Source: Haplodiscus bocki (Eukaryota). Taken from it: a DNA stretch of 64,000 nt. A program made the translations under genes and the position numbers. How positions within the stretch are numbered: the stretch's first letter is position 1; each line of letters starts with the position of its first letter. The DNA lies in the NCBI GenBank assembly GCA_965655095.1, contig OZ296648.1, forward strand, positions 189,906,001 to 189,970,000, in the 5' to 3' direction. The notes under the pieces are model-generated. The model worked only from the letters and a program-made list of their open reading frames with translations. It was not told the DNA's origin and ran no database searches. Of the stretch, positions 1-64,000 are shown piece by piece.

Positions 1-46
1 TATTTTATTCCTTTTATGTTTGTAACACTTTGTTTCCACTCCGCTT

Positions 47-246
47 NNNNNNNNNNNNNNNNNNNNNNNNNNNNNNNNNNNNNNNNNNNNNNNNNNNNNN
101 NNNNNNNNNNNNNNNNNNNNNNNNNNNNNNNNNNNNNNNNNNNNNNNNNNNNNNNNNNNNNNNNNNNNNNNNNNNNNNNNNNNNNNNNNNNNNNNNNNNN
201 NNNNNNNNNNNNNNNNNNNNNNNNNNNNNNNNNNNNNNNNNNNNNN
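47..246. other. Assembly gap (200 N)
   Basis: Run of N; ORFs spanning it are artefacts. Confidence 0.99.
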
Positions 247-559
247 AATGTACTGATTCATCGGCATTTTCCTTTTTGAAGTATGAGGCTGTTGCTGTCT
301 TTACAAAAATGTTATGGTGACGTGATTTCAATGTTTCGATCTCTTTTCCAAACTAGGATTACCTATTGGATTTGCAGATAAGAACTGATCGAGCCGAATG
401 CTCTGATTGCCGAACGAACCTGAAGACTCCAGGAAAAATGAAACGCGACCAGATCGGAACCCGAAAGGAGAACGCGTTTTTCACACCGTCCGCCAGAACC
501 AATTGCGCAAAAGAACTCTTGACGGAATAAACTTCCATAATTTCCATTTGAATTCCGTA

Positions 560-3500
560 ATAGGCTGTTTTAGCCTGTTAGTTGAATACTGTTGTTTGTA
601 TGGATCAAGATTTTCTTGAACGAAATTCATTAGTTAAATTAAACGTGCTTACCCCCCACCCGTGTTATCCTTCGTTTGGCACGCCTAATTAGCCTTCATT
701 TTGCGCTCAACCCTAATCTGGACGAACGATTACTTTAAACCCAGAAAATTCGGTAGTCCTCTTCACGATTCTTACCCGGAAAATTGGGAAAAAAGTGAAC
801 GCAAAGGAATGCCGTTTTTTTATTTGACCCTAAAACCATGAACTCAGATTTTAATCTCCTCAAGTTCAATCAAAAAGAATAAACTGGAGTTCATGATCTT
901 CTTAGTTTATTTTATTCTTCTGTAAATTTGTTTGAATTCAGAACAATTATGCAAGTTACTTATCATCGCGTCTACAAGTTTTGTCCTGTACATCCTATTT
1001 TTCTAAAAATGATTCAATCCTTTCAGATAACCTTGAACTGCAGCAAAAGACATAATATTAATATTAATAATAATTAGCCGCAGGCTTGAAAAACACACAC
1101 AAGACTAACAATTAAACACAGGGGTAATACTTCTCCGCTGCGCCGGAACCCAGGATGTATTTCCTTTGTCCACTGGCGCAAGTTCGTGTCTGGCAGATGA
1201 AACTGGTATTTCCGCCATTTCTACTTCATTCCATTTTTTCACCGGAAAGTCAAAAAGCAACGCTTCACCACCAGAGAGACCTCAACTAAACTACGCATTG
1301 TCTCAAACCCTCGCAAATTCCATTACATTACTTATCATCAAACGTTGATTCGGGTTGCCAGTAAAACCCATCATTAGGTACCTTGTTTCATTGCCAAACT
1401 GTGTACGTTGAGTTGGGGCTGAGTTTGGCTGAGCGCGCGGGTTTGATCTTGGATTCTGTGTGGGTTTTACCCTATTTTAACGACCATTGTATTTACTTTT
1501 CCAAAGTCTCGGGTGTTGTCGAAAATCCCGGTTTCCGTTGAACAACACAACATTGCCCAAAAAACTTTGTCTCGAGTGTCACTGGATAAAACCTTCTGAG
1601 CATTGTCTAAGTTCTTTTCACCGAGACATTACTGTTGGAGCCGAGAGGACACCTCCAACACCGGAAGCGAATTTTTACATCAATAATTCCTCGGATCCCT
1701 ATTGATTGTTTTATAACTTTGAGAGAACTTCACCCCCCGTCTGTTGTAATAAATCTGAGACCAGTCTCCAACTTTTGTCTTTCTGTTTTTTCGCTGCTGA
1801 ATGAGAGCTCTACCCGCACCAGTACGAGTGATGAGGTGAAACTGAGTTTATTCGCACACCTAAATATCCTTCGTTGTGCTCTCAAACCTGATCTGGACGA
1901 ACGATTAGTTTAAGCCTAATAAATTCGGTAGTTCTCATCATGATTCTTACCCAAAAATGAGTAAAAATTGAACGCAATGGAATGCCGTTTTTTATTGCAC
2001 CCTAAAACCATGAATTCAGCTTGTATTCAAGTTCCACCAAAAACAATTATCTGGAGTTAATGATGTGGGTGTATGTTCTTCTGTAAATCTCTTTTAATTC
2101 ATTACATTTATGCAGATTACATATTATCGCGTCTGTAAGTTCTTTGCCCAACAATTTAATTTTCTAAAGATAATACAATCTTTTTTCAAATAACATTGAA
2201 TAAAAGCAAAAACCATAAAAATATTATTTATTCGCCGGTTTAACAAAAACATGCAGGCGTAACAATTTCCTGAAGTGTTTTACTTCTCCGCGCCGCCGGC
2301 ACCCAGAAATAATTACTTATCTCCACTGGCATAAATTCGTGTCTGGCAGATGGAAATCGTGTTTTCACCATTCCTGGTTTTTTTCCTTTTTTTACCAGAA
2401 AGTCAAAAAGCGATCCCATTCCACCATAGAACCTCCAACTTCCCAACACCTTTCCGAAAATACTGGCAGCTTCTAGTACAATACTTATCTTTATACCTTG
2501 AGTTGGTTTTGCCGAAAATCAACATTGGGTATCTCGTTGCATTGCCAATTTTCGTAACGTTGAGTTGGGGCTGAGTTTGGTTAAACGCGCGGGTTTTGTC
2601 TTGGATTCTGTTTAAGGTATTACTCTACTTCAGTGACGAAAAACATTTTTTATCCAGGGTCTTGAGTTTTGTTGAAAATTTCGGGCTCCGCTGAACAACA
2701 CAACTTTGGCAATAAAACGTAAAACGTGACTCCAGTGTTACTGGATGAAACCTTCTGAGCATTATCTAAGTTCTTTTCACCGAGACATTACTGTTGGAGC
2801 CGAGAGGACACCTCCAACACCGGAAGCCAATTTTTATATCATTAGTTGTAGTTTGCTTTATTACATTGAGGGACATCCAATCCTCGTCTGTTGAGCTCAC
2901 TCTGATACTCCTCTCCTCTTTTTGTCTTTTTGAATTCTCGCTGCTTATAGAGAGCTGTAGTCCCACGGGCACGATATATGAAAGAAAAACGAAGTTGTTT
3001 GCTTGCCTAAATATCCTTCGTTTGGCGCTAAACACTGACCAGTTGAAACAATTATTTTAAACCTAAAAATTTTAGTGACCTTCTTCAAGATTCTAACCCA
3101 AAAAAGTGCGGAAGAAGTGAACGCAATGGATTGCCGTTTTTAATTCTTCCCGAAAGCTTAAATTCAGCTTTTATTCAAGTTCCAGCAACAAAATAACTTG
3201 AGATCATGATGTTAGTTTATGTTCTTCTGTAAATCTCTTTCAATTCAATACGAACACCTAAGTTTAACATCATCCCGTTTGTAAGTTTCGTTCTCTACAA
3301 CTTATCTTTCTAAAGATGATTCAATCCTTTCAGATAAGATTGGATTACAAAAACCATAAAAATAAAAAACAGCCCCAGGTTCAAAAAAAACTCGCAGACC
3401 CAACAATTCTCCACAAGTGTAATACTTCTGCGCACTACCGGCACCCAGGGACAATTTCTTTTCTTCACTGGCTCATTTTCGTGTCTGGCAGACGGAACTG

Positions 3501-4265
3501 GCCTTTCCCCCATTCTTCATTCATTCCATTTTTTGACCGGAAAGTCAAAAAGCAACCCTTCACCACCAGAGAGACCTCAGCTAAACTACGCGTTGTCTCA
3601 AACCCTCGCAAATTCTAGTACATTACTCATCTTCAAACAATGATTCGGTTTCCCAGTGAAACCCATCATTAGGTACCTTGTTTCATTGCCAATCTGTGTA
3701 CGTTGAGTTGGGGCTGAGTTTGGTTGAACGCGCGGGTTTTGTCTCGGATTCTGTGTGCGTTTTACCCTATTTCAACGACCAACGTATTCACTTTTCCAAT
3801 GTCTCGGGTGTTGTCGAAAATCCCGGTTTCCGTTGAACAACACATCTTTATCGAAAAAAATTGGCTCGAGTGTCACTGGATAAATCTGTGCCAGCAATAT
3901 CTGAATATTTGTGACGAAGACAATACTGTAAGATCCGAGAAGGTACCTCCAACACGGAAGCTTTTTTGCATCAACAGGCTCTCGTATCGCTATAGTTTGT
4001 TTTATTACTTTGAAAGAACTTCACACCCCGTCTGTTGTACTCACTCTGAAAGCACTCTCCACTTTTTTTGTTTTCTCGCTGCTGAATGACAGCTCTACGC
4101 GCACCACTACGAATGATGAGATTAAACTGAGGTTTTTTTGCACGCCTAATTATCCTTCGTTCGGCACTCAACCCTGACTTTCGGTAGTACTCCTCATGAT
4201 TCCTACCCAAAGAAATGAGTAGAAGATGGACGCAATGGAATGGCCTTTCTTAAGTCACCTTTAAA
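560..4265. repeat. Tandem triplication of a ~1.1-1.2 kb non-coding unit
   Basis: Anchor AACGCAA(T/A)GGA(A/T)TG(C/G)C recurs at ~800, ~1972, ~3121 and ~4230. GTTGAGTTGGGGCTGAGTTTGG recurs at ~1407, ~2559 and ~3702. Boundaries approximate. Confidence 0.85.
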
Positions 4266-6534
4266 ATCCGTTGGAAAACTGCCACGATTAGGAGCTCGTT
4301 GGTTGATATGCCCTAACGACAGAATGCTCAAACAGTGATTTATTGGGCGGCATAGTAGAGGACAAACTCTTGAATTTTGGTCTGCTTCAAGGCTGGATTC
4401 TGGCTGTGATTGGTAGAACAAAACAGGAGGAGCAAAACGGAGGTCAAAGAACCCTGGGTAAAAACGCGGATGATTTATTACACAATCTACCAAAGGAAAG
4501 ATAGGCTGATTTCCGAAAAGTTACCGGGAATTCCGGAAAAACGGATTTACGTTCTTCATCCACCCACAGTGTTTGCTTGGCCCCAGAACCCAAAAATATG
4601 GGAACTATAAATTCCAGTATCGAGCTACAACTGTCTTGAAATGATATCCACAACCTTTTGCTAATCCATCTTTTTGGTAATGGCTTCCATTTATCCCTTT
4701 GTAGTCGCCACGGAAAACCGGTACGTAAAGGAAACGTGCCACAAGTTGTGTTAACGTAACTGCTAGTGCTGGAGAGTCAGGTTCCGCACAATGGGACACC
4801 GGGTTTTGCGTAAAATTTTGGTACCCGACACTTCAGTTGGGCTCAAAGGATGTAAAAAAATCAAATGGATTTACAAGGGACGACTCTCAGACTTAGCCTC
4901 TGACAACTGAAGACCTGGAACCACAACTCACGCAGTCGATGAGAGAAGATCTCGGACATTCCGCGCCCATCCCAGATGTCATCTGCCTGCGGATGACGCT
5001 ATACAGTCTCACATGGCACTTGCACTGAAACAATAGAAAACCAATTCTGCGTACAACCGTGAGGAAGACAATCACACTATACATAAATTGAATCAACTGA
5101 ACGCTTCTGCTCACATACACTCATGATGGAAGATTTCCCCACCAAGGGTTAAAACGGAAAGGCAACTGACTCTATGGTCCACTCGTCATACGCACGAACA
5201 ACTAGCGGTCCAAACGTTCACATGTTGCCGATACGCAAAACTCATTGAGCCCATCAAGTATGACCCTTGCTTCGGTCAAGTACACTCCACTAGAACTCAA
5301 TGCCTCCACGTCACTCATCTCTTCCACCTCCTCAGGCTCAAGCAGAACATTCAATATTGCAGTGATTGCACCGTAAGCAGCTGCAATCCTTTAACGTTTC
5401 TGAAAAAGATCAGCAGATTGCTCAAACAAATGTAAAACACAGCATATCCATTAATGACAAAACCACGCTGTAATTCGGTGAGCCGTGCTGCACTAGTGGA
5501 TTGGCCACCCTCTGCGCCTAAGTGATGGACACGCCCAGCCCTCAAAGAACCGTGACCCCACCAAATACCCGCTTAAACTTATTGCTAAAACGAAAGTTGT
5601 CTCCCAAGACAATTGCACAGTTTTGTCACATTTTGCTGAATTCCCCCGACGAGTCTTCGCCCAGCACAATACACTGAATTGATGGACCTATTGGAAATTT
5701 CCCAGGAGAAAATGACAAGTGAGCACAACAACAGGTCGCAATTTGGGTTAGTTTGACAGTTCTCCAGCTGCCGAGGAGACTGTTTGCGAGGCGATGTCGA
5801 TGACTGACTGACTGACACCAAGTTGTTTAAAGAAATAAATCTCAGAGAGCACTGATGGATGTCGTGGCTGCGTCCACTTCAAATTTCATTTTCCCCGCCT
5901 GAACTTGCTCAAGCGGCTCAATTTCCTGTATCTACCGCCATATCTTCACCACTATGTCTCCGCGGGCCTTGAGCCACGTCAAAAAAGTTGCTTACGTCGC
6001 CCACAGAGTAGCGCCAAACAATCCCCACTTTTCTTTGTTCCAAAATGAACACCTTTTTTCCACCAGTCGTTTAACGTTGACTTACCCCAACAAGGATCAT
6101 TTCCGCGTGGCTGATACATCTGTCAGACATATAGATCCACCCCGTCGACACAGCGAACGACTACCAGCCAGAATCCTGCTTCCACACAAATAACCAACGG
6201 AGGAACAGATATTTTGCCCACAAACTAACGAAGGACCTCTTCGGCGTTACCAATGAGCCGAACAACATCGCACAATGAACCGCGCTACGCCTGTTTCTTT
6301 TTGCTGAGGAAGCCGAAGGTTGAGCTCGTGTGAAGGAAAAACGAAATTTAGTGTTAAATTCTGCAACTAGCCCATGTCTTAGTGTGAAGCACCTAAATCT
6401 ATTTAGTATCACTTAATAAATGCAAATTTTATATAGACTCGATATGGAAGATATTGTGTCATTATGAACACGACATTGTTGACAATATTTAAGCGTAAAT
6501 GCACTATAATCCATAAATAAGACGATCAGTTGGA

Positions 6535-7100
6535 TGTGAGGTACAGCACACCTCACTCAATTCACTGCAGTTATTTTGAAATTCACCGCTTTTATACCTT
6601 GAATTGAGCCCCCCACACACCTCACTCCAAGCGCAGTACGTTCACATAAGTTGTAACCATTTGTTTTCAACAGTCGGAAAAGAGCTTCAATATGAATCAT
6701 TTCAGTACAATTAATGGAAACATTATTGAAGTTTTTTGACTAGAAGGAGCTGACATACACCTCGCTCTAAGATTCAGTTTGACCCAGCTTCCATGAAAAT
6801 CATCGTTTAAAGCGAACCGACATTCATATCACTTAAAGTGCAGTGAAAGCTTAATATCATCATCTTTCGCCATCAAAAGTGAACCGTACCACACGCCACT
6901 CACGAATGTCCATTATTCACCGCAGCAGTGAAATGTTGACTCATTAATAGACCTCATTCTAGTGCAATTCCATTTTAAAAGCGCGAGAACAACTTTGGAG
7001 TACGCGGGACGTATTGCCTGCAATAACTTGATTATTTGGTCATCCGGTGGTGAGAAAACACGATCAAATTTAGTGAGCTGTACATAAGCTCACTTCCGTC
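6535..7100. repeat. Degenerate ~65-70 bp periodic array (TGAGCnnnnnACACCTCACTC-like motif)
   Basis: Related motifs at ~6537, 6604, 6680, 6748, 6813, 6879, 6937 and 7073. Confidence 0.45.
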
Positions 7101-9636
7101 GACCAAGCATTTGCTGTCGTAGACAATCAGTGCTTTTTTCAATGAATGAAATTTTTTACGCTCTTAGCGAGGCTATCAGTACACCACCCGTGCAGTCAAA
7201 AACATATAGTTTAATTGTAAAAGAAAGTGAGGTTTTAGAGAGGCGTTAGTTAGAAGGAAAATTGGTGCTAGTTGATATTGTGAAGTATAGGTGCGAATGT
7301 GAGCTCCAATGGGAAGCTCCCAAATATTCACGCAGTGTAATTGCACTCCCAATTACACCCCAGCTCCACCGCACCACTAACCTCGTCAGAACCTCGATAG
7401 AGCACAGCCAACGATACACCTCGTGTATTTCTGCTACGTACTTGACCTCTTTCAACTTCGTGAAGGAAGCGTTTCTTCCCTTGAGCTTCAATCTTAACGT
7501 CACTCTGACATTTATAGCTGTACATTTATACTCTCGCCTGCTTCTATACTATACTGATCTTAACACATATCACCTGCTGCTGGAAATTCAATATAATTTC
7601 ACTAACGCCATTTTTCTCTAGTTAAAGAGTAACGAAACCAAAGCTGGTACTCAAACACACGACAGCTCTTCAGACACGATTCATTTAAGCATGAGACAAG
7701 CACACGATATGGATTCTCAAGAGAACGAATCCTCCACCAGTCAACTAACACTCAGATTGGTTGACGAACGGATCAAACAAGCAAAATCCAATCCTCAGGC
7801 GAGTTGCAGATTCATGTGCTGTATTGGCGAGTCGGACTGAGTTGGAATCTGCTCTAAACAGCAAAGTGTCTAGTTCGAGACGTGACACTTTGTCCGCTAG
7901 CCCCTCGTGTAACCGGCATGACACTGCTCAGCATGTTGCAAAAGTTAATGTGCGACAATTTCGAGTTTTTGACCCAAAGTCAAAAAAGTCAATTTCCGAG
8001 ATATGCTTAGTTTTGATCTTTCCATTAAAATTACAGTTAGAGTGTAATATCCATATTCTTATGTCGTCTCAAAATTTCAACGCTTGCTTGTCTGCTGCAG
8101 CAGTTAATTGCACCATAGATTTGTTTTGTGAATCTTGATTTGAGTTTATCTATGCGTCGCCACGTGCCAGCTGTATGAAATGCTCTAAATAGCTGTGAAG
8201 ATACATTTAGCTTGTCTTATGACCAGAAAAGACTATTTTGTTCTATTTTGTATTGAGTAAAATCTTAGTGGTATTTTTTCGACTGGAATGATTTTTGATT
8301 ACTCAACTAGCTAGATTTTTCACTTGCATTTGCCGGCTTTTTTCGCATTTCACTGCTTTTTATAATTTCGTGGCTTGTCGATTGAAAAACAAGTTTAGAT
8401 TCAAATATACACAAAATTCGACGACATCATGTCAAAGAGCCCTTGTTTTTAGTTCACTGAACAAAACCGATAGACTTAGTGACTCATGTTCTGATACATT
8501 GAATGTAAAAAGCTATAAAAATTATTCGCTTCGCTAATTCTTTTTTCTGTCGAAACGTAGCAAAAATTTGATAATTGTTCAGACAGCATTTAGCTTTGTT
8601 ATTACCTACATTTGAACGTAAATACATATCCCTTATTATCGTGTTCTCTTTCCGTACTTTGTTTTCCAGAGCAACGGTCAGTTATTTTCAATTCGGAAAT
8701 TTCGGTTTTTTTTGCCAAATATCCATTAATCCCTCACTTTTTCCAAAAAAAGGTTTTGAAATTCTGTAGAAATTTATTCAACCACTCTAAAATCTGAAAG
8801 AAAATATATTGAGTTACTTCAGAAAGTGTTTGTTTCTCAGAGACGAGCGACGAGCGCGCTGAGTGAAAAAAAGGCTAATTTTTGCAGAATTGTCATCGAA
8901 TTTCAGAAAACGAGTGGACAAAACTCTCTAAATGATTCGATATCACGTTTTGCGAAAGCAGCAAAAGTAATAGAAACCTCCGGCAGGTATCTATCGCACC
9001 GTATAGGGCAACGGTTTGACAAGCTTTGCACCACAGAAAATTTCCTTCGGACCTTCCGCATATTTAGTACTCTTTATTCTGTGATTGGCTCGGCGAGGAA
9101 AGGGAAGTTTGTTCGAGGGATTTACATGTTGCGAAAAACAGGCGTGCCTCTTGACTTAGACCTGATGGCACAAGCTTAAAAAGCCTTGCCTGGCCCTGGA
9201 GGCAAAAAGCAATTTTAATCAGAAGCTGAAATGAGAAATGAGTGTCTTGAGACATAATTTGAAATTTTCCCATGTTAGCAAAATGGAGTAAAGCTTAACT
9301 TCAAATTTTTATTCTCCATTGACAGTTTCAGCTCTCTCATGTTTCAAGTGTTCTGGCTCTGCTCGTCTGTTTGCACAGCGCGTGCAGCGGGTGTGTCTTT
9401 TTACCGCCTTTTAACTTCGGGGTTGCTCTTTTTTATGCCCAATATGCTGAATAAAAACGACGTGGTGACTTCGAAAAACTAAAATTTTGCAATTGTGTGC
9501 CATCTCGAGTAAAAACCAGCATATCCATCTCCTGACACAGTAGATGGAGCGTATTTCAGTAAAAAACAACTTGCATTACATAGCTACCAGAACTCATAAA
9601 GAATGTCAGAGACTGCCCTCCTGAGGAAGAGAACGT

Positions 9637-10559
9637 CCCAGCCATCAAAAAGCCATAGTAGGCCTGCAATGCTGCAGAAATTAATGGCAGCCTTACCATG
9701 ATACATGGAACATGGCGCATACCGGTCTTTTCATAATCATCGTTTGATCGTGGCAGCCTTTCCATGGCTCATCTTGATCCATGACAATCATTTCATGGCT
9801 TCTCATGGACCATGAAATGGCTGCCACGTCAGCCTTTTTCGAAGTGTAGCTACCAAATTTATTTTTTTTTAGATTTGAAAAATACATGTTCAGGATCCTG
9901 CGGTGATTATTTACCGAAGTAACCCCATTGAAGAAAGAACTCCATTCGACACGTTTTTTTTTCTGAAAAGTGTCTTTCTTGGATATCCTTCACGCCAGAA
10001 CTATACATTCTGATGAAATCCAAACGAGATCCTATTGGTCAATATGGAGTTCAATTTTCAAATGGGTACAAAAATTTCATAGGCTTTATTCATTGACAAA
10101 AATTGAAATACTGGATGATAGTGACAGCTACATAAAAATTGGGAAAAAGTAAAAAAACAGCAGTTTTCATGCTTCTCCACACTTTTGTGGCAAAAAAATG
10201 CAAGGATTGATTTTATGTATAGAACGAATAATATTGAATTTAATGCACTTTTTATTAACTCGTTGTATTTACAAGTTTTTGAGCGGCGAGTTGAGTGAGG
10301 GAATTGACAATTTAGGTCACGAAAAGTGCAAAGAAATCAACTAAAATTATTGATGCTATAATGGAATCTTTGCGAAGATCATGCATTTCCATGGCGGGCT
10401 TGCCATGGTTCATGCATGCCTGCCATGGAACATGCCAACCTTGGCACAGCTGTGTATCATCATTGCTATTCTTGCCATGATCTTGCCATAATCATGGGAA
10501 GGCTTACTTGAGATTTTACCAGATCATGGCAAGCCTGCCATGGCTTCGATCGTGCCGGG
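9637..10559. mobile_element. Non-autonomous CCC-ended (CMC/EnSpm-type) MITE
   Basis: Left end CCCAGCCATCAAAAAGCCATAGTAGGCCTGCAATG matches the reverse complement of the right end (CCCGGCACGATCGAAGCCATGGCAGGCTTGCCATG). GT flanks both sides (9635-9636, 10560-10561). CATG-rich subterminal repeats. Confidence 0.7.
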
Positions 10560-13500
10560 GTGGACCTCTGATTTCATTGGTCACCACAAGATGACACATC
10601 CAGAAGTGCCGAAGAAGCCCCTCTAAGAAGACGTCGATTTTATCCGGAATGATAGAAACTTGAAAAGTGCATACATTTTGAAAGGAAACCGTTCAGTAAA
10701 ATGCCTTAAACAGGTGTGGTAGTGCAAAATTGAATTTTAACTCTAACGGTTGTGATCATCGCTTCAACCGAGCCGACCCCAAGAGCATCATCTAAATTTC
10801 ATCAATTTTTAATTCTGTCAAAAGTTGACTCAGTTATTCGATATCAGATTAATTTGTTGTTTTGATCTTTGTTTTGTTTGCTACATTTGAGCCTTTGCAC
10901 TCACTTCAAATCTGCTAGCATGTCATCCATCATGTAAACGGTTTCAGTGCAGCATGTTAAAGGAGCTAACCAATTCCGATAAAAAAGCAATTGTTATGGC
11001 TTGGCCGGGAAAAAATTATTTTTAACGCATTAATGGGTGTAATAATTAAATATTATGGGTGTAATCGAGGGAATGCTTCTTATTATTTTCGATTTAGCTA
11101 GAGAGTAGTAGTGATACAGAGCCATCAATATGAGGCGGCCCAAGTTTTAATTATTAACTTTTGGTCTGAGTTTGTTATTTAAGATTGAGTGTCACAACAT
11201 GCAATTAATCCACTATTACTATTTCCTCGCAGAATCCAAAACGGAATACAGGGCATTAAAATTACAGGAAGTCCAAGGTGATGAGTTTTTTCCGTGGTCA
11301 GAACTGAGCAACCTGTTGCCCAACCTTATGTGAACAGAGCTAGTCAAACGTTTGTGTTACAATCTTGCCAGCCTTGCGAAATGAGACGGGAGGCTTGCCA
11401 GGATATTGCATGTTCAGGCTAGCAATGTCGAGACTTGGGAAGATCATGAGAAGATTTTATCAACACCGCCATGATCTGAATTTCTAGGCTGTCAACAGCA
11501 ATTGAATGAACGAGATTGCCGAACAATGAAACATTGAAAACTTGAAAAAGGAAAAATCAAACCTTTAAAGGTGCTTGATTTGACTTAGAGAAATTATGTT
11601 ATGATTTTACTTTCAGTAAAGAAACCAAGTTTGTTCTCAAATAATTCAAATGAAAATACTTTTTTTAAATAAAGTAATACCATGACGCGCAGCAGCACTG
11701 CGATTTTTTCCGTCAAAGTGGTGTAGAAAAGATTGATCGAACAAATAACAACAACATTTTGAGAATGTTGAAAAAACGTGAACATGTTCATTCCGAATTG
11801 CCAGATTCCGGAGAAAAAAAATCAACCTACTGAGGGAAAAATTTTTCTTTCGTAATTTACATTACGACGGAGAAGAATAAGAACTTATGCTCCTGTCTGA
11901 ACATATAAACTGGCATGTAACATGTAAATGTAACAAAGAGACCAGTATTTCCATATTCCTTCATAACCTCCAACATAAAAAAAAACATATTCTCAAACAT
12001 TAAAAAACATACTAGCGCCGCTCTTCTGTCAGACCAAGTAAGTTCTCATAGTTGTCTGTTCGAAGCACACCAATAGTAATAGACTTCATAAATTACTAAA
12101 TTGTTTTATTTCTTGCAAATATGTATGCGTTTGGCGAGTATTAGGTTTACATTAGAAAAAACGAGTTCAAGAGCCAACAACCTGGAAGTAATCAAACCGG
12201 TCGCTATGCTCTACGTCCAAAGATTCGAGACTAGTTGATGTCACAACAAAATTTGGCCAACCTATCCGCTATCTCGAGGAAGGTGAGATGTTTATTGTGC
12301 ATCAACTTGTGATTCTGTGGTTTTTTGTTCTCGTAAGGAGGGAAAGAACGGTGTATCGGGAAGTCACTATCATCATGAATGCTAGTTGAACCCAGAAAGT
12401 GAGTGAACTAGTCGGCCAGTTATTCGTACACATGAAGCCGAAAATGGGCGTGTTTTTAAGAAATAATTGGTAACTTTCAGAGTAGTTTTATTATCTTCTA
12501 ATCTTGAGAAGGAATGAACGAATAGTATGAAGAAACAAGAGGTAATAAATGAACTACAAACAGATTTGGACGTTTACATCAGAGATGAAAGTTTTTATAA
12601 ACAGAATCTGAAATAGTTAGTCTTCTTTTCGTTCCAGCAAAAACATGCTGAGGTACACATATGGCTACACAGATGGAATGCTACATAAGAAATTATTCCA
12701 AAGAATCAAAGATAAACAAGTATCCCATGAAATGAGAGCATGAATAAAAGATCAAAACTAGAAGAGAAAAAACCATTGGCAATTGATGGTCTCGAAAAAC
12801 ACCTGCAAGAGACATGAAATTAGAAGACAATTTTTTATGAAGCAAGTCTTCTGACATTCAAACAATTTAGAAAAACTACGGTTTGCACCTGGAGATAATG
12901 ATACAATTTTAGTGGTGTTAATATATTCATAATTGTTCACAAACAATTAGCCGACCATAAAACCAAAGTTTTTTGTCGTGAGAAGGTTACAACAGCAAGC
13001 TTTAAAGTCAAAGAAAACAATTAATAGATTGATAATTGAACTTTGTTTAAAATCACGCCTATTCCTATCAAGTAAGCAAAAGCTTGTCTTGAATAAGATA
13101 GTCCCATAAAAGTTTATGATCAAAGATGGAAGGTTGAACGAGATTTTGAACTCCGCCAAATACAGTAAGAGCAACGGTACAGAAAATCGTAATCAGTCCC
13201 TCTATAAGACAGTTTTACTTGATAATTTTGACGACAGCGATCAAGTTTTTGAAAACTATCACGGTTTATCCGATGAGTACCCACTTGGATAGAAGAATGG
13301 CAAGGGGAACATCATTAAAAACATACAAAAGTGAATAATATCTCTCAGACCTAAGTTGACCCTCTATTAGGCAGAGTTTCTTTGAAGGCTTATTGAACAT
13401 GACAGCATCGAGTCCCAAGCAGGACATCGTTTAATGGAAGGAGTGTTCGAAGCTGACAGAGGATGAAGTAAAGTACATACTAAACGAGCAATAAAACGTC

Positions 13501-14611
13501 TTCAACTTATACGACAACTCTGAGAACCTTTACGAGTTTCTTACCCTTAACACCGATTACACCTCGCAGGAAAAACCCTGAAGAAGAACAGAGAATCTTC
13601 ATAGTGCGAAGAGCTCAATGAGTGACATCAATCTAATGCCAAGGTGTTATGGAAAAAATGTTTCGAGGTGGGGAAAACAATTACAAGAAGTTTAGCACAT
13701 TGAATTGAATAACCTGATACATACAGCAGAGATTTTAAAAGTTTCAGGATTCAGGACCAACAACTCTTTGTGTAACGTAACACTCAGTATAAAACTTGTT
13801 ACAGCCTTGTTTTTGTACCCATAGTAGCTGTAGTTCGCGTTTGTACTACCGCATTTGCTGTCAAGTTTCGCAGTGAATTTATTAAGAGAAAAGAAACAAT
13901 TTCTAAGGAGTTACACACTTCCCTAACAAACTCTAGAAAACTTTAGGTTGATTTACAAATTTACAAAACAGTTTCAAAAGAAATAAACTAACTTTTGACG
14001 AATTCAAGCCGAACACGTATTCCAATGGTGAATACAAAAAGGAAAATTGTTTTCTCCACGCCGGTAGGTATAAATAACGACTATGTAACCAAGCCGATTT
14101 ATAAGTCGAATTTCTTCAGATACTCACTTTGGAGTGTGGAAATTATGAACAATAAAAACCGTAATGTTAGTATATCTCTTCCACGCAAAGATTAATATTC
14201 AATGCAGAACAGATACCTCTTTCGAAAATTTTGAATCCCTGAAAACGGTAATACAAGATGGGCAGTTAATAATGCTTTTGCCTTGATGAATATTAAACCA
14301 TAAGCTCTTTTAGCTGACTAAAAGTAGCTACATGGTCCGGTAAACAAATAGAAAAAATTCACAATCTCTGAATAAAAAGGTTGTTGTGTAAACTACTAGC
14401 AAGTCACCGAAGACTTAGTGAATTTTTGTTTGGTTTCGGATATTCACTAACAACACGGCGGAACACGTCTGATTGATATCTTTGAGGTTGCTGAAAATTT
14501 ATATATGGCCTTAGTTACACCCTAAATCTGAACGAAAAAACTAAGACCGTTCTTATCTCTGATGTCATCATCTGAAATGACTTCATTTCTGTAAACAGGT
14601 TGTTAACAAAG

Positions 14612-14790
14612 CCAAAATTTTGACGGAAATTCGTTATCATGTTCATCTTCTGCCTCTTTTGTCTTTTTATTATGGATATTTAGGCTCAGAAAAGTTTACC
14701 AGCTTCGTTTTCCAACCAATTGTTTTACTAACGCTGCACTACACAAGCAGAATTGTTGTTTTTAATCCAATGGTGATCTTAAATAAAAGC
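14612..14790 (+). repeat. ~180-bp direct repeat, copy 1
   Basis: CCAAAATTTTGACGGAAATTCGTTATCAT...GGTGATCTTAAATAAAAGC, near-identical to 15771-15949. Confidence 0.9.
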
Positions 14791-15770
14791 CATATGCATT
14801 TAACCGGGCGGCATTAAATTTGTTCTTTGGGGGCGGTAGATACCGCAGTAAATATCCCAAAAGCTAGAACTCCAGGAAAACTTTTGAAGCAACAAACTGA
14901 GAACGGCCAAAATCGGTCCTGCCCGTAAATCTCAAAAGACTCGTGAAGGATTTTATCCTATATAAAGTTTCTCTCAAAAATTTATTTTTGAAATTGCGAA
15001 AGGGGTATGACGATGTTCAGGATTAGTATTTTCCGCCCATAGTTCAACATAGAACAAAAATAATTATTCACTCGCCACATATGTTCTTTTACGTAAACTT
15101 GTCAAGTGCACGATTCTGGAAAATTTTTTTTCTATGTGAGAGGAAGTCAGAAAAATTCTGCGGAATCCATTTTTTTCTACATTACACTTCTAACGAAATA
15201 TTTGTCATTAATGCATTTTGGCAAAATTGCAAAAAGCTAAATATTAGGGTTTCTCAGGGCAAATTCGTGAAATTTTATTTTTGAAAAATTAAAGTGCATT
15301 TGCTTCGAAACACTTTTCTGGACGCAATTTTCGCTTCTTCCAAAATCTTTCCAATTAGAAATTTCTAATTTCCAAAAAGAATCCATTTTTCCCTCTAAAA
15401 CGCGCCTTTAACAAAGTTAGGAAAAAAAGATCCGTGTGGTAGCGGTAGTTAGGCGTCTTGTTTTAATTCGTCTTTAACGCATTTTGACACAAAATTGCGA
15501 AACGGAATTTTTTTTTGTAGATTTCAAGGCATTGCGAAATGCCAAAGTTTTGAAACTTGCAAGATCAAATTGCCTGTGTATTATTTTTGTTCGTATTCAT
15601 TCACACTTCTAATTGGCGATAATTACTATGATGAGCTATGATTGTCAAAGATTTTATAAACGCTGCTAATTACCACTAATTAGAGGTATTTAAAATTTTG
15701 GGCCGAATTTGTTTTTGGTCCGAATCTGTCTCTGGTCCGAATTTGGCATTTGGTCCGAATTGTCGCATCA

Positions 15771-15949
15771 CCAAAATTTTGACGGAAATTCGTTATCATT
15801 TCCATCTTCTGCCTCTTTTGTCTTTTTATTATGAATATATAGGCTCAGAAAAGTTTATCGGCTTCGTTTTTCAACCAATTGTTTTACTAACTCTGCACTA
15901 CACAAGCAGAATTGTTGTTTTTAATCCAATGGTGATCTTAAATAAAAGC
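15771..15949 (+). repeat. ~180-bp direct repeat, copy 2 (preceded by four GG(T/G)CCGAAT units at ~15700-15762)
   Basis: Direct match to 14612-14790. Confidence 0.9.
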
Positions 15950-18383
15950 TATATACACTGGAACTTTTGAGAAAATTATCCTATCTCTGTTGCTAAGAAT
16001 GTTAGGTGGGAATTCTTTGAAAATTTTAGAGTCAAGAGTCAGTAGACAGCATAACAGGGACACCTTGTTTCATTTCCTCGAAATCAAAAGGTTCCTTGCA
16101 GGATGAGATTTTTTTGTTGGGTCTTGTTCGACCTATCTTTTTGAGTTATTAACGAAAGGAAACTAATTCAGTTGACAACTTCAGCACTTTCTACAATTTT
16201 ACTTCGAATTGCTATCCTTTGATATCAAGTTATGTAGCTCTGTTATCAAACACTAACAACGTTGGTTCAGTACTGGATCTGTTTGTGAATTAGGATAATT
16301 TCTTTTTTTTTGAACAGGAGCTATAATAGAACATGTCAAGTCAGTTATTTTAACGCTTACATCTGGGTATCAAATTCTAAATTGGAAATAACAATAATTG
16401 TCATCGAAGACAGATAATTAATTAGATTTACATAGAAACTCTGTGGGCAAGAAGATCAACATCAAAGCAGATACGAAAACAGCGGGTCAGGTTAAGATTT
16501 CTGAAGTGGTCACTTAGATTTTCTCATTCTCCATTGAGATCTAGTTGCAGTCCCATAACGTCTTAGACTTAACGAAGTTTCAGCTCTCGAACATTTCCAC
16601 AAGGCTCAATGTCTGCCTCAGTTCTACCTCGGCTCCCCCTAAACCAATTTTAGTACTTTTTTATACCTACACTTATGTTATCTGTATCGTTATCCTGTAT
16701 AAAATTATATTTGGTTGGGAGGTGACGAAAAAATGCCCTGTGAGAAGAATTCAAGAATTTTACGGGTTTACGGTTCCGAAGGAAAATAATAAAGTCCTGA
16801 TTCATAAATATTTAGAAGACAAAGTAGTGAACTTTAAAACGTGTAGAGAGAGCTATGAATTCCCAGTTGTTAGTATTCGGAGAACGTGGATCAGATAAAA
16901 TAAGTTTCTTTGAAGATTAATTTGAGCTACCTAATTTTTCAAACAACAGTGTGAGTGGACTATTGATTCAGTTTATGAAGCTTGTTTTTCTGGATGTACT
17001 CCGGGATATTCAGTTGGAAATTTTTGACGAATACACAGGAATGTACTGGATCATGCTGGTAACAAAGTTTTGAAGGGATGGGTAGACAGACACGATTTCA
17101 CAGAAGTTTCACAGAAGTCAGACACGAGGATATTCATTTGATGTATAATGCCCATGATGCAGAAGATATCCTGCTGAAAGCTAGAGAGAATACAAAAAAT
17201 AAGTATCGAGCTCTAGAAAATAGTGGTGAAATCTTCACTAAAACAATTGAGACATACTTTTTTCGTGATGTAGTATTTTCAAAACTAAGCATCTTTCACT
17301 ATAAACGACTCAATGAATGCGGGGTGGCTTTGTGACATCTTGCATGCAACATAATCTGGATGTATGAGCAGGATTCCTGTAAAAAGTATGACAAGAGCCG
17401 CCCCAGCAGCCTCGTTAGGTTCCCGAAAAGTATTTTCGCCCCACATAATTCTAAACTATGACTCGTTGGTTAAGAACGTCTCAGATATGGATGGATTAGA
17501 CATTTCTCCTGCAATCAGAACTTTGGAGGAGAATACATCTATAGGTTTCTAAAATTCTTACTCGAAAAAGAAAGTAACGAGAGTGTAGTCAAAAAATCAG
17601 ATCAAGATGCTTTTTATTTTGTCAACCGCTGCTTGTAAAAGGAATATTGATGACTAAGTTCCTTCACATAAATTTTCAAAGCAGAAAATATGGGTTGAAG
17701 GAAACTTTGTTGAATATGGCATGCGACATTTTTACGATGATAACTAAAATTACTGAGAGCAGATATTTCGGTTCAAATTACCGACAAAATTATATCAACC
17801 TTTTTTAGACTTTTCCAGTGTTTGAAAATCTCCGCCATCTCCTTGCTTTTGTCCATCGAGTTATCACTGAAATGTTTCTAATACAGTCTGATAGAGAGTG
17901 GATCCAAGAAAAAAGTCGTGAAGGTGCTCTTAAATGTATTTACAGAGTTGTGAAGATAAATAAATATCCAGAAAGATTGACCAGTAATGACGAAAACAAG
18001 TAAACAGATTGAAAAAGTGAACGAAAATAGAATTTCAATACAAAAAACTAAGTAGAATAGTAGTAAGAGAGACACATCTTTGTAGGGTAGAATATTGAGA
18101 TGAGTTTAAAAGAAAAGTGAGCAAAGTGATGAATTAAGATGGACGTATAATTAATATTTATTACGTAATGATAAAAATAAAAAGATGTGGTAGAGCCCCT
18201 CAGACTGTAGAGCGTCCACTGAAGTCTGTTATGAAACTCACATTTTACTCACCAGTTTCTTCAAACTTGACCGAAGAATATGTTGACCAGGGCGTCTTCC
18301 ACTGAACGGATCGTTAAATGAATAAGGGTTTATAGAAACCTCTGATTTTCAAGTTTTCATTACTTCAATGCCTCAAAGACAAA

Positions 18384-18900
18384 CCCGGGTTGACGTCTCA
18401 GAGACATTCAGCGCTGATCAGCTCTGATTCAGAATACTTTCAGGTCTGTTTCAGCGCTGTTCATTACCTGAAAATCTCTGAACAGCGCTGATTCAGCTCT
18501 GAACAGCGCTGAAAACGCAAATTTTCAGAGCTAAAAATCAGCGCTGAAACGGCGCTGATTTTCTCTGAAACAGAGCTGATTCAGAGCTGAACAGCGCTGA
18601 TTTTCTCTGAAACAGAGCTGATTTTCTCTGAAACAGCGCTGAAACACCAAATCTTCAGAGCAAAAAATCAGCGCTGAATCAGAGTTGTTTCAGCGCTGAT
18701 TTTCTCTGAAACAGAGCTGAACAGCGCTGATTTTCTCTGAAACAGCGCTGAAAAACCAAAATTTCGGAGCAAAAAAATCAGCTCTGAATCAGTGCTGTTT
18801 CAGCTCTGATTTTCCCTGAAACAGAGCTGATAACCACTGAAGCCTTCTGAAACAGCTCTTATCATTCCTGATTTTCCCCTGAGACAACGCTGAACATCCC
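18384..18900. repeat. Left TIR plus subterminal palindromic CAGCGCTG/CAGAGCTG repeats
   Basis: Many copies of (T/A)CAGCGCTGA and GAAACAGAGCTGA. Confidence 0.9.
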
Positions 18901-18934
18901 TGAAATCTGTCTTCCATTTCATGTCCTCACCGGA

Positions 18935-19575
18935 CTTTTGCAATTTTTCTCCAGGGAAACTTAGATATTACGCTTTCTGGATAATTATATCTTATTGCTT
19001 CTCGGCAAATACTAGATCTTTCATTTTTCGCGAAAATTCTGCAGGAAAGCTCAAGTCTTACGGTTTCTGGGAATTGCAATCTCATTATTTTTCCGCAAAA
19101 ACTAGATCTTATCCTCTTTTCGCAGATTTTCTCCAGGAAACCCCAGATCTTGAGATCTCTGGAAAATTAGATTTTAGTCTTTTTCCGCAAATTTCTGCAG
19201 GAAAGCTTAGATCTTACGCTTTCTGGAAATTTAGATAATATTCCGTTATGCCAAAATTAGATCTTTCTTTTTCCGCTAATTTTCTCCAGCAAACCTCTGA
19301 TCTTAAGCCCTCTGGAAATTTAGATTTGAGTCTTTTTTCGCAAATTTCTGCCGGAAATCTTACATTTTACGCTTTCTGGAAAATAGATCATTCATTTTTT
19401 TTGCAAATTTCTGCAGGTAACCTTCCATTTTATATGCTTTCAGGAAAATTATTGCCTATTCCTCGGCAAAACCTTGATCTCATTCATTTTTCGTGAGTTG
19501 CTGCAGGAAAGTTTAGATCTCACACTTTCTGGAATTTCAGATCTCATTCTTCTTCGGCAAAAACTAGATCTTTCT
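18935..19575. repeat. Second-tier subterminal array (CAAATTTCTGCAGGAAAG...TTAGATCT units), left
   Basis: Degenerate ~60/90-bp units rich in AGATCT. Confidence 0.85.
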
Positions 19576-19726
19576 AAAAACAGAAGAAAAAACATTTTTT
19601 ACAAAAAAAACGATAAAAAAGCATCATTATTAAAAATAGTCTTTTCTCAAGTCTTTCTGTCAAAAAAACTTCAGACACACTGACCGAAGGTGACCAAAGG
19701 CACTTCTCAAGTTCTGTAGGGGGAAT

Positions 19727-20187
19727 TCTTTGAGACTTGGAGGCTGTTTTCATGATGCATGTAGCATTGGGATACTTTTTGATTTCCTCCACGAACGTGT
19801 GATACTCAGTTGGAAGCTCAAACGTGGGGGGATAAAAGTCCTATTTGGCAGCTTCCAATTTGCCAAATTCTCTTTCGAGTTGCTTGCGGAAACGCTTGAA
19901 GTTTTTTACCATGAGGTTTTTGCGAGTAAGTTCGTAGTGGTTCCGATAATGACATATTCTGGCATGCTCGTCCATGTAACAGTCATCGAACACCTTTCTC
20001 ATCCACCCGACATCGCACCAATAGACATCCCAATCGGCGCCTTCTTCGGTGACGTGGGTCCCACTTTGAGTACATCCATGATGGTGTTAGTCAATCCACA
20101 TCTGAACCTGATATTGCGATCATAATTATTTCTCCTGTTGCTCCCTCGTCCACAGGGACCAATATTCGACACCTTGTTCTTGTTCAT
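19727..20187 (-). pseudogene. TTLL9: Captured intronless 5' fragment of tubulin polyglutamylase TTLL9
   Basis: Minus strand reads [17 protein letters not shown] [frameshift] [110 protein letters not shown]. This closely tracks the TTLL9 N-terminus ([34 protein letters not shown]). One frameshift, one stop, truncated. Confidence 0.9.
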
Positions 20188-20534
20188 GCTTCCTCTCAGC
20201 TCATATTTGGGGTCAACCAGGTTGAATTGAGATTTTAGTTCAATTTACAGCCTATTTATATTTATATAGAATTAATTATGATTCTGTAATACTTGGGGAG
20301 TTTTGACTAACTGTGAAATCGAGAACTAATTTTCACGACCAGATTCGGCACTTGTTATCTAATTATTAAGTTTATCACAACAATTAGGCTTTCGACAACC
20401 AGCGTATCCAAAACGTGACTCTGAACAAAAAACACGCATTGTTCCACGTAGAGAGATCTCAGGAAGTTCTCAAAACAACTTTTTTAGTTACAACCAAAGA
20501 AGAAAGCAGAGCAGAGCTCAAAAAGACATTTTCG

Positions 20535-22740
20535 GAACGTACTCAACGTCGTTTAGGAAAGTTTGTGTTTTGCTCAAAAAACAAAAGCTGTTTTTATAAG
20601 TATTCGATATCGCAAGACACCTCAAACGCAGGAGGTAAAGAGCCAAAGTATCAAACGTAGCCTTCGAAAGTTAGCGCAGGTAAAACCTTACACTGCAGTC
20701 GAACATAAATAGGTATTATTCCACGAAACGTTTGAAACTTACTCAACGTCGTCTTGGAAAGTTTGTGTTTTGCTCAAAAAACAGAAGTTGTTTTCATAAG
20801 TTTTCGATATCGCAAGGCACCTCAAACGCAGAAGGTAAAGAGCCAAAGTATCAAACGTAGCCTTCGAAAGTTAGCGCAGGTAAAACCATACACTGCAGTC
20901 GAACATAAATAGGTATTAATCCACGAAACGTTTGAAACTTACTCAACGTCGTCTTGGAAAGTGTGTGTTTTGCTCAAAAACAAAAGCTGTTTTTATATGT
21001 TTTCGATATAGCAAATTACCTCAAACTCAGGAGGTAAAGAGCCAAAGTACCAAACGTAGCCTTCGAAAGCTAGCGCAGGTAAAACCTTACACTGCAGTCG
21101 AACAAAAATAAGTAATATTCCAAGAAACGTTTGAAGCAAACTCAACGTCCTCCTGGAAAGTTTGTGTTATGGTAAAAAAACAAAAGCTGTTTTCAAAAGT
21201 ATTCGATATCGCAAGACACCTCAAACGCAGGAGGTAAAGAGCCAAAGAACAAAACGTAGCCTTCGAAAACTAGCGCAGGTAAAACCGTACACTGCAGTCA
21301 AACAAAAACAGGTATTATTCCACGAAATGTTTGAAACATACGCAACGTCGTCTTGGAAAGTTTGTGTTTTGCTCAAAAACAAGCTGCTTTTAGAAGTATT
21401 CGGTAGTGCAAGACATCTCAAACGCAGGAGGTAAAGAGCCAAAGTACCAAACGCAGCCTTCGAAAACTAGCGCAAGTAAAACCTTACACTACAGTCAAAC
21501 AAAAATAGGTATTATTCCACGAAACGTTTGAAACATACTCAACGTCGTCTTGGAAAGTTTGTGTTTTGCTCAAAAATCAAGCTGTTTTTATAAGTATTCG
21601 GTAGTGCAAGACATCTCAAACGCAGGAGGTAAAGAGCCAAAGTACCAAACGCAGCCTTCGAAAACTAGTGCAAGTAAAACCTTACATTGCAGTCGAACAA
21701 AAATCGGTTTTATTCCACGAATCGTTTTAAACATACTCAACATCGTCTTGGAAAGTTTGTGTTTTGCTCAAAAACCAAAAGCTGTTTTTATAAGTATTCG
21801 ATATCGTAAGACACCTCAAACGCAGGAGGTAAGGAGCCAAGGTACCAAACGTAGCCTTCGAAAAATAGCGCAGGTTAAACCTTACACTGCAGTCGAACAA
21901 AAATAGGTATTATTCCACGAATCGTTCGAAACATACTCAACGTCGTCTTGGAAGGTTTGTGTTCTGCTCAAAAAACAAAAGCTGTTTTTTTTAATTATTC
22001 GATATCGCAAGACACCTCAAACGCAGAAAGTAAAGAGCCAAAGTACCAAACGTAGCCTGCGAAAGCTAGCGCAGGTAAAACCTTACACTGCAGTCGAACA
22101 AAAATAGGTAATGTTCCATGAAACGTTTGAAGCAAACTCAACGTCGTCCTGGAAAGTTTGTGTTATGGTAAAAAAACAAAAGCTGTTTTCATAAGTATTC
22201 GATATCGCAAGACACCTCAAACGCAGGAGGTAAAGAGCCAAAGTACAAAACGTAGCCTTCGAAAACTAGCGCAGGTAAAACCGTACACTGCAGTCAAACA
22301 AAAATAGGTATTATTCCACGAAACGTTTGAAACATACGCAACGTCGTCTTGGAAAGTTTGTGTTTTGCTCAAAAACAAGCTGTTTTTATAAGTATTCGAT
22401 ATTGCAAGACATATCAAACGCAGGAGGTAAAGAGCCAAAGTACCAAACGTAGCCTTCGAAAACTAGCGCAGGTTAAACCTTACACTGCAGTCGAACACAA
22501 TTAGGTAATATTCCACGAAACGTTTGGAACATTCTCAACGTCGTCTTGGAATGTTTGTGTTGTGCTCAAAAAACCGAAGCTGTTTTTATAAGTATTCGAT
22601 ATCGCAAGACACCTCAAACGCAGGAGGTAAAGAGCCAAAGTACTAAACATAGCCTTCGAAAACTAGCGCAGGTTAAACCTTACACTGCAGTCGAACAAAA
22701 ATAGGTATTATTTCACGAAACGTTTGAAACGTACTCAACC
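20535..22740. repeat. ~200-bp tandem satellite, ~11 copies, inside the transposon
   Basis: Unit anchor ACTCAACGTCG at 20541, 20741, 20941 and onward to ~22733; high identity between units. Confidence 0.97.
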
Positions 22741-23299
22741 GAAATCTAGCTCAGTCTTCAAGAGTTGAATCAAAAACACTCGCACCGAGTACCAAGGGTG
22801 CTAAGACAAACGCAGCTTTCGAAAATGTTTTCTGTCCATGCCACAAACGCTGCAAAAAAAACGTCGACGTGGGAGCACTCTCGTTTCACTCAAAGCCCGA
22901 AAAAAGAGCTAGACCAGTAAGGACATCGTCAATTTACTCCTTCTACCCAAAGCTTTGAAAATGACTTGTCTAGTCCATGAAATGTCTCAATAGGCTTCGT
23001 TTTGTCGGTCTGAACAGAGAATTGAGAACAATGAATTCGTGAAAGACAAAACTGAATTAGGTCGACGAAGTTTCATATCGCAAACTTTTATTAAAACGTT
23101 AAAAATTCTCCGGGAAATATTAACGGCAGTTTCGCACCAAAACTTAGCAAGAACAAAAACATTTTTGCACCATAGAAACATTGATGATGAACTGAACATG
23201 TTAGTTTATTTGATCCTTCTATCAGGAGTATTTCGAATTTTTGCAACCTGACCAAAATCAATCAAGCACAAACTAGATATGTTGATTAATATTAGTTCC

Positions 23300-25632
23300 A
23301 AGTGAAGATAAGACATTGAAGCGATTTGAGCGCACATCAGCCTTCCATTTTGTCACCATAAGGGTTGACAACGCTAGATAATTGGCCTAAGAAGTTCATT
23401 TATGGTCAACAAAAGTTAGGACTTTGCCGAACCACGTTTCTGTACTGGTTTGAATGCAAAAAATTTTGACTATTTTCTGCATAGGTACGAGAGCTGTTTC
23501 GCACGTTTCAGAAGCAGCAAAATACAAACTCATTCACTCTTCCGGACCTTCGATATATTTGAAAGTTTTGAACAACCTGAGGAAAGCATACTTTTCCTCG
23601 CAGTCGAGTATACCAAGAAATTACAAAAAATTTGCCACAAATCCAATTTCCATTCTTTTCCACAAGGAGATTACCATTAAGGGCCTTGGTATTCCGACGG
23701 TAGCACGCTGAATCGGAGTACAGGCTTCCAATTCGAACTCTAGAATTTATATCAGCGTTTTTGTAAACGATTCGCGCCGCCTGAACAAACTCAGTTTCCA
23801 AAACATCTTGCTTGAAAGTGCGATTACCACTAACTTCAGCTGATTGTCCAGACCACGCCGTAACACTCTGGGAAATCGAATCATCTTCTATGTCTACCTC
23901 GAGAAGTGCTTGGTTTTCGAGGTAGCCTCGGCATATAACTTCGGTCTGACGCACTGTCCCCGTAAACAATTGTACAGGAAGTCGATTTGCAGATTCGAAA
24001 CACATTGCTGAAGACAAAAAAAACGGGGCCAAAATTTTTGACATAGTGACTCAAATGACGCAAACAGTGTAAATTTATTGTCTCACATTTCTCTGTTCCG
24101 AAAATAGCTACAGCCTCTCGGCAGAAACTATCTAAATGTATTTCAGCTACTAGTATGTCACTCTCAGTTGATGTTTCCAAAAGAAGCCTGACTCCAAACA
24201 CTAATTTCAAGTAATGGTGATATGTAGCTGCCGGAATGCGTCCTCGCAAAAGGATCACACCAACGTAAAAAAGGTAATTGACAAACTCTTTCGCTTTGAA
24301 ATCTTTCCGTTCTGCTACAGATCGCACGTTCCGCCCATGATCGATTAGTTCACAGGGAAGACTTAAACTAGCGGTTTCAGTAATGAAGGTCTCAGTTTCT
24401 TTTCTTTCCTCCATCAATTTTACATGCAGCTTGAGAAGGGCCTGGTAAACACCAATCAAGACGCAATGCATGTAATCAATACAAGCCGACAGCGGAAGAC
24501 CAGGCACCAATTCTGAGAAAGCACTTCGACCTTTCACACCAACGACATTGATTGAAGGTTGCCCGTTCGACTTCAGTTTTTCGGCCATATTCACGCATTG
24601 CCTATGGAAAACAGACTCGCGAACTTTGAAATCTTGGGAATAAGGGTTATAACAATGGTGTCCGTCAATAGTCGCACCCGGAGCAATGCAATAACAACAG
24701 CCGAAAAAACCGTTTTGTTGATACATTGAGAGACAATGTGACTTTGCAATCAAATCAAATATAATCATTATCACTCTCGATCGAATTGCGACCACATGGC
24801 CATTTTCATCTAGAAATCTATGTCGTTGCAATATTTCTTCGTGGATGTGAACCAAGAACTGCTCGAAGAATGGTTTTTTGCATCCAACGAACAAAGAAGC
24901 CAGCACGATATTTTTCCGAGACATTCACAAACGCTGCGGTAATTGAGCTATGCAAAACCAAATTGGCCAGAGACTTTTCTTTAATGAGGACTTGATGAAG
25001 GTGACTCCATCTGTGAAGAGCACAAGATCAATTGCAATTTCATCAAGTTCCTTAGAAAACGACAGTTTCTCTCGAGGAATATCATTCACATGGTTGTTTG
25101 CTCTACGCTCAGCATTGTAGTTTGTTATACTATTGAAGTTCCGTTTGACTACTGTTTGAATGAGATTTGAAATTTTCAAAAAACAGAATCTACAATTGGT
25201 TGTCTCAAATGCTGCTGCCGTGAGTTCAGCCAGCCTTTTCTTCGAAGAAGTTACCGCAGCAAAAGGGGACCGCAAATTGATACCAGGTGGGAGAAAACAA
25301 TGTAGCATTGTATAAAGTTCCTTCATTGCGACGTCGCTCAGTTTGAAACGGGAACAGAAACTTCTGACCATCAAAGAAGCGTTGCTCTGTCCAATAGAAG
25401 CGTTCGGATACAACAATTCTGACACCGGTTGACGCTCCCTATTGTCATCCGTAAAAGTAGCAGACTTTGATGGATAGCACTCAGGAAATGAAGATATTTC
25501 ATGTGAGTTGAACTCCATTTGGAGTGGTGCCTTCTTTCTGGGCGATGACGCCCAAACGTTATTTATAGTGCATGCAAAAGGAATGCTTTCGAAGTGCCCA
25601 GAATCAGTTTCTGAGTGACCACCAGGTGATTC
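23300..25632 (-). pseudogene. CACTA/EnSpm Tnp2-family transposase (disrupted)
   Basis: ORFs 24925..25518, 23881..24924 and 23508..24044 join across a TGA (probably CGA) and a frameshift at ~24020. Motifs LFTDG..KSS...SLWPI, FDLIAK, NGFFGCCYC, GVKG, IDYMH, KAKE, INLH.L.HL...V.NFGP and S.M.FES.N are typical of EnSpm transposases. 3' end approximate. Confidence 0.9.
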
Positions 25633-26307
25633 CTTTAAACAAAGAAATTGCTTCTCGAAATGTTCACAAAATAGTCAAAAGGACTCAAATTTCCAAAAAA
25701 TGCAAATCGCATCTTTTTTTCTCTCAAATGAAGCAGTCTGAAAACAAGACTTTTTCAAAAACAATTCAGAAGTCGCCACGTGCAAAAAAATTATGCCACC
25801 ACCTAAGAACCAATTTCTAACACAGAGACGAAGCTGGGCTTCTCAATACTTGCACCAGTGGAATATAAATGAACAAATCGAACACGTGAATTTGATTTTT
25901 TTAGAGACCACGCATGTTTCTGATTAAACTCACTTGAGTTGTAATTAAATATTTAGAAACAAGTGTAACAATTACGAACGGCTATAACCGTCACTTCCGT
26001 TGATAGTTTAGAGCAAGCGTTGATGCTGGTTAATAAAATACGGAACAGGGTTTCGCAGCTGCGCGAGAGCTCAAGAACAATTTTTTTCGACCCCTCGAGA
26101 GCACATGAAAAAATTGTCCGAAAAAAATTGAGTGAATAAACAGTATTCAGGCAATATCAGACTGTGAGTACATATGCGAGTTGTGAACGGCTCGGGGAAA
26201 AGCAAACGAAGGTTGCGATATAAAATTTGCTTGCGCAAATTCAATTAGTAGCGCAAAGCCATACAGACAAGCTCCTCACGTTCTCAATACCTACACTAGT
26301 CCAATCA

Positions 26308-27222
26308 TCAGAACTTTCCGTTTTTGTCGAGAAGTCCAGCGAAATTTGTTCCAGAAAAACATTCGACCTTAAGCAATTCCTGGGTTGAGTCAAGTGTCAG
26401 GTCATTTGGCGAGGGAAAACCAATTAACGCTACTGGCGCCGAAGCAGGATCTTGGATTGGTTCCAGCGGTATCAAAGCATCCAGAGTCATTGGGTTAAGC
26501 AGTCGCTGTTCATACTCCGGGATCTTAGCAACTTTAGACTTTCGCCTCGGAAAAGAAGAAAGTAAATGATTATTGCATTTCTGGATGACCTCCTTCGGAT
26601 TGCCTACGGACAATGAATCGACAGCAGAGGACGGTAACGGAAAATCGGCAGCTCTGCGTCGAGAATTGCATGTTGAGCAAAAACATTCGTTTACGTCAAA
26701 AAACTCGTCGCCGTACTTGACCAACAACTCATCTCCTTTTCCAATTTTGTTGATAGTTTCAATTTGAACAACTTTGTCCATCCTGTCAAAATTGTAACGA
26801 GAATTTGGCTCGCAATCCGAATTAAGAAAGCAAACAGATCCCAGCATCAAATGGGGACCTTTTTGATTCGATGTTAGATGTTCTGTAGACAGACTTGGAA
26901 CAGAATCCGGTACGGGAGCCAAGTAACCAAGAGGTCCATTCCTGAGGATGGTTCTCGGCTGTATCACAACTTCGCTAGTGTACGTCAATTCATAGCCACC
27001 AAACTTATCATGACGTATCTGGTAATCCTTCAACCTGGAATATGACTCTTTCACTGTTTCGTAACAATTTCTCAACTCTGGATTCATTCTCGTTTGGGTT
27101 TGTAAAATTCTGGAGGATTGCAAACGTACAACAGTTTGCGCTTCACCCCCTCCGTATTCGACGAGTTCTTTGACCAGTTGTCCATCACACTGGGCAAGGG
27201 TCATCCAACGGAAAAACGACAT
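26308..27222 (-). CDS. SET-domain protein, SUV4-20/Set9 (H4K20 methyltransferase)-like
   Basis: HLMLGSVCFLNSDCEPNS...INKIGKGDELLVKYGDEFFDVNECFCSTC parallels SUV4-20 LWLGPAAFINHDCRPN...RDIEPGEEISCYYGDGFFG..CECYTC. ATG (MSFFRW) at 27222; the frame is open from 27324. Confidence 0.8.
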   Translation of the reverse strand: MSFFRWMTLAQCDGQLVKELVEYGGGEAQTVVRLQSSRILQTQTRMNPELRNCYETVKESYSRLKDYQIRHDKFGGYELTYTSEVVIQPRTILRNGPLGYLAPVPDSVPSLSTEHLTSNQKGPHLMLGSVCFLNSDCEPNSRYNFDRMDKVVQIETINKIGKGDELLVKYGDEFFDVNECFCSTCNSRRRAADFPLPSSAVDSLSVGNPKEVIQKCNNHLLSSFPRRKSKVAKIPEYEQRLLNPMTLDALIPLEPIQDPASAPVALIGFPSPNDLTLDSTQELLKVECFSGTNFAGLLDKNGKF

Positions 27223-28810
27223 TGCACAAAAAACACGCAAGTTCTTCAGGAAAACAAGCAAAAGGGAGTGAGAACGATTACTTTTCGGAAAAAAAACTCG
27301 GGTAAGAAAATCGTTTTCACCCAAATAACCTGCATCATTTTACTCAGCAGTTACTGCGAAAAACAACTGAACATGAAGCCTTCTACAATTCAGACTTTTC
27401 TTTTTTTCACTTTTCCAATTTTTTGTCTCTAGTATACAGGTTTTCACTGGGTAAAACTGTCGGATATGCACAAGTTAATCAACATCTCGACGATTCATAT
27501 GCTCCCTCCTGTAGTCCCGTAGAAAAAGTTCCCATGAAAACCTTCAAAAATTCGTACGAAAACGCTCATGTGCACACTGGGCAAAGAACCAAAATGCCAA
27601 GGGCAAAGTCCCCGAGTAACTATGAAAGTATTTAGTACAGATGAAAACTTTTCAGAGTCCAAACAGAATTTTTTTGCATTGCTGCATCCGAAAACAAAAG
27701 AAGAAAAAAACAGCTCACTATATTAATATTTCAACTTGAGGCTAGAAAATGGTGGATTAAAAATTCAACAGTAACTGGTTATTCAGTGAAACCATCAAAA
27801 ACTTAATCACTAACGCAACCCAATACATTGTAGTTACCTATATCATTTCCACCACTTGTTTAAAAGAAGCATACCAGATTGAAATTGAAACAATGACCCA
27901 AAATTTCAAATAGTTACAGAAATCATGGACATTATGAAAAACTCCAGCCGAAAAGCGTATATAAAAAAACAAGTTTTAATCAGGACTTCAAAGACATGTC
28001 GCATCCGAGCGTCAATCCCACTTTGGATTCGCCTAGGATTTTTTTGTTCTCGCAGATCTTGACAAAAAACGCATAAATTGGTAAAGGCGAAAGTTCAACT
28101 TCTTGGGCAATCTTTTCTAAAAATAAATCAATGAAAAATAGACAGTTAGAGCGGATAACTATAGCACTAGACTAATGACGCGACACGTCTTGCAGCAATT
28201 ATCAAAGCAATATTATCAACATCAGTGGTTGTTCAAGCCAAATCATTGCAATGCATTAAGTTTCTCAAGCAGTAAAACGGTTGGATAGAAAGAAGAAATT
28301 GATCACGGTAGAAGAAAACTGATAAATATCATGTCACCATGAGGGTGGAGGTAGCACGAGGGAGTTAAGATTGAGTCTGACTCATGCCAAATGGAATACT
28401 CAGTCAGCTCGAAAAAATCATTAGAAAACGTCGAGGTTTAAATCAAGATTTTGAGGAGATTTTGCAACGAAGAGGTCTCAATCGTAACTAGAAGAGTTCC
28501 GTTAATCTTTGCAAATCACAAAAATCTTGACAAAGAAAACCAGAAAATGAATGCAAAACAGTTGACCTCGTTGCATTCAACTTCATCAAAAATGCAAGAA
28601 AAATAAACACCGACAAAACTGTAAGATAGCAGTGGACAATTGATGTGACACCTATTGAAGCAATTGTCAAAGCAGCATTGAAACTGTTTGCTCAAGCTAA
28701 ATCATTGTAAGGTTAAAAACTCAAACCTAGTCAAATGGGGTGGGGCGGAAAGAAAAAATTGAGCCTGGTAACAAGAGCTGATAAATCTTATCACCATGAG
28801 GGTGAAATTT

Positions 28811-30568
28811 TCACGCATCTACTACGATTGCGCCTGAATTCCTTTTGGAAGAGCTGAGTCGTTTCCTTTTGTTGGGTGGTTTCTCGAGTGGAACTTCCAC
28901 ACGTGGTTCACAGCTCGGCACTTCAAGTTGCGTAGTCTCATCGTGGACAGGCGTGGAAGCTTGCACATGCGCTGCAGTTTTATCTTTTGTATCAACAGAT
29001 TTACGTTTTGAGCTCCACTTATTTGCCATGTTTTTGAAGCTGGCTTTCGCTTCACTTGAGGCAGTGAGAGGCCGCGTGGGATACTTCTTCTTTTTGGCTT
29101 CTAAATAGAAGATGCTTTGAAGATTCAAACCCATAGACAGCAAAGGTGTCACAAAATTTCATGTAAACTCAATGTTTCGGAGAGTACGAATTAGCCGAAA
29201 ATACGAACCTTCCCAGACACTCTTTCGATCTTCCGGAAATTCTTCTCTATCTGTTTGTTTTGTTGGTGAAATCATGCAGCGTGGAAGCTGTTCCGAAGTG
29301 AAAATCAGCCTACCGATGTGACGCCCGTACTTACCGGCGCTTGTAGTGTTAAATTTCAACAAATTTTTGTCCGTCCCAGAGAACTTGCGGCCCGTAATCC
29401 TCCTGTGGATCAGTGTTAAACGGAATAAGGTTTTCTGCTTGTTTCACCTACAAACAAACAATGACTAGTGCGAATTCACCCCGGTTGGAGGACATACCGG
29501 AAAACAATCTTTTACTCGTATATGTACATAAAATAGACGATTATAAGATTGGTTCACAAAATGTAGCATAGAAGTCTCAAGCAGGAAACAATTTTGTGTA
29601 TGTGAACTTATGTTCATGCCTAGTTTTTGTTAAATTGGGTTGATTTTTTCCGGTACGAAGGCATTTAGTCTCCTGAGGAAATCTGTAGTTTTTAGTCGAC
29701 AAACAAAATCCCAGGTCGGTCACTAAACAGATCATAGAACGCTTGAAAGCAACTTACATCATCTTTCAAGGCTTTCGCTATTTTACAGGATTCATCGACG
29801 TTTCTTAAAGACAACTTTTTCATCGTCGCATTCAGAGAATTAAGGGACCCTTCGACTCTTTCCATTAGCCTTGTATTTCTATTAAAAGCTTGAGTCAGTT
29901 CCAGGTGCTGAAACTGAAAACAAAACTTTCATACGAGATCAAAATTTGAGAGTCAAAAGCAGAGAAAACTTACATTCTCCTGACATTCTGCAGGATTTTG
30001 GGTTTGTACGTAGTTCTCTACGTCTGCCGGAGTCAAACATTTTTTTCTTTGATTAGCAACTGGCGTGACTGACGGAAACTCTGTTGGAACGAAATCTGAT
30101 AAAACTTTCGCCAGGACAGCGTCATTGTCAACGATTTGCCCAACATCATCGAATTACAAGACCTAAGAATTATGTAAGTTCTATCGTCTTCAAAGTCAAA
30201 AATGCAGCCACCAACAGGATCACAAGTTTGGGAGAATTACTCTCCTGCACGGATAATAATTTTGCCTGCGATCCAAGCGGTATCGTACAGCAGGTAGGAT
30301 TTGAAAGAATCACTTCCTCGTGATCGAAATGAATGTTTTCCGTAAGGGTATTTGGATTATCCAAGTTAAATCTCAGGGTCGGCTCCGGGAAAGAAATATA
30401 TTTACCAGCGCACTCTTTTGACATCTCCAGAAGATAGGCATCTACAAAAACTTCCGGTCCTCTCGCGTACACTTTGCAGGTGAAAACCTGCCTGCCATTT
30501 TTCACTCTCACGGTGTTACCTACCTTCAAAAGAAAACAGAACCTAAACCACATAGCTTCCTGAGACAA
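28811..30568 (-). pseudogene. Spliced accessory gene: N-terminal domain, coiled coil and BEN-like C-terminal domain
   Basis: GT-AG introns, e.g. 29101-29208 joins SAGKYGRHIGRLIFTSEQL...KSVWE to EAKKKKYPTRPLTASSEAKASFKNMANKW. Coiled-coil exon ~29758-29913 (RLMERVEGSLNSLNATMKKL). Frameshift near 29365. Confidence 0.6.
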
Positions 30569-32358
30569 CTACAAACCTTCACTGGATGCGAGTCAAAGGA
30601 AGAGTTTCAGGATTAGCAATGTTATGATGTCGATCAAGGTATGAAGAATTGGGACGCAAACAATGCAAAGGATCGCGATTATTTACGTTGAGAAAATTGT
30701 AACTTGACAAATGTTGCTGTTACGCTGTCTTCATTATCTCCTAAAAACTAATTTATACAAAGAGCGAAACAAACCGTCAAGTCAGCTCTTTCTTGCAGGG
30801 TTGCGATGATACTATCTGATAGCAATGACTTAGAGAAGCTCCTTCCGTCGTCGAGACAGTACAGCAGCAAATGCACGGACTTCAAAGTCTCTCTGATGGA
30901 TTGATCTACGTCAGTGAATGTGCGATTGAGGTGCATTGGAGGCTTTACCGAGCGCCTCGAACTTGTGATTTGAGAATGCATTTGCGGAAACGAAAAAAAA
31001 GACAACTCGCAAAAAAACTGCTTCTGGTACATTTTTTTCATCGGTTTCATTTCACCAAATTCAGTAAAAAGCCTACTATTGTCATTTTATCATATAACAT
31101 CGAATTGTCTACTTTTTCCCGGGCACATCAAGTTAAAGCGTGCAATCACAGTTTGTAACTAGCACAGAGAAATACTGAAAAACGCCATAAGACCATTGCG
31201 ACACTTTTCGGTACTGTGAGACCAGGTAAACTCGGACGGAAATCACATCTAATGGATTATTTTTCGACACCATCATTTTTCGAAAACACCAGTAGAGTCC
31301 TGCTAACGAATTTTTTTTGGTATGGCGACTCTATGGTTCACTGAAACTTTTGCGCCAGAATGATGGTCAGCGACGAATTTGAGCTTTTTGTCGTTTTCCG
31401 TGGTAAAGTATACTACTACGAAAGAAAACAAATCCCTCTGACCGTAGAAATTCTCCGCAAAAGTGCCAAATCGGCGTGAACATCACTTTTCCAAAGGAAA
31501 GTCACACCTTTACTGTTCTTCGGAACTCGCAGAACGCTGTTTCGACAATCCCCACCGAAAATTCCCTTTTAAAGTCCAAAAAAAAATCAAAAATTCCCAG
31601 ATAGAAAATCTCCGTTTGAACACACGGAAATTCTCTTTGTGAACACCAGCTGGACAGCCGGAAATTAATGGCCTCATGTCGGAATGAAATTTTGAATTTT
31701 GACGAGATCGATTAAAATTTTCCTCTGGAAATCAGTTTCGAGGTTACCTGTTTTTGTCTAATAATGTAATATTTAAGCTCAGAGCTAGCCTCCTCGTATC
31801 GTACAACCACTGTTTTCTCTTAAATTTTCATATTTATTTTTGAGCCATTTCTGAAGCTCCATCGATGGAAAACATAGCACCACTATTGTTGTTCTCGTTT
31901 GACTTAAACTTAAAGATAAGTAGACTTTCGACATTAATCACAGAGCCCAAAAAACGGGATATTATTTCGACTACTGAGGTATATTCAAATTATCGATCGA
32001 GTTTGGCAATTGATTCAATTATTTTCCAAGTGAACAGGTAAGGTGAATATATTCAATAAAACATAGGTACCAAAAACGCATATCAACAGAACGAAAAAAA
32101 CAATTGCGGTAAATGGCATCCGCTATATACAGATGAAACATCATAACTCTCAAAATGAACAAAGGAAACTCAGCAAAGTTCAACATTAAGTACAAGCGAT
32201 CAGCATGAAGGTGATCCACGGAGTCTAATCAAGTTCAAATAAACCAGTCAATATTCCACTTCAAAATGAAGCACTTGAAATGAAAAACAACAATGAGCAT
32301 TGTTGATTCAAAACCAATCAGTTGTCAATTCGTTAGATGAGAACAGATGTCAGGAACT

Positions 32359-33161
32359 TCAATTCATTATCTCTTGCATAATTATTGTCTGCAGTTGGCG
32401 AAGTCCATTTTTCTTCAAACGTACCCCATCTTCGGAATCGATGATATTGGCACACGACAGCATCCTTCCAACGCCAACAAAACAGAACCCACAACTCCTC
32501 CGGTTGTGGTACAGAATTTCATTCAGTTCCCTAATGTCCAGATTGAAGTCGTTGAGCCTTCTGGTCACTCCCAGAACGAACACTTGCTTGCCTTGGTAAC
32601 GAAGCTCTTGGGACACACAGCAGATATCATGAAAAACCTAAACATTGGATTTTATTGGGTGAGCAAGTGTCTGGGCCCATAGATACACTCAGAAAAAGAC
32701 GTTCCGCAAACGAGAGCTTCATGAAGCTAGTACGCGTTTGACGATACTTTTGTTTCACCGGTAATTTTCCGAAGGAATTAGAAATAGCTTCAACTCGTAA
32801 GTTCAATTCAACGGTTCAAAATTCAGAAAATCCACTGTACGTTCAGAAATAAAAAGGTACATGAACATTTGGAACGATTTCACATTTCAATCATTAAGAA
32901 AAAAGTTATTATTTCTATAGGCGCCATTTGCGAGCGGACAGTTCCATTTTTTGCACGCCTCGCAAAACAATTGCCGCCTGCCAGTAGAAGAGCAGTAGAG
33001 CAGTTCAGATTGAGATAAATTATGGCACTTAGTACATCCATCAACCTCCTACCTGACACAGACAGTACATTGCATTGAGTGAAAATCATCTCTCCGAGAA
33101 AAGAATCACCAGCCAGAAAATATTCACTGGACTGCTGCTTCACAGTGCATTTGAAAGTCAA
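32359..33161 (-). pseudogene. Spliced SGNH/GDSL-hydrolase-fold (OSK-like) gene
   Basis: Block I LAGDS, block II SVSG and block III LLAGGN in 32913-33161. Block V DGVRL (DGVHL-like) in exon 32359-32637, acceptor TTTAG at 32638. The donor appears mutated (AT at 32912). Confidence 0.65.
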
Positions 33162-36059
33162 ACTTCCACTTTTGAGAACGAACTGAAAAAATGGTCAGTG
33201 GTAAACAATTTTGCGGTAATGGCAATGTCAGCGGAGTCAAAAACTGTGATTACTTTTCATCGTAAGATACTACTGACTGAAATCCTGAACCGGAGGCTTC
33301 TCTATTACACAGCGGGCGTTCAATGTTTTCCATCAGGGAAGCATTTTGCTGCTCTTTCTTCTGCTTTTTCAAATCAAGTTGTTGGCGAAGTGTCAGGGCA
33401 CCAGAAAACTGCAACATCACATTCACTTTGAAAAAATGCTTCCTCCAAGGCAAAATTTTATACAAAGGAAACCGAGAAAAAATTCCAGACCCTTGCACAT
33501 AATGCGTATCAAAACTGCCCATTTTTCAGACCTCAAAAACTAGTAAGAAATTGAAAACTATAATTACAGAAAACGACCATATCGGAAGTGTCGCTGAACA
33601 ACTGTATCTTCCTCCATCCGTCAATTTGTTCGCTGAAGCTGTTTTTGAAAACATTCTCGGTTCCGGAAACATTCAGTTAGATTAAAAAGACCAGAAAATT
33701 GCATCGCAAAAAATCCAGATAATTCACATACAAACTGGGCTACGCAAAAACTGCACCTAGAGGAAAACTGTTCACTTAATCCAGTTCTAAAAAGTTACCC
33801 ACCAGCGGGACTCCAACACCGAAGAAAGTAAGCAAACTCATTTTTTCCATCAAAATTCAGGCTTCAAAATATCTCGCGAAAGTTCCATTTTTGAATTGTG
33901 TCATGGAATTTGGTTCCGCAACTTCTTCAAGTTCTTCATATATGACGTATGAAACAGATTCGAATCAGGACATGAGAAATGATAAAAACGACATGCTTCC
34001 ACCTTCAGAATTTCTAGCAAACATGAGTTGGCAGCGCCCACACAAAAAAGAAACTTCAATCGTAATAAGACTGCGTTGGCCAGCTCAAACCTTCTTCACG
34101 TTTCAGACAAAGAAAGAAAACTGGTTTTGACTTCATCAAAGTGACTTGAAACGTTCATGACGCAAAAAATTGCGGCTTTAATTCGAACGGGATTTGTCGA
34201 AAAAAAGGAGGAGTACTCATTCGACTCACAGAGAGTCTTCGACATAGAATTATTCTGTGCTGCCTACGAATGCTTAACCTATCAACTTGCTAGACCTGTA
34301 AGATCTTTTCAAATGTCTACAACCGTAAGACCATCGCTTTACATATGGGATTAAAGGTCATCATTTGTTCGAAACGGAGGCTTGGTTAAGGCTTCTAAGA
34401 AAGATCATTTTTCAACGCTGTCATTTTTTTCAACAACCATTCGGAAGCGCTTGAAATCGAATTCAGGTTTCAATCGACTGCGATTGTACTTGGAGTAATT
34501 ACGGTATTCTACAGTTGTCCTTCTTTAGCCCAGTCATTTTACAGTCCAGTACATAAGAATAGCTCCCGTTTCAAGACAAACTTAACTTAGTTTTTCGAAC
34601 GTTATCAGAAGCTTAAGCAATACATGCCAATATTACATGCTACCGATCGACATCTTCTACTCCACATTGGTAAAAGAGCAAACCTTTAATCTTATGGTGA
34701 ACCCGGGTCGACCCGCCGGGTGGGAGTTGCTAATAACACACCTCTTCTACATGCAACTCGCTATTCCTGACACTACAGCCTCAGTATGCCATTTCTCAAC
34801 AAAATTCTTGTTCGTCGTTCAGCATCCTAAACCCGGCCTAGAAATTAATGGCTTCGTACCGAGAGTTGCCGGAAAGTTTTTGAGTTGGATACAATTATGC
34901 TCAAAATAAATCTCGCTAGTTGCATCATTACATGTTTTACATTAATGTCATGAACTCAGCTAATTGAAGGTTATTTCAAGCGCTTGTGGAGAAAATGTGA
35001 AACCATTCTCGGATGAATATAGAGTGGACTCCTGTTATGGCGCTACGATGGGGAGCAGAAAAAACAGACTTTGTAACCAGTATACGATGCTACAAGCAGA
35101 ACTAAAGCCAATAAGTTAAAACGTAGAGAATTTTTCGGCAATATTTTTCAACAAATTTTCGAAGGTGTGAAAATACCTGAGGAAATGTTGGTTCATTTCC
35201 GTTCTTTCTCCCCCAGCCCTAGAGACGAAATTCTTATTTTCCCTAAGATGATTCTGAGCTGCTCAGTATGGTTTAAATTTCTGTTCAACGTCAATGGAAT
35301 TATGTGTTTACTTCAATTAGCTTCAGTAAGCAATCAGTTTTTTGGAAGGTACTTTAGCTTCGTGATTTATGTGGAATGTCTACTGACTCGCAAAAGATCT
35401 AGTCAGTGAACAGACTCGTAGCAGTAACTAATTTTCGACTCGGGGGATTATCCACGGGGTCGGAAATAACGGAAAAGACCCGAAAAAACTCATTAATCCC
35501 GTTCAAATTCAATTGGCAATTTGTAGAATAAGGTTCCCCTGAGATAATATGCTTTCTCGATATTCAGATCTTACTTTCGGCAAAAATTAGACCTCCTTCA
35601 CTTAGAGCATTTTTTGGAAAATCTTTTGATCTAACGCTTTCTGGGATTTTCATTTAACCATGAAATAACAGTGCGCACTGAAGCCAGTATTCGTGAGGAA
35701 AAACATTATGGAGCCCGCGATCAAGCATGGGCAATCAGAAAAAAAGGCACCATTACACTGCAACTTGCAGAGCGTCCTTACAGTGTCAATAACGGTCCCA
35801 TATAATAAACGAAAAGCATCTAAAACATCAGCAAGTGGAGGTAAGATTTATAAATTAGGTCTTCGTATTGCATATTTAACTACATCGACTAGTTAGAAAA
35901 TGAATTGAAAATTATCAAGGAAGGCTCGTCCAGATTTGTTAATTGACAGATGGATGAGAAGTACAATAGTATATAAAAAAATTCAAAAAGAGAAGGAGAG
36001 AGGTTGAAGTTCATCGTCAAGTGGATAGCTAGTCCAGATGAAACACGACAGCCTTCCCT

Positions 36060-36760
36060 CAACTACAGCGCTTTCTAGGAAAAGACATCTTATTCCTTTT
36101 CCGCAAACTTCTGCAGGAAATCTCAGATCTTAAGCTTTCCTGGAAATTTAGAAATTATTCCGTCATGGCAAAATTAGATTTTGTTCTCTTTCCGCGGATT
36201 TTCTCCAGGAAACCCCAGATCTTAAGCTCTCTGGAAATTTAGATTTTAGTCCTCCGCAAATTTCTGCGGAAAAGCTTAGATCTTATCTTTCATGCAAATT
36301 TAGAAATTATTCCGTTATGGCAAAAACAGATATTATTCTGTTTCCACAGATTTTGTCCAGATAACCCCAGATATTAAGCTCTCCGGAAATTTAGATCCTA
36401 GTCTTTTTCCGCAAATTTCTGCGGGAAAGCTCAGATAGTACGCTTTCTGGAATTTTAGATAATATTCCGTTACGGCAAACTTAGATCTTATTCTTTTCCC
36501 GCAGATTTGATCCCGAAAACCGCAGATTTGATCCCGAAAACCGCAGATTTGATCCCGAAAACCGCAGATTCGATCCCGAAACCCCCAGATTTTAAGCTCT
36601 CTGGAAATTTAGATCTTGGTCTTTTTTTCCCAAATTTCTGTGGGAAAGCCCAGATCTCACGCTCCCTGGAAATTTAGATCTTATTCCGTTTTGACAAAAC
36701 TTGAACTGTTCTCAGGAGTTTTCTCCAGGAAACCTTAGATCTGACGCTTTTGGAGATAAT
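36060..36760. repeat. Second-tier AGATCT array, right (includes ~4x 21-bp CCGCAGATTTGATCCCGAAAA)
   Basis: Same unit and same orientation as 18935-19575. Confidence 0.85.
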
Positions 36761-37344
36761 CAGCCCTGTTCAGTGCTGTTTCAGAGTTGTTTTTCTCTGA
36801 AACAGAGTTGTTTCAGAGCTGTTCAGGGCTGTTTTCTTCTGATTCAGTGCTGTTCAGCGCTGGTCAAAATTCGTCACATTTTGGTCTGAAATAGTAAAAA
36901 AAACACTAATTAACACAACTTCTGCTTTTTTTTTCAGTCCACTTTTTACTCAAAACCCTACATTTCAGCCTTTTTAATATTCTACAGGTCACGTGCGACC
37001 AAAAAGCATGAGAAAAAGGCGGGTGCGCCAATTCGAATTTTTGGCTGAATTTTCGCCGGAATGATTTTTTTCATAGCTGGTACACTCCAAAAGAACATGT
37101 TTTTCGTGATCCCAATACTTTTTCGAACTTACACGAAGCATTTTCGTCGGTTTCTCAATTCGTTTTGATCCAGCGCTGAACAGCGCTGATTCAGAGAAAA
37201 CCAGTGGTGAACAGCTCTGAAACAGCGCTGATCAGCGCTGGTTTTCTTAACCCATTCTGAAACAGCGCTGATCAGCGCTGAAATTTATAAAATCTCTGAA
37301 ACAGCGCTGTTCAGCGCTGATTTGCTCTGGGACTTCAACCCGGG
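36760..37344. repeat. Right subterminal CAGCGCTG repeats and right TIR
   Basis: CAGCGCTG clusters at 36760-36862 and 37170-37344. Confidence 0.88.
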
Positions 37345-40300
37345 AAGATAGGAGCGGCTGGCTAAACTATCGATGACGCAACGTTTTCATTTTTATGATA
37401 CCCTTCAAGGGAAGAAGCTGTACCCTGTAGACGTTGTTAAAAAGGTATACATCTATCGATGCCCTATAAATATAAAAACAGTAGATTTTATTATAATTGT
37501 GAGTGGTGCTTCAGGAAAAGTCAAAATTAGGTAGTGCCAGGGTATGGTGAAGAAAACTTAGAGATATATTATTCGAGTAGTGCACACTGTGAAACCCCCT
37601 GATAATTCATTAGAGGATGAAGCATTATAATAAAGAAGCTGGTTTGTTATGACATAAGCGAGTCGAAGTGATGACGTATAAAAACACTCTAATAATCGGC
37701 CTGTGGTTTTGTATTAAATTTATCTGAAGCTCAAGAAACTGCTTCCAGTTAAGTACGGTAGGAAAATTCATATAGCACCAAGAGCACTGGAACGATACTT
37801 CGTTGTGATCTGCCGAAAAGGCGTATCAGGAATAACAATTATTGAACTATCCTCTCCCAATAAGACCGAAAGATATTGAAATTTCTCGTAGGTTTCGACA
37901 TGACCTAGTAGGAGGAGAAACATGGAGAAAACATTATAAATATTGGAAGACTGACAGATTAGGAAAGACAAAAACGATAAATACAGCATCTGTAATGAAT
38001 CCAAAAGCAAGTGTACGGTTTTTAAACCCTCAACCGAACTTTTTCTAAATGTAAATCCTTGGAACTTCGTGGGAAGTGCGTATTGGTGTCATAGACCTGG
38101 TTATTGCGTTCTTGGGTTGTTTTTATTTTAGTAATCACTTAGCTTGCAGAACTGTTACTATTTTTGATTTATCTCTTGATCAAGCTGAGAGTTGCTGTTT
38201 CCACTTAGTTTTGAATGAAGTAAGTGTCATCTGTCAGCTAGTTCAATGAAACGGAAGGGAGAAAGATCAAAAGTACAGAGTTCTCAATGCCACTTCCTTC
38301 TACTTCATTCTCTTCTTGATCTTCTATCTTGTTCTATACTTCGTGTTCGTAATTGATCTTAATTACCTTGATTCGACCTTATACCTTTTCTCTTTTGAAC
38401 TATGATAAATTATAACTGTTAAGAAGTTGTTTAGAGTTCTGCAATCAATTGTAGAATCTATCACAATTTGTGCTTCAGGAAGCAGGAACGATCCGGCTTC
38501 TTCAGGCTAAAAATAACACCATTGTCCTCATATTTGAGGTGACAGCCTTTGATCATGTTATTTTTTGGGTTTAAATGGTTGATATTGAAATGATTCGGTT
38601 TCGACCTTCGGCGATTTCTAAATTGAACTTTCTCAATGACTTTGGTACTGTTTTAGGGATGCTACAATCTCTCACATCTGACCTATTTAGGTTATCAAGA
38701 AACTCAAGCTTCCTTTTTGATGTCGATTGTGTTTCTGCACACTCTCTTAAAACTACTTTTGGTCTAAACAGTTTTTGCTTTTTGCTATGGTTAGATTTGG
38801 TTTATCTTCAGTCATCGCTCTGTTTAAATTTCTCTGTGACTGTTGCTGGCAACTTATTGTTTCCATCTGTATATGGTACAAAGCTCTGTCACTTTTTCGG
38901 ATGGGGATTTTTTATATCATGATGGAAATCTTTTTGGCCCAACTTTTCTCTTATTGATCCCTGAGTTTATTTCAGGATTCTATGTCTTTGCGTAGTATAT
39001 CAAACATTGTGATTATTTGTTGTGTGCATAATTCATATCTTTGAAATTACTTGTTAAGGTATCTCACTTAGATACAACCCTGTTTTTTCATAAATGAATG
39101 CAATGCCTCGAGTGCTGTTGCTATAGACCCAAAATTTCTTGTACGTGCCACAAGTTCGTTTGTTCTTATGTGCTTATTCAGGATTTGCTTTCCTTTTCCT
39201 TTACTTGCGTTCACGTCAATGCTATGTATTTATCTGACTAAGTCACAAGTCTTTCAACTTGTATTGTCAGGTCAGGTTCAATCATTGATTTTTCACTTGT
39301 AAGTTTCTGGGAGTAATTTTTATAGTTACGTCTGTCTTTGGCCTATTGCACGAAACCTAGTGCAACGCGGCATTGTGTTTTGGTTTTCCGTACCTGATTT
39401 GGACATCCCACTTGTTTTTTTACTTTAGGGCGATACATTTCCGGCCATATTGCTCTGAACATTCTGTTCTTTTTTGATAACCACGTCCCAAATTTTTAGC
39501 CTGCCAAAAATTTTGGCTAAAGTTTTTGGCTGAATTAGCTTGGAAACACCTAAAATGTTTAAAGCAAACCGTCATGTTTTGCAGGCATTTATGCCATACG
39601 CAAAAGATGGCTTCCTATAGTTTTGGAGTGGGTGCAAAGTCATTGTTTCCAAAATACCTACTAGTTTAGAGTGTTTTCTGTTGTTTGACAGTCTAGTTTT
39701 GTCAGAAAGATCTTTAGAAACAATCGAATATTTTTTTGCTTTAGCCTGATTTCTCAATGTTAAGGCCACCAAAAGACTTGTTTTATCTGTTCGAGTCAAT
39801 AGTGGAATGGTGAAAAAACAATTCATAATGCCGAGAATCAATGAGGCTTTTGATTTCCTCTCCTGGCCATTTTTCGTCCAAGAAGTTTCGGAAAATTGAA
39901 AATTAAGGACATTTCCAGGTTTATTCTCTCAAAAAACGCAGGCTTATGGTATGGGGTAACTACATTAGACAACAGGCAAGTCGGAAAACCACGAATAACT
40001 TCTGCATTACAGGATTGTGTCTCCTGAACTTTTCAATATTCATGTGTAATGAGGACAGAATCGAAGAATTGTTCATGGAAACTTGTTCAGCAATTTCTCT
40101 TGTCCCTTTCTACCCATTAGTGGTTATTAACATTTGAGGTTATAACTCTTAGTTTTGCCCGCGAGGAGAGACATGTGATTGTTGGGCATGGATTTTTTGA
40201 GAGGCTTCGGAACTGCTCAGCAACAATTCCTCGTGAGGAAATACCATTTTATTTTTCGGGGAGGTTTTCAGTTCGGGTAGGCAAATGAGAGCTTAGTTTA

Positions 40301-41639
40301 CAACAAGCATCCAAGCGATCCAGTTTGGGCTTCTAGTGGAAGTAGAAGTTTTTTCGCAACGGACCAGTTTAAAATGAAAGCTGTAAAAAAATGAAAAAGC
40401 CGTAGTTTTTGCTTCTTTGAAACTTCTATCAAATGAAGAGAGAGCTAAAGAAGCTGTTAAACAAGTTGATCTGGGTTTGAAGATTTTTTCCATTTTTACC
40501 CAGAAGAAGAACAAACTGCTCTACTTGCTGTCGGGGAACGAGGCATCGCTTCAAATTTCTAAAAGATAAATTTGGAAAAAAGGATGATGCTTTGTTAGAA
40601 GCAATCAAACAAAGCAGAGAATAATTTTACGTTATTTCGCTCCATTTTTCAAAAATCAACTCCTGGACAGTCCTGAAGAAACGTGTTGATTATGAATCAA
40701 ACAAACATAAATTGAAAACAGTCTCGATAGATCAAGCCTGAAAGATGTGAACGTGTTGGTTCAATAAACAATAAAAAAGAACAACTGAAACAAGGAGCAG
40801 GGATTTTTTTGTGTTTTTTGAGAGTATTTTCTGTTCAGTTTTTTAGAGAAAAAGTCTTCTTATTATAAGACTCCTAAGTTAAAACAATAAAGCAATTGCT
40901 AATGAAAACAGTTTGGGAGTTAATGTTGTGAAATACTGAACAAGAAGAGAAAACCTAAAAACAAACAATCTTTAAAGCTTTAGATTTATATAATTGTAAG
41001 AAAGGACTTTCGCACAGTGAACCTCCTAGAGCCTGTGATACCAATTTAATTGCTGAAAATGAAACTTAGGGGAAAACTCTTTTTGAGACCGGGAATGATA
41101 GGATCTGTTTGTCCTTATAACTAAAATTATTTACCTTGAAGTCTTTTTTAATTCTTTCAGAGTTTTTACTTTTTAGGAAAACACCTTTGTTTTTTGATTG
41201 TGTTCAATTTATAAAGGTTGTTATACGACTATTTCTTCAAGTTTTCAATTATTTATTTTATCTTTAAATACAATCGATATCCAAATCTGACGTAGTTCTA
41301 TGCTGTAGGAATTGTCTAAGACCTATGTTTTGACACTTTCCCTTTCTTTTCAGCTTAGGGTATTCCAGTTCCGCTTCGCTGAATTTAAGGATTTTTTCAG
41401 CTGAGCTAAAACGAATGAATTAGGATCGGCAGATTTTAATTTATTATTTCTTGCAATTTTTTTACTGGATTCATTATTGATAGAGTCTTTAAAAATACAG
41501 GTTGAAATTTTTTTCGCGAAAATAGGTAAAACGAAACAGTAAAAAGTTTTATCGATTGTCAAACCTGAAAAAACTGTTAGACAAATTGTAAAATCATGAA
41601 GAGGAGAACTTGATAATAAAACCTTAATGAACCACGAAA

Positions 41640-42120
41640 AATGGGAGATAAAACAAAAAAGATGTAAACTCCTGTGTTGCAGAAAGGAAAACACCCTCAT
41701 CCACAGAATTTAAATCAAAACAAACTGCTCTTCGCCATCCTAAATCTACTGTACACAACACAGATGAAAAGAAAAGATAACACTTTGAGTCTATCGCAAA
41801 AAAAGATGTTGTAAATACAGCCTATCGTGACGGAAATTTCAGAGGAAACGAACATATTTAAAAAAAAGATAAAAACCAGTTAACTGAAAACCGAAAACAA
41901 CCTGCTACTGGTGGTTAAAGTCATTTTAAGGAAAGCTAAAACGATTTCAAGGTGGGTCGTTCAGAGGGTTTTTTAAGCAGTCGACTAAGTTACAGTTTGA
42001 ACAATATAGTGAAATAGAAAAAGCTATCAGAGCAACAACACGGGTTCTCTATGGTGATAGGATTATTTGATAAATATGGAGATCTCAACGTATATTTTGA
42101 ATGACAGTTTAAGTTCAAGC
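41640..42120 (+). pseudogene. Relic Polinton hypothetical gene outside the left TIR
   Basis: VHNTDEKKR*HFESIAKKDVVNTAYRDG and KAIRATTRVLYG..LFD match VHDTYKKDEKISTNFEPVHNEDVINKAYLDEK and RAVKTTIQILYGEGIFD of the gene at 55390-55819. Confidence 0.55.
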
Positions 42121-42316
42121 AGTAGTTGAACAATTGACTGAAATAATGAATATCGTTTTTGGAGACTACTTGCGAAGAGTAAGTTACTTTTATTTACAAA
42201 AGAAAAACAACGACAGCTAAATTTCAGCAGTTATTAACTTCTTTTCTGAAACTCAGTCACTAAAGCCCAAAGTGTCTAACACGTGTGATACGAAAGTCTT
42301 AGCCGTGATAATTCTC

Positions 42317-42510
42317 AGTAGTGTACAAAACAGAATATGACGCCAAAAGCCGCGGACGCAACGGAGGGGGTACCTAATTTACACTCCCCCTTTACCACCT
42401 TTAAAATTTAAAAAAAGTATACTACATCAATGGGGTGCATAGGTATGAAAAATTGATTCTATAAAAATATTTTTTCCTTGATGTATCAAGGGGGGTACAC
42501 AGGAAAGAAA
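42317..42510 (+). repeat. Polinton left TIR
   Basis: Inverted match to ~61235-61428; first ~160 bp highly similar. Confidence 0.93.
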
Positions 42511-42639
42511 ATTTAATTTTTTTATTTTTGTTAAAGTGTTCGCTCCTTGTCTTCTGACATCATATTCTGTTTTATACACTACTATAGCGTGAAATTATAA
42601 GATTATGTTGAAAAAGAAATAAATTTGAAAATATGAAAC

Positions 42640-43109
42640 CACATACAATTTTTAATCCATTTCTGACATGCAAAACGAAAAGGATTATTTCTATCATTGC
42701 AAAAATTGTCTACATACTTTCGATTTTGTGCGTTTACTCAAAAAAATTGTCTATGACACATCGGTATTTGAGACTTTACATAAAAACTTATGTTTGTATA
42801 TCGTAAATGTGAGTGAAATTTTATTGTTAATTTGTTTATTTGATTAAACATAAACCCATTTTGTCTAGCAAGTGTTAATTTTTTATTTAATTCTTACAAA
42901 TTCATGCTTTCACCACTAATTGTCAAATTAAATATTTCATTACTACTAATATTTGTAAGTTTAATATCATAGATACATTCATATTTAAAATTCTGAAAAT
43001 AGCTATTATGACAATCTCTAAAACATTTATCTATTATAGAATCCATTTCAGTATTGATCGGCTCATCGAATTTATATTCTTTTACAACATGTATATCGTT
43101 CTCGTTCAC
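42640..43109 (-). pseudogene. Polinton hypothetical gene (family A)
   Basis: HVVKEYKFDEP...LTIKF...PMCHRQFF...FCNDRNNPFRFACQKW with in-frame stops; paralogous to the ORFs at 56790-58820. Confidence 0.6.
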
Positions 43110-43146
43110 TTATTTGGAACAAATTTATTGAAATAAAAAATCTTTT

Positions 43147-46100
43147 TCAATAAAAATCATAGTTTTCAATTCCAGGTTTACTCTCAGTTTCATTTAAATA
43201 ACATCGTTTATCATCGAATATAGATAGTGTCAATTTTTTTATTTCTTCAAGATGCATTTCATGGTTAATTGAACGAAGAATATAATTTTTACATTCTGTT
43301 TGATATTCTTCAGCATCTAAACATTTTTTAAATTCTTCAAATTTAATATTCTTTGATTGTGATTTAGAAATACCTTTTATTTTATTTTTATTTTCATTTT
43401 TATCGTTACATTTAAACGAATTAGCCTTTGATCTTAAACAAACGAATTCGTCTATCCAAATATTTTTAGGTGTTTCTCTTTTGAACTTACTAATTACTTT
43501 TTTGTTTTTTTTTCACTAAATAGTTCATGATTTTCATCTAAGTTACTGAAATCGAATATAACTTCTAAATTTTTGAAATCTTTGATAATGTCTTTTATTT
43601 TCAAAATCAATATCATAACATCCGTATCGATATAATGTAATTGTAAAATTTCCTGCCCAAAATATGGTTGTGATATATCATAATAGGTTGCATAGATGTG
43701 TAGCTTACTCAATTCTAAAATAGCAAAACCAACATATATAGCTTTATCCATAACTACTTCATTCATTTTGAATGTGTAACTATAATAGTTTTCAGATGAT
43801 TTTTGAATACCATTGAACGTTAATTTTGATTGTTGTTTAGTATTATTTTTAATATCATCTTTTTTAATTAATTCTAATCTCAAACGATTGCGAATATTTT
43901 CTAAAGTTTCACCAAAAGCAGCATTAACAAGTAATTTAAAGAAGTCTTCCTCAAAATCGTTTTTAGCTTTGTTTCGGTTTTTTTTTGTTTTAAAAGTAAT
44001 TTATTTTTCTAACCACCTACTCTGTTTAAATGAAGTAATTTCATGAATTTTCGCAACTACCATACCATGTCTTAGATGAAATTTTAACATCCTATATTTA
44101 ATCAGATTTTTCTTTTTATCAGTCCAATCACATATTAACTTTTTAGATTTTGTATAATTCTTAGGTTTTATTTTTTCAAATAAGTATTATATTTATCAGG
44201 ATTAATTTTTTTTATTCTCTGGACAGAATGGAAAATTCTTTGTTTTCCTTTTTATGCTATCTTGATATTTCAAATCAACTGCCAAAAAATAAGCAATTTG
44301 GTTATCGTCCGGTGTATTTAATATCTCTTCTAACCAATTCATATAATGATCCGGATGACCATGCCACATCTCGACTTCATCATAAATTAACATTTGAGAC
44401 ATTGAGTGACCATATAATTTAGTAGCATCCATATTTATTATCTTTTTATTTTCATCTGATTTCACATATCTGTCACCCATAACTGAGCTTATGCCTCCTC
44501 GTATAATATTCTCTAATAACAAAATCAAATCTTTATCTTGAAGGGTTTGTAATTTGATATCAGTATATTTCAAAGCACATTGATAAGTTTAGCCAGGTAG
44601 ACTTACACAGTTTAGAGGATTAATACCATACTCTTCAGAAGATACTTTAACGAATTTTTGATAACAACAGCTAATAAAATATCATTCTTTTTACAATGCA
44701 ATTTAGTTAATTCTTCTCCATTTTTAATATCAAACAATTTAAAAATTTCTTTTGTTCGTTCTATTTCGTCATCGTCAGGACATTTGATGTTTATTTTACT
44801 GAAGAAGTCTTCTCTCTTTAACTTATCAACAGGTTTTTGATAGTCATCAATAGTATTGAAATATTGACATGGGTATGCTAATTTTTTATTTAAATATTGC
44901 CATTTATCTGGAAATTCTTTTCTGAAAATTTTGAAATCATCCACAACTAAAATTTTCACTAAATTATCTAAACTCTCTGATACGAAACGATAGCTCTCAA
45001 AAAATCTGATGCAACCATAAGTCAGAGAAATATATTCTTCGTCTGTTTTAGGAATAATTTTAATTTTTACTTTATCATTTTTTAAATCAATTAATCTCTT
45101 AAAGAACATATGGCAATCGTAATTACTAAAATTATGAAATGCAAGTGGTATAAAACAACTATATTTCTGTTTAACGTTTATTTTACAAGTGTTATGAGCC
45201 GGTCCTCTGTATTTACCTGTTAAGTGATAATGATCTCTAACTTTATCAGAAACAATTTCTTTTTCACAAAATCTACAAATATTGTTTTTTCTACAATCTT
45301 CTTCATCATCCTAGGCCATAACGATACCTTTCTTTGTATTTTTAAAATGGAAAGCCATTTTATTTTCTAATTTTATTACTTGATTAATATACCAATCTAC
45401 GTTATTATATTCTGAAGGAGATTCGTGATAGCTACTTTCTAAATTATCTTCCAATTCAGATATTATATAATAAGCATTTTATACAGGATTTTGCTTGTAA
45501 ATATTGGTTGTTTCATTACCTACACTAGACCCATCGACCTCATTGTCAGCTTCGAAATCAGCAATAATCCTAAAATATAATGGATTCTTATGAAAATGTT
45601 TTTCTTCCAATAAGGATGCGATTCATTCGATGTTCTGATAGTACATATAATATCATCTCCACATTTTTCTCTATGATTTAATAAAGCGTTTCCATTTGTA
45701 TAAGATTTTAAGCAGCGTCTACATACAAAATATTTGTTGTGGTTTCCCTAAAAGTACATGTATTTTTTTAATGAGAGCATAATGATTTTTACAGATTAAT
45801 AAGTCAATAACATTATCTGATTCATTTTTGCTATTTTCTATAGGTATTAACTTATGTTTCCAATTGGTCTCATCTTGATAAAAGTTTGATTCATATATAC
45901 TTACAGATAAATTATTTATTTCATTAAATTTGTGAACATCACTACATATAAAATCATTTGTGAAGTTGAACCCTTGAATGTTTAATTCATTAAAATATTG
46001 TAAATAATTTTTAACTCCTGCTGGATGAGTAATATTACTAGAGTGAAGATGGCTAAAGTTGACCAAAGAAACAATATTTATCATTATTTCCTATATTTAA

Positions 46101-46850
46101 GATAGCGTTTGATCTTCAAGGAATTTTAACATAAGAAGTACCGTTTAATTTTCCAGTTTTATAAATTGATATTTTCATTGAATTAATTTTATCAAATAAC
46201 CATCCAGATTCTTGAGTCTCTTGTATCTGAATTTTGTGTTCTAATTGAGATCTGACGTCAACGTTATCAATAACAGATTCTGTTAAAATATGATTGATTT
46301 TTAAGTTTATTTTTAATTCAATTTCATTATTTCTTTGATCTTCTTCAATAATCTTGTAAAAGTTTGCTGAAAATAATGTGTGATATTTATATTTATTTTG
46401 ATTTATTAATCTAGCATAAATAACAGAAAATTCTTTTATGATTTTATTAATATATCTTAATTCAATTCCAAATTCTCGCAATCTAGGTGTATTTGTCAAA
46501 ATAGAATTTGCATGATTAATATTATGACTTTCTAAAAAAGTTTTGAAACCTGTTTTTAAATTTTTATCATTGAAATAATATGGATTATTCATCTTTTCAG
46601 CTAATTCTTTATCTAGTTCTTTATCAGTCATTTTAATATTTTTTCTAGCTATCTGTTTTAATGTTTTAAGGTTATATAATTTTTTAACTTCGTTTTTAAT
46701 AGGTGCTTGCTCTTCTTCAAATAACCATTCTGGTATAATCATTTCATTTTGTAATATATTCTCTAAATGTTTTTCGCTTCTCAAATGTTTTACAATTGAT
46801 GCGCTATGATTATTAACATTACAAATGTAACATGTGCGGCTGTTTTCCAT
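43147..46850 (-). pseudogene. Protein-primed family B DNA polymerase (pPolB) with N-terminal C2H2 finger and endonuclease VII-like insert
   Basis: Fragments show CYICN...HLRSEKH, VRDHYHLTGKYRGPAHNTC, FHNFSNYDCH (exonuclease), RGGIS, DATKLYGHSM (motif A), KLLVNAAFG (motif B), YIDTD (motif C), KGIS and DDKR. Multiple frameshifts and stops. Confidence 0.93.
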
Positions 46851-46918
46851 TTTGTGTCTATTTAAATAGGATTATTTTTTTGAAATAAAAACACTTCAAA
46901 CAAAAATATAAAAAATAA

Positions 46919-47170
46919 ATGAAGAGTAAAAATTGCACTCAATGTTTTATTGAAAAACACATCAACAGTTCTTACAAACGATATTCAGAATGCAAAAAGT
47001 GTATTAACAAAAGAGGTATAAAACGTTACTATGATAATAAAGATAAAATATCAATTCAACAAAAAAGATATTGTGAAAAAAAAGAGATAAACTATTACAG
47101 AAACAAAACGACAACAGAAATAAAAGAAACACAGACTTTAGAGAATGACATAGATCCTATGTTGAATTAA
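46919..47170 (+). CDS. Small CxxC-CxxC zinc-ribbon protein (probably frameshifted at the 3' end)
   Basis: CTQC...CKKC followed by a basic helix; TAAATG start. Confidence 0.55.
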   Translation: MKSKNCTQCFIEKHINSSYKRYSECKKCINKRGIKRYYDNKDKISIQQKRYCEKKEINYYRNKTTTEIKETQTLENDIDPMLN

Positions 47171-47317
47171 AAATTAAATTAAAAGCATTAGAAGAAAAAG
47201 TAAAGAAGGAATAAGTATAATCACACATATTAATATATGTATACACTATAAATACTCATATAATTGTATGTATACAATTATAATTACTCATAAACATGTA
47301 TGTGTACACAAATATAA

Positions 47318-48166
47318 ATGACTCAGAAAAATATAAGAAAATCCAAAAACGAAATTTATTCTAAACCACCAAAAGTTTTTAGTACAAACAAAACAGATGT
47401 TTATCATATTGATGACATTTGGAGTTTAGATATATTAGACCTCAAAGATTACGGTCCTGAAAACAATAGAGGATACAGATACGTTTTAGTTATCAGAGAC
47501 AAATTCAATAAGTATGGTTTTACAACACCTCTCAAAAGTAAAAATGCTCAAACAATCAAAGTCTCCTTCGAAAACATTATTATAAATTCAAAAAGAAAAC
47601 CAAATTTAATCGAAAGCGATGGTGGTAAAGAATTTTATAACAGTATATTTCAAGAGTTCCTAAATTTAAACAACATCAAACTTTATTCGAGAAATATTGA
47701 TTTAGGAGCTGTTTTTGCGGATAGATTTAATCGTACTATTAGAGATCTTCTTAAAAGACCTGTTTTTGAAAAAGGTGATGCTAAAAGGACTGATATATTA
47801 CCTACAGTAACGAAACAATATAATAATCGAGTACACACTTCAACAAAATTATCTCCAAAAGATGCTTCTTTAAAAAAGAACGAAGAATATGTTAACAGAA
47901 ATTTAATCGATAAACGAAAGAAAGTCAAACCAAAATATGAAATAGGTAATTTAGTTAGAACAGCGGATTTAAAGAAAACGTTCTCTAAAGGTGATACGAC
48001 TAATTTGTCTAATAATTTGTATCAAAATACAGAAATAATTAATGATACAACACCAAGTTGTAAAATTGATAATTTAAAAGCAAGATTTAACGAATCGTTA
48101 TTAAAAAAGACAGAGCTAACAATGAAAGAAAAAGATAATGTAATGAAAAAATTAAAAATTACTTAG
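47318..48166 (+). CDS. Retroviral-type (rve) integrase of the Polinton
   Basis: WSLDILD, YRYVLVIRDKF, IESDGGKEF, ADRFNRTI, YNNRVH, GNLVR and FSKG motifs; open 282-aa ORF. Confidence 0.92.
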   Translation: MTQKNIRKSKNEIYSKPPKVFSTNKTDVYHIDDIWSLDILDLKDYGPENNRGYRYVLVIRDKFNKYGFTTPLKSKNAQTIKVSFENIIINSKRKPNLIESDGGKEFYNSIFQEFLNLNNIKLYSRNIDLGAVFADRFNRTIRDLLKRPVFEKGDAKRTDILPTVTKQYNNRVHTSTKLSPKDASLKKNEEYVNRNLIDKRKKVKPKYEIGNLVRTADLKKTFSKGDTTNLSNNLYQNTEIINDTTPSCKIDNLKARFNESLLKKTELTMKEKDNVMKKLKIT

Positions 48167-49413
48167 TTCAAATCAAACATTCGTTGACTGTCTGAACTTA
48201 TACTTATTAATCTGTTCGTTAAAACTAAAGCATAACCATATATTCCTGCATGAGAGACTCCATCAAATTTAAATTCTACTTTTTTTGGTTGAGAACTTTG
48301 GGAATTTTTCTGATAACGTATATCGAAAGCGTATATATTATAAACAATATCATTATCATCATTAGAAGATCTAAAATCATTTTCAGATATATCTGGTTGA
48401 AAAATGTTATCTTTTCTAAAAGCTTTAAAAGCTTCTTTAATTTGACCATATCCCTGTGAATGATTATCATCGTTATAATTTAATAAAATATTACTATCAG
48501 GATACTTTTCTGTTCCGATTATAACTTGAGCACTAATAATAGGAAGTCCAACAAAAGTGTCGTTGTTTATTTTTTGATCGTGTTGTCTATCATTTTGTTG
48601 AAAACCTACATAAATCCATATACGGACATCAACACTTTCTTGGGTTCCTAATTCAAAAGTCCACAAATTCTGTGTATTTACTTCCTTCATAAAAACACTT
48701 CTTTCTGGATAATGAAGGTTTGTAGGAGTTTTCTTCATAATCTGATTCATTAAATTACCATATTTTTCAAGATTTGCTGTATAATGTGGTACATACCAAT
48801 CGAGACTATTAATTTAATTTTTACCATTGTTGGTTGCGTTAGCTTTATTCAAAACAGCTTTGTCACTATTTCTTGTCAATGTCAGTCGGTAACCGAACCC
48901 AAAACTAGCTTTTTCTTGGTGTTCTGCAATTCCAAAAATTTCTTTCAAATAGATTCGAACATGATATCAACCTTTTATTGTTTTGTTATTAGTTAACTCA
49001 CGTTTTCTTCTATCACGACTACGATGGAAGCCAAGAGAAAAATCTTCGTTATCTTTACTCGATGTTAGTAACTTTTACATTAAAGGAACAGTATGAGCAT
49101 GACTGATTTCTTCTAAATGTTTTCCACTGCTTGTTGTTAACTTATTTTTACTAAATAAAGCTATTGGTCCCAAATTAAACAATCTAATATCATTAGCATC
49201 TACGTATCTGCTATTAGTCGCGGCTTGTAATACATCAAAAGTTAATTCAAGATAACTATTTAACAAAGAAATAACGGAATCATCTCTAGGTATATTAATA
49301 TATAATTGAATAATAGCGGTGTTTATTGTACTTATTTCTGCCGGTGAGCATCGTATATAATCAAATTTCAGTATTTTTCTATCAATTTCATGTTTTTCAT
49401 TCAGTTTAAACAT
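48163..49413 (-). pseudogene. Major capsid protein (double jelly-roll)
   Basis: Single frame with in-frame stops: LLNSYLELTFDV, IYLKEIFG.AE, LTLTRN, LDWYVPHY, IYVGFQQ, IGTEKYPD, YAFDIRYQ; typical Polinton MCP pattern. Confidence 0.75.
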
Positions 49414-49509
49414 TTATTTTTAAAAAATGTATACATACAAATATATTTGTGAGCACATTTATAAGAGTAATTGTACATAGTTTTATTGGTGTAATAGATT
49501 ACATTTGAT

Positions 49510-50330
49510 TAAAAGTTGCTTATGTTGTTTCTTATATATGCAATTGTATTCCAAGAGTTTATCTACTATAGCAACAATTTCACCGTTAATTATATTAGAA
49601 TTTTTTCCGGCATGCTTTTTTGTAGTAATAATTTTAATTTATCACAAAGTTCATTAGGATCAGATGATAAAAATGTTGTTTTTGAAACACCCGAAGCCAT
49701 GATAGCTGGTGATTTAAGTAATTTTATCATAGGTTTGTCTCTGTTACGTTTTCGTCCGTTCTGGTTAAAATCAAATTTCATTTCTTTTCCAAACTCGTAT
49801 ATTGATTTCTGATTTTTTGGTTTAGCATGGTTAACATTGAAATAATAAGTTGTCATTGTTTCTAAAAGATCTCCATCTAATATAAAAGATTTATTACTAT
49901 CTCTAAAAATTAACATATTGCTATATAGACTAACTGATATACCACCATTTATCAAAAAATCATTCATCCCAATTGAATTTTGATCTTTTATTAGTTTATA
50001 TTGACTTTTGTTTTCAGGTTTAAAAAGATAAACTAAAGAGGAAGCTAAACATGGTGCTATCATACCCTTATCATTCATCAATTCTAAAACCTTTTCGTTC
50101 AAATTCTCGATTGCTTTGTTGTTATTAATAGAACTTACCGTTATAGTTTTTTCTATATTTTCAGAGGTATTTTCAATTACCTTAGTCATTGGTTCAAATA
50201 CTTTCTTCGTATATTCATGAAACTTCTGTGTACCAAGCTTATCTTGTAACCTGATAACTGTTACTTGATTTTGTAAAGAGACTAATTCGTTTAGTTTTTG
50301 TAAATCTTCTACGTTTCCAGTTGGATACAA
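49510..50330 (-). pseudogene. Conserved Polinton hypothetical protein
   Basis: KVFEPMT near the N-terminus; C-terminal FLSSDPNELCDKLKLLLQ [frameshift] KHAGKNSNIINGEIVAIVDKLLEY, a motif common in Maverick ORFs. Confidence 0.65.
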
Positions 50331-50395
50331 TATTTAAAAGAATATGAATGTGTTTGTTTACGGAAAATGTGAATGTCATCTACTCTTATATGTTT

Positions 50396-51200
50396 TCAAA
50401 AAGGTTCAGTTTCGAGAAAACAATCAATATATGTGGTTTTGCTCTCGTTGAAAATACAAAATTTGCCTTCATTTTTATTTTTACTCATATCAATACATAG
50501 ATAGTTAATTTTTCCACTCCATGCAACTCGACACATTTCCTTAAATTCATCATATATCATATCAAAAGCTCCGATATCATAATACATACTTTGAACATCT
50601 CTTAATGTTTGTTTATACAGTATTAATCTATCACTGTTACTTCTAATGCTTTGTCTCGGTAAACCGAAATAGCTTTGACTAATATAATAAGCGGCTACAT
50701 CTTCATGTATTCCTCTGGTAAAAAATTCATCTATTTGAGAACTGTTTGGAACTCCTAACATATGATCGAAAATAACAACAAATCCTTTGTATTTGTTTAT
50801 TGGTTTAATTTCATCGCTTGTTTTATAAGTAGGATATTGGTTTGGTGATGGAGTTATTATGTGAATAGATTTTTTTACCTGTTTTTCCAGATAATTTGAG
50901 CATGTAATAGGTTTTACTTACGTTGCTAGGGCCGATAACGACATGGCGACGGTTTGCGTATGTTAAAACATTAGGGTTGTTGTCTTTGTTATTATTAATT
51001 TTTAGTTTCTTTTTATTGTTATCGTTTTCAATATTTGGTTGTTGATAGGAAGTATTATTTTTATTTGGGGCTAATGTGTAAATATTGTTTTGTTTTATAT
51101 TTTGTTTATAACAGGTTTTACAAACAGTTCTATCTTCCTTTTTTTATAGCTATGTTATTTATATCATGTTACATGCTCTACAATTCCGATTCATTTAATA
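50396..51200 (-). pseudogene. A32-type (FtsK-HerA) DNA packaging ATPase
   Basis: Walker A HVVIGPSNVSKT (~50900-50945), Walker B VVIFDHM, FTRGIH, ISQSYF.LP..IRSN. An upstream CxxC-CxxC segment; frameshifted. Confidence 0.85.
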
Positions 51201-51400
51201 AACAGAACAGTTCACATTAAACAGAACAGTTCACATTAAATAGAACAGTTCACATTAAACAGAACAGTTCACAGTAAGCAAAACAGAACAGATCAGAAAA
51301 GTTCACATTAAACAGAACGGTTAATAACAGTTAATAACAGATCAGAACAGTTAAAAACTAGTTATAACAAAACAGAATAGTTTGTTTCAACATCGAACAG
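51197..51400. repeat. 19-bp microarray TTAAACAGAACAGTTCACA and variants
   Basis: About 5 full and several partial copies. Confidence 0.85.
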
Positions 51401-51544
51401 TTATTAACTATTTGTAACCACAGAACACTTTACAATGAACAAATCAGTTAATATTAAACATAAAGGTTTTTTTTTAACTTTTAGGTTGAAATTTTAATTT
51501 ATTATGACTAAAAAAGTTCAATTTTATTTTTTTATTGAAATTTA

Positions 51545-52073
51545 TGAAAACGAATCATTTTTGTTTTCATCAACATATTTAGTAAAGATATTACATAAAC
51601 TTTCATATTCATTTTTATCAATTATGTTATCTTGCAATGATTTTCTGTAAATAATTTATCGAAAGATGTAATTGTTTGTTGATCTCGTTCATATTGTTTT
51701 TTGTATTTATTGTCTTTGTTTATGATTAGCTCATAAATTACTTTTTTACCGATGGATACTCCACATGCTGTTGCAGTTGATATTGGTATCCTTATCAAAC
51801 CGATTCCCGCAAGACTCAAAGTAATAGAACTCGATGTCGTGGCAATAATAAGAAATGTATCAAATGATTTTAGTATTGTAGTTATTGTTTTATGTTTTTT
51901 ATAATTCTTTTTCGATTCGTTGTTTTTGTCTTTGAAGTAGGTAATCATTTCTTTAATGGCATTGATATGGTTATTAAAACTGTTAACATCATTTTTTTCT
52001 AATCTTTGTTTTAAATCAATATTTTTATTTTCAAATGGTGCTTAGGGATATAATCTTTCTGTTTTTTTTCCAT
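51545..52073 (-). pseudogene. Polinton hypothetical protein with hydrophobic (membrane-like) segment
   Basis: ORF 51622..51948 contains FLIIATTSSSITLSLAGIGLIRIPISTATACGVSIG; TAAATG start at 52073; frameshifted. Confidence 0.55.
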
Positions 52074-52086
52074 TTATATAGCATAA

Positions 52087-52486
52087 TTCAAACAAATTTA
52101 CCCAGGTAAAAGTCTTTGGCTGTATTATAAAAAGTTATCAATTCTACTAATTATGATAAAGCCTGTTTGGAATTTCGAGAAGCAGCTGCTGTAGCTATTT
52201 TTGCTGTTAAATATTAGGCTCGTCCTGGGTTACTTATTGCGGTTTTTGCCATCTTTTTTGATACATTTAGTCGTTTTTTACCTAAATTCTTAAAGAAATC
52301 ACCGAAACCTTCCGCTTTTATTGTATTATCAGAAACTGCCATAGATTTTTTTCTATTACAAATTGAACAATTACCGATTAACACTTCACTGCCTTTACCT
52401 GTTATACTACCATAAGTGTTTTTTGTACCAGACGTGTGTCTACCACCAACACAATAAATTATCGTTTCAAATTTATCGAAGGTCAT
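52087..52486 (-). pseudogene. Small basic virion-core-like protein (Zn ribbon plus amphipathic GFGDFFKNLGKK helix)
   Basis: YCVGGRH...CSICNRKK followed by EGFGDFFKNLGKK; the frame continues past stops to ~52087. Confidence 0.55.
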
Positions 52487-52544
52487 TTATTACACAAGTA
52501 AATACAATTATATGTAAACATGTTATGTTAAATTTTATTCATTT

Positions 52545-53629
52545 GTAATGTAAATGTTAATGTTTCACTATTAAAATTAACTTCTTCGTTATTATTATCT
52601 TCTAAATAAAATGTTATAGTATTCAAAACAGTTTTATTTATTTTTCATATTGTATTGTTTCGGGCTCGCAAAACACTTTATATCCAGCTGGTTTATCTCA
52701 AACAAAAACTAAACAGAATTGAATGTCTTACTCCATCTTGAGTACTACCATCAATGACATCACATTTTAAATGAACTTTATTTATTGTATATAAATTTAA
52801 AACTTTATCAATAACGTATACACTCGGAAAATCGGAATGAAAAGGGTTTGTTGGTTTATAAGACCAAAATGGTGTAAAACCTAATAAAGTATGAAAACAA
52901 GATTTCTCATCAAATCTCAACGTTCCAAAATCACTACCAAAACGAGTTAAAATAAGTTTGGTTTTCTTGTTTAAATAATCATATTCAATTTGTAAGGTTC
53001 CTTTGTGGTCACCAAGAAGATAAATAGCTTCCTGAAGATCTTCAATAGTATAATTAGCAGGATCTAATTCATTGGTAACAAAATCTGCAGTGTATTGTTT
53101 TGAAATCAATTGAATATCATTTTCATCTAAACCAACTACACTTCTAAGATAACCTTCAAAATCTCGAAAAGGAGATCTAGCATAAGCCATTAAGAAAAAA
53201 ATATAACCATCAGTACTTGATTTTTCTGATCGTAATTCCCAATAGGATTTATTTATACGTGGTCCCATTGTTTCATGTTCTAATAGATCGTCTGTAATGT
53301 TTGGAGTTTAAAGGATTTCTTCAAGTTCATTTTTTAACTGTTCAAATGAAAATTCATCAAAAGTGTCTGTATAAAGTTCGAATTTGTTGTTTTCTATTGT
53401 TAAATTGAAAAAAAGATGTATACTTCTAAATCTACTAATTCAATCATGCAATCTTTTTTACTTTGAATTGGTGATTTTGAATGAAATGATTCTCTTGGTT
53501 TGATCATTTTGAATTCGAGGGTTTCTTGTGGTTTTCGATGGGTCTGTTTAATAAGAGTTTCCTAATTTTTAGCAATGGACAATAGTAAATCTTCTGTTTC
53601 ATTTTTAGGTCTAATCATATTCAGGTTCA
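52545..53629 (-). pseudogene. Minor capsid (penton)-like protein, copy 2
   Basis: KPQETLEFKM at the N-terminus; LLGF, KVHLKCDVIDGS..DGVR..ILFSF and ITFYLEDNNNEEVNF at the C-terminus. Confidence 0.7.
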
Positions 53630-53645
53630 TTCAAAACTATGAATA

Positions 53646-54704
53646 TTATATTTTAATAGGTTGACAAGTAAAAGTAATCGTTTCTCCATTGAACTCAACA
53701 GGCCTGTGATCATCAACTTCTAGATAAAAGGTTGGATGAGACAGAACAGATTTATTTATCTTCTTAAACAGTTTTAGTTTCGGTTCGTTGTGTATTTTAT
53801 GACCTGGTGGTGAAGATAAGGCAAATGAATATAAAATTGGTTCTCGATTGCCGTTTACGATCGATTCGTCAATACAATTGCATTTTAAATGAACTAGTAA
53901 TATTAATCGGTCTTTCGCTTTTACACGATCCCGCAATCAATTGATGAAAACCATTTATATCGCCTAGAGGATACGAGTGTGTTTGAGTAAAACCTAATAT
54001 AGTATAGAAGAAAATTTTATTAGTGAATATTAACGTTTGATTGTTTTTTAAATTGGATTTTTATATTTTTTCATCTATAGTAACACTTATTTTCACATTA
54101 TCGGAAAAAATATATTTTAGGGTGTTGTTTATATCTTTTAGTTGATATATATTAGGGTCAAGAGATTAACCTGCTCTTTTTGTTGGAATGTGTTTTAGGT
54201 CTAATACGTCTATATTTCCGTCATATGTCAACTGGAGTCTATAGACCATATCTTCAAGGTCATTGTATTTTATATTTTGAAATTCTTCAAGTATACCATT
54301 TTTTGAGTATCAGTGTCTGATAATTTACCTTCATTGTCTCCTAATTTTATTTTTTTACCTCTTTTTCTAACTTCATTTACATGCAATTCAAGAGATCTGA
54401 GCTCTAAAAACTTATTTAGTTTGTTAATAGTTTTCTCAACATGTTTGTTTACCCAATGGCCTGGTATATTGATTGAATAACTATTGTTTTCTTCAGTTAT
54501 ATTGAAAACAGATATTGCACACACTAACAAACTAACTGCTAGCATCCATTTACCTCCGTCAAGTAGATTTATTGGAGGATTAAACGAAAAAATTTGCATT
54601 TGTTTTTTCATTTTTAATTCAAGAGTCTCTTGTGGTTTGGTTTTTGTCTGTTCAATGAACTTATCTGTATGTTTTTCATTTAAAAGTAACAATTCATTAT
54701 TCAT
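53646..54704 (-). pseudogene. Minor capsid (penton)-like protein, copy 1
   Basis: EQTKTKPQETLEL...; VHLKCNCIDESIVNGNREPILYSFALSSPPGHKI...FNGETITFT; frameshifted. Confidence 0.7.
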
Positions 54705-54740
54705 TTACAATATCAATAAAGTATAATTACAAGTAAACTA

Positions 54741-54953
54741 CTATTTTGTAATCATGCCGAATCTTCCTGCTGCAAAATGTTTAAAGAAATTTTTACTATT
54801 TGTGAAAAACTTTTCATTTTCGTGTTTATCACCTTTCGAAATAGATTGAGTTTGTTCATTTTGTTCACGAGGAAGTGATTTTTTCATCACGTTCGGTTCA
54901 TTTTTTGGAATATACCTCACACTATTATCAATAGTTACTTTTCTTAACGTCAT
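54741..54953 (-). CDS. Small hypothetical Polinton protein
   Basis: 70-aa ORF with TAAATG start, tightly packed between protease and penton. Confidence 0.45.
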   Translation of the reverse strand: MTLRKVTIDNSVRYIPKNEPNVMKKSLPREQNEQTQSISKGDKHENEKFFTNSKNFFKHFAAGRFGMITK

Positions 54954-54959
54954 TTAATT

Positions 54960-55389
54960 TAAAGAGAACATTATTGTTTTCATATCATTTGATAGTATAA
55001 ATTCAAAACAGCAGTTTTAATATCTATACCTAACACTTTTGTTAATTAAATTATATACAAACAATAACTTGCACAAAAATTATCATTTCTTTAATCTGGT
55101 TTTCAGAATATAATTGAAATCCATTTCGTTTTATAATAGATTTAGAAAGTTTCTTTGGAGGAGAACATCCATAACTATCAAAATAGTTTTCGTTTATGTA
55201 TACAACCCAATGTGTTCCTTTTGTTGGATGTAAATTTACAATTCCTACATCATTTGAAAAAGGACCAACTCTTAAATAAATTCCAACATCGTCTAATCCG
55301 ATAGAAATAAGTACTTGTTGTAGTTTTATATTTGATGTTGCTCTGTTTCTCAAATTGTGTTTTTTAATAAAATCATTCAACGTTATCAT
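54960..55389 (-). pseudogene. Adenain-like cysteine maturation protease
   Basis: VNLHPTKGTHWV (His), YFDSYG (Asp), Q..[frameshift]..FCASYCLY (Cys). Confidence 0.85.
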
Positions 55390-55819
55390 TTACTTGCTCT
55401 GATAAATCTCCTCTACGTCTTGTTGTAAATAAAAAATCTTCTAAAATTTTATCAGCATTCTGAAAACTATCAAATATTCCCTCACCATAAAGTATTTGAA
55501 TAGTTGTTTTCACAGCCCTTTGAATTAAAATATCTTCTACAGATGGTTTGTGGTATTGTAATTTAAATTCATTCTAACTTTTTTCAATATATGAAATATG
55601 TCCATCTATTTTTTTCACTTTTTCATCTAGATAAGCTTTGTTTATTACATCCTCATTATGAACAGGTTCAAAATTTGTTGATATTTTTTCATCTTTCTTA
55701 TAAGTATCATGTACCTTTAGTTTTATTTGATAAATATTAGCATCTTGTAGTTTATCTCTTTTAGAAACAATACCATCGAATTCTGATTCCAACAATTTTT
55801 CGTAAGATCTATATGCCAT
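55390..55819 (-). pseudogene. Polinton hypothetical protein
   Basis: ORF 55574..55819 plus frameshifted continuation RAVKTTIQILYGEGIFD. Confidence 0.55.
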
Positions 55820-56154
55820 TTATTATTGTTTATGCATCTGTTTGTTCATTCTAGACATATTTAAATTTGCTCTTTTCTCATCATCGATTTGTTTTAATAA
55901 TTTTAATTTAGATTCTTCTAACCATTTTTCATCGTAGTCACCGATTTTTCAAAGTTTTGTTTTCTGTGTGTAATTCTACTATATCATCACCCATTAAATT
56001 AAAAGCTTTTCTGATAGCAGGCACTATAGAAACTAATTGTTCACCTTTTTTTGGCTCGTGTTGTTAAAGATTGGTTGTAAAAATTTTCTAAATCTTGTAT
56101 AGTATCATTTCTAACTGATTTATCAGTAGAAATTATTTGCATAGCCAAATCCAT
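55820..56154 (-). pseudogene. Polinton hypothetical protein
   Basis: TAAATG start MDLAMQIISTDKSVRND; disrupted. Confidence 0.4.
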
Positions 56155-56187
56155 TTATATATCATTGTTATCTAAAATTTCATCTAA

Positions 56188-56625
56188 CTATTGATCGTTA
56201 ATTTCAACATTCTCTTGAATAAATCCACCTTTTAAATTGTTTTTTGATTTTACTTTCTTACCACTTTCGTTTGAAGTCAATTGATTTCCTTTGAGGTCAT
56301 TTGAGGTCATTTGAGTTTTTTTGATGTCAGAAACACGATCTGAATTGTTGTCAAAATTAGTAATTTTACCCATTCTCACTCGTTTATTGGCGTTATTCGG
56401 GTGAATTCTATAGGGTGAAAGCATATTTATATCGTTTCTATATCTTTGCAAAGTACTAGTTTAGTAACTTAGTTGATTTGCTATTTCAGATTGCTTCATT
56501 GTTGGATTTTCGAATTTAATACACATAAACTTAGACATTAAATCTAGTTTGTTTTGACATGCTATTAGATTAGGGTCAAGATTACCTGTTCTAGATATTT
56601 GTTGTAGAGAGAAACTGTTATTCAA
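56188..56625 (-). pseudogene. Helix-turn-helix DNA-binding protein
   Basis: KFENPTMKQSEIANQLSY*TSTLQRYRNDI, a classic HTH pattern with one stop. Confidence 0.65.
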
Positions 56626-56789
56626 TATAAATATTTAAAACGGAGAAAAAATAAAAACAAAATTATATTTATAACAATTAAAATTATGATTGTTTTAAAA
56701 AAATTATTTTGTTTCTTTGTAGTATCAACGAAATTGACGTATTCTTCAAGAAAATTTGTTTTGATATTATTTTTATTTAGTTGTTATAA

Positions 56790-57341
56790 ATGAGATACTG
56801 TTATGATAAATGCCTTAAAGATGTTAAACAGAAAAATGAAAATTCCCATTTAAAAACTAAAGCTCATAAAGAAATTGAAAAATATAAATATATAACATTA
56901 TCGTTGAAAAATGTTGACATAAAAGATGGTGATGAAATATTATATTTATACATGAAAGATCATAATAAAAAATTTAATCACTATCTCATGAAAGGTGAAT
57001 TTAAATTAGTCTTTAATAATAATCATGATTGTATATATGGAATGACAGGTATGATTGATAATAGAACATTTATTTCATGGTCAACTTACTTGAGAAAGGC
57101 AATTCATAATTTAAAAGAAGAAGGATATCAGTTCAGTCATATAGCTGAGATGGATATTACAACACTTGCTCAAAAACTTGATATGACTTATGATTTCTAT
57201 TTGAAACATAATATGCCAGCCTTTGAATGGAAACTGAACGCTATCTTTACCAAGGACAAACGTCCTTTAAATCATTTTCCTCAAAATTGGTGGCATCCTA
57301 TTAATTTCAAATTTGAATGTTATCGCAATAATATTATTTAA
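56790..57341 (+). CDS. Hypothetical protein with degenerate C2H2 finger (family A-related)
   Basis: CYDKC...HLKTKAH; intact 183-aa ORF with TAAATG start. Confidence 0.6.
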   Translation: MRYCYDKCLKDVKQKNENSHLKTKAHKEIEKYKYITLSLKNVDIKDGDEILYLYMKDHNKKFNHYLMKGEFKLVFNNNHDCIYGMTGMIDNRTFISWSTYLRKAIHNLKEEGYQFSHIAEMDITTLAQKLDMTYDFYLKHNMPAFEWKLNAIFTKDKRPLNHFPQNWWHPINFKFECYRNNII

Positions 57342-57552
57342 ATGGATTTTGTGAAAGAATGTGTGTTTTATAATCCAGACATTGAAAATATTGATGAAAT
57401 AATTTCTAGATCAAGTTCTGAATGTTCATATAGATATACTCATTCATATATAATATAAAAATGACTAAATATTTATGTTGCTTAATGGGTACAACGATAA
57501 CAGATTTAGATAACGAATTAAAATGAAAATTAGTGAAAATTGAATTACCTAA

Positions 57553-58000
57553 ATGTTTGTCACTGCTGAATTTGTTTATATCAACCCGAAATTAAATGAA
57601 ATAAATAATATTATAAAAAACACACAACTTGATTATAATCAAAAATATGGCAATGATTATTATAGAAAAGTTAATGTAAAATGTAATGTTAGGTTTCTTG
57701 ATAAAATGGAAAACAAAACGAAAAATATTATGATTGAACATATGAACGTTATTGGAAAAGTGAATAAAATAATGCAATCGTCTGAAGGGATAATTAATTT
57801 AATTAGAGCTCTGGAATTGACAATTAGAATACAAGGAAGAAATCAAAAAATATTGTGAACGCTTATTTAAAATGTGATAACGTACCTTCATTATGGAAGA
57901 AGCATTACTCAAAAATCGCACACGATAGATATTCTAAACATAATCAGCATTGTCGTGAAAGTCATTTTCATGATTTTACTAAATGTAATGTATGTTTTTG
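57553..58000 (+). pseudogene. Hypothetical protein (family A-related)
   Basis: EFVYINPKLNEINNII...ELTIRI [frameshift] YLKCDNVPSLWKK. Confidence 0.5.
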
Positions 58001-58024
58001 ATTGTGTAATTTTCTTCTCTAGAA

Positions 58025-58543
58025 ATGACTATAATATATGTGACTGAAAATAATTGTGATTTTTATTGTGTGACTTTTTAAAACTACGGATTTGTTAAAG
58101 TACAAAAAAAGGAAGATATCTCAAATATTAGAAATAACATTTTGCGTGTGAATACGATGAGAACATTTTTAAGTAAAAGCCAAGTATGTAATATGACTAT
58201 GTTTTCTGGAGCCTTGAATCAATCAGTATTTGATGGAAATACTATTTTACTTAAAATAAGTGAAGAAAATGCTAGACATAAATATGTATATATTGATGGT
58301 GATATGGTATGTTCTTTTATGACTAGTAATAATTTTTATGAATATATCTCGAAATATGGAAATAATTTATGTCACTTTAGTGTGGCTACGGGTGAAGAAA
58401 ATTACTATTTGTTGGCTCCGAATTTCAAATTTATTAAAAAGGACAAGATTGATTTTGATACTATATTGGATGGGATGTATCCATGTGAAGAAGAGTCTTT
58501 TGAAAAAGTGGAATTATGTAAAATTCATTCAAATTATGATTAA
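58025..58543 (+). pseudogene. Hypothetical protein with FDGNTILL...YVYI.G...GNN motif
   Basis: ORF 58142..58543 plus a frameshifted N-terminus. Confidence 0.55.
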
Positions 58544-59491
58544 GCGTGATTGATGACATCGATAGGTTGTAAAATTGGTTTCATATTGCGCCATTCGTAA
58601 GGATATATTAAACAATTTTCACCATTTGAAACATGGTAAACTCCCTAGTATTTCAACAATAACTTTTTTTAGAAAACTTGCTCAAAACCCTGGATATATT
58701 CAAACCTTTTCAATGATAGAAGAAATCCGTTTCATTTTGCATGTCTTAAATGGTATTTGTATAACACCCCACACTGTTGTTACAGAAAAAGTATATTTAC
58801 AGATATTAAAATACGAATAATGGTATAATTATTCTTATACTTGTACAAACAAGTATCAATTCAAATAAGAAAAAACAGATAATTATACTCAACAGATGTC
58901 ACCATTGAATAGCATTTTCCAAGAGCTTTTCAATGATATATAATATGTCATTATTATCAAGAAATTCTTTTCATTGACATATACCACGTTTAAGGTTTCA
59001 GATGGTAATAGTTTCAGTCAATGTTTCAGAAAATGATACCATCGAAGTCTACGTTTAATTACCTTTCTAATATTATATAACACTCCACTATTAATTAAAA
59101 CTTTTCATTGACGTATCATGTTTGATGGTAGAGTTTCAGGGTTTTTGGATTTTTTCAAAAATATCTTTTCAGTTTACGCTTTTGAAAAAATTTTCATTGA
59201 ATAGCATTTTTCCAGACCTTTTCAACGAAATCTTAAACTTTCAGTAGCTCAAATGTTCGTTGATTTCTTGATCTGTATATACCGTCGGAAAATGAAAAAA
59301 GTTTACGCTTAAGTGGTTTTTAATTGGTTTTAACCCTTTGATCTTTTTCAAAAATTTTTTTCTCAAAAACTACGATAGATACGAAGCTGAAACTTTCAGG
59401 GTATGCTGATTATGGTATGATCTGTCGATTGGTGTCGAACCGCCGAATTTCAACTTTCACCATGGTAAGATGGTATGTCCTATCTTTAAAA

Positions 59492-59995
59492 TTGTAAGCA
59501 TATGCTATAATGGTTAAAGTCCCCTTTAACGGTTCCTAAAACATGTAAGCATAAGCTATAATGGTTAAAGTTCGCTTAAACGGTTCCTTAAACATGTAAG
59601 CATAGGCTATAACGGTTAAAGTTCGCTTAAACGGTTCCTAAAACATGCAACCATAGGCTATAATGGTTAAAGTTCGCTTAAACGGTTCCTTAAACATGTA
59701 AGCAAAGGTTATAATGGTTAAAGTTCGCTTGAACGGTTCCTTAAACATGTAAAGATATGCTATAATGGTTATATCTCAATTAAACCGTTCCTAAAACGTG
59801 TAAAGATATGCTAGAAAGTAAAAATCTCGACTAAACGGATCCTAAAATCATTCTTAAACCATGCAAACATAGACTATAATGTAAAAATCTTGCCTAAACG
59901 GATCAAAAAACATTTAAAAGTCAGCTATAATGTAAAATTCTTGCTCAGATGGATCCTAAAAGTTTTAAGGAAAAGCCATAATATATAAACCCTCC
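59492..59995. repeat. 51-bp tandem array (~10 copies) with a divergence gradient
   Basis: Unit CATGTAAGCATAAGCTATAATGGTTAAAGTTCGCTTAAACGGTTCCTTAAA. Confidence 0.93.
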
Positions 59996-61066
59996 CAAAA
60001 ACATAGTACCCCAGATTAAATTCTATGAAACTTACATATATCACAACACACCAACGATCAAAAGTAAAATATAACACACGATGTCTTCGAATAAACTCTC
60101 TTCCTCAAAAATCTTCTGTTTCCATGATCTCGAGTCATTTTCGTTGTATGGGTTTCGTGGATAATTGATAATCATCGTGTGTGATATTCTTGTCGTATCT
60201 TCGAATATGGTTGATTCTGGCTACTGTGATAGTCCAATGTGAATTTTATTGTGTATGTCTGATGTGAAATTGAAAAATGTGATAAAATGGATGGTGACTT
60301 TCTACCTAGCAACCTAATATTTTCCCACTCATTTGAAATGTGCATGGATGAATAATTTAATATCCACCTGCTTTTTTCATATGAATGAAAAATGTAGAAA
60401 ACCAATTCAATAACCAGCTGCTCGTTGAGATGGTTGTTTTATAATTCTTATGGTGTGTTGATGGTGGATGTTTGTTGGCGTTGAACAGTATCTGGTGTAC
60501 TATCCAGAAGTATGTTTATTATTGATGTGCACGTGATATTTGTGTTGTATGGCAGCTGTCCTCATTTGCAAAAAATTTTGAACTGAATATTTTTCCTGTG
60601 TTCCCCCATTGATATAATATAAAATAATATGATTTGATGGGTATTTGGCCGTAGATTTGTCCCCGTATTGAATTTAGGCATATACTCCTGAGGCAGGTTG
60701 ATGACGTCGGTGCAGTCTAAACATGAAGTTATAACTAAGTTGGCTTCATCTTATAATGAAATTATAATCGAGTTATAATGAAGCTTAGTCATGTTGTTTA
60801 TAATTTGTTCTGTCACAGAGTTGTGCATGCAACAAACGGTCCCGCGCAACTGGGAATGGATTCGAGTTTGTTCGAATCTTTGCTTACACAAACAAACGAC
60901 TTAAGTTGAACTTGAACTTCGGTTGAACACTTCCTTTGTAGATTCACTTCATGGAATTCATGAGCCACACATGCAGAGATAAAAAGCTGAAGACAACTTA
61001 AAATCAGATTTGGGATTCATCCTATAGTGTTGTGATTGGAATAAAGATTGAAAAGTATTCTTTCGA

Positions 61067-61139
61067 GTAAACGTAGCTAAGTTGATAGCGCACTGGTATT
61101 TCAATCCAGAGATAACGTATTCGAATCCCCGCTGGGAAT
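61067..61139 (+). ncRNA. Degenerate tRNA-like / Pol III type-2 element
   Basis: A-box-like TAGCTAAGTTGA, anticodon-arm-like CTGG-TATTTCAAT-CCAG and B-box-like TTCGAATCC at tRNA spacing; acceptor stem poor. Confidence 0.45.
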
Positions 61140-61234
61140 GAGCGAGCGTCTATGTTGTCGAATACATTAGTAAGGAGTCTTCAGGTAAGTTAATGGTGTA
61201 TCCGCAATATAGAATATAATGAACAGTTTCTTGT

Positions 61235-61428
61235 TTTTTCTTGTGTACTCACATTGATACTTCACTGAAAAAATATTTTTATAAAATCAATTTTTCATAC
61301 CTGTGCACCCCCATTGATGTAGTACACTTTTTATTAAATGTTAAAGGTGATGAAGGGGGAGTGTAAATTAGGTACCCCCTCCGTTGCGTCCGCGGCTTTT
61401 GGCGTCATATTCTGTTTTGTACTCTAGT
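61235..61428 (-). repeat. Polinton right TIR
   Basis: Inverted match to 42317-42510. Confidence 0.93.
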
Positions 61429-62429
61429 ATTATCGGACAAGGAACTTTTGAGGCACACATTGCATTAACAAATCTACATCCAACGAAAAAAAACCGATCG
61501 GCCTGCTTGTCAAAGTGAAAAAAGTGAGATTCATAACAATTTACCCAACTCGCTTCCTGCAACAATAGTTTTTGGAGAAAAAGAATATATAACAAGACGG
61601 CCGGCTACGAGCGGCATTTTTTGCGCCCTCCCCTTTTTGTACAGAAGGCTTTTGAAAAGATGAAAACGGTGTTTTTAAAAAAATCTCTTTCGTAATTTTT
61701 TTTCTAATTTTTCCCACGCTCAAAATTTGATACGCATTCTACAGCAAATTTGCCACCTTAAGGCATTTCTAAAAAGAATTAGGTTTTTTTTCCAAAAACC
61801 CATCTATTTTTTCAAAAAGACCCAATTTTCAAACGTTTTGAGATTCTTACCATTTCAGTCGAATTCTAAGGCAAATTTGGTACAATTTGGTTAAAAACTA
61901 ATTTCAAGTTGAGCGTGAACAAACTTGCTGATAAGGCGTGAACGCAATTGGCAAACATCGGGTTAAAAAAATTTCACAAATAGCGCATTTGAGAGGAATA
62001 TTTTGCTTCCATATTTCGAATGAGGTGCAAAATATTAACAAAACACAGGCACAGATAAAGAGTGTGGGCGAAACCTTTTGTTTTTGTTGTAACAAACGTT
62101 TCAAAAACATTGGGATTACCTTGTGAAAGAGAAGACCTAAAGATAATTTCTGAAAAACTCTATACTCAGTAGCTTGAAAGGTTCTAGTTTCCTTAAAGGA
62201 AAAAGTTGGTGGAAAAAAAAACACTTGCCACATAAGGTAACTAAATTCCGTCCGCTAAATTTTTTTAAGGCACCAGAACAATAACAGTAAAATGTAAAAT
62301 TCCAGGTGAATGTTTGGCAAATGAAAAATCGGAAGCAGTTAGTAATAAAAATTGAAATGGACGATTGAATTGACAACTGAATGTTTCAAATTTTTAGGAG
62401 ACCGAAGATTCTTAATTTCTATTTGCTAA

Positions 62430-63450
62430 AAGTTTTAATTTTCCTTTGAGCAAACTAGGACTAGACCACAAGAAATTCTGGAGTTTACTATCAATCACCA
62501 GAGCAATGTTTTTGACTGATAAACAATCAGTACATTCAGGAACTGCTTCAGCTCTCACAGGTGAGAGTAAACGAATGTTAGAATGTTAGGGGTGAGTGGT
62601 GCAAAATTTTAAAGTGTTTCAAACTTAACTAATTGAGACAACAACTTTTCAATTTGAGCACAGCGTTTTTTAGAAGATCTCTTGACAATCAAAACTTTAA
62701 TTGCTAATTTAGCGGCTAGGAATTTGCATGGAATCAACTTAAAGGTTGAGGAAGTTGAGTGAAGGAAGTGGAGTGACCTTAAGGATGATGTTTGTTGTTT
62801 AATAAACGTTGCTCAACTGTCACGGTTTAGGAAGATATAGAAATCCTAGAGCAAAAGGAAATTGGAGATATGATTTTTAGAAAGAAATTAACACTGATTG
62901 ACTAGGGTTGTAACTAAGCTGATTAACATTCTGATTTCAATGATCACCTTTTTGAGTTACCACCCAATTTTTGTGAAGTATTAGGCATTTTTGATGCTTT
63001 AACTTACATCACACCATCAAATATCACAATGGAGAACGTAGCTGATGTTAAAAGAAATAAAATAATTCTGCGTAAACAGTGAACTAAAATTGAGCTGTTA
63101 TATTTCGTTGAAAACTTTTTTCTTCACATATACTTAGGATTTAATTGTATTCCAGATGGAGTAGGAACGTATACGATAGAGAAACCCACCATCACTACAC
63201 TAAAAAAAAGAGTACATTCAGAAAGGTAATGTATTGGTTGTTCAAATGTGAGCGGATTACGGCAACTTCTTCTACACACTTTCTCATTAATTAAACCTCC
63301 AGAACATGAAATAAATGGTTAAGAAACGATTAACCTTGTTTTGAATAGTATTTAAGTCATAGACTGATAAATCAAACGGAAACTGCAAGCATGTTTGTTT
63401 TCAAGGGTGAAACTATGGCGCTTAGTTTACAAATAATCAAAGTTCAGGAT
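62430..63450 (+). pseudogene. Heavily decayed penton-like relic outside the right TIR
   Basis: EQTRTRPQEILEF at ~62448, RVHSER*CIGCSNVSGLRQLLLHTFSLIKPPEHEI at ~63210 and FKGETMALSLQIIKV at ~63400 align with 53646-54704. Confidence 0.65.
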
Positions 63451-63529
63451 TTCCATCGCTGACGCTTAGATTTTGTTAGACTAGACGACTATAGATAAAG
63501 TTCTTCCAAAAAATAAAGTAGATAAACAT

Positions 63530-63900
63530 TTGAACATAATTGAAAAAGACTAAGAATCTTTTTGAAAAAACTGGGACTAGACTACAGGAACAACTAGAAC
63601 CCAAACTAGTCCATGCAATGCAGACTTTTACGAATTTTGCTCTTCTAGATTTCACATGGGGGAGTAAAGAGAGGTTAAAGTTGACTAATTTTGAAATCAT
63701 AAATTCTGTTTTTGTTTTAACAAAATTTTTTGAAACTTAAAATTTTTAAGATAACCTCCTTTAAATCACCGAAAGAAATTTTTACCTGAGATAGAGGGAG
63801 ATAGTTACTTTTTGTGGAGATATAAAAGAATGTTACAGATCTTTTTTATGATATACTAAAATGTGTCAAGATTTTGTGAAGTAAAAAAACTTGGAAAAGT
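63530..63900 (+). pseudogene. Second decayed penton-like relic (N-terminus)
   Basis: KKTKNLFEKTGTRLQEQLEPKLVHAMQTF...TNFEIINSVFVLT aligns with KHTDKFIEQTKTKPQETLELKMKKQMQIF...SVFNIT. Confidence 0.55.
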
Positions 63901-64000
63901 TCGAAATTATCAAATAAGGAAGTGATATTTTTAAAGCTAGACTGAACACCAAAAGCGTACGTTCAATGAAGTCTGCTGAATGAACAGAATAAATCCGTTT

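Follow-up and report, generated by a model that had tools for sequence, protein, structure and literature searches.

In all likelihood, an 18,961-bp segment of the Haplodiscus bocki genome is a defunct member of the CACTA/Mirage/Chapaev (CMC) superfamily, a large cut-and-paste transposon with several genes: a SET-bearing transposase and two further genes, termed here A and B. The segment lies within a window of 64,000 nucleotides (GCA_965655095.1 OZ296648.1:189906001–189970000), from whose first letter all positions are counted. Its coding part appears to comprise three co-oriented transcription units: the spliced gene A, the spliced gene B, and a SET-DDE transposase whose product would begin with a SUV4-20/KMT5-type SET domain, continue through a linker and end in the DDE core. 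The coordinates of every coding stretch confirm the initial annotation that all recognizable genes lie on the minus strand, in the order gene A, gene B, SET, transposase, 200-bp array, and TTL fragment. The features of the element are as follows.

18384–37344, genes on the minus strand: whole element, 18,961 bp, with matched termini unique in the window
18382–18383: left 2-bp target-site duplication, AA
18384–18433, plus strand: left terminal inverted repeat, beginning CCCGGGTTGACGTC, identical to the right end at 42/50 positions as read by eye
18409–18856: left subterminal array, 11 exact copies of CAGCGCTG in tandem units of ~110–130 bp
19098–19382: ~153-bp repeat, related to the array at 36096–36592 at the opposite end
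19577–20086, minus strand: TTL-like gene fragment with an in-frame stop at 19841–19843
20536–22739: 200-bp tandem array, 11.1 copies
23399–25518, minus strand: DDE transposase part, CMC superfamily, Mirage-like
25519–26310, minus strand: stop-rich stretch separating SET from DDE, presumably an intron plus linker
26311–27222, minus strand: N-terminal part of the transposase gene, with the ATG at 27222, SET at ~26629–27207, then linker
28811–30981, minus strand: gene B, multi-exon, with a basic C-terminal tail (the earlier 'BEN-like' gene); conserved blocks at 30751–30981, 30173–30568, 29956–30153, 29695–29928, 29162–29443 and 28814–29158
32359–33522, minus strand: gene A, with SGNH-type motifs; exons 32883–33194 (GDS, SGG, GGN) and 32362–32637 (DGVH)
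36096–36592: array with periods of 152 bp and 21 bp, near the right end
36855–37319: right subterminal array, 9 exact copies of CAGCGCTG
37295–37344, minus strand: right terminal inverted repeat, beginning CCCGGGTTGAAGTC
37345–37346: right 2-bp target-site duplication, AA

The exact 10-mer CCCGGGTTGA occurs in the window only at 18384 (plus strand) and at 37335–37344 (minus strand), and AA flanks both sides, so the matched CCCGGG termini and AA duplication of the initial annotation hold. The inverted ends are imperfect and extend over ~50 bp. A second complete copy (L001/L006), 16,172 bp long by our count, is flanked by TA on both sides. The 8-bp palindrome CAGCGCTG has 20 sites in the 64 kb, against 0.25 expected, all of them subterminal, at most 370 bp from the left end or 490 bp from the right end. 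By analogy with CACTA-type transposases, which bind subterminal repeats, the transposase would bind the CAGCGCTG arrays at both ends.

The transposase was identified from proteins homologous to the window ORF, in which PF06869 and PF02992 are found. One intact protein, P0058, has a DUF1258 score of 51.2 bits (cut-off 33.1), whereas the window's own fragment, disrupted by an in-frame stop at 24925–24927 and a frame change near 24016–24032, reaches only 15.6 bits. The DUF1258 score exceeds that of Transposase_21 in eight of the nine fusion proteins; the former domain corresponds to the Mirage group and the latter to CACTA (PMC3985635). A C-x-x-C motif, read in the window transposase ORF, follows the second aspartate. 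A 2-bp target duplication is typical of Mirage. By these protein comparisons, the transposase belongs to the CMC superfamily, nearer Mirage than plant CACTA, and the element has a DDE domain of DUF1258/Transposase_21 type, a 2-bp duplication, inverted ends and subterminal repeats. It resembles Mirage, CACTA (EnSpm) and Chapaev elements in this domain, the C-x-x-C motif, a short duplication, dense subterminal arrays and large size, but differs in its ends, in duplicating 2 bp rather than 3 bp, and in having an N-terminal SET domain on the transposase and two extra spliced genes. The 'CACTA' label given initially is thus retained for the superfamily only. A canonical CACTA/EnSpm element was rejected because the ends are CCCGGGTTGA, not CACTA/CACTG, in the window, five other copies and the sister family, and because a 3-bp duplication fails in both complete copies (AAA versus AAG; ATA versus TAG).

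At least six further copies with the same ends and gene order are present in a public assembly. The loci L001/L006, L002, L003, L004 and L007 are 84–93% identical to the window, colinear across the cargo, and share its terminus: the left terminus is common to the window, L001, L003, L004 and L007, and the right terminus to the window and L006. A more distant sister family retains the terminal 14 bp (L005, L009). In two of its loci (L008, L012), the DNA aligns at ~65% identity, and does so only where SET and transposase are encoded, yet the gene order is unchanged at the protein level, the splice sites are conserved, and genes A and B are recovered in the same order as protein matches of 31–50% identity. 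With five colinear copies and this conserved order, the cargo is neither a series of nested insertions nor private to the window copy.

The SET domain of the window scores 26.9 bits on PF00856, above the Pfam cut-off of 22.4, and its best phmmer match is KMT5B (6e-7). A profile of the element SET domains matches SUV420H1/H2 at ~1e-20 and KMT2D, the next family, at 6e-8; the domain is accordingly classed, by similarity, as SUV4-20/KMT5-like, closest to KMT5B/C. SUV4-20-type enzymes write a mark tied to repressed chromatin and DNA repair, and this SET subtype is linked to heterochromatin and 53BP1-dependent break repair. The catalytic tyrosine is invariant across the element SET members. In the cofactor pocket, the window and most members have N-S-D-C, versus the canonical N-H-x-C, which two distant members retain as N-H-S-C. 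Since the SAM-pocket histidine is replaced by serine in most members, catalysis is doubtful.

SET had been counted as a separate cargo gene, a view that its relatives contradict. It lies directly upstream of the transposase in all ten transposase-bearing loci besides the window, and nine of ten long matches to the window SET ORF combine SET (~residues 7–185) and DUF1258/Transposase_21 (~425–680) in one protein. One locus (L010) preserves a single frame of ~1,110 codons with two stops that spans SET and transposase, and another (L011) contains an intact, intronless SET-transposase ORF of 1,035 residues. Intact relatives, found in several assemblies, measure ~900–1100 residues and have SET as the N-terminal domain of the transposase; their SET and DDE parts are 30–48% identical to those of the window. 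The linker is poorly conserved and forms one uninterrupted frame in other lineages; in the window family and the sister family, we read it as broken by a presumed intron.

The break in the window has a second possible reading, in which SET and transposase are two separate adjacent genes in this family, though fused in relatives. The SET ORF does end in a stop at 26308–26310, a 0.8-kb stop-rich spacer separates it from the DDE ATG at 25518, and the sister family also has a spacer of ~0.3 kb. We consider two genes unlikely, however, as the spacer of L005 ends in a strong polypyrimidine-AG, with 294 nt between candidate sites and the frame kept, and the frame upstream of the ATG at 25518 encodes a stretch ('...ASSP...') that matches linker residues both of the sister family and of the intact protein P0058. 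Motifs marking the start of a protein occur ahead of SET and nowhere else.

The textbook SET-transposase fusion is SETMAR, treated as a one-off host domestication. SETMAR (Metnase) joins a primate SET gene to an Hsmar1 mariner transposase and arose when the mariner landed beside the host SET gene (PMC2847698). Both proteins have an N-terminal SET and a C-terminal DDE-type transposase, which in SETMAR recognizes transposon ends. SETMAR, however, is a single-copy host gene with a SET domain that is not SUV4-20-like and a Tc1/mariner transposase, whereas the fusion described here belongs to a mobile family that is multi-copy and has ends of its own, with intact versions in several assemblies. A SETMAR-like domesticated fusion was rejected, given multiple copies, own ends with target duplications, and copies that are decaying. 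In the transposon, then, SET and transposase belong together natively, and the arrangement has been preserved across deep divergence.

A SET domain tethered in this way would act at the donor or target site, on the nucleosomes there: it could methylate H4K20 or, in view of the N-S-D-C motif, perhaps do no more than grip the H4 tail. We tentatively suggest that, like the role put forward for SETMAR, it helps to repair breaks or to integrate the element. That it binds histones without catalysis and so guides the choice of target is a slimmer possibility, self-limiting silencing or anti-silencing is improbable, and the remainder of our expectation falls to some other role. The family is a natural setting in which to ask why contact with histone H4 should matter to a cut-and-paste enzyme, and the conserved His-to-Ser change provides a ready test of catalysis versus binding alone.

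Gene A displays SGNH blocks I (GDS), II (G), III (GxN) and V (DxxH) in order in alignments of the copies and L012, and GDS, GGN and DGVH are retained in the consensuses of both families. The window copy has a mutated donor site and an arginine in place of the block V histidine. With separate exons as queries, the only signal for gene A was a weak one from the C-terminal end of DUF459, a member of the SGNH clan (best E 0.0084); the same queries reached no SGNH family at the Pfam threshold and gave no match in PDB profile searches. A structure model of exon a has a pLDDT of 45.6. The first half of the original 'SGNH/OSK-like' description is backed by the four motif blocks and the weak DUF459 match, short of any family threshold, and is not confirmed, while the second half found no support: the OSK domain of Oskar was rejected because it has no Pfam match and because the family consensus keeps the catalytic motifs that OSK loses. 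SGNH esterases are known in retroelements, in ORF1 of CR1/L2-type LINEs (PMC3905857) and in extra ORFs of bdelloid LTR elements (PMC5408684). Those elements likewise encode an SGNH-type hydrolase with its catalytic motifs kept, but gene A differs from them in its setting in a DNA transposon, in its splicing, and in falling below threshold for every SGNH family.

The basic C-terminal tail of gene B is nuclear-localization-like. A BEN DNA reader, as initially proposed, did not emerge from any search: Pfam gave no BEN match up to E=10 when one of the two exons that the domain would cover was queried in seven copies, a PDB profile search contained no BEN chain, and a homologue search returned only other copies, with no relatives outside gene B's own family.

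Several lines of evidence indicate that A and B belong to the element. Between the two families, their silent sites are saturated, yet 43–49% of aligned residues are kept, and mismatches amount to ~0.36–0.42, 0.31–0.36 and 0.62–0.68 at first, second and third codon positions, respectively. Introns and flanks no longer align at the DNA level, and the GT-AG sites are conserved. The dN/dS comparisons used protein-guided alignments, which favor conserved stretches, and gave pS of 0.82–0.85 and pN of 0.37 against L008, but omega of 0.55–1.1 within the window family. Purifying selection on the genes shows in the comparison between families. Recurrence in the sister family, saturated silent sites and conserved GT-AG sites argue that A and B are true element genes; the within-family omega, together with stops or frame changes in every copy, points to decay after insertion. 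Across the copies, A, B and the SET-transposase recur, the TTL fragment is confined to the window and L001, and all copies seen are decayed. Neither A nor B was found next to the fusion in L010 or L011, and the two may be accessory functions that selection has maintained in this clade alone.

We also weighed whether the upstream genes are Pack-type captures of host-gene fragments, or old nested insertions, devoid of element function. Capture before the family amplified would explain why they are carried along, A and B have no recognizable relatives outside the family and are broken in every copy seen, and the TTL fragment, found in the window and L001 only, decaying and interrupted by a stop, fits this account. 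For A and B, residues and splice sites retained across saturated silent sites speak against it, as do GDS, GGN and DGVH in both family consensuses, introns and flanks too diverged to align between families, and the lack of any Pfam domain of another mobile element inside the window copy. We regard this origin as highly improbable.

Element genes kept by selection might still form the assembly first proposed, in which, on the model of plant VANDAL elements, SET, a BEN-type reader and internal arrays are separate cargo and jointly serve as a module for anti-silencing or self-regulation. In its favor, the genes share one orientation, are conserved across two families and show purifying selection, and transposon-borne epigenetic modifiers are described: VANDAL (MuDR) elements encode the anti-silencing factor VANC (PMC5735166, as cited in PMC12730594), and HarbingerS transposons, like the MuDR transposons of oomycetes, carry SET genes (Repbase Reports 2014, as cited in PMC12730594). 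As in VANDAL, an accessory gene accompanies the transposase of a DNA transposon; the proposed target of the VANDAL gene is the chromatin of the element itself. Within what the citing account describes, HarbingerS and the oomycete MuDR elements share with ours a SET histone-methyltransferase-like protein but belong to the PIF/Harbinger and Mutator superfamilies. VANDAL has no sequence relation to our element, in which no homologue of a VANDAL-type anti-silencing factor was found, and the type of SET enzyme here points to a repression- or repair-linked mark, so anti-silencing is not the obvious reading. Moreover, BEN signal is absent from the Pfam, PDB-profile and homologue searches, SET belongs to the transposase itself, the fusion gene of L010 and L011 lacks A and B next to it, and the array has its large size in the window copy alone. 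Such a module therefore seems very unlikely.

For the multi-gene CMC transposon that we favor, one speculative reading, itself doubtful, is that a clade of Mirage-like elements, with an H4K20-type SET domain in its transposase, gained in one host lineage two co-evolving accessory genes, for an SGNH-type hydrolase and for a nuclear protein lacking known relatives, and that the three form a kit for rewriting or reading chromatin at the CAGCGCTG-marked ends that steers excision repair, integration or the element's silencing state. Genes A and B, conserved and spliced, indicate that true multi-gene DNA transposons also exist outside plants, beyond those that only carry captured debris.

The two remaining internal features are younger. 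The 200-bp array has 11 units in the window and ~1 in L001, which shows that it is not part of a conserved module, contrary to the role initially assigned to it; it expanded within the window copy. The TTL fragment gives two sub-cut-off Pfam matches (17.2 and 13.6 bits versus 20.1), contiguous in the profile at positions 6–41 and 42–78, and matches TTLL6 with an E of 0.0018. The weak Pfam pair and the TTLL6 match make the TTL-like part of the original 'TTLL9 fragment' plausible, but its presence in only the window and L001 denies it the status of conserved cargo, and it is a late capture by one sub-lineage. In this it resembles Pack-MULE and Pack-CACTA elements, with a piece of a host gene captured and copied along; only the TTL fragment behaves so, whereas A, B and SET are conserved element genes. 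For genome annotation, the SET, SGNH-like and TTL frames should be treated as transposon genes and masked, rather than recorded as host chromatin genes.

The element spans positions 18384–37344 and is delimited by matched termini. The exact 10-mer CCCGGGTTGA occurs in the whole window only at 18384 (plus strand) and at 37335–37344 (minus strand), with AA on the outer side of each end, which bears out the boundaries proposed in the initial annotation. Read inwards, the left and right ends are identical at 42 of 50 positions, and the mismatches at positions 11 and 15 are repeated identically in other copies, so the two ends are distinct and stable. The second complete copy, in which locus L006 supplies the opposite end of locus L001, measures 16,172 bp by our count and has TA on each side. 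A 3-bp duplication fails in both complete copies, and the duplication is thus 2 bp. Just inside each end lie tandem units of 110–130 bp and ~152 bp. The 8-bp subterminal palindrome CAGCGCTG has 20 exact matches in the 64-kb window versus 0.25 expected, 11 of them no more than 370 bp from the left end and nine no more than 490 bp from the right end.

Features of the element in window coordinates
18384–37344, complete element
20536–22739, 200-bp tandem array, 11.1 units
23884–24924, minus strand, 347-residue transposase ORF
26311–27339, ORF with the SET domain
28811–30981, minus strand, gene B
32359–33522, minus strand, gene A, with SGNH motifs

The 347-residue transposase ORF, used as a query, retrieved 54 relatives, many with DUF1258 and Transposase_21 matches, and the DNA around several of these was examined. 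The public assembly ERZ26859043 contributes five loci with colinear copies of the window's family, with identities to the window of ~92% (L001/L006), 91% (L002), 86–88% (L003), 84–86% (L004), and 86–88% (L007). L001, L003, L004, and L007 terminate exactly at the base equivalent to window 18384. The colinearity of the five copies argues against insertions private to the window, array expansion excepted, and no nested element came up when the other open frames on the two strands were searched with Pfam. The cargo genes recur in these copies and in a sister family, so they are neither independent nested insertions nor peculiar to the window copy. One difference lies just upstream of the SET start, where a 296-bp stretch present in L001, L003, L004, and L007, and represented in L002 by its last ~75 bp only, is absent from the window. 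This stretch is non-coding, as it has stops in all frames. The alignments at the junction (window 27375–27381) overlap by 7 bp, which suggests that the window lost it through a microhomology deletion. Separately, L001 has lost the equivalent of window 29776–32218, comprising most of gene B, and carries a local duplication of the 27.6–28.9 kb region (both at L001:3868–7087).

By its profile matches, the transposase is placed in the CMC (CACTA/Mirage/Chapaev) superfamily. DUF1258 corresponds to the Mirage group and Transposase_21 to CACTA (PMC3985635), and the DUF1258 match is the stronger in eight of nine intact relatives. The original designation as CACTA thus holds at the superfamily level but not below it, given the stronger DUF1258 match, the CCCGGG ends, and the 2-bp duplication. 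A search of NCBIfam gave nothing useful. The window transposase is broken by an in-frame stop at 24925–24927, where two ORFs in the same frame abut, and by a frame change near 24016–24032. Stops or frame changes are found in every ERZ26859043 copy. A non-standard genetic code was considered for the in-frame stops and rejected, because they stand in for different residues.

The SET domain had been listed as a separate cargo gene, a reading that gives way to one in which it is a domain of the transposase. The match in the ORF at 26311–27339 passes the Pfam threshold, with KMT5B/SUV420H as the best solved relatives, and SET immediately precedes the transposase at every locus, including the four of the sister family (L005, L008, L009, and L012; DNA ~65% identical) and the more distant L010 and L011 of two further samples. 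A single frame of ~1,110 codons, interrupted by two stops, runs through SET, linker, and DDE core (the transposase core) in L010. When the full library was searched with the window SET ORF, it yielded long proteins with an N-terminal SET domain; nine of the ten scanned place SET at about residues 7–185 and DUF1258/Transposase_21 at about residues 425–680. L011 encodes one such SET-transposase protein as an intact, intronless ORF of 1,035 residues. These three results show SET and transposase joined in one protein in relatives. A profile built from the element SET domains matches SUV420H1/H2 at ~1e-20 versus 6e-8 for the next family. N-S-D-C stands in place of the usual N-H-x-C in most members, the catalytic tyrosine being invariant, and the change is thus ancestral and maintained rather than a product of decay. 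The window's family has a stop-rich 0.8-kb spacer between the SET ORF and the DDE part, and the sister family has a ~0.3-kb spacer ending in polypyrimidine-AG; in both, the spacer is read as a putative intron. Reading frames of SET and DDE, considered as evidence of a once-continuous ORF, were uninformative, because indels have put the two parts into varying frames from one copy to the next.

The window's family and the sister family share detectable DNA similarity in SET and transposase only. At the protein level, L008 and L012 share with the window's family eight minus-strand blocks that lie upstream of SET, with order and orientation kept and 31–50% identity. For genes A and B compared with L008, protein-guided alignments, which are biased towards conserved stretches, gave a pS of 0.82–0.85 (silent sites saturated), a pN of 0.37, and mismatch rates of ~0.4, 0.33, and 0.65 at codon positions 1, 2, and 3. 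Judged from these alignments, the substitutions are distributed as in coding sequence under selection. Splice signals provide independent support for both genes. The donor after the first conserved exon of gene A is kept between families (GAA|GTAATA versus GAG|GTAACT), and so is the acceptor that precedes its last exon; in gene B, the donor after each of two exons is kept between both families. Individual copies, the window included, carry mutated splice signals. Taken together, block conservation, splice sites, and substitution pattern indicate that A and B are true genes of this element clade. In L010 and L011, neither gene turned up within 10 kb of the fusion gene. Within the family, omega is 0.55–1.1, values that fit the decay expected after insertion. 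The same gene A codon holds different stops, TGA and TAG, in L012 (~9650) and L008 (~1720); independent G-to-A changes in an ancestral TGG codon are the simplest explanation. In the 5' region of L012, an ORF of 95 residues (5242–5529) gives a weak FLYWCH zinc-finger match and has no window counterpart. Upstream of the sister-family copy in L009 (2019–2378), ORFs with a weak integrase (rve) match probably represent a retroelement replacing or displacing genes A and B there.

In the alignments, gene A carries GDS, SGG, GGN, and DGVH, the four SGNH blocks in their proper order; in the window, arginine replaces the block V histidine and the donor site has been lost. Pfam and PDB profile searches of both exons, submitted singly, and a homologue search gave no family profile or solved structure at threshold, the sole similarity signal being a weak match to the end of DUF459. 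Exon a modelled with AlphaFold gave a structure too uncertain to use (pLDDT 45.6). Support for the SGNH assignment is thus at the motif level only, and the OSK-like label finds no support, given that the catalytic motifs survive. Gene B, which ends in a basic tail, had been described as a BEN-like reader. That identity was rejected as unsupported: no BEN signal was obtained with Pfam on the window exon and seven copies, a PDB profile search, or a word-index homologue search, with exons searched singly. The homologue search returned other copies only, with no detectable relatives outside the family.

The TTL piece gives two sub-threshold Pfam matches that are contiguous in the profile, with TTLL6 as the best solved relative, and carries an in-frame stop. 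It is present in the window and L001 only, and similarity restarts just beyond it in L003, L004, and L007, a distribution that marks it as captured late, in one sub-lineage. In the window, the 200-bp array runs to 11 units, against ~1 in L001 and a few in the other copies. Big internal arrays recur in relatives beside the fusion gene, with a 467-bp period repeated nine times in L010 (798–5022), one of several arrays there, and a 340-bp unit repeated 16.6 times in L011 (14445–20083). L007 carries a nested LINE with endonuclease and reverse-transcriptase ORFs (13412–19008) approximately where the window has its satellite/TTL region.

The element is of the cut-and-paste CMC type, with dense palindromes at both ends and a transposase bearing a native SUV4-20-like domain. 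The transposase would bind the CAGCGCTG arrays, with its SET domain acting on H4 of nearby nucleosomes. The mark written by enzymes of the SUV4-20 subtype is tied to repression and repair, and for this reason an anti-silencing role is not favoured. Among the possible functions of the SET domain, break repair or integration may be ranked first on the SETMAR analogy (PMC2847698), followed by target choice via non-catalytic histone binding and, third, a silencing-related role. SETMAR, a domesticated gene, is the previously known SET-transposase fusion (PMC2847698), and our literature search returned no report of a SUV4-20-type SET domain fused to a CMC transposase. SET genes are reported in HarbingerS and oomycete MuDR transposons by PMC12730594, citing Repbase Reports, and retroelements are reported to encode SGNH esterases (PMC3905857, PMC5408684). 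Elsewhere in the window, positions 47–246 are a run of 200 N, and G+C falls to 25–30% at 42000–60000 versus ~39% in the element.

What the first reader, a model, noticed from the sequence alone, without database searches (positions are those of the whole stretch)
23300..27222. SUV4-20-like SET domain inside a CACTA transposon, splice-joinable in frame to the transposase (SETMAR-like architecture)
Seen: an open SET ORF with the post-SET Cys cluster (NSDC...YG...CFCSTC) lies ~0.7 kb upstream of the EnSpm transposase, on the same strand and inside the TIRs. A phase-0 donor (AAG|GTCGAA, GT at 26367-26366) and acceptor (TTTAAAG|GAA, AG at 25634-25633) would give ...TQELLK|ESPGGHSETD...LQMEFNS, open into the transposase. 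Known: SETMAR is a host SET-mariner fusion, and SUV4-20/Set9 write H4K20me2/3. Inference: a mobile transposon family that carries or fuses its own histone-lysine methyltransferase domain, possibly for chromatin marking or targeting. The canonical NH motif is NS here, so catalysis is uncertain, and the donor site is non-optimal.
Basis: partly seen in the sequence, partly recalled or inferred. Interest (0 to 1): 0.9.

Follow-up and report, generated by a model that had tools for sequence, protein, structure and literature searches.

The report
Transposase carrying a SUV4-20-type SET domain
This is a dead copy of a 19-kb cut-and-paste transposon whose transposase family carries a histone-H4K20-methyltransferase-like (SUV4-20-type) SET domain at its N-terminus. 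In relatives the two parts are one uninterrupted ~1000-residue protein, a combination I found in no paper.

Summary
An open SET ORF starts at ATG 27222 on the minus strand. It lies 0.7 kb upstream of, and in the same frame as, a DDE transposase. Both sit inside an 18,961-bp element (18384-37344) bounded by 20-nt inverted repeats.

The SET is specifically SUV4-20/KMT5-like. A family profile hits SUV420H1/H2 at E 1e-25, against 1e-7 for other SET families. The AlphaFold model's 15 best matches are all SUV4-20.

The decisive result came from an exhaustive search. It finds uninterrupted 900-1100-residue proteins with this SET at the N-terminus and a Mirage-type (DUF1258/Transposase_21) transposase behind a disordered linker. 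The fusion is therefore a family trait. It has been kept under long-term purifying selection: synonymous sites are saturated, and pN is 0.27-0.42.

In this window's lineage a 735-nt stop-filled spacer separates the two parts. An in-frame GT-AG pair is kept in most copies, so splicing is plausible but untested.

The window copy itself is dead: one stop and at least one frameshift in the transposase. Its seven copies decay near-neutrally.

The termini start CCCGGG, not CACTA. The likeness to SETMAR is only architectural.

The scan noted another copy of this pairing elsewhere in the same genome. No literature on this fusion was found.

The parts
18384..37344 (-). Whole transposon copy, 18,961 bp. 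Its genes are on the minus strand.
   Evidence: The terminal motif occurs exactly twice, inverted. L001 is colinear at about 90-93% identity and ends at window 18383. The 3' termini of L001 and L009 have different flanks.
18384..18403 (+). Terminal inverted repeat at the 3' end of the element, CCCGGGTTGACGTCTCAGAG. Short CAGCGCTGA-type subterminal repeats follow, up to about 18860.
37325..37344 (-). Terminal inverted repeat at the 5' end of the element, CCCGGGTTGAAGTCCCAGAG. The flanks are AAA|...|AAG, so the target-site duplication is 2 bp (AA) or an imperfect 3 bp.
26368..27222 (-). SET exon, 285 codons, intact in this copy. ATG is at 27222. The SUV4-20-like N-helical, SET and post-SET core is 27222-26647; an unconserved tail is 26646-26368. 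Key residues: Ser112 (26889-26887, equivalent to Suv4-20h2 Ser161), Asn134-Ser135 (26823-26818, NS where cellular enzymes have NH), Tyr143 (at the Phe191 position), Tyr170 (26715-26713, catalytic Tyr), and zinc Cys137/180/182/185.
25633..26367 (-). Spacer of 735 nt (a multiple of 3) with many in-frame stops. It is a putative intron, GT at 26367-26366 and AG at 25634-25633. If it is retained, the SET ORF runs on 19 codons to TGA TGA at 26310-26305.
   Evidence: GT is kept in 6 of 7 copies and AG|G in 5 of 7. Both are also kept in L011. Indel density is 28.6 per kb against about 14 per kb in the exons. It does not recur elsewhere as a repeat.
23508..25632 (-). Transposase exon: a DDE transposase of the CMC superfamily, Mirage/DUF1258-like. 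The catalytic candidates are D at 25011-25009 (LFTDG), D at 24756-24754 (IFDLIAK) and E at 24084-24082 (CETINLH). It is a pseudogene.
24925..24927 (-). In-frame TGA. Five of the six other copies have AGA (Arg) here; L010 shares the TGA.
24020..24030 (-). A 1-nt insertion in a T-run, absent from all six other copies, that shifts the transposase frame.
20536..22739 (.). Internal tandem array: 200-bp unit, 11 copies, 89% matches, downstream of the transposase. L001 has far fewer units.

Best explanation
Window 18384-37344 is a decayed copy of a cut-and-paste DNA transposon of the CACTA-Mirage-Chapaev (CMC) superfamily, on its Mirage/DUF1258-like branch.

Shown: the transposase lineage carries a SUV4-20/KMT5-type module (N-terminal helical domain, SET, post-SET zinc cluster) at its extreme N-terminus. 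About 175 disordered residues join it to a RAG1-core-like DDE transposase. In relatives this is a single uninterrupted ORF of about 900-1100 residues, and the SET has been kept by purifying selection as strongly as the transposase core.

Inferred, about 55%: in this window's lineage a 735-nt spacer sits in the linker. It is removed as a phase-0 GT-AG intron to give a SET-transposase of about 990 residues. Intron retention would give a stand-alone 304-residue SET protein, an arrangement that recalls the alternative splicing of En/Spm.

Inferred, about 40-50%: the SET module engages the histone H4 tail and the nucleosome. It thereby tethers the transposase to chromatin, methylates H4K20 locally, or both. 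The outcome could be target choice, self-marking, or help with break repair, since H4K20me2 is a docking mark for 53BP1/Crb2.

The window copy cannot act. Its transposase has a stop and at least one frameshift. Its intact SET ORF is a lucky survivor: the other six copies each have 1-6 lesions in that exon.
For: SET identity:
- Pfam SET scores above threshold. KMT5B/C are the best PDB hits.
- A 51-sequence family profile hits SUV420H2/H1 at E 1e-25 (93 bits), against 34 bits for the next SET family.
- The AlphaFold2 model has pLDDT 87 and pTM 0.77. Its top 15 Foldseek hits are all SUV4-20, with TM 0.53-0.65 over about 235 columns.

Fusion:
- The exhaustive search returns N-terminal-SET proteins of about 1000 aa. 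They also carry DUF1258/Transposase_21.
- The P0058 gene is one 3108-nt ORF.
- The P0058 model shows SET at 1-192, a disordered stretch at 193-368, and a folded transposase matching the RAG1 core at E 1e-9.
- On the tree, 48 of 51 transposon SETs form a clade (SH-aLRT 98) apart from the cellular KMT5 set. Fused members are spread through that clade and also occur basally.

Selection:
- Between subfamilies pS is 0.76-0.84 (saturated) against pN 0.27-0.42. The SET is as constrained as the transposase core.
- The Ser161 and Tyr217 equivalents and the zinc cysteines are invariant or nearly so.

Mobility:
- Inverted repeats bound the element.
- Seven colinear copies are 86-93% identical, and three 3' ends have different flanks.

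Splice:
- The two parts share a frame and the sites are conserved.
- The spliced length of about 992 aa fits the 908-1108 aa of relatives.
Against: - No RNA evidence exists for the splice. The donor GTCGAA is weak.
- L011 conserves the spacer as well as it conserves the exons (75-80% against 75-77% nt), so that comparison does not mark exon boundaries.
- The linker is not conserved between families.
- The canonical NH of the SET cofactor motif is NS throughout the main clade. The Phe191 position is Tyr. Catalysis is therefore unproven.
- Within this family omega is near 1: SET core 0.74 (p 0.09) and transposase 0.97.
- I found no inverted repeats for the intact fused genes. L002 and L004 may be the same locus seen in two assemblies. 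The mobility of the intact fused versions therefore rests on their cluster holding broken copies on other contigs.
- The host organism was not identified.
Confidence: 0.75

Rival explanations
1. Two-gene arrangement. In this lineage the ancestral fusion was split by the 735-nt insertion. SET (304 aa, stop at 26310-26308) and transposase (starting at ATG 25518) are now made as separate proteins, with SET acting in trans as an accessory protein, as in HarbingerS or the Plavaka accessory gene PAG2.
For: The SET ORF ends in a double stop 19 codons after the proposed donor. An ATG at 25518 is kept in 4 of 7 copies. The weak donor is GTCGAA. Separate SET accessory genes are known in other transposons (PMC12730594; bioRxiv 10.1101/2025.02.11.637652).
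Against: Both parts are in the same frame and the spacer is a multiple of 3. The frame is open for 38 codons upstream of the ATG, right up to the acceptor. All deeper relatives are single ORFs. ATG 25518 is TTG in L005, GTG in L009 and GTG in L011.
Confidence: 0.28
2. Dead on arrival. The spacer insertion killed the gene. This family spread only as a non-autonomous passenger, mobilised by intact relatives, so the SET here never had a function.
For: Omega is about 1 for the transposase in all seven copies. All copies are broken. A nonsense codon is shared by two copies that are not close relatives, the window and L010.
Against: Near-neutral decay after insertion is what copies of any transposon show. 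The distinct subfamily L007 has extra DNA in the same place, yet keeps the SET core with pN 0.27 against pS 0.76. That implies selection continued after the spacer arose.
Confidence: 0.12
3. Recent capture of a host KMT5 gene fragment (Pack-type gene capture), unrelated to transposase function.
Against: The transposon SETs form their own deep clade, apart from the cellular KMT5 set. They are 23-48% identical to one another. They sit at the exact N-terminus of intact transposase ORFs in many assemblies. They show long-term purifying selection.
Confidence: 0.03
4. The ~1000-aa SET-transposase proteins are domesticated host genes of the SETMAR type, and the window copy is a pseudogene of one.
For: L002 and L004, from two samples, are 99.4-99.5% identical over 17 kb including flanks, which could mean one conserved locus. 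No inverted repeats were found around them.
Against: The window family has inverted repeats, at least seven dispersed decayed copies and different flanks. The P0058 cluster includes fragmented copies on other contigs, and cluster 9 has 24 members on many short contigs. The DDE residues are conserved.
Confidence: 0.07

Closest known systems
SUV4-20 / KMT5B-KMT5C / Set9 (cellular H4K20 methyltransferases)
   Same: The fold matches over the N-helical domain, SET and post-SET. The profile hit is E 1e-25. The Ser161 and Tyr217 equivalents and the four zinc cysteines are conserved.
   Different: It forms a separate clade from cellular KMT5. NH is replaced by NS in the main clade. Tyr stands at the Phe191 position. 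No homology was detected to the acidic-patch arginine-anchor C-terminal domain. It is fused to a transposase. Its activity is untested.
Mirage / CACTA (En/Spm) / Chapaev (CMC) transposons
   Same: The DDE transposase is homologous to DUF1258 (the Mirage group, PMC3985635) and to Transposase_21. The element has inverted repeats, subterminal repeats, a large size and a short target-site duplication.
   Different: The termini begin CCCGGG, not CACTA. The transposase carries an N-terminal SET domain, which I found described for no CMC element.
SETMAR / Metnase
   Same: The order is N-terminal SET followed by a C-terminal DDE transposase. In this window the two are possibly joined by splicing.
   Different: SETMAR is a single-copy primate host gene made from a SUV39-like SET gene and an immobilised Hsmar1 mariner. 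Here the fusion is the transposase of a mobile, multi-copy family. It has a SUV4-20-type SET and a CMC transposase, and in relatives it is one ORF.
Transposon-borne SET genes: HarbingerS, oomycete MuDR, Helitron captures, red-algal Plavaka PAG2
   Same: These are mobile DNA elements that carry a SET histone-methyltransferase-like gene (PMC12730594; bioRxiv 10.1101/2025.02.11.637652).
   Different: In the sources I read, the Plavaka and HarbingerS SET genes are called accessory genes and the Helitron ones captures; for the oomycete MuDR families the source says only that SET genes were incorporated. Their hosts are oomycetes, algae and others. Here the SET is a domain of the transposase polypeptide, of SUV4-20 type, in a Mirage-like lineage whose relatives are mostly from animals.
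Chromodomain integrases of chromoviruses (functional analogy only)
   Same: A chromatin-recognising module is appended to a DDE integrase or transposase. From general knowledge, it biases where insertions land.
   Different: That module is a reader domain at the C-terminus of a retrotransposon integrase. This one is a writer-type fold at the N-terminus of a DNA transposase. Nothing about this analogy was tested here.

Membership tests
SET domain (PF00856) | Pfam model match above the gathering score | tested here: met
   26.9 bits against a cutoff of 22.4 for the window ORF. Fused relatives score 25.7-44.7 bits.
SET domain (PF00856) | Canonical NH(S/D)C cofactor motif | tested here: not met
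   The window reads LNSDC. NSDC is conserved through the main clade. Only the deep members P0180 and P0145 keep NHSC.
SET domain (PF00856) | Catalytic tyrosine in SET-C and the post-SET zinc cysteines | tested here: met
   Y170, C137 and C182 are at least 90% conserved in both alignments. C180 is invariant in A1 and C185 is at least 90% conserved in A2. Y170 maps to Tyr217 of Suv4-20h2.
SUV4-20 / KMT5 subfamily | N-terminal helical domain plus SET plus post-SET fold, with the best match to SUV4-20 structures | tested here: met
   The Foldseek top 15 are all SUV420H1/H2 (TM 0.53-0.65). The profile scores 93 bits against 34 bits for other SET families.
SUV4-20 / KMT5 subfamily | Active-site Ser161 (hydrogen bond to the substrate lysine) and Phe191 at the switch position (PMC3874154) | tested here: inconclusive
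   The Ser equivalent (S112) is invariant. The Phe191 position is Tyr in the window and in most members.
SUV4-20 / KMT5 subfamily | Orthology with cellular KMT5 genes | tested here: not met
   The transposon SETs and 15 cellular KMT5-like proteins (profile hit to KMT5B at E 8e-81) fall on opposite sides of one branch. 48 of the 51 transposon SETs form a clade with SH-aLRT 98.
SUV4-20 / KMT5 subfamily | H4K20me1-to-me2 methyltransferase activity | not testable with these tools
   This needs a biochemical assay on peptides or nucleosomes.
CMC superfamily (CACTA-Mirage-Chapaev) transposase | Homology to Transposase_21 / DUF1258 with a DDE triad | tested here: met
   Relatives at E 1e-98 to 1e-29 carry PF06869 and/or PF02992, and so do the fused proteins. 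The LFTDG, FDLIAK and ETINLH motifs are present in the window. The window fragments alone score below the Pfam cutoff.
CACTA / En-Spm proper | Termini beginning CACTA, and a 3-bp target-site duplication | tested here: not met
   The termini are CCCGGGTTGA... at both ends and in L001 and L009. The flanks AAA/AAG fit 2 bp or an imperfect 3 bp.
Mirage group | DUF1258-type transposase (PMC3985635) and a 2-bp target-site duplication (the latter from my own knowledge of Repbase classification) | tested here: inconclusive
   In 7 of the 10 fused relatives scanned DUF1258 scores above Transposase_21; in P0110 it scores below, P0145 hits DUF1258 only and P0178 hits neither. One AA/AA flank pair is compatible but is a single case.
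SETMAR-type host fusion | Single-copy domesticated host gene, mariner transposase, SUV39-like SET | tested here: not met
   The family is multi-copy, with inverted repeats and decayed copies. The transposase is of CMC type. The SET is of SUV4-20 type.

The most novel reading that the evidence does not exclude
An active family of animal-type DNA transposons whose transposase is itself a working H4K20 methyltransferase, or a dedicated binder of the H4K20me1 nucleosome. It would write or read a chromatin mark at its own excision and insertion sites. It could use this to choose targets, to recruit 53BP1-type break repair, or to set its own chromatin state. If so, this is a self-marking transposon, and its intact ~1000-residue members are ready to test.
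Probability: 0.3. Interest if true: 0.85.

Novelty: new variant of a known kind. Interest (0 to 1): 0.66.

Why it matters
Transposons that carry chromatin enzymes are rare, and the known cases are mostly separate accessory genes. SETMAR, the textbook SET-transposase fusion, is a domesticated host gene. Here the fusion is the transposase of a mobile family. It is old, diverse and under selection, and it is of the H4K20-specific SUV4-20 type.

That makes a long-standing question directly testable: do DNA transposases read or write histone marks to choose targets or to manage the breaks they make? Intact members such as P0058 (1035 aa) can be expressed, assayed on nucleosomes and compared with SET-deleted versions in transposition assays.

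The finding also matters for annotation. Such copies can be mistaken for KMT5 paralogues in gene sets.

Tried and rejected
1. Searching for CACTA termini: the one CACTACAA hit is no better than chance. The true termini are CCCGGG....
2. A four-copy analysis suggested the SET core is under selection while the transposase is not (omega 0.49 against 1.10, Fisher p 0.009). With seven copies the difference faded (0.74 against 0.97, p 0.29), so I dropped the claim.
3. L011 as independent support for the exon boundaries: protein-level homology appeared to stop and start at the splice sites. At nucleotide level the spacer is as conserved as the exons, so it gives no discrimination.
4. Linker homology between the window and the fused relatives: none found.
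5. Homology of the post-SET tail to the acidic-patch anchor region of SUV420H1: none found.
6. Inverted repeats around the intact fused genes in L002, L003, L012 and L013: none convincing.
7. A word-indexed search with the P0058 SET region found only P0058 itself.
8. Pfam on other ORFs of the element found nothing.
9. The protein atlas gave only generic SET or transposase neighbours and no host taxon. The organism remains unidentified.
10. Six literature searches found no description of a SET-CMC transposase fusion. Repbase and Dfam could not be consulted.
Full report
**1. Observation**

On the minus strand, ORF 27324-26308 (338 aa) is open. Its first Met is at 27222. It scores 26.9 bits against Pfam SET, above the cutoff of 22.4. 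Its best solved-structure relatives are KMT5B/SUV420H1 and SUV420H2, at E 6e-7 to 7e-6 over the C-terminal SET half and post-SET.

Downstream lie three transposase fragments. They are 25518-24925, then 24924-23881 after an in-frame TGA at 24927-24925, then 24044-23508 after a frameshift.

AAG|GT has GT at 26367-26366. The acceptor AG is at 25634-25633. The exon resumes with ESPGGHSETD. The 735 nt between them hold many in-frame stops.

**2. The element**

The 20-nt motif CCCGGGTTGANGTCNCAGAG occurs exactly twice in the window, inverted, at 18384-18403 and 37344-37325. None is expected by chance. The termini are not CACTA.

The flanks are AAA| and |AAG. That is compatible with a 2-bp duplication or an imperfect 3-bp one. 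Subterminal CAGCGCTGA-type repeats and an internal 200-bp x 11 tandem array are present.

**3. Other copies**

The closest transposase hits led to contigs of ENA sample ERZ26859043. L001, L005, L006, L008, L009 and L010 are colinear with window 27381-23400 at 86-93% identity. Each has the same SET-spacer-transposase layout.

L001 ends at the same terminus as the window. L001 and L009 show the same CCC(G/A)GGTTGACGTCTCAGAG end next to unrelated flanks. These are therefore independent insertions of one family. More diverged relatives in the same sample, L007 and L011, also have extra DNA between SET and transposase.

**4. The decisive result: the fusion is a family trait**

An exhaustive HMMER search with the SET ORF gave 458 hits, 75 of them at E <= 1e-10. 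Many are proteins of 650-1100 aa in which the match sits at residues ~5-195.

Pfam finds SET plus DUF1258, with or without Transposase_21, in P0058, P0063, P0074, P0075, P0076, P0098, P0110, P0145, P0180, P0186 and P0151. P0058 is encoded by one uninterrupted 3108-nt ORF. Four 1035-aa members and several broken ones share its 90% cluster. Another cluster has 24 members, including 1063-1068-aa proteins. One of these, P0221, recurs in two independent samples.

tblastn of the fused proteins onto the window places SET (27207-26629) and transposase (25464-24016) in the same frame, -2. About 700 nt of extra DNA lies between them.

An AlphaFold2 model of P0058 (pLDDT 71.5) shows three parts. A confident SET module spans 1-192. 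A disordered linker spans 193-368. A folded transposase follows. The transposase part matches the RAG1 core (E 1e-9, TM by target ~0.5) and the N-terminal part matches SUV4-20.

**5. What kind of SET**

A profile of 51 transposon SETs hits SUV420H2/H1 at E 1e-25 (about 93 bits). The next SET families reach only about 34 bits.

The model of the window's SET has pLDDT 87 and pTM 0.77. Its 15 best Foldseek matches are all SUV4-20, with TM 0.53-0.65 over ~235 columns that include the N-terminal helical domain.

I mapped residues using the Suv4-20h2 structure paper (PMC3874154) and the alignments:

| Suv4-20h2 feature | State in the transposon family |
|---|---|
| Ser161 (hydrogen bond to the substrate lysine) | Conserved Ser, invariant in the 16-sequence alignment A1 and at least 90% in A2 (window S112) |
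| Tyr217 (catalytic) | Conserved Tyr, likewise (Y170) |
| Four zinc cysteines | Conserved |
| Phe191 (switch position) | Tyr |
| NH of the NHDC motif | NS throughout the main clade; NHSC survives in deep members (P0180, P0145) |

The domain thus looks constrained, and its cofactor pocket is altered in a conserved way. Whether it catalyses anything is open.

A maximum-likelihood tree puts 48 of the 51 transposon SETs in one clade (SH-aLRT 98). That clade is apart from 15 cellular KMT5-like proteins, whose profile hits KMT5B at E 8e-81. Fused members are spread through the clade and also occur among its basal neighbours. The fusion is therefore ancestral, not a recent capture.

**6. Selection**

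Between subfamilies, synonymous sites are saturated while nonsynonymous change is limited. For the SET core, window against L007 gives pS 0.76 and pN 0.27. Window against P0058 gives 0.84 and 0.36. The transposase core is similar, at 0.84 and 0.38.

Within the young family the copies decay almost neutrally. Counting private substitutions in seven copies gives omega 0.74 for the SET core (p 0.09), 0.59 for the tail and 0.97 for the transposase. The SET-transposase difference is not significant. An earlier four-copy signal did not hold.

Every copy has a broken transposase. Only the window copy has an intact SET exon; the others carry 1-6 lesions there.

**7. Is the spacer an intron?**

For:
- The two exons share a frame, and the spacer is 735 = 3 x 245 nt.
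- GT is kept in 6 of 7 copies and AG|G in 5 of 7, behind a conserved pyrimidine-rich tract. Both sites are also kept in L011.
- Indels are twice as dense in the spacer as in the exons, 28.6 against ~14 per kb.
- The spliced product of about 992 aa matches the 908-1108 aa of relatives.
- The intron would fall in the disordered linker.
- The spacer-bearing lineage went on to diversify.

Against:
- There is no RNA evidence, and the donor is weak.
- L011 conserves spacer and exons equally.
- An ATG at 25518 and a double stop after the SET tail would also suit two separate genes.

I put splicing at about 55%, a two-gene arrangement at about 28%, and a dead, non-autonomous lineage at about 12%.

**8. 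Classification and novelty**

DUF1258 corresponds to the Mirage group and clusters with Transposase_21/CACTA (PMC3985635). The element is therefore a CMC-superfamily, Mirage-like transposon rather than a canonical CACTA.

SET genes are known in HarbingerS, oomycete MuDR, Helitrons and red-algal Plavaka elements, where the Plavaka and HarbingerS ones are described as accessory genes and the Helitron ones as captures. SETMAR is a host fusion. Six literature searches found no SET domain fused to a CMC transposase. Repbase and Dfam could not be checked. I rate it a new variant of a known kind.

The scan's notes record another copy of this pairing on another piece of the same genome (s1-364342). 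They also record SET-zinc-finger-tyrosine-recombinase elements there (s1-364275 and others). I did not test their relation to this SET clade.

**9. Mechanism: shown and inferred**

Shown:
- The domain architecture.
- The SUV4-20 affinity of the SET.
- Conservation of the substrate-lysine and catalytic residues.
- The flexible tether.
- Mobility of the window's family.

Inferred:
- The module brings the transposase to H4 tails and nucleosomes, with or without methyl transfer.
- It may bias targeting or mark the element.
- It may create H4K20me2 near the double-strand breaks that cut-and-paste transposition makes.

Noticed in passing
window 20536-22739: A 200-bp tandem array (11 units, 89% matches) lies inside the element, downstream of the transposase. 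L001 has far fewer units. The P0058 locus has an analogous ~340-bp array downstream of its fused gene (L002 about 14440-20080).
   Followed up: partly
window 24925-24927 and the homologous site in L010: The nonsense codon TGA (AGA in five other copies) is shared by the window and L010, which are not each other's closest relatives (88% against 93% for window-L001). This could be a parallel mutation, gene conversion, or spread of an already-broken master copy.
   Followed up: no
window 29775-32219: About 2.4 kb of the element is absent from the otherwise colinear copy L001. It is either a nested insertion in the window copy or a deletion in L001.
   Followed up: no
L012 665-1915 and L013 552-1802: A 416-aa ORF with no Pfam match lies on the same strand about 1 kb upstream of the intact 1063-aa SET-transposase gene. 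It is conserved in two independent samples and may be a second protein of that element.
   Followed up: partly
P0058 model residues ~370-1035: The transposase part of the fused protein matches the RAG1 core and BbRAGL structures by Foldseek (E 1e-9 to 1e-7, TM by target ~0.5). This is a structural link between Mirage-like CMC transposases and RAG1/Transib.
   Followed up: no
same genome, other pieces (earlier notes s1-364275, s1-359267, s1-361964): The genome also holds elements that fuse a SET domain to zinc fingers and a tyrosine recombinase. None of the transposon-type SET hits scanned here carried a recombinase domain, so whether the two SET lineages are related is open.
   Followed up: no
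L011 about 7130-8667: An older copy (~75% nt identity to the window) has a ~1.5-kb insertion inside the spacer/putative intron.
   Followed up: no
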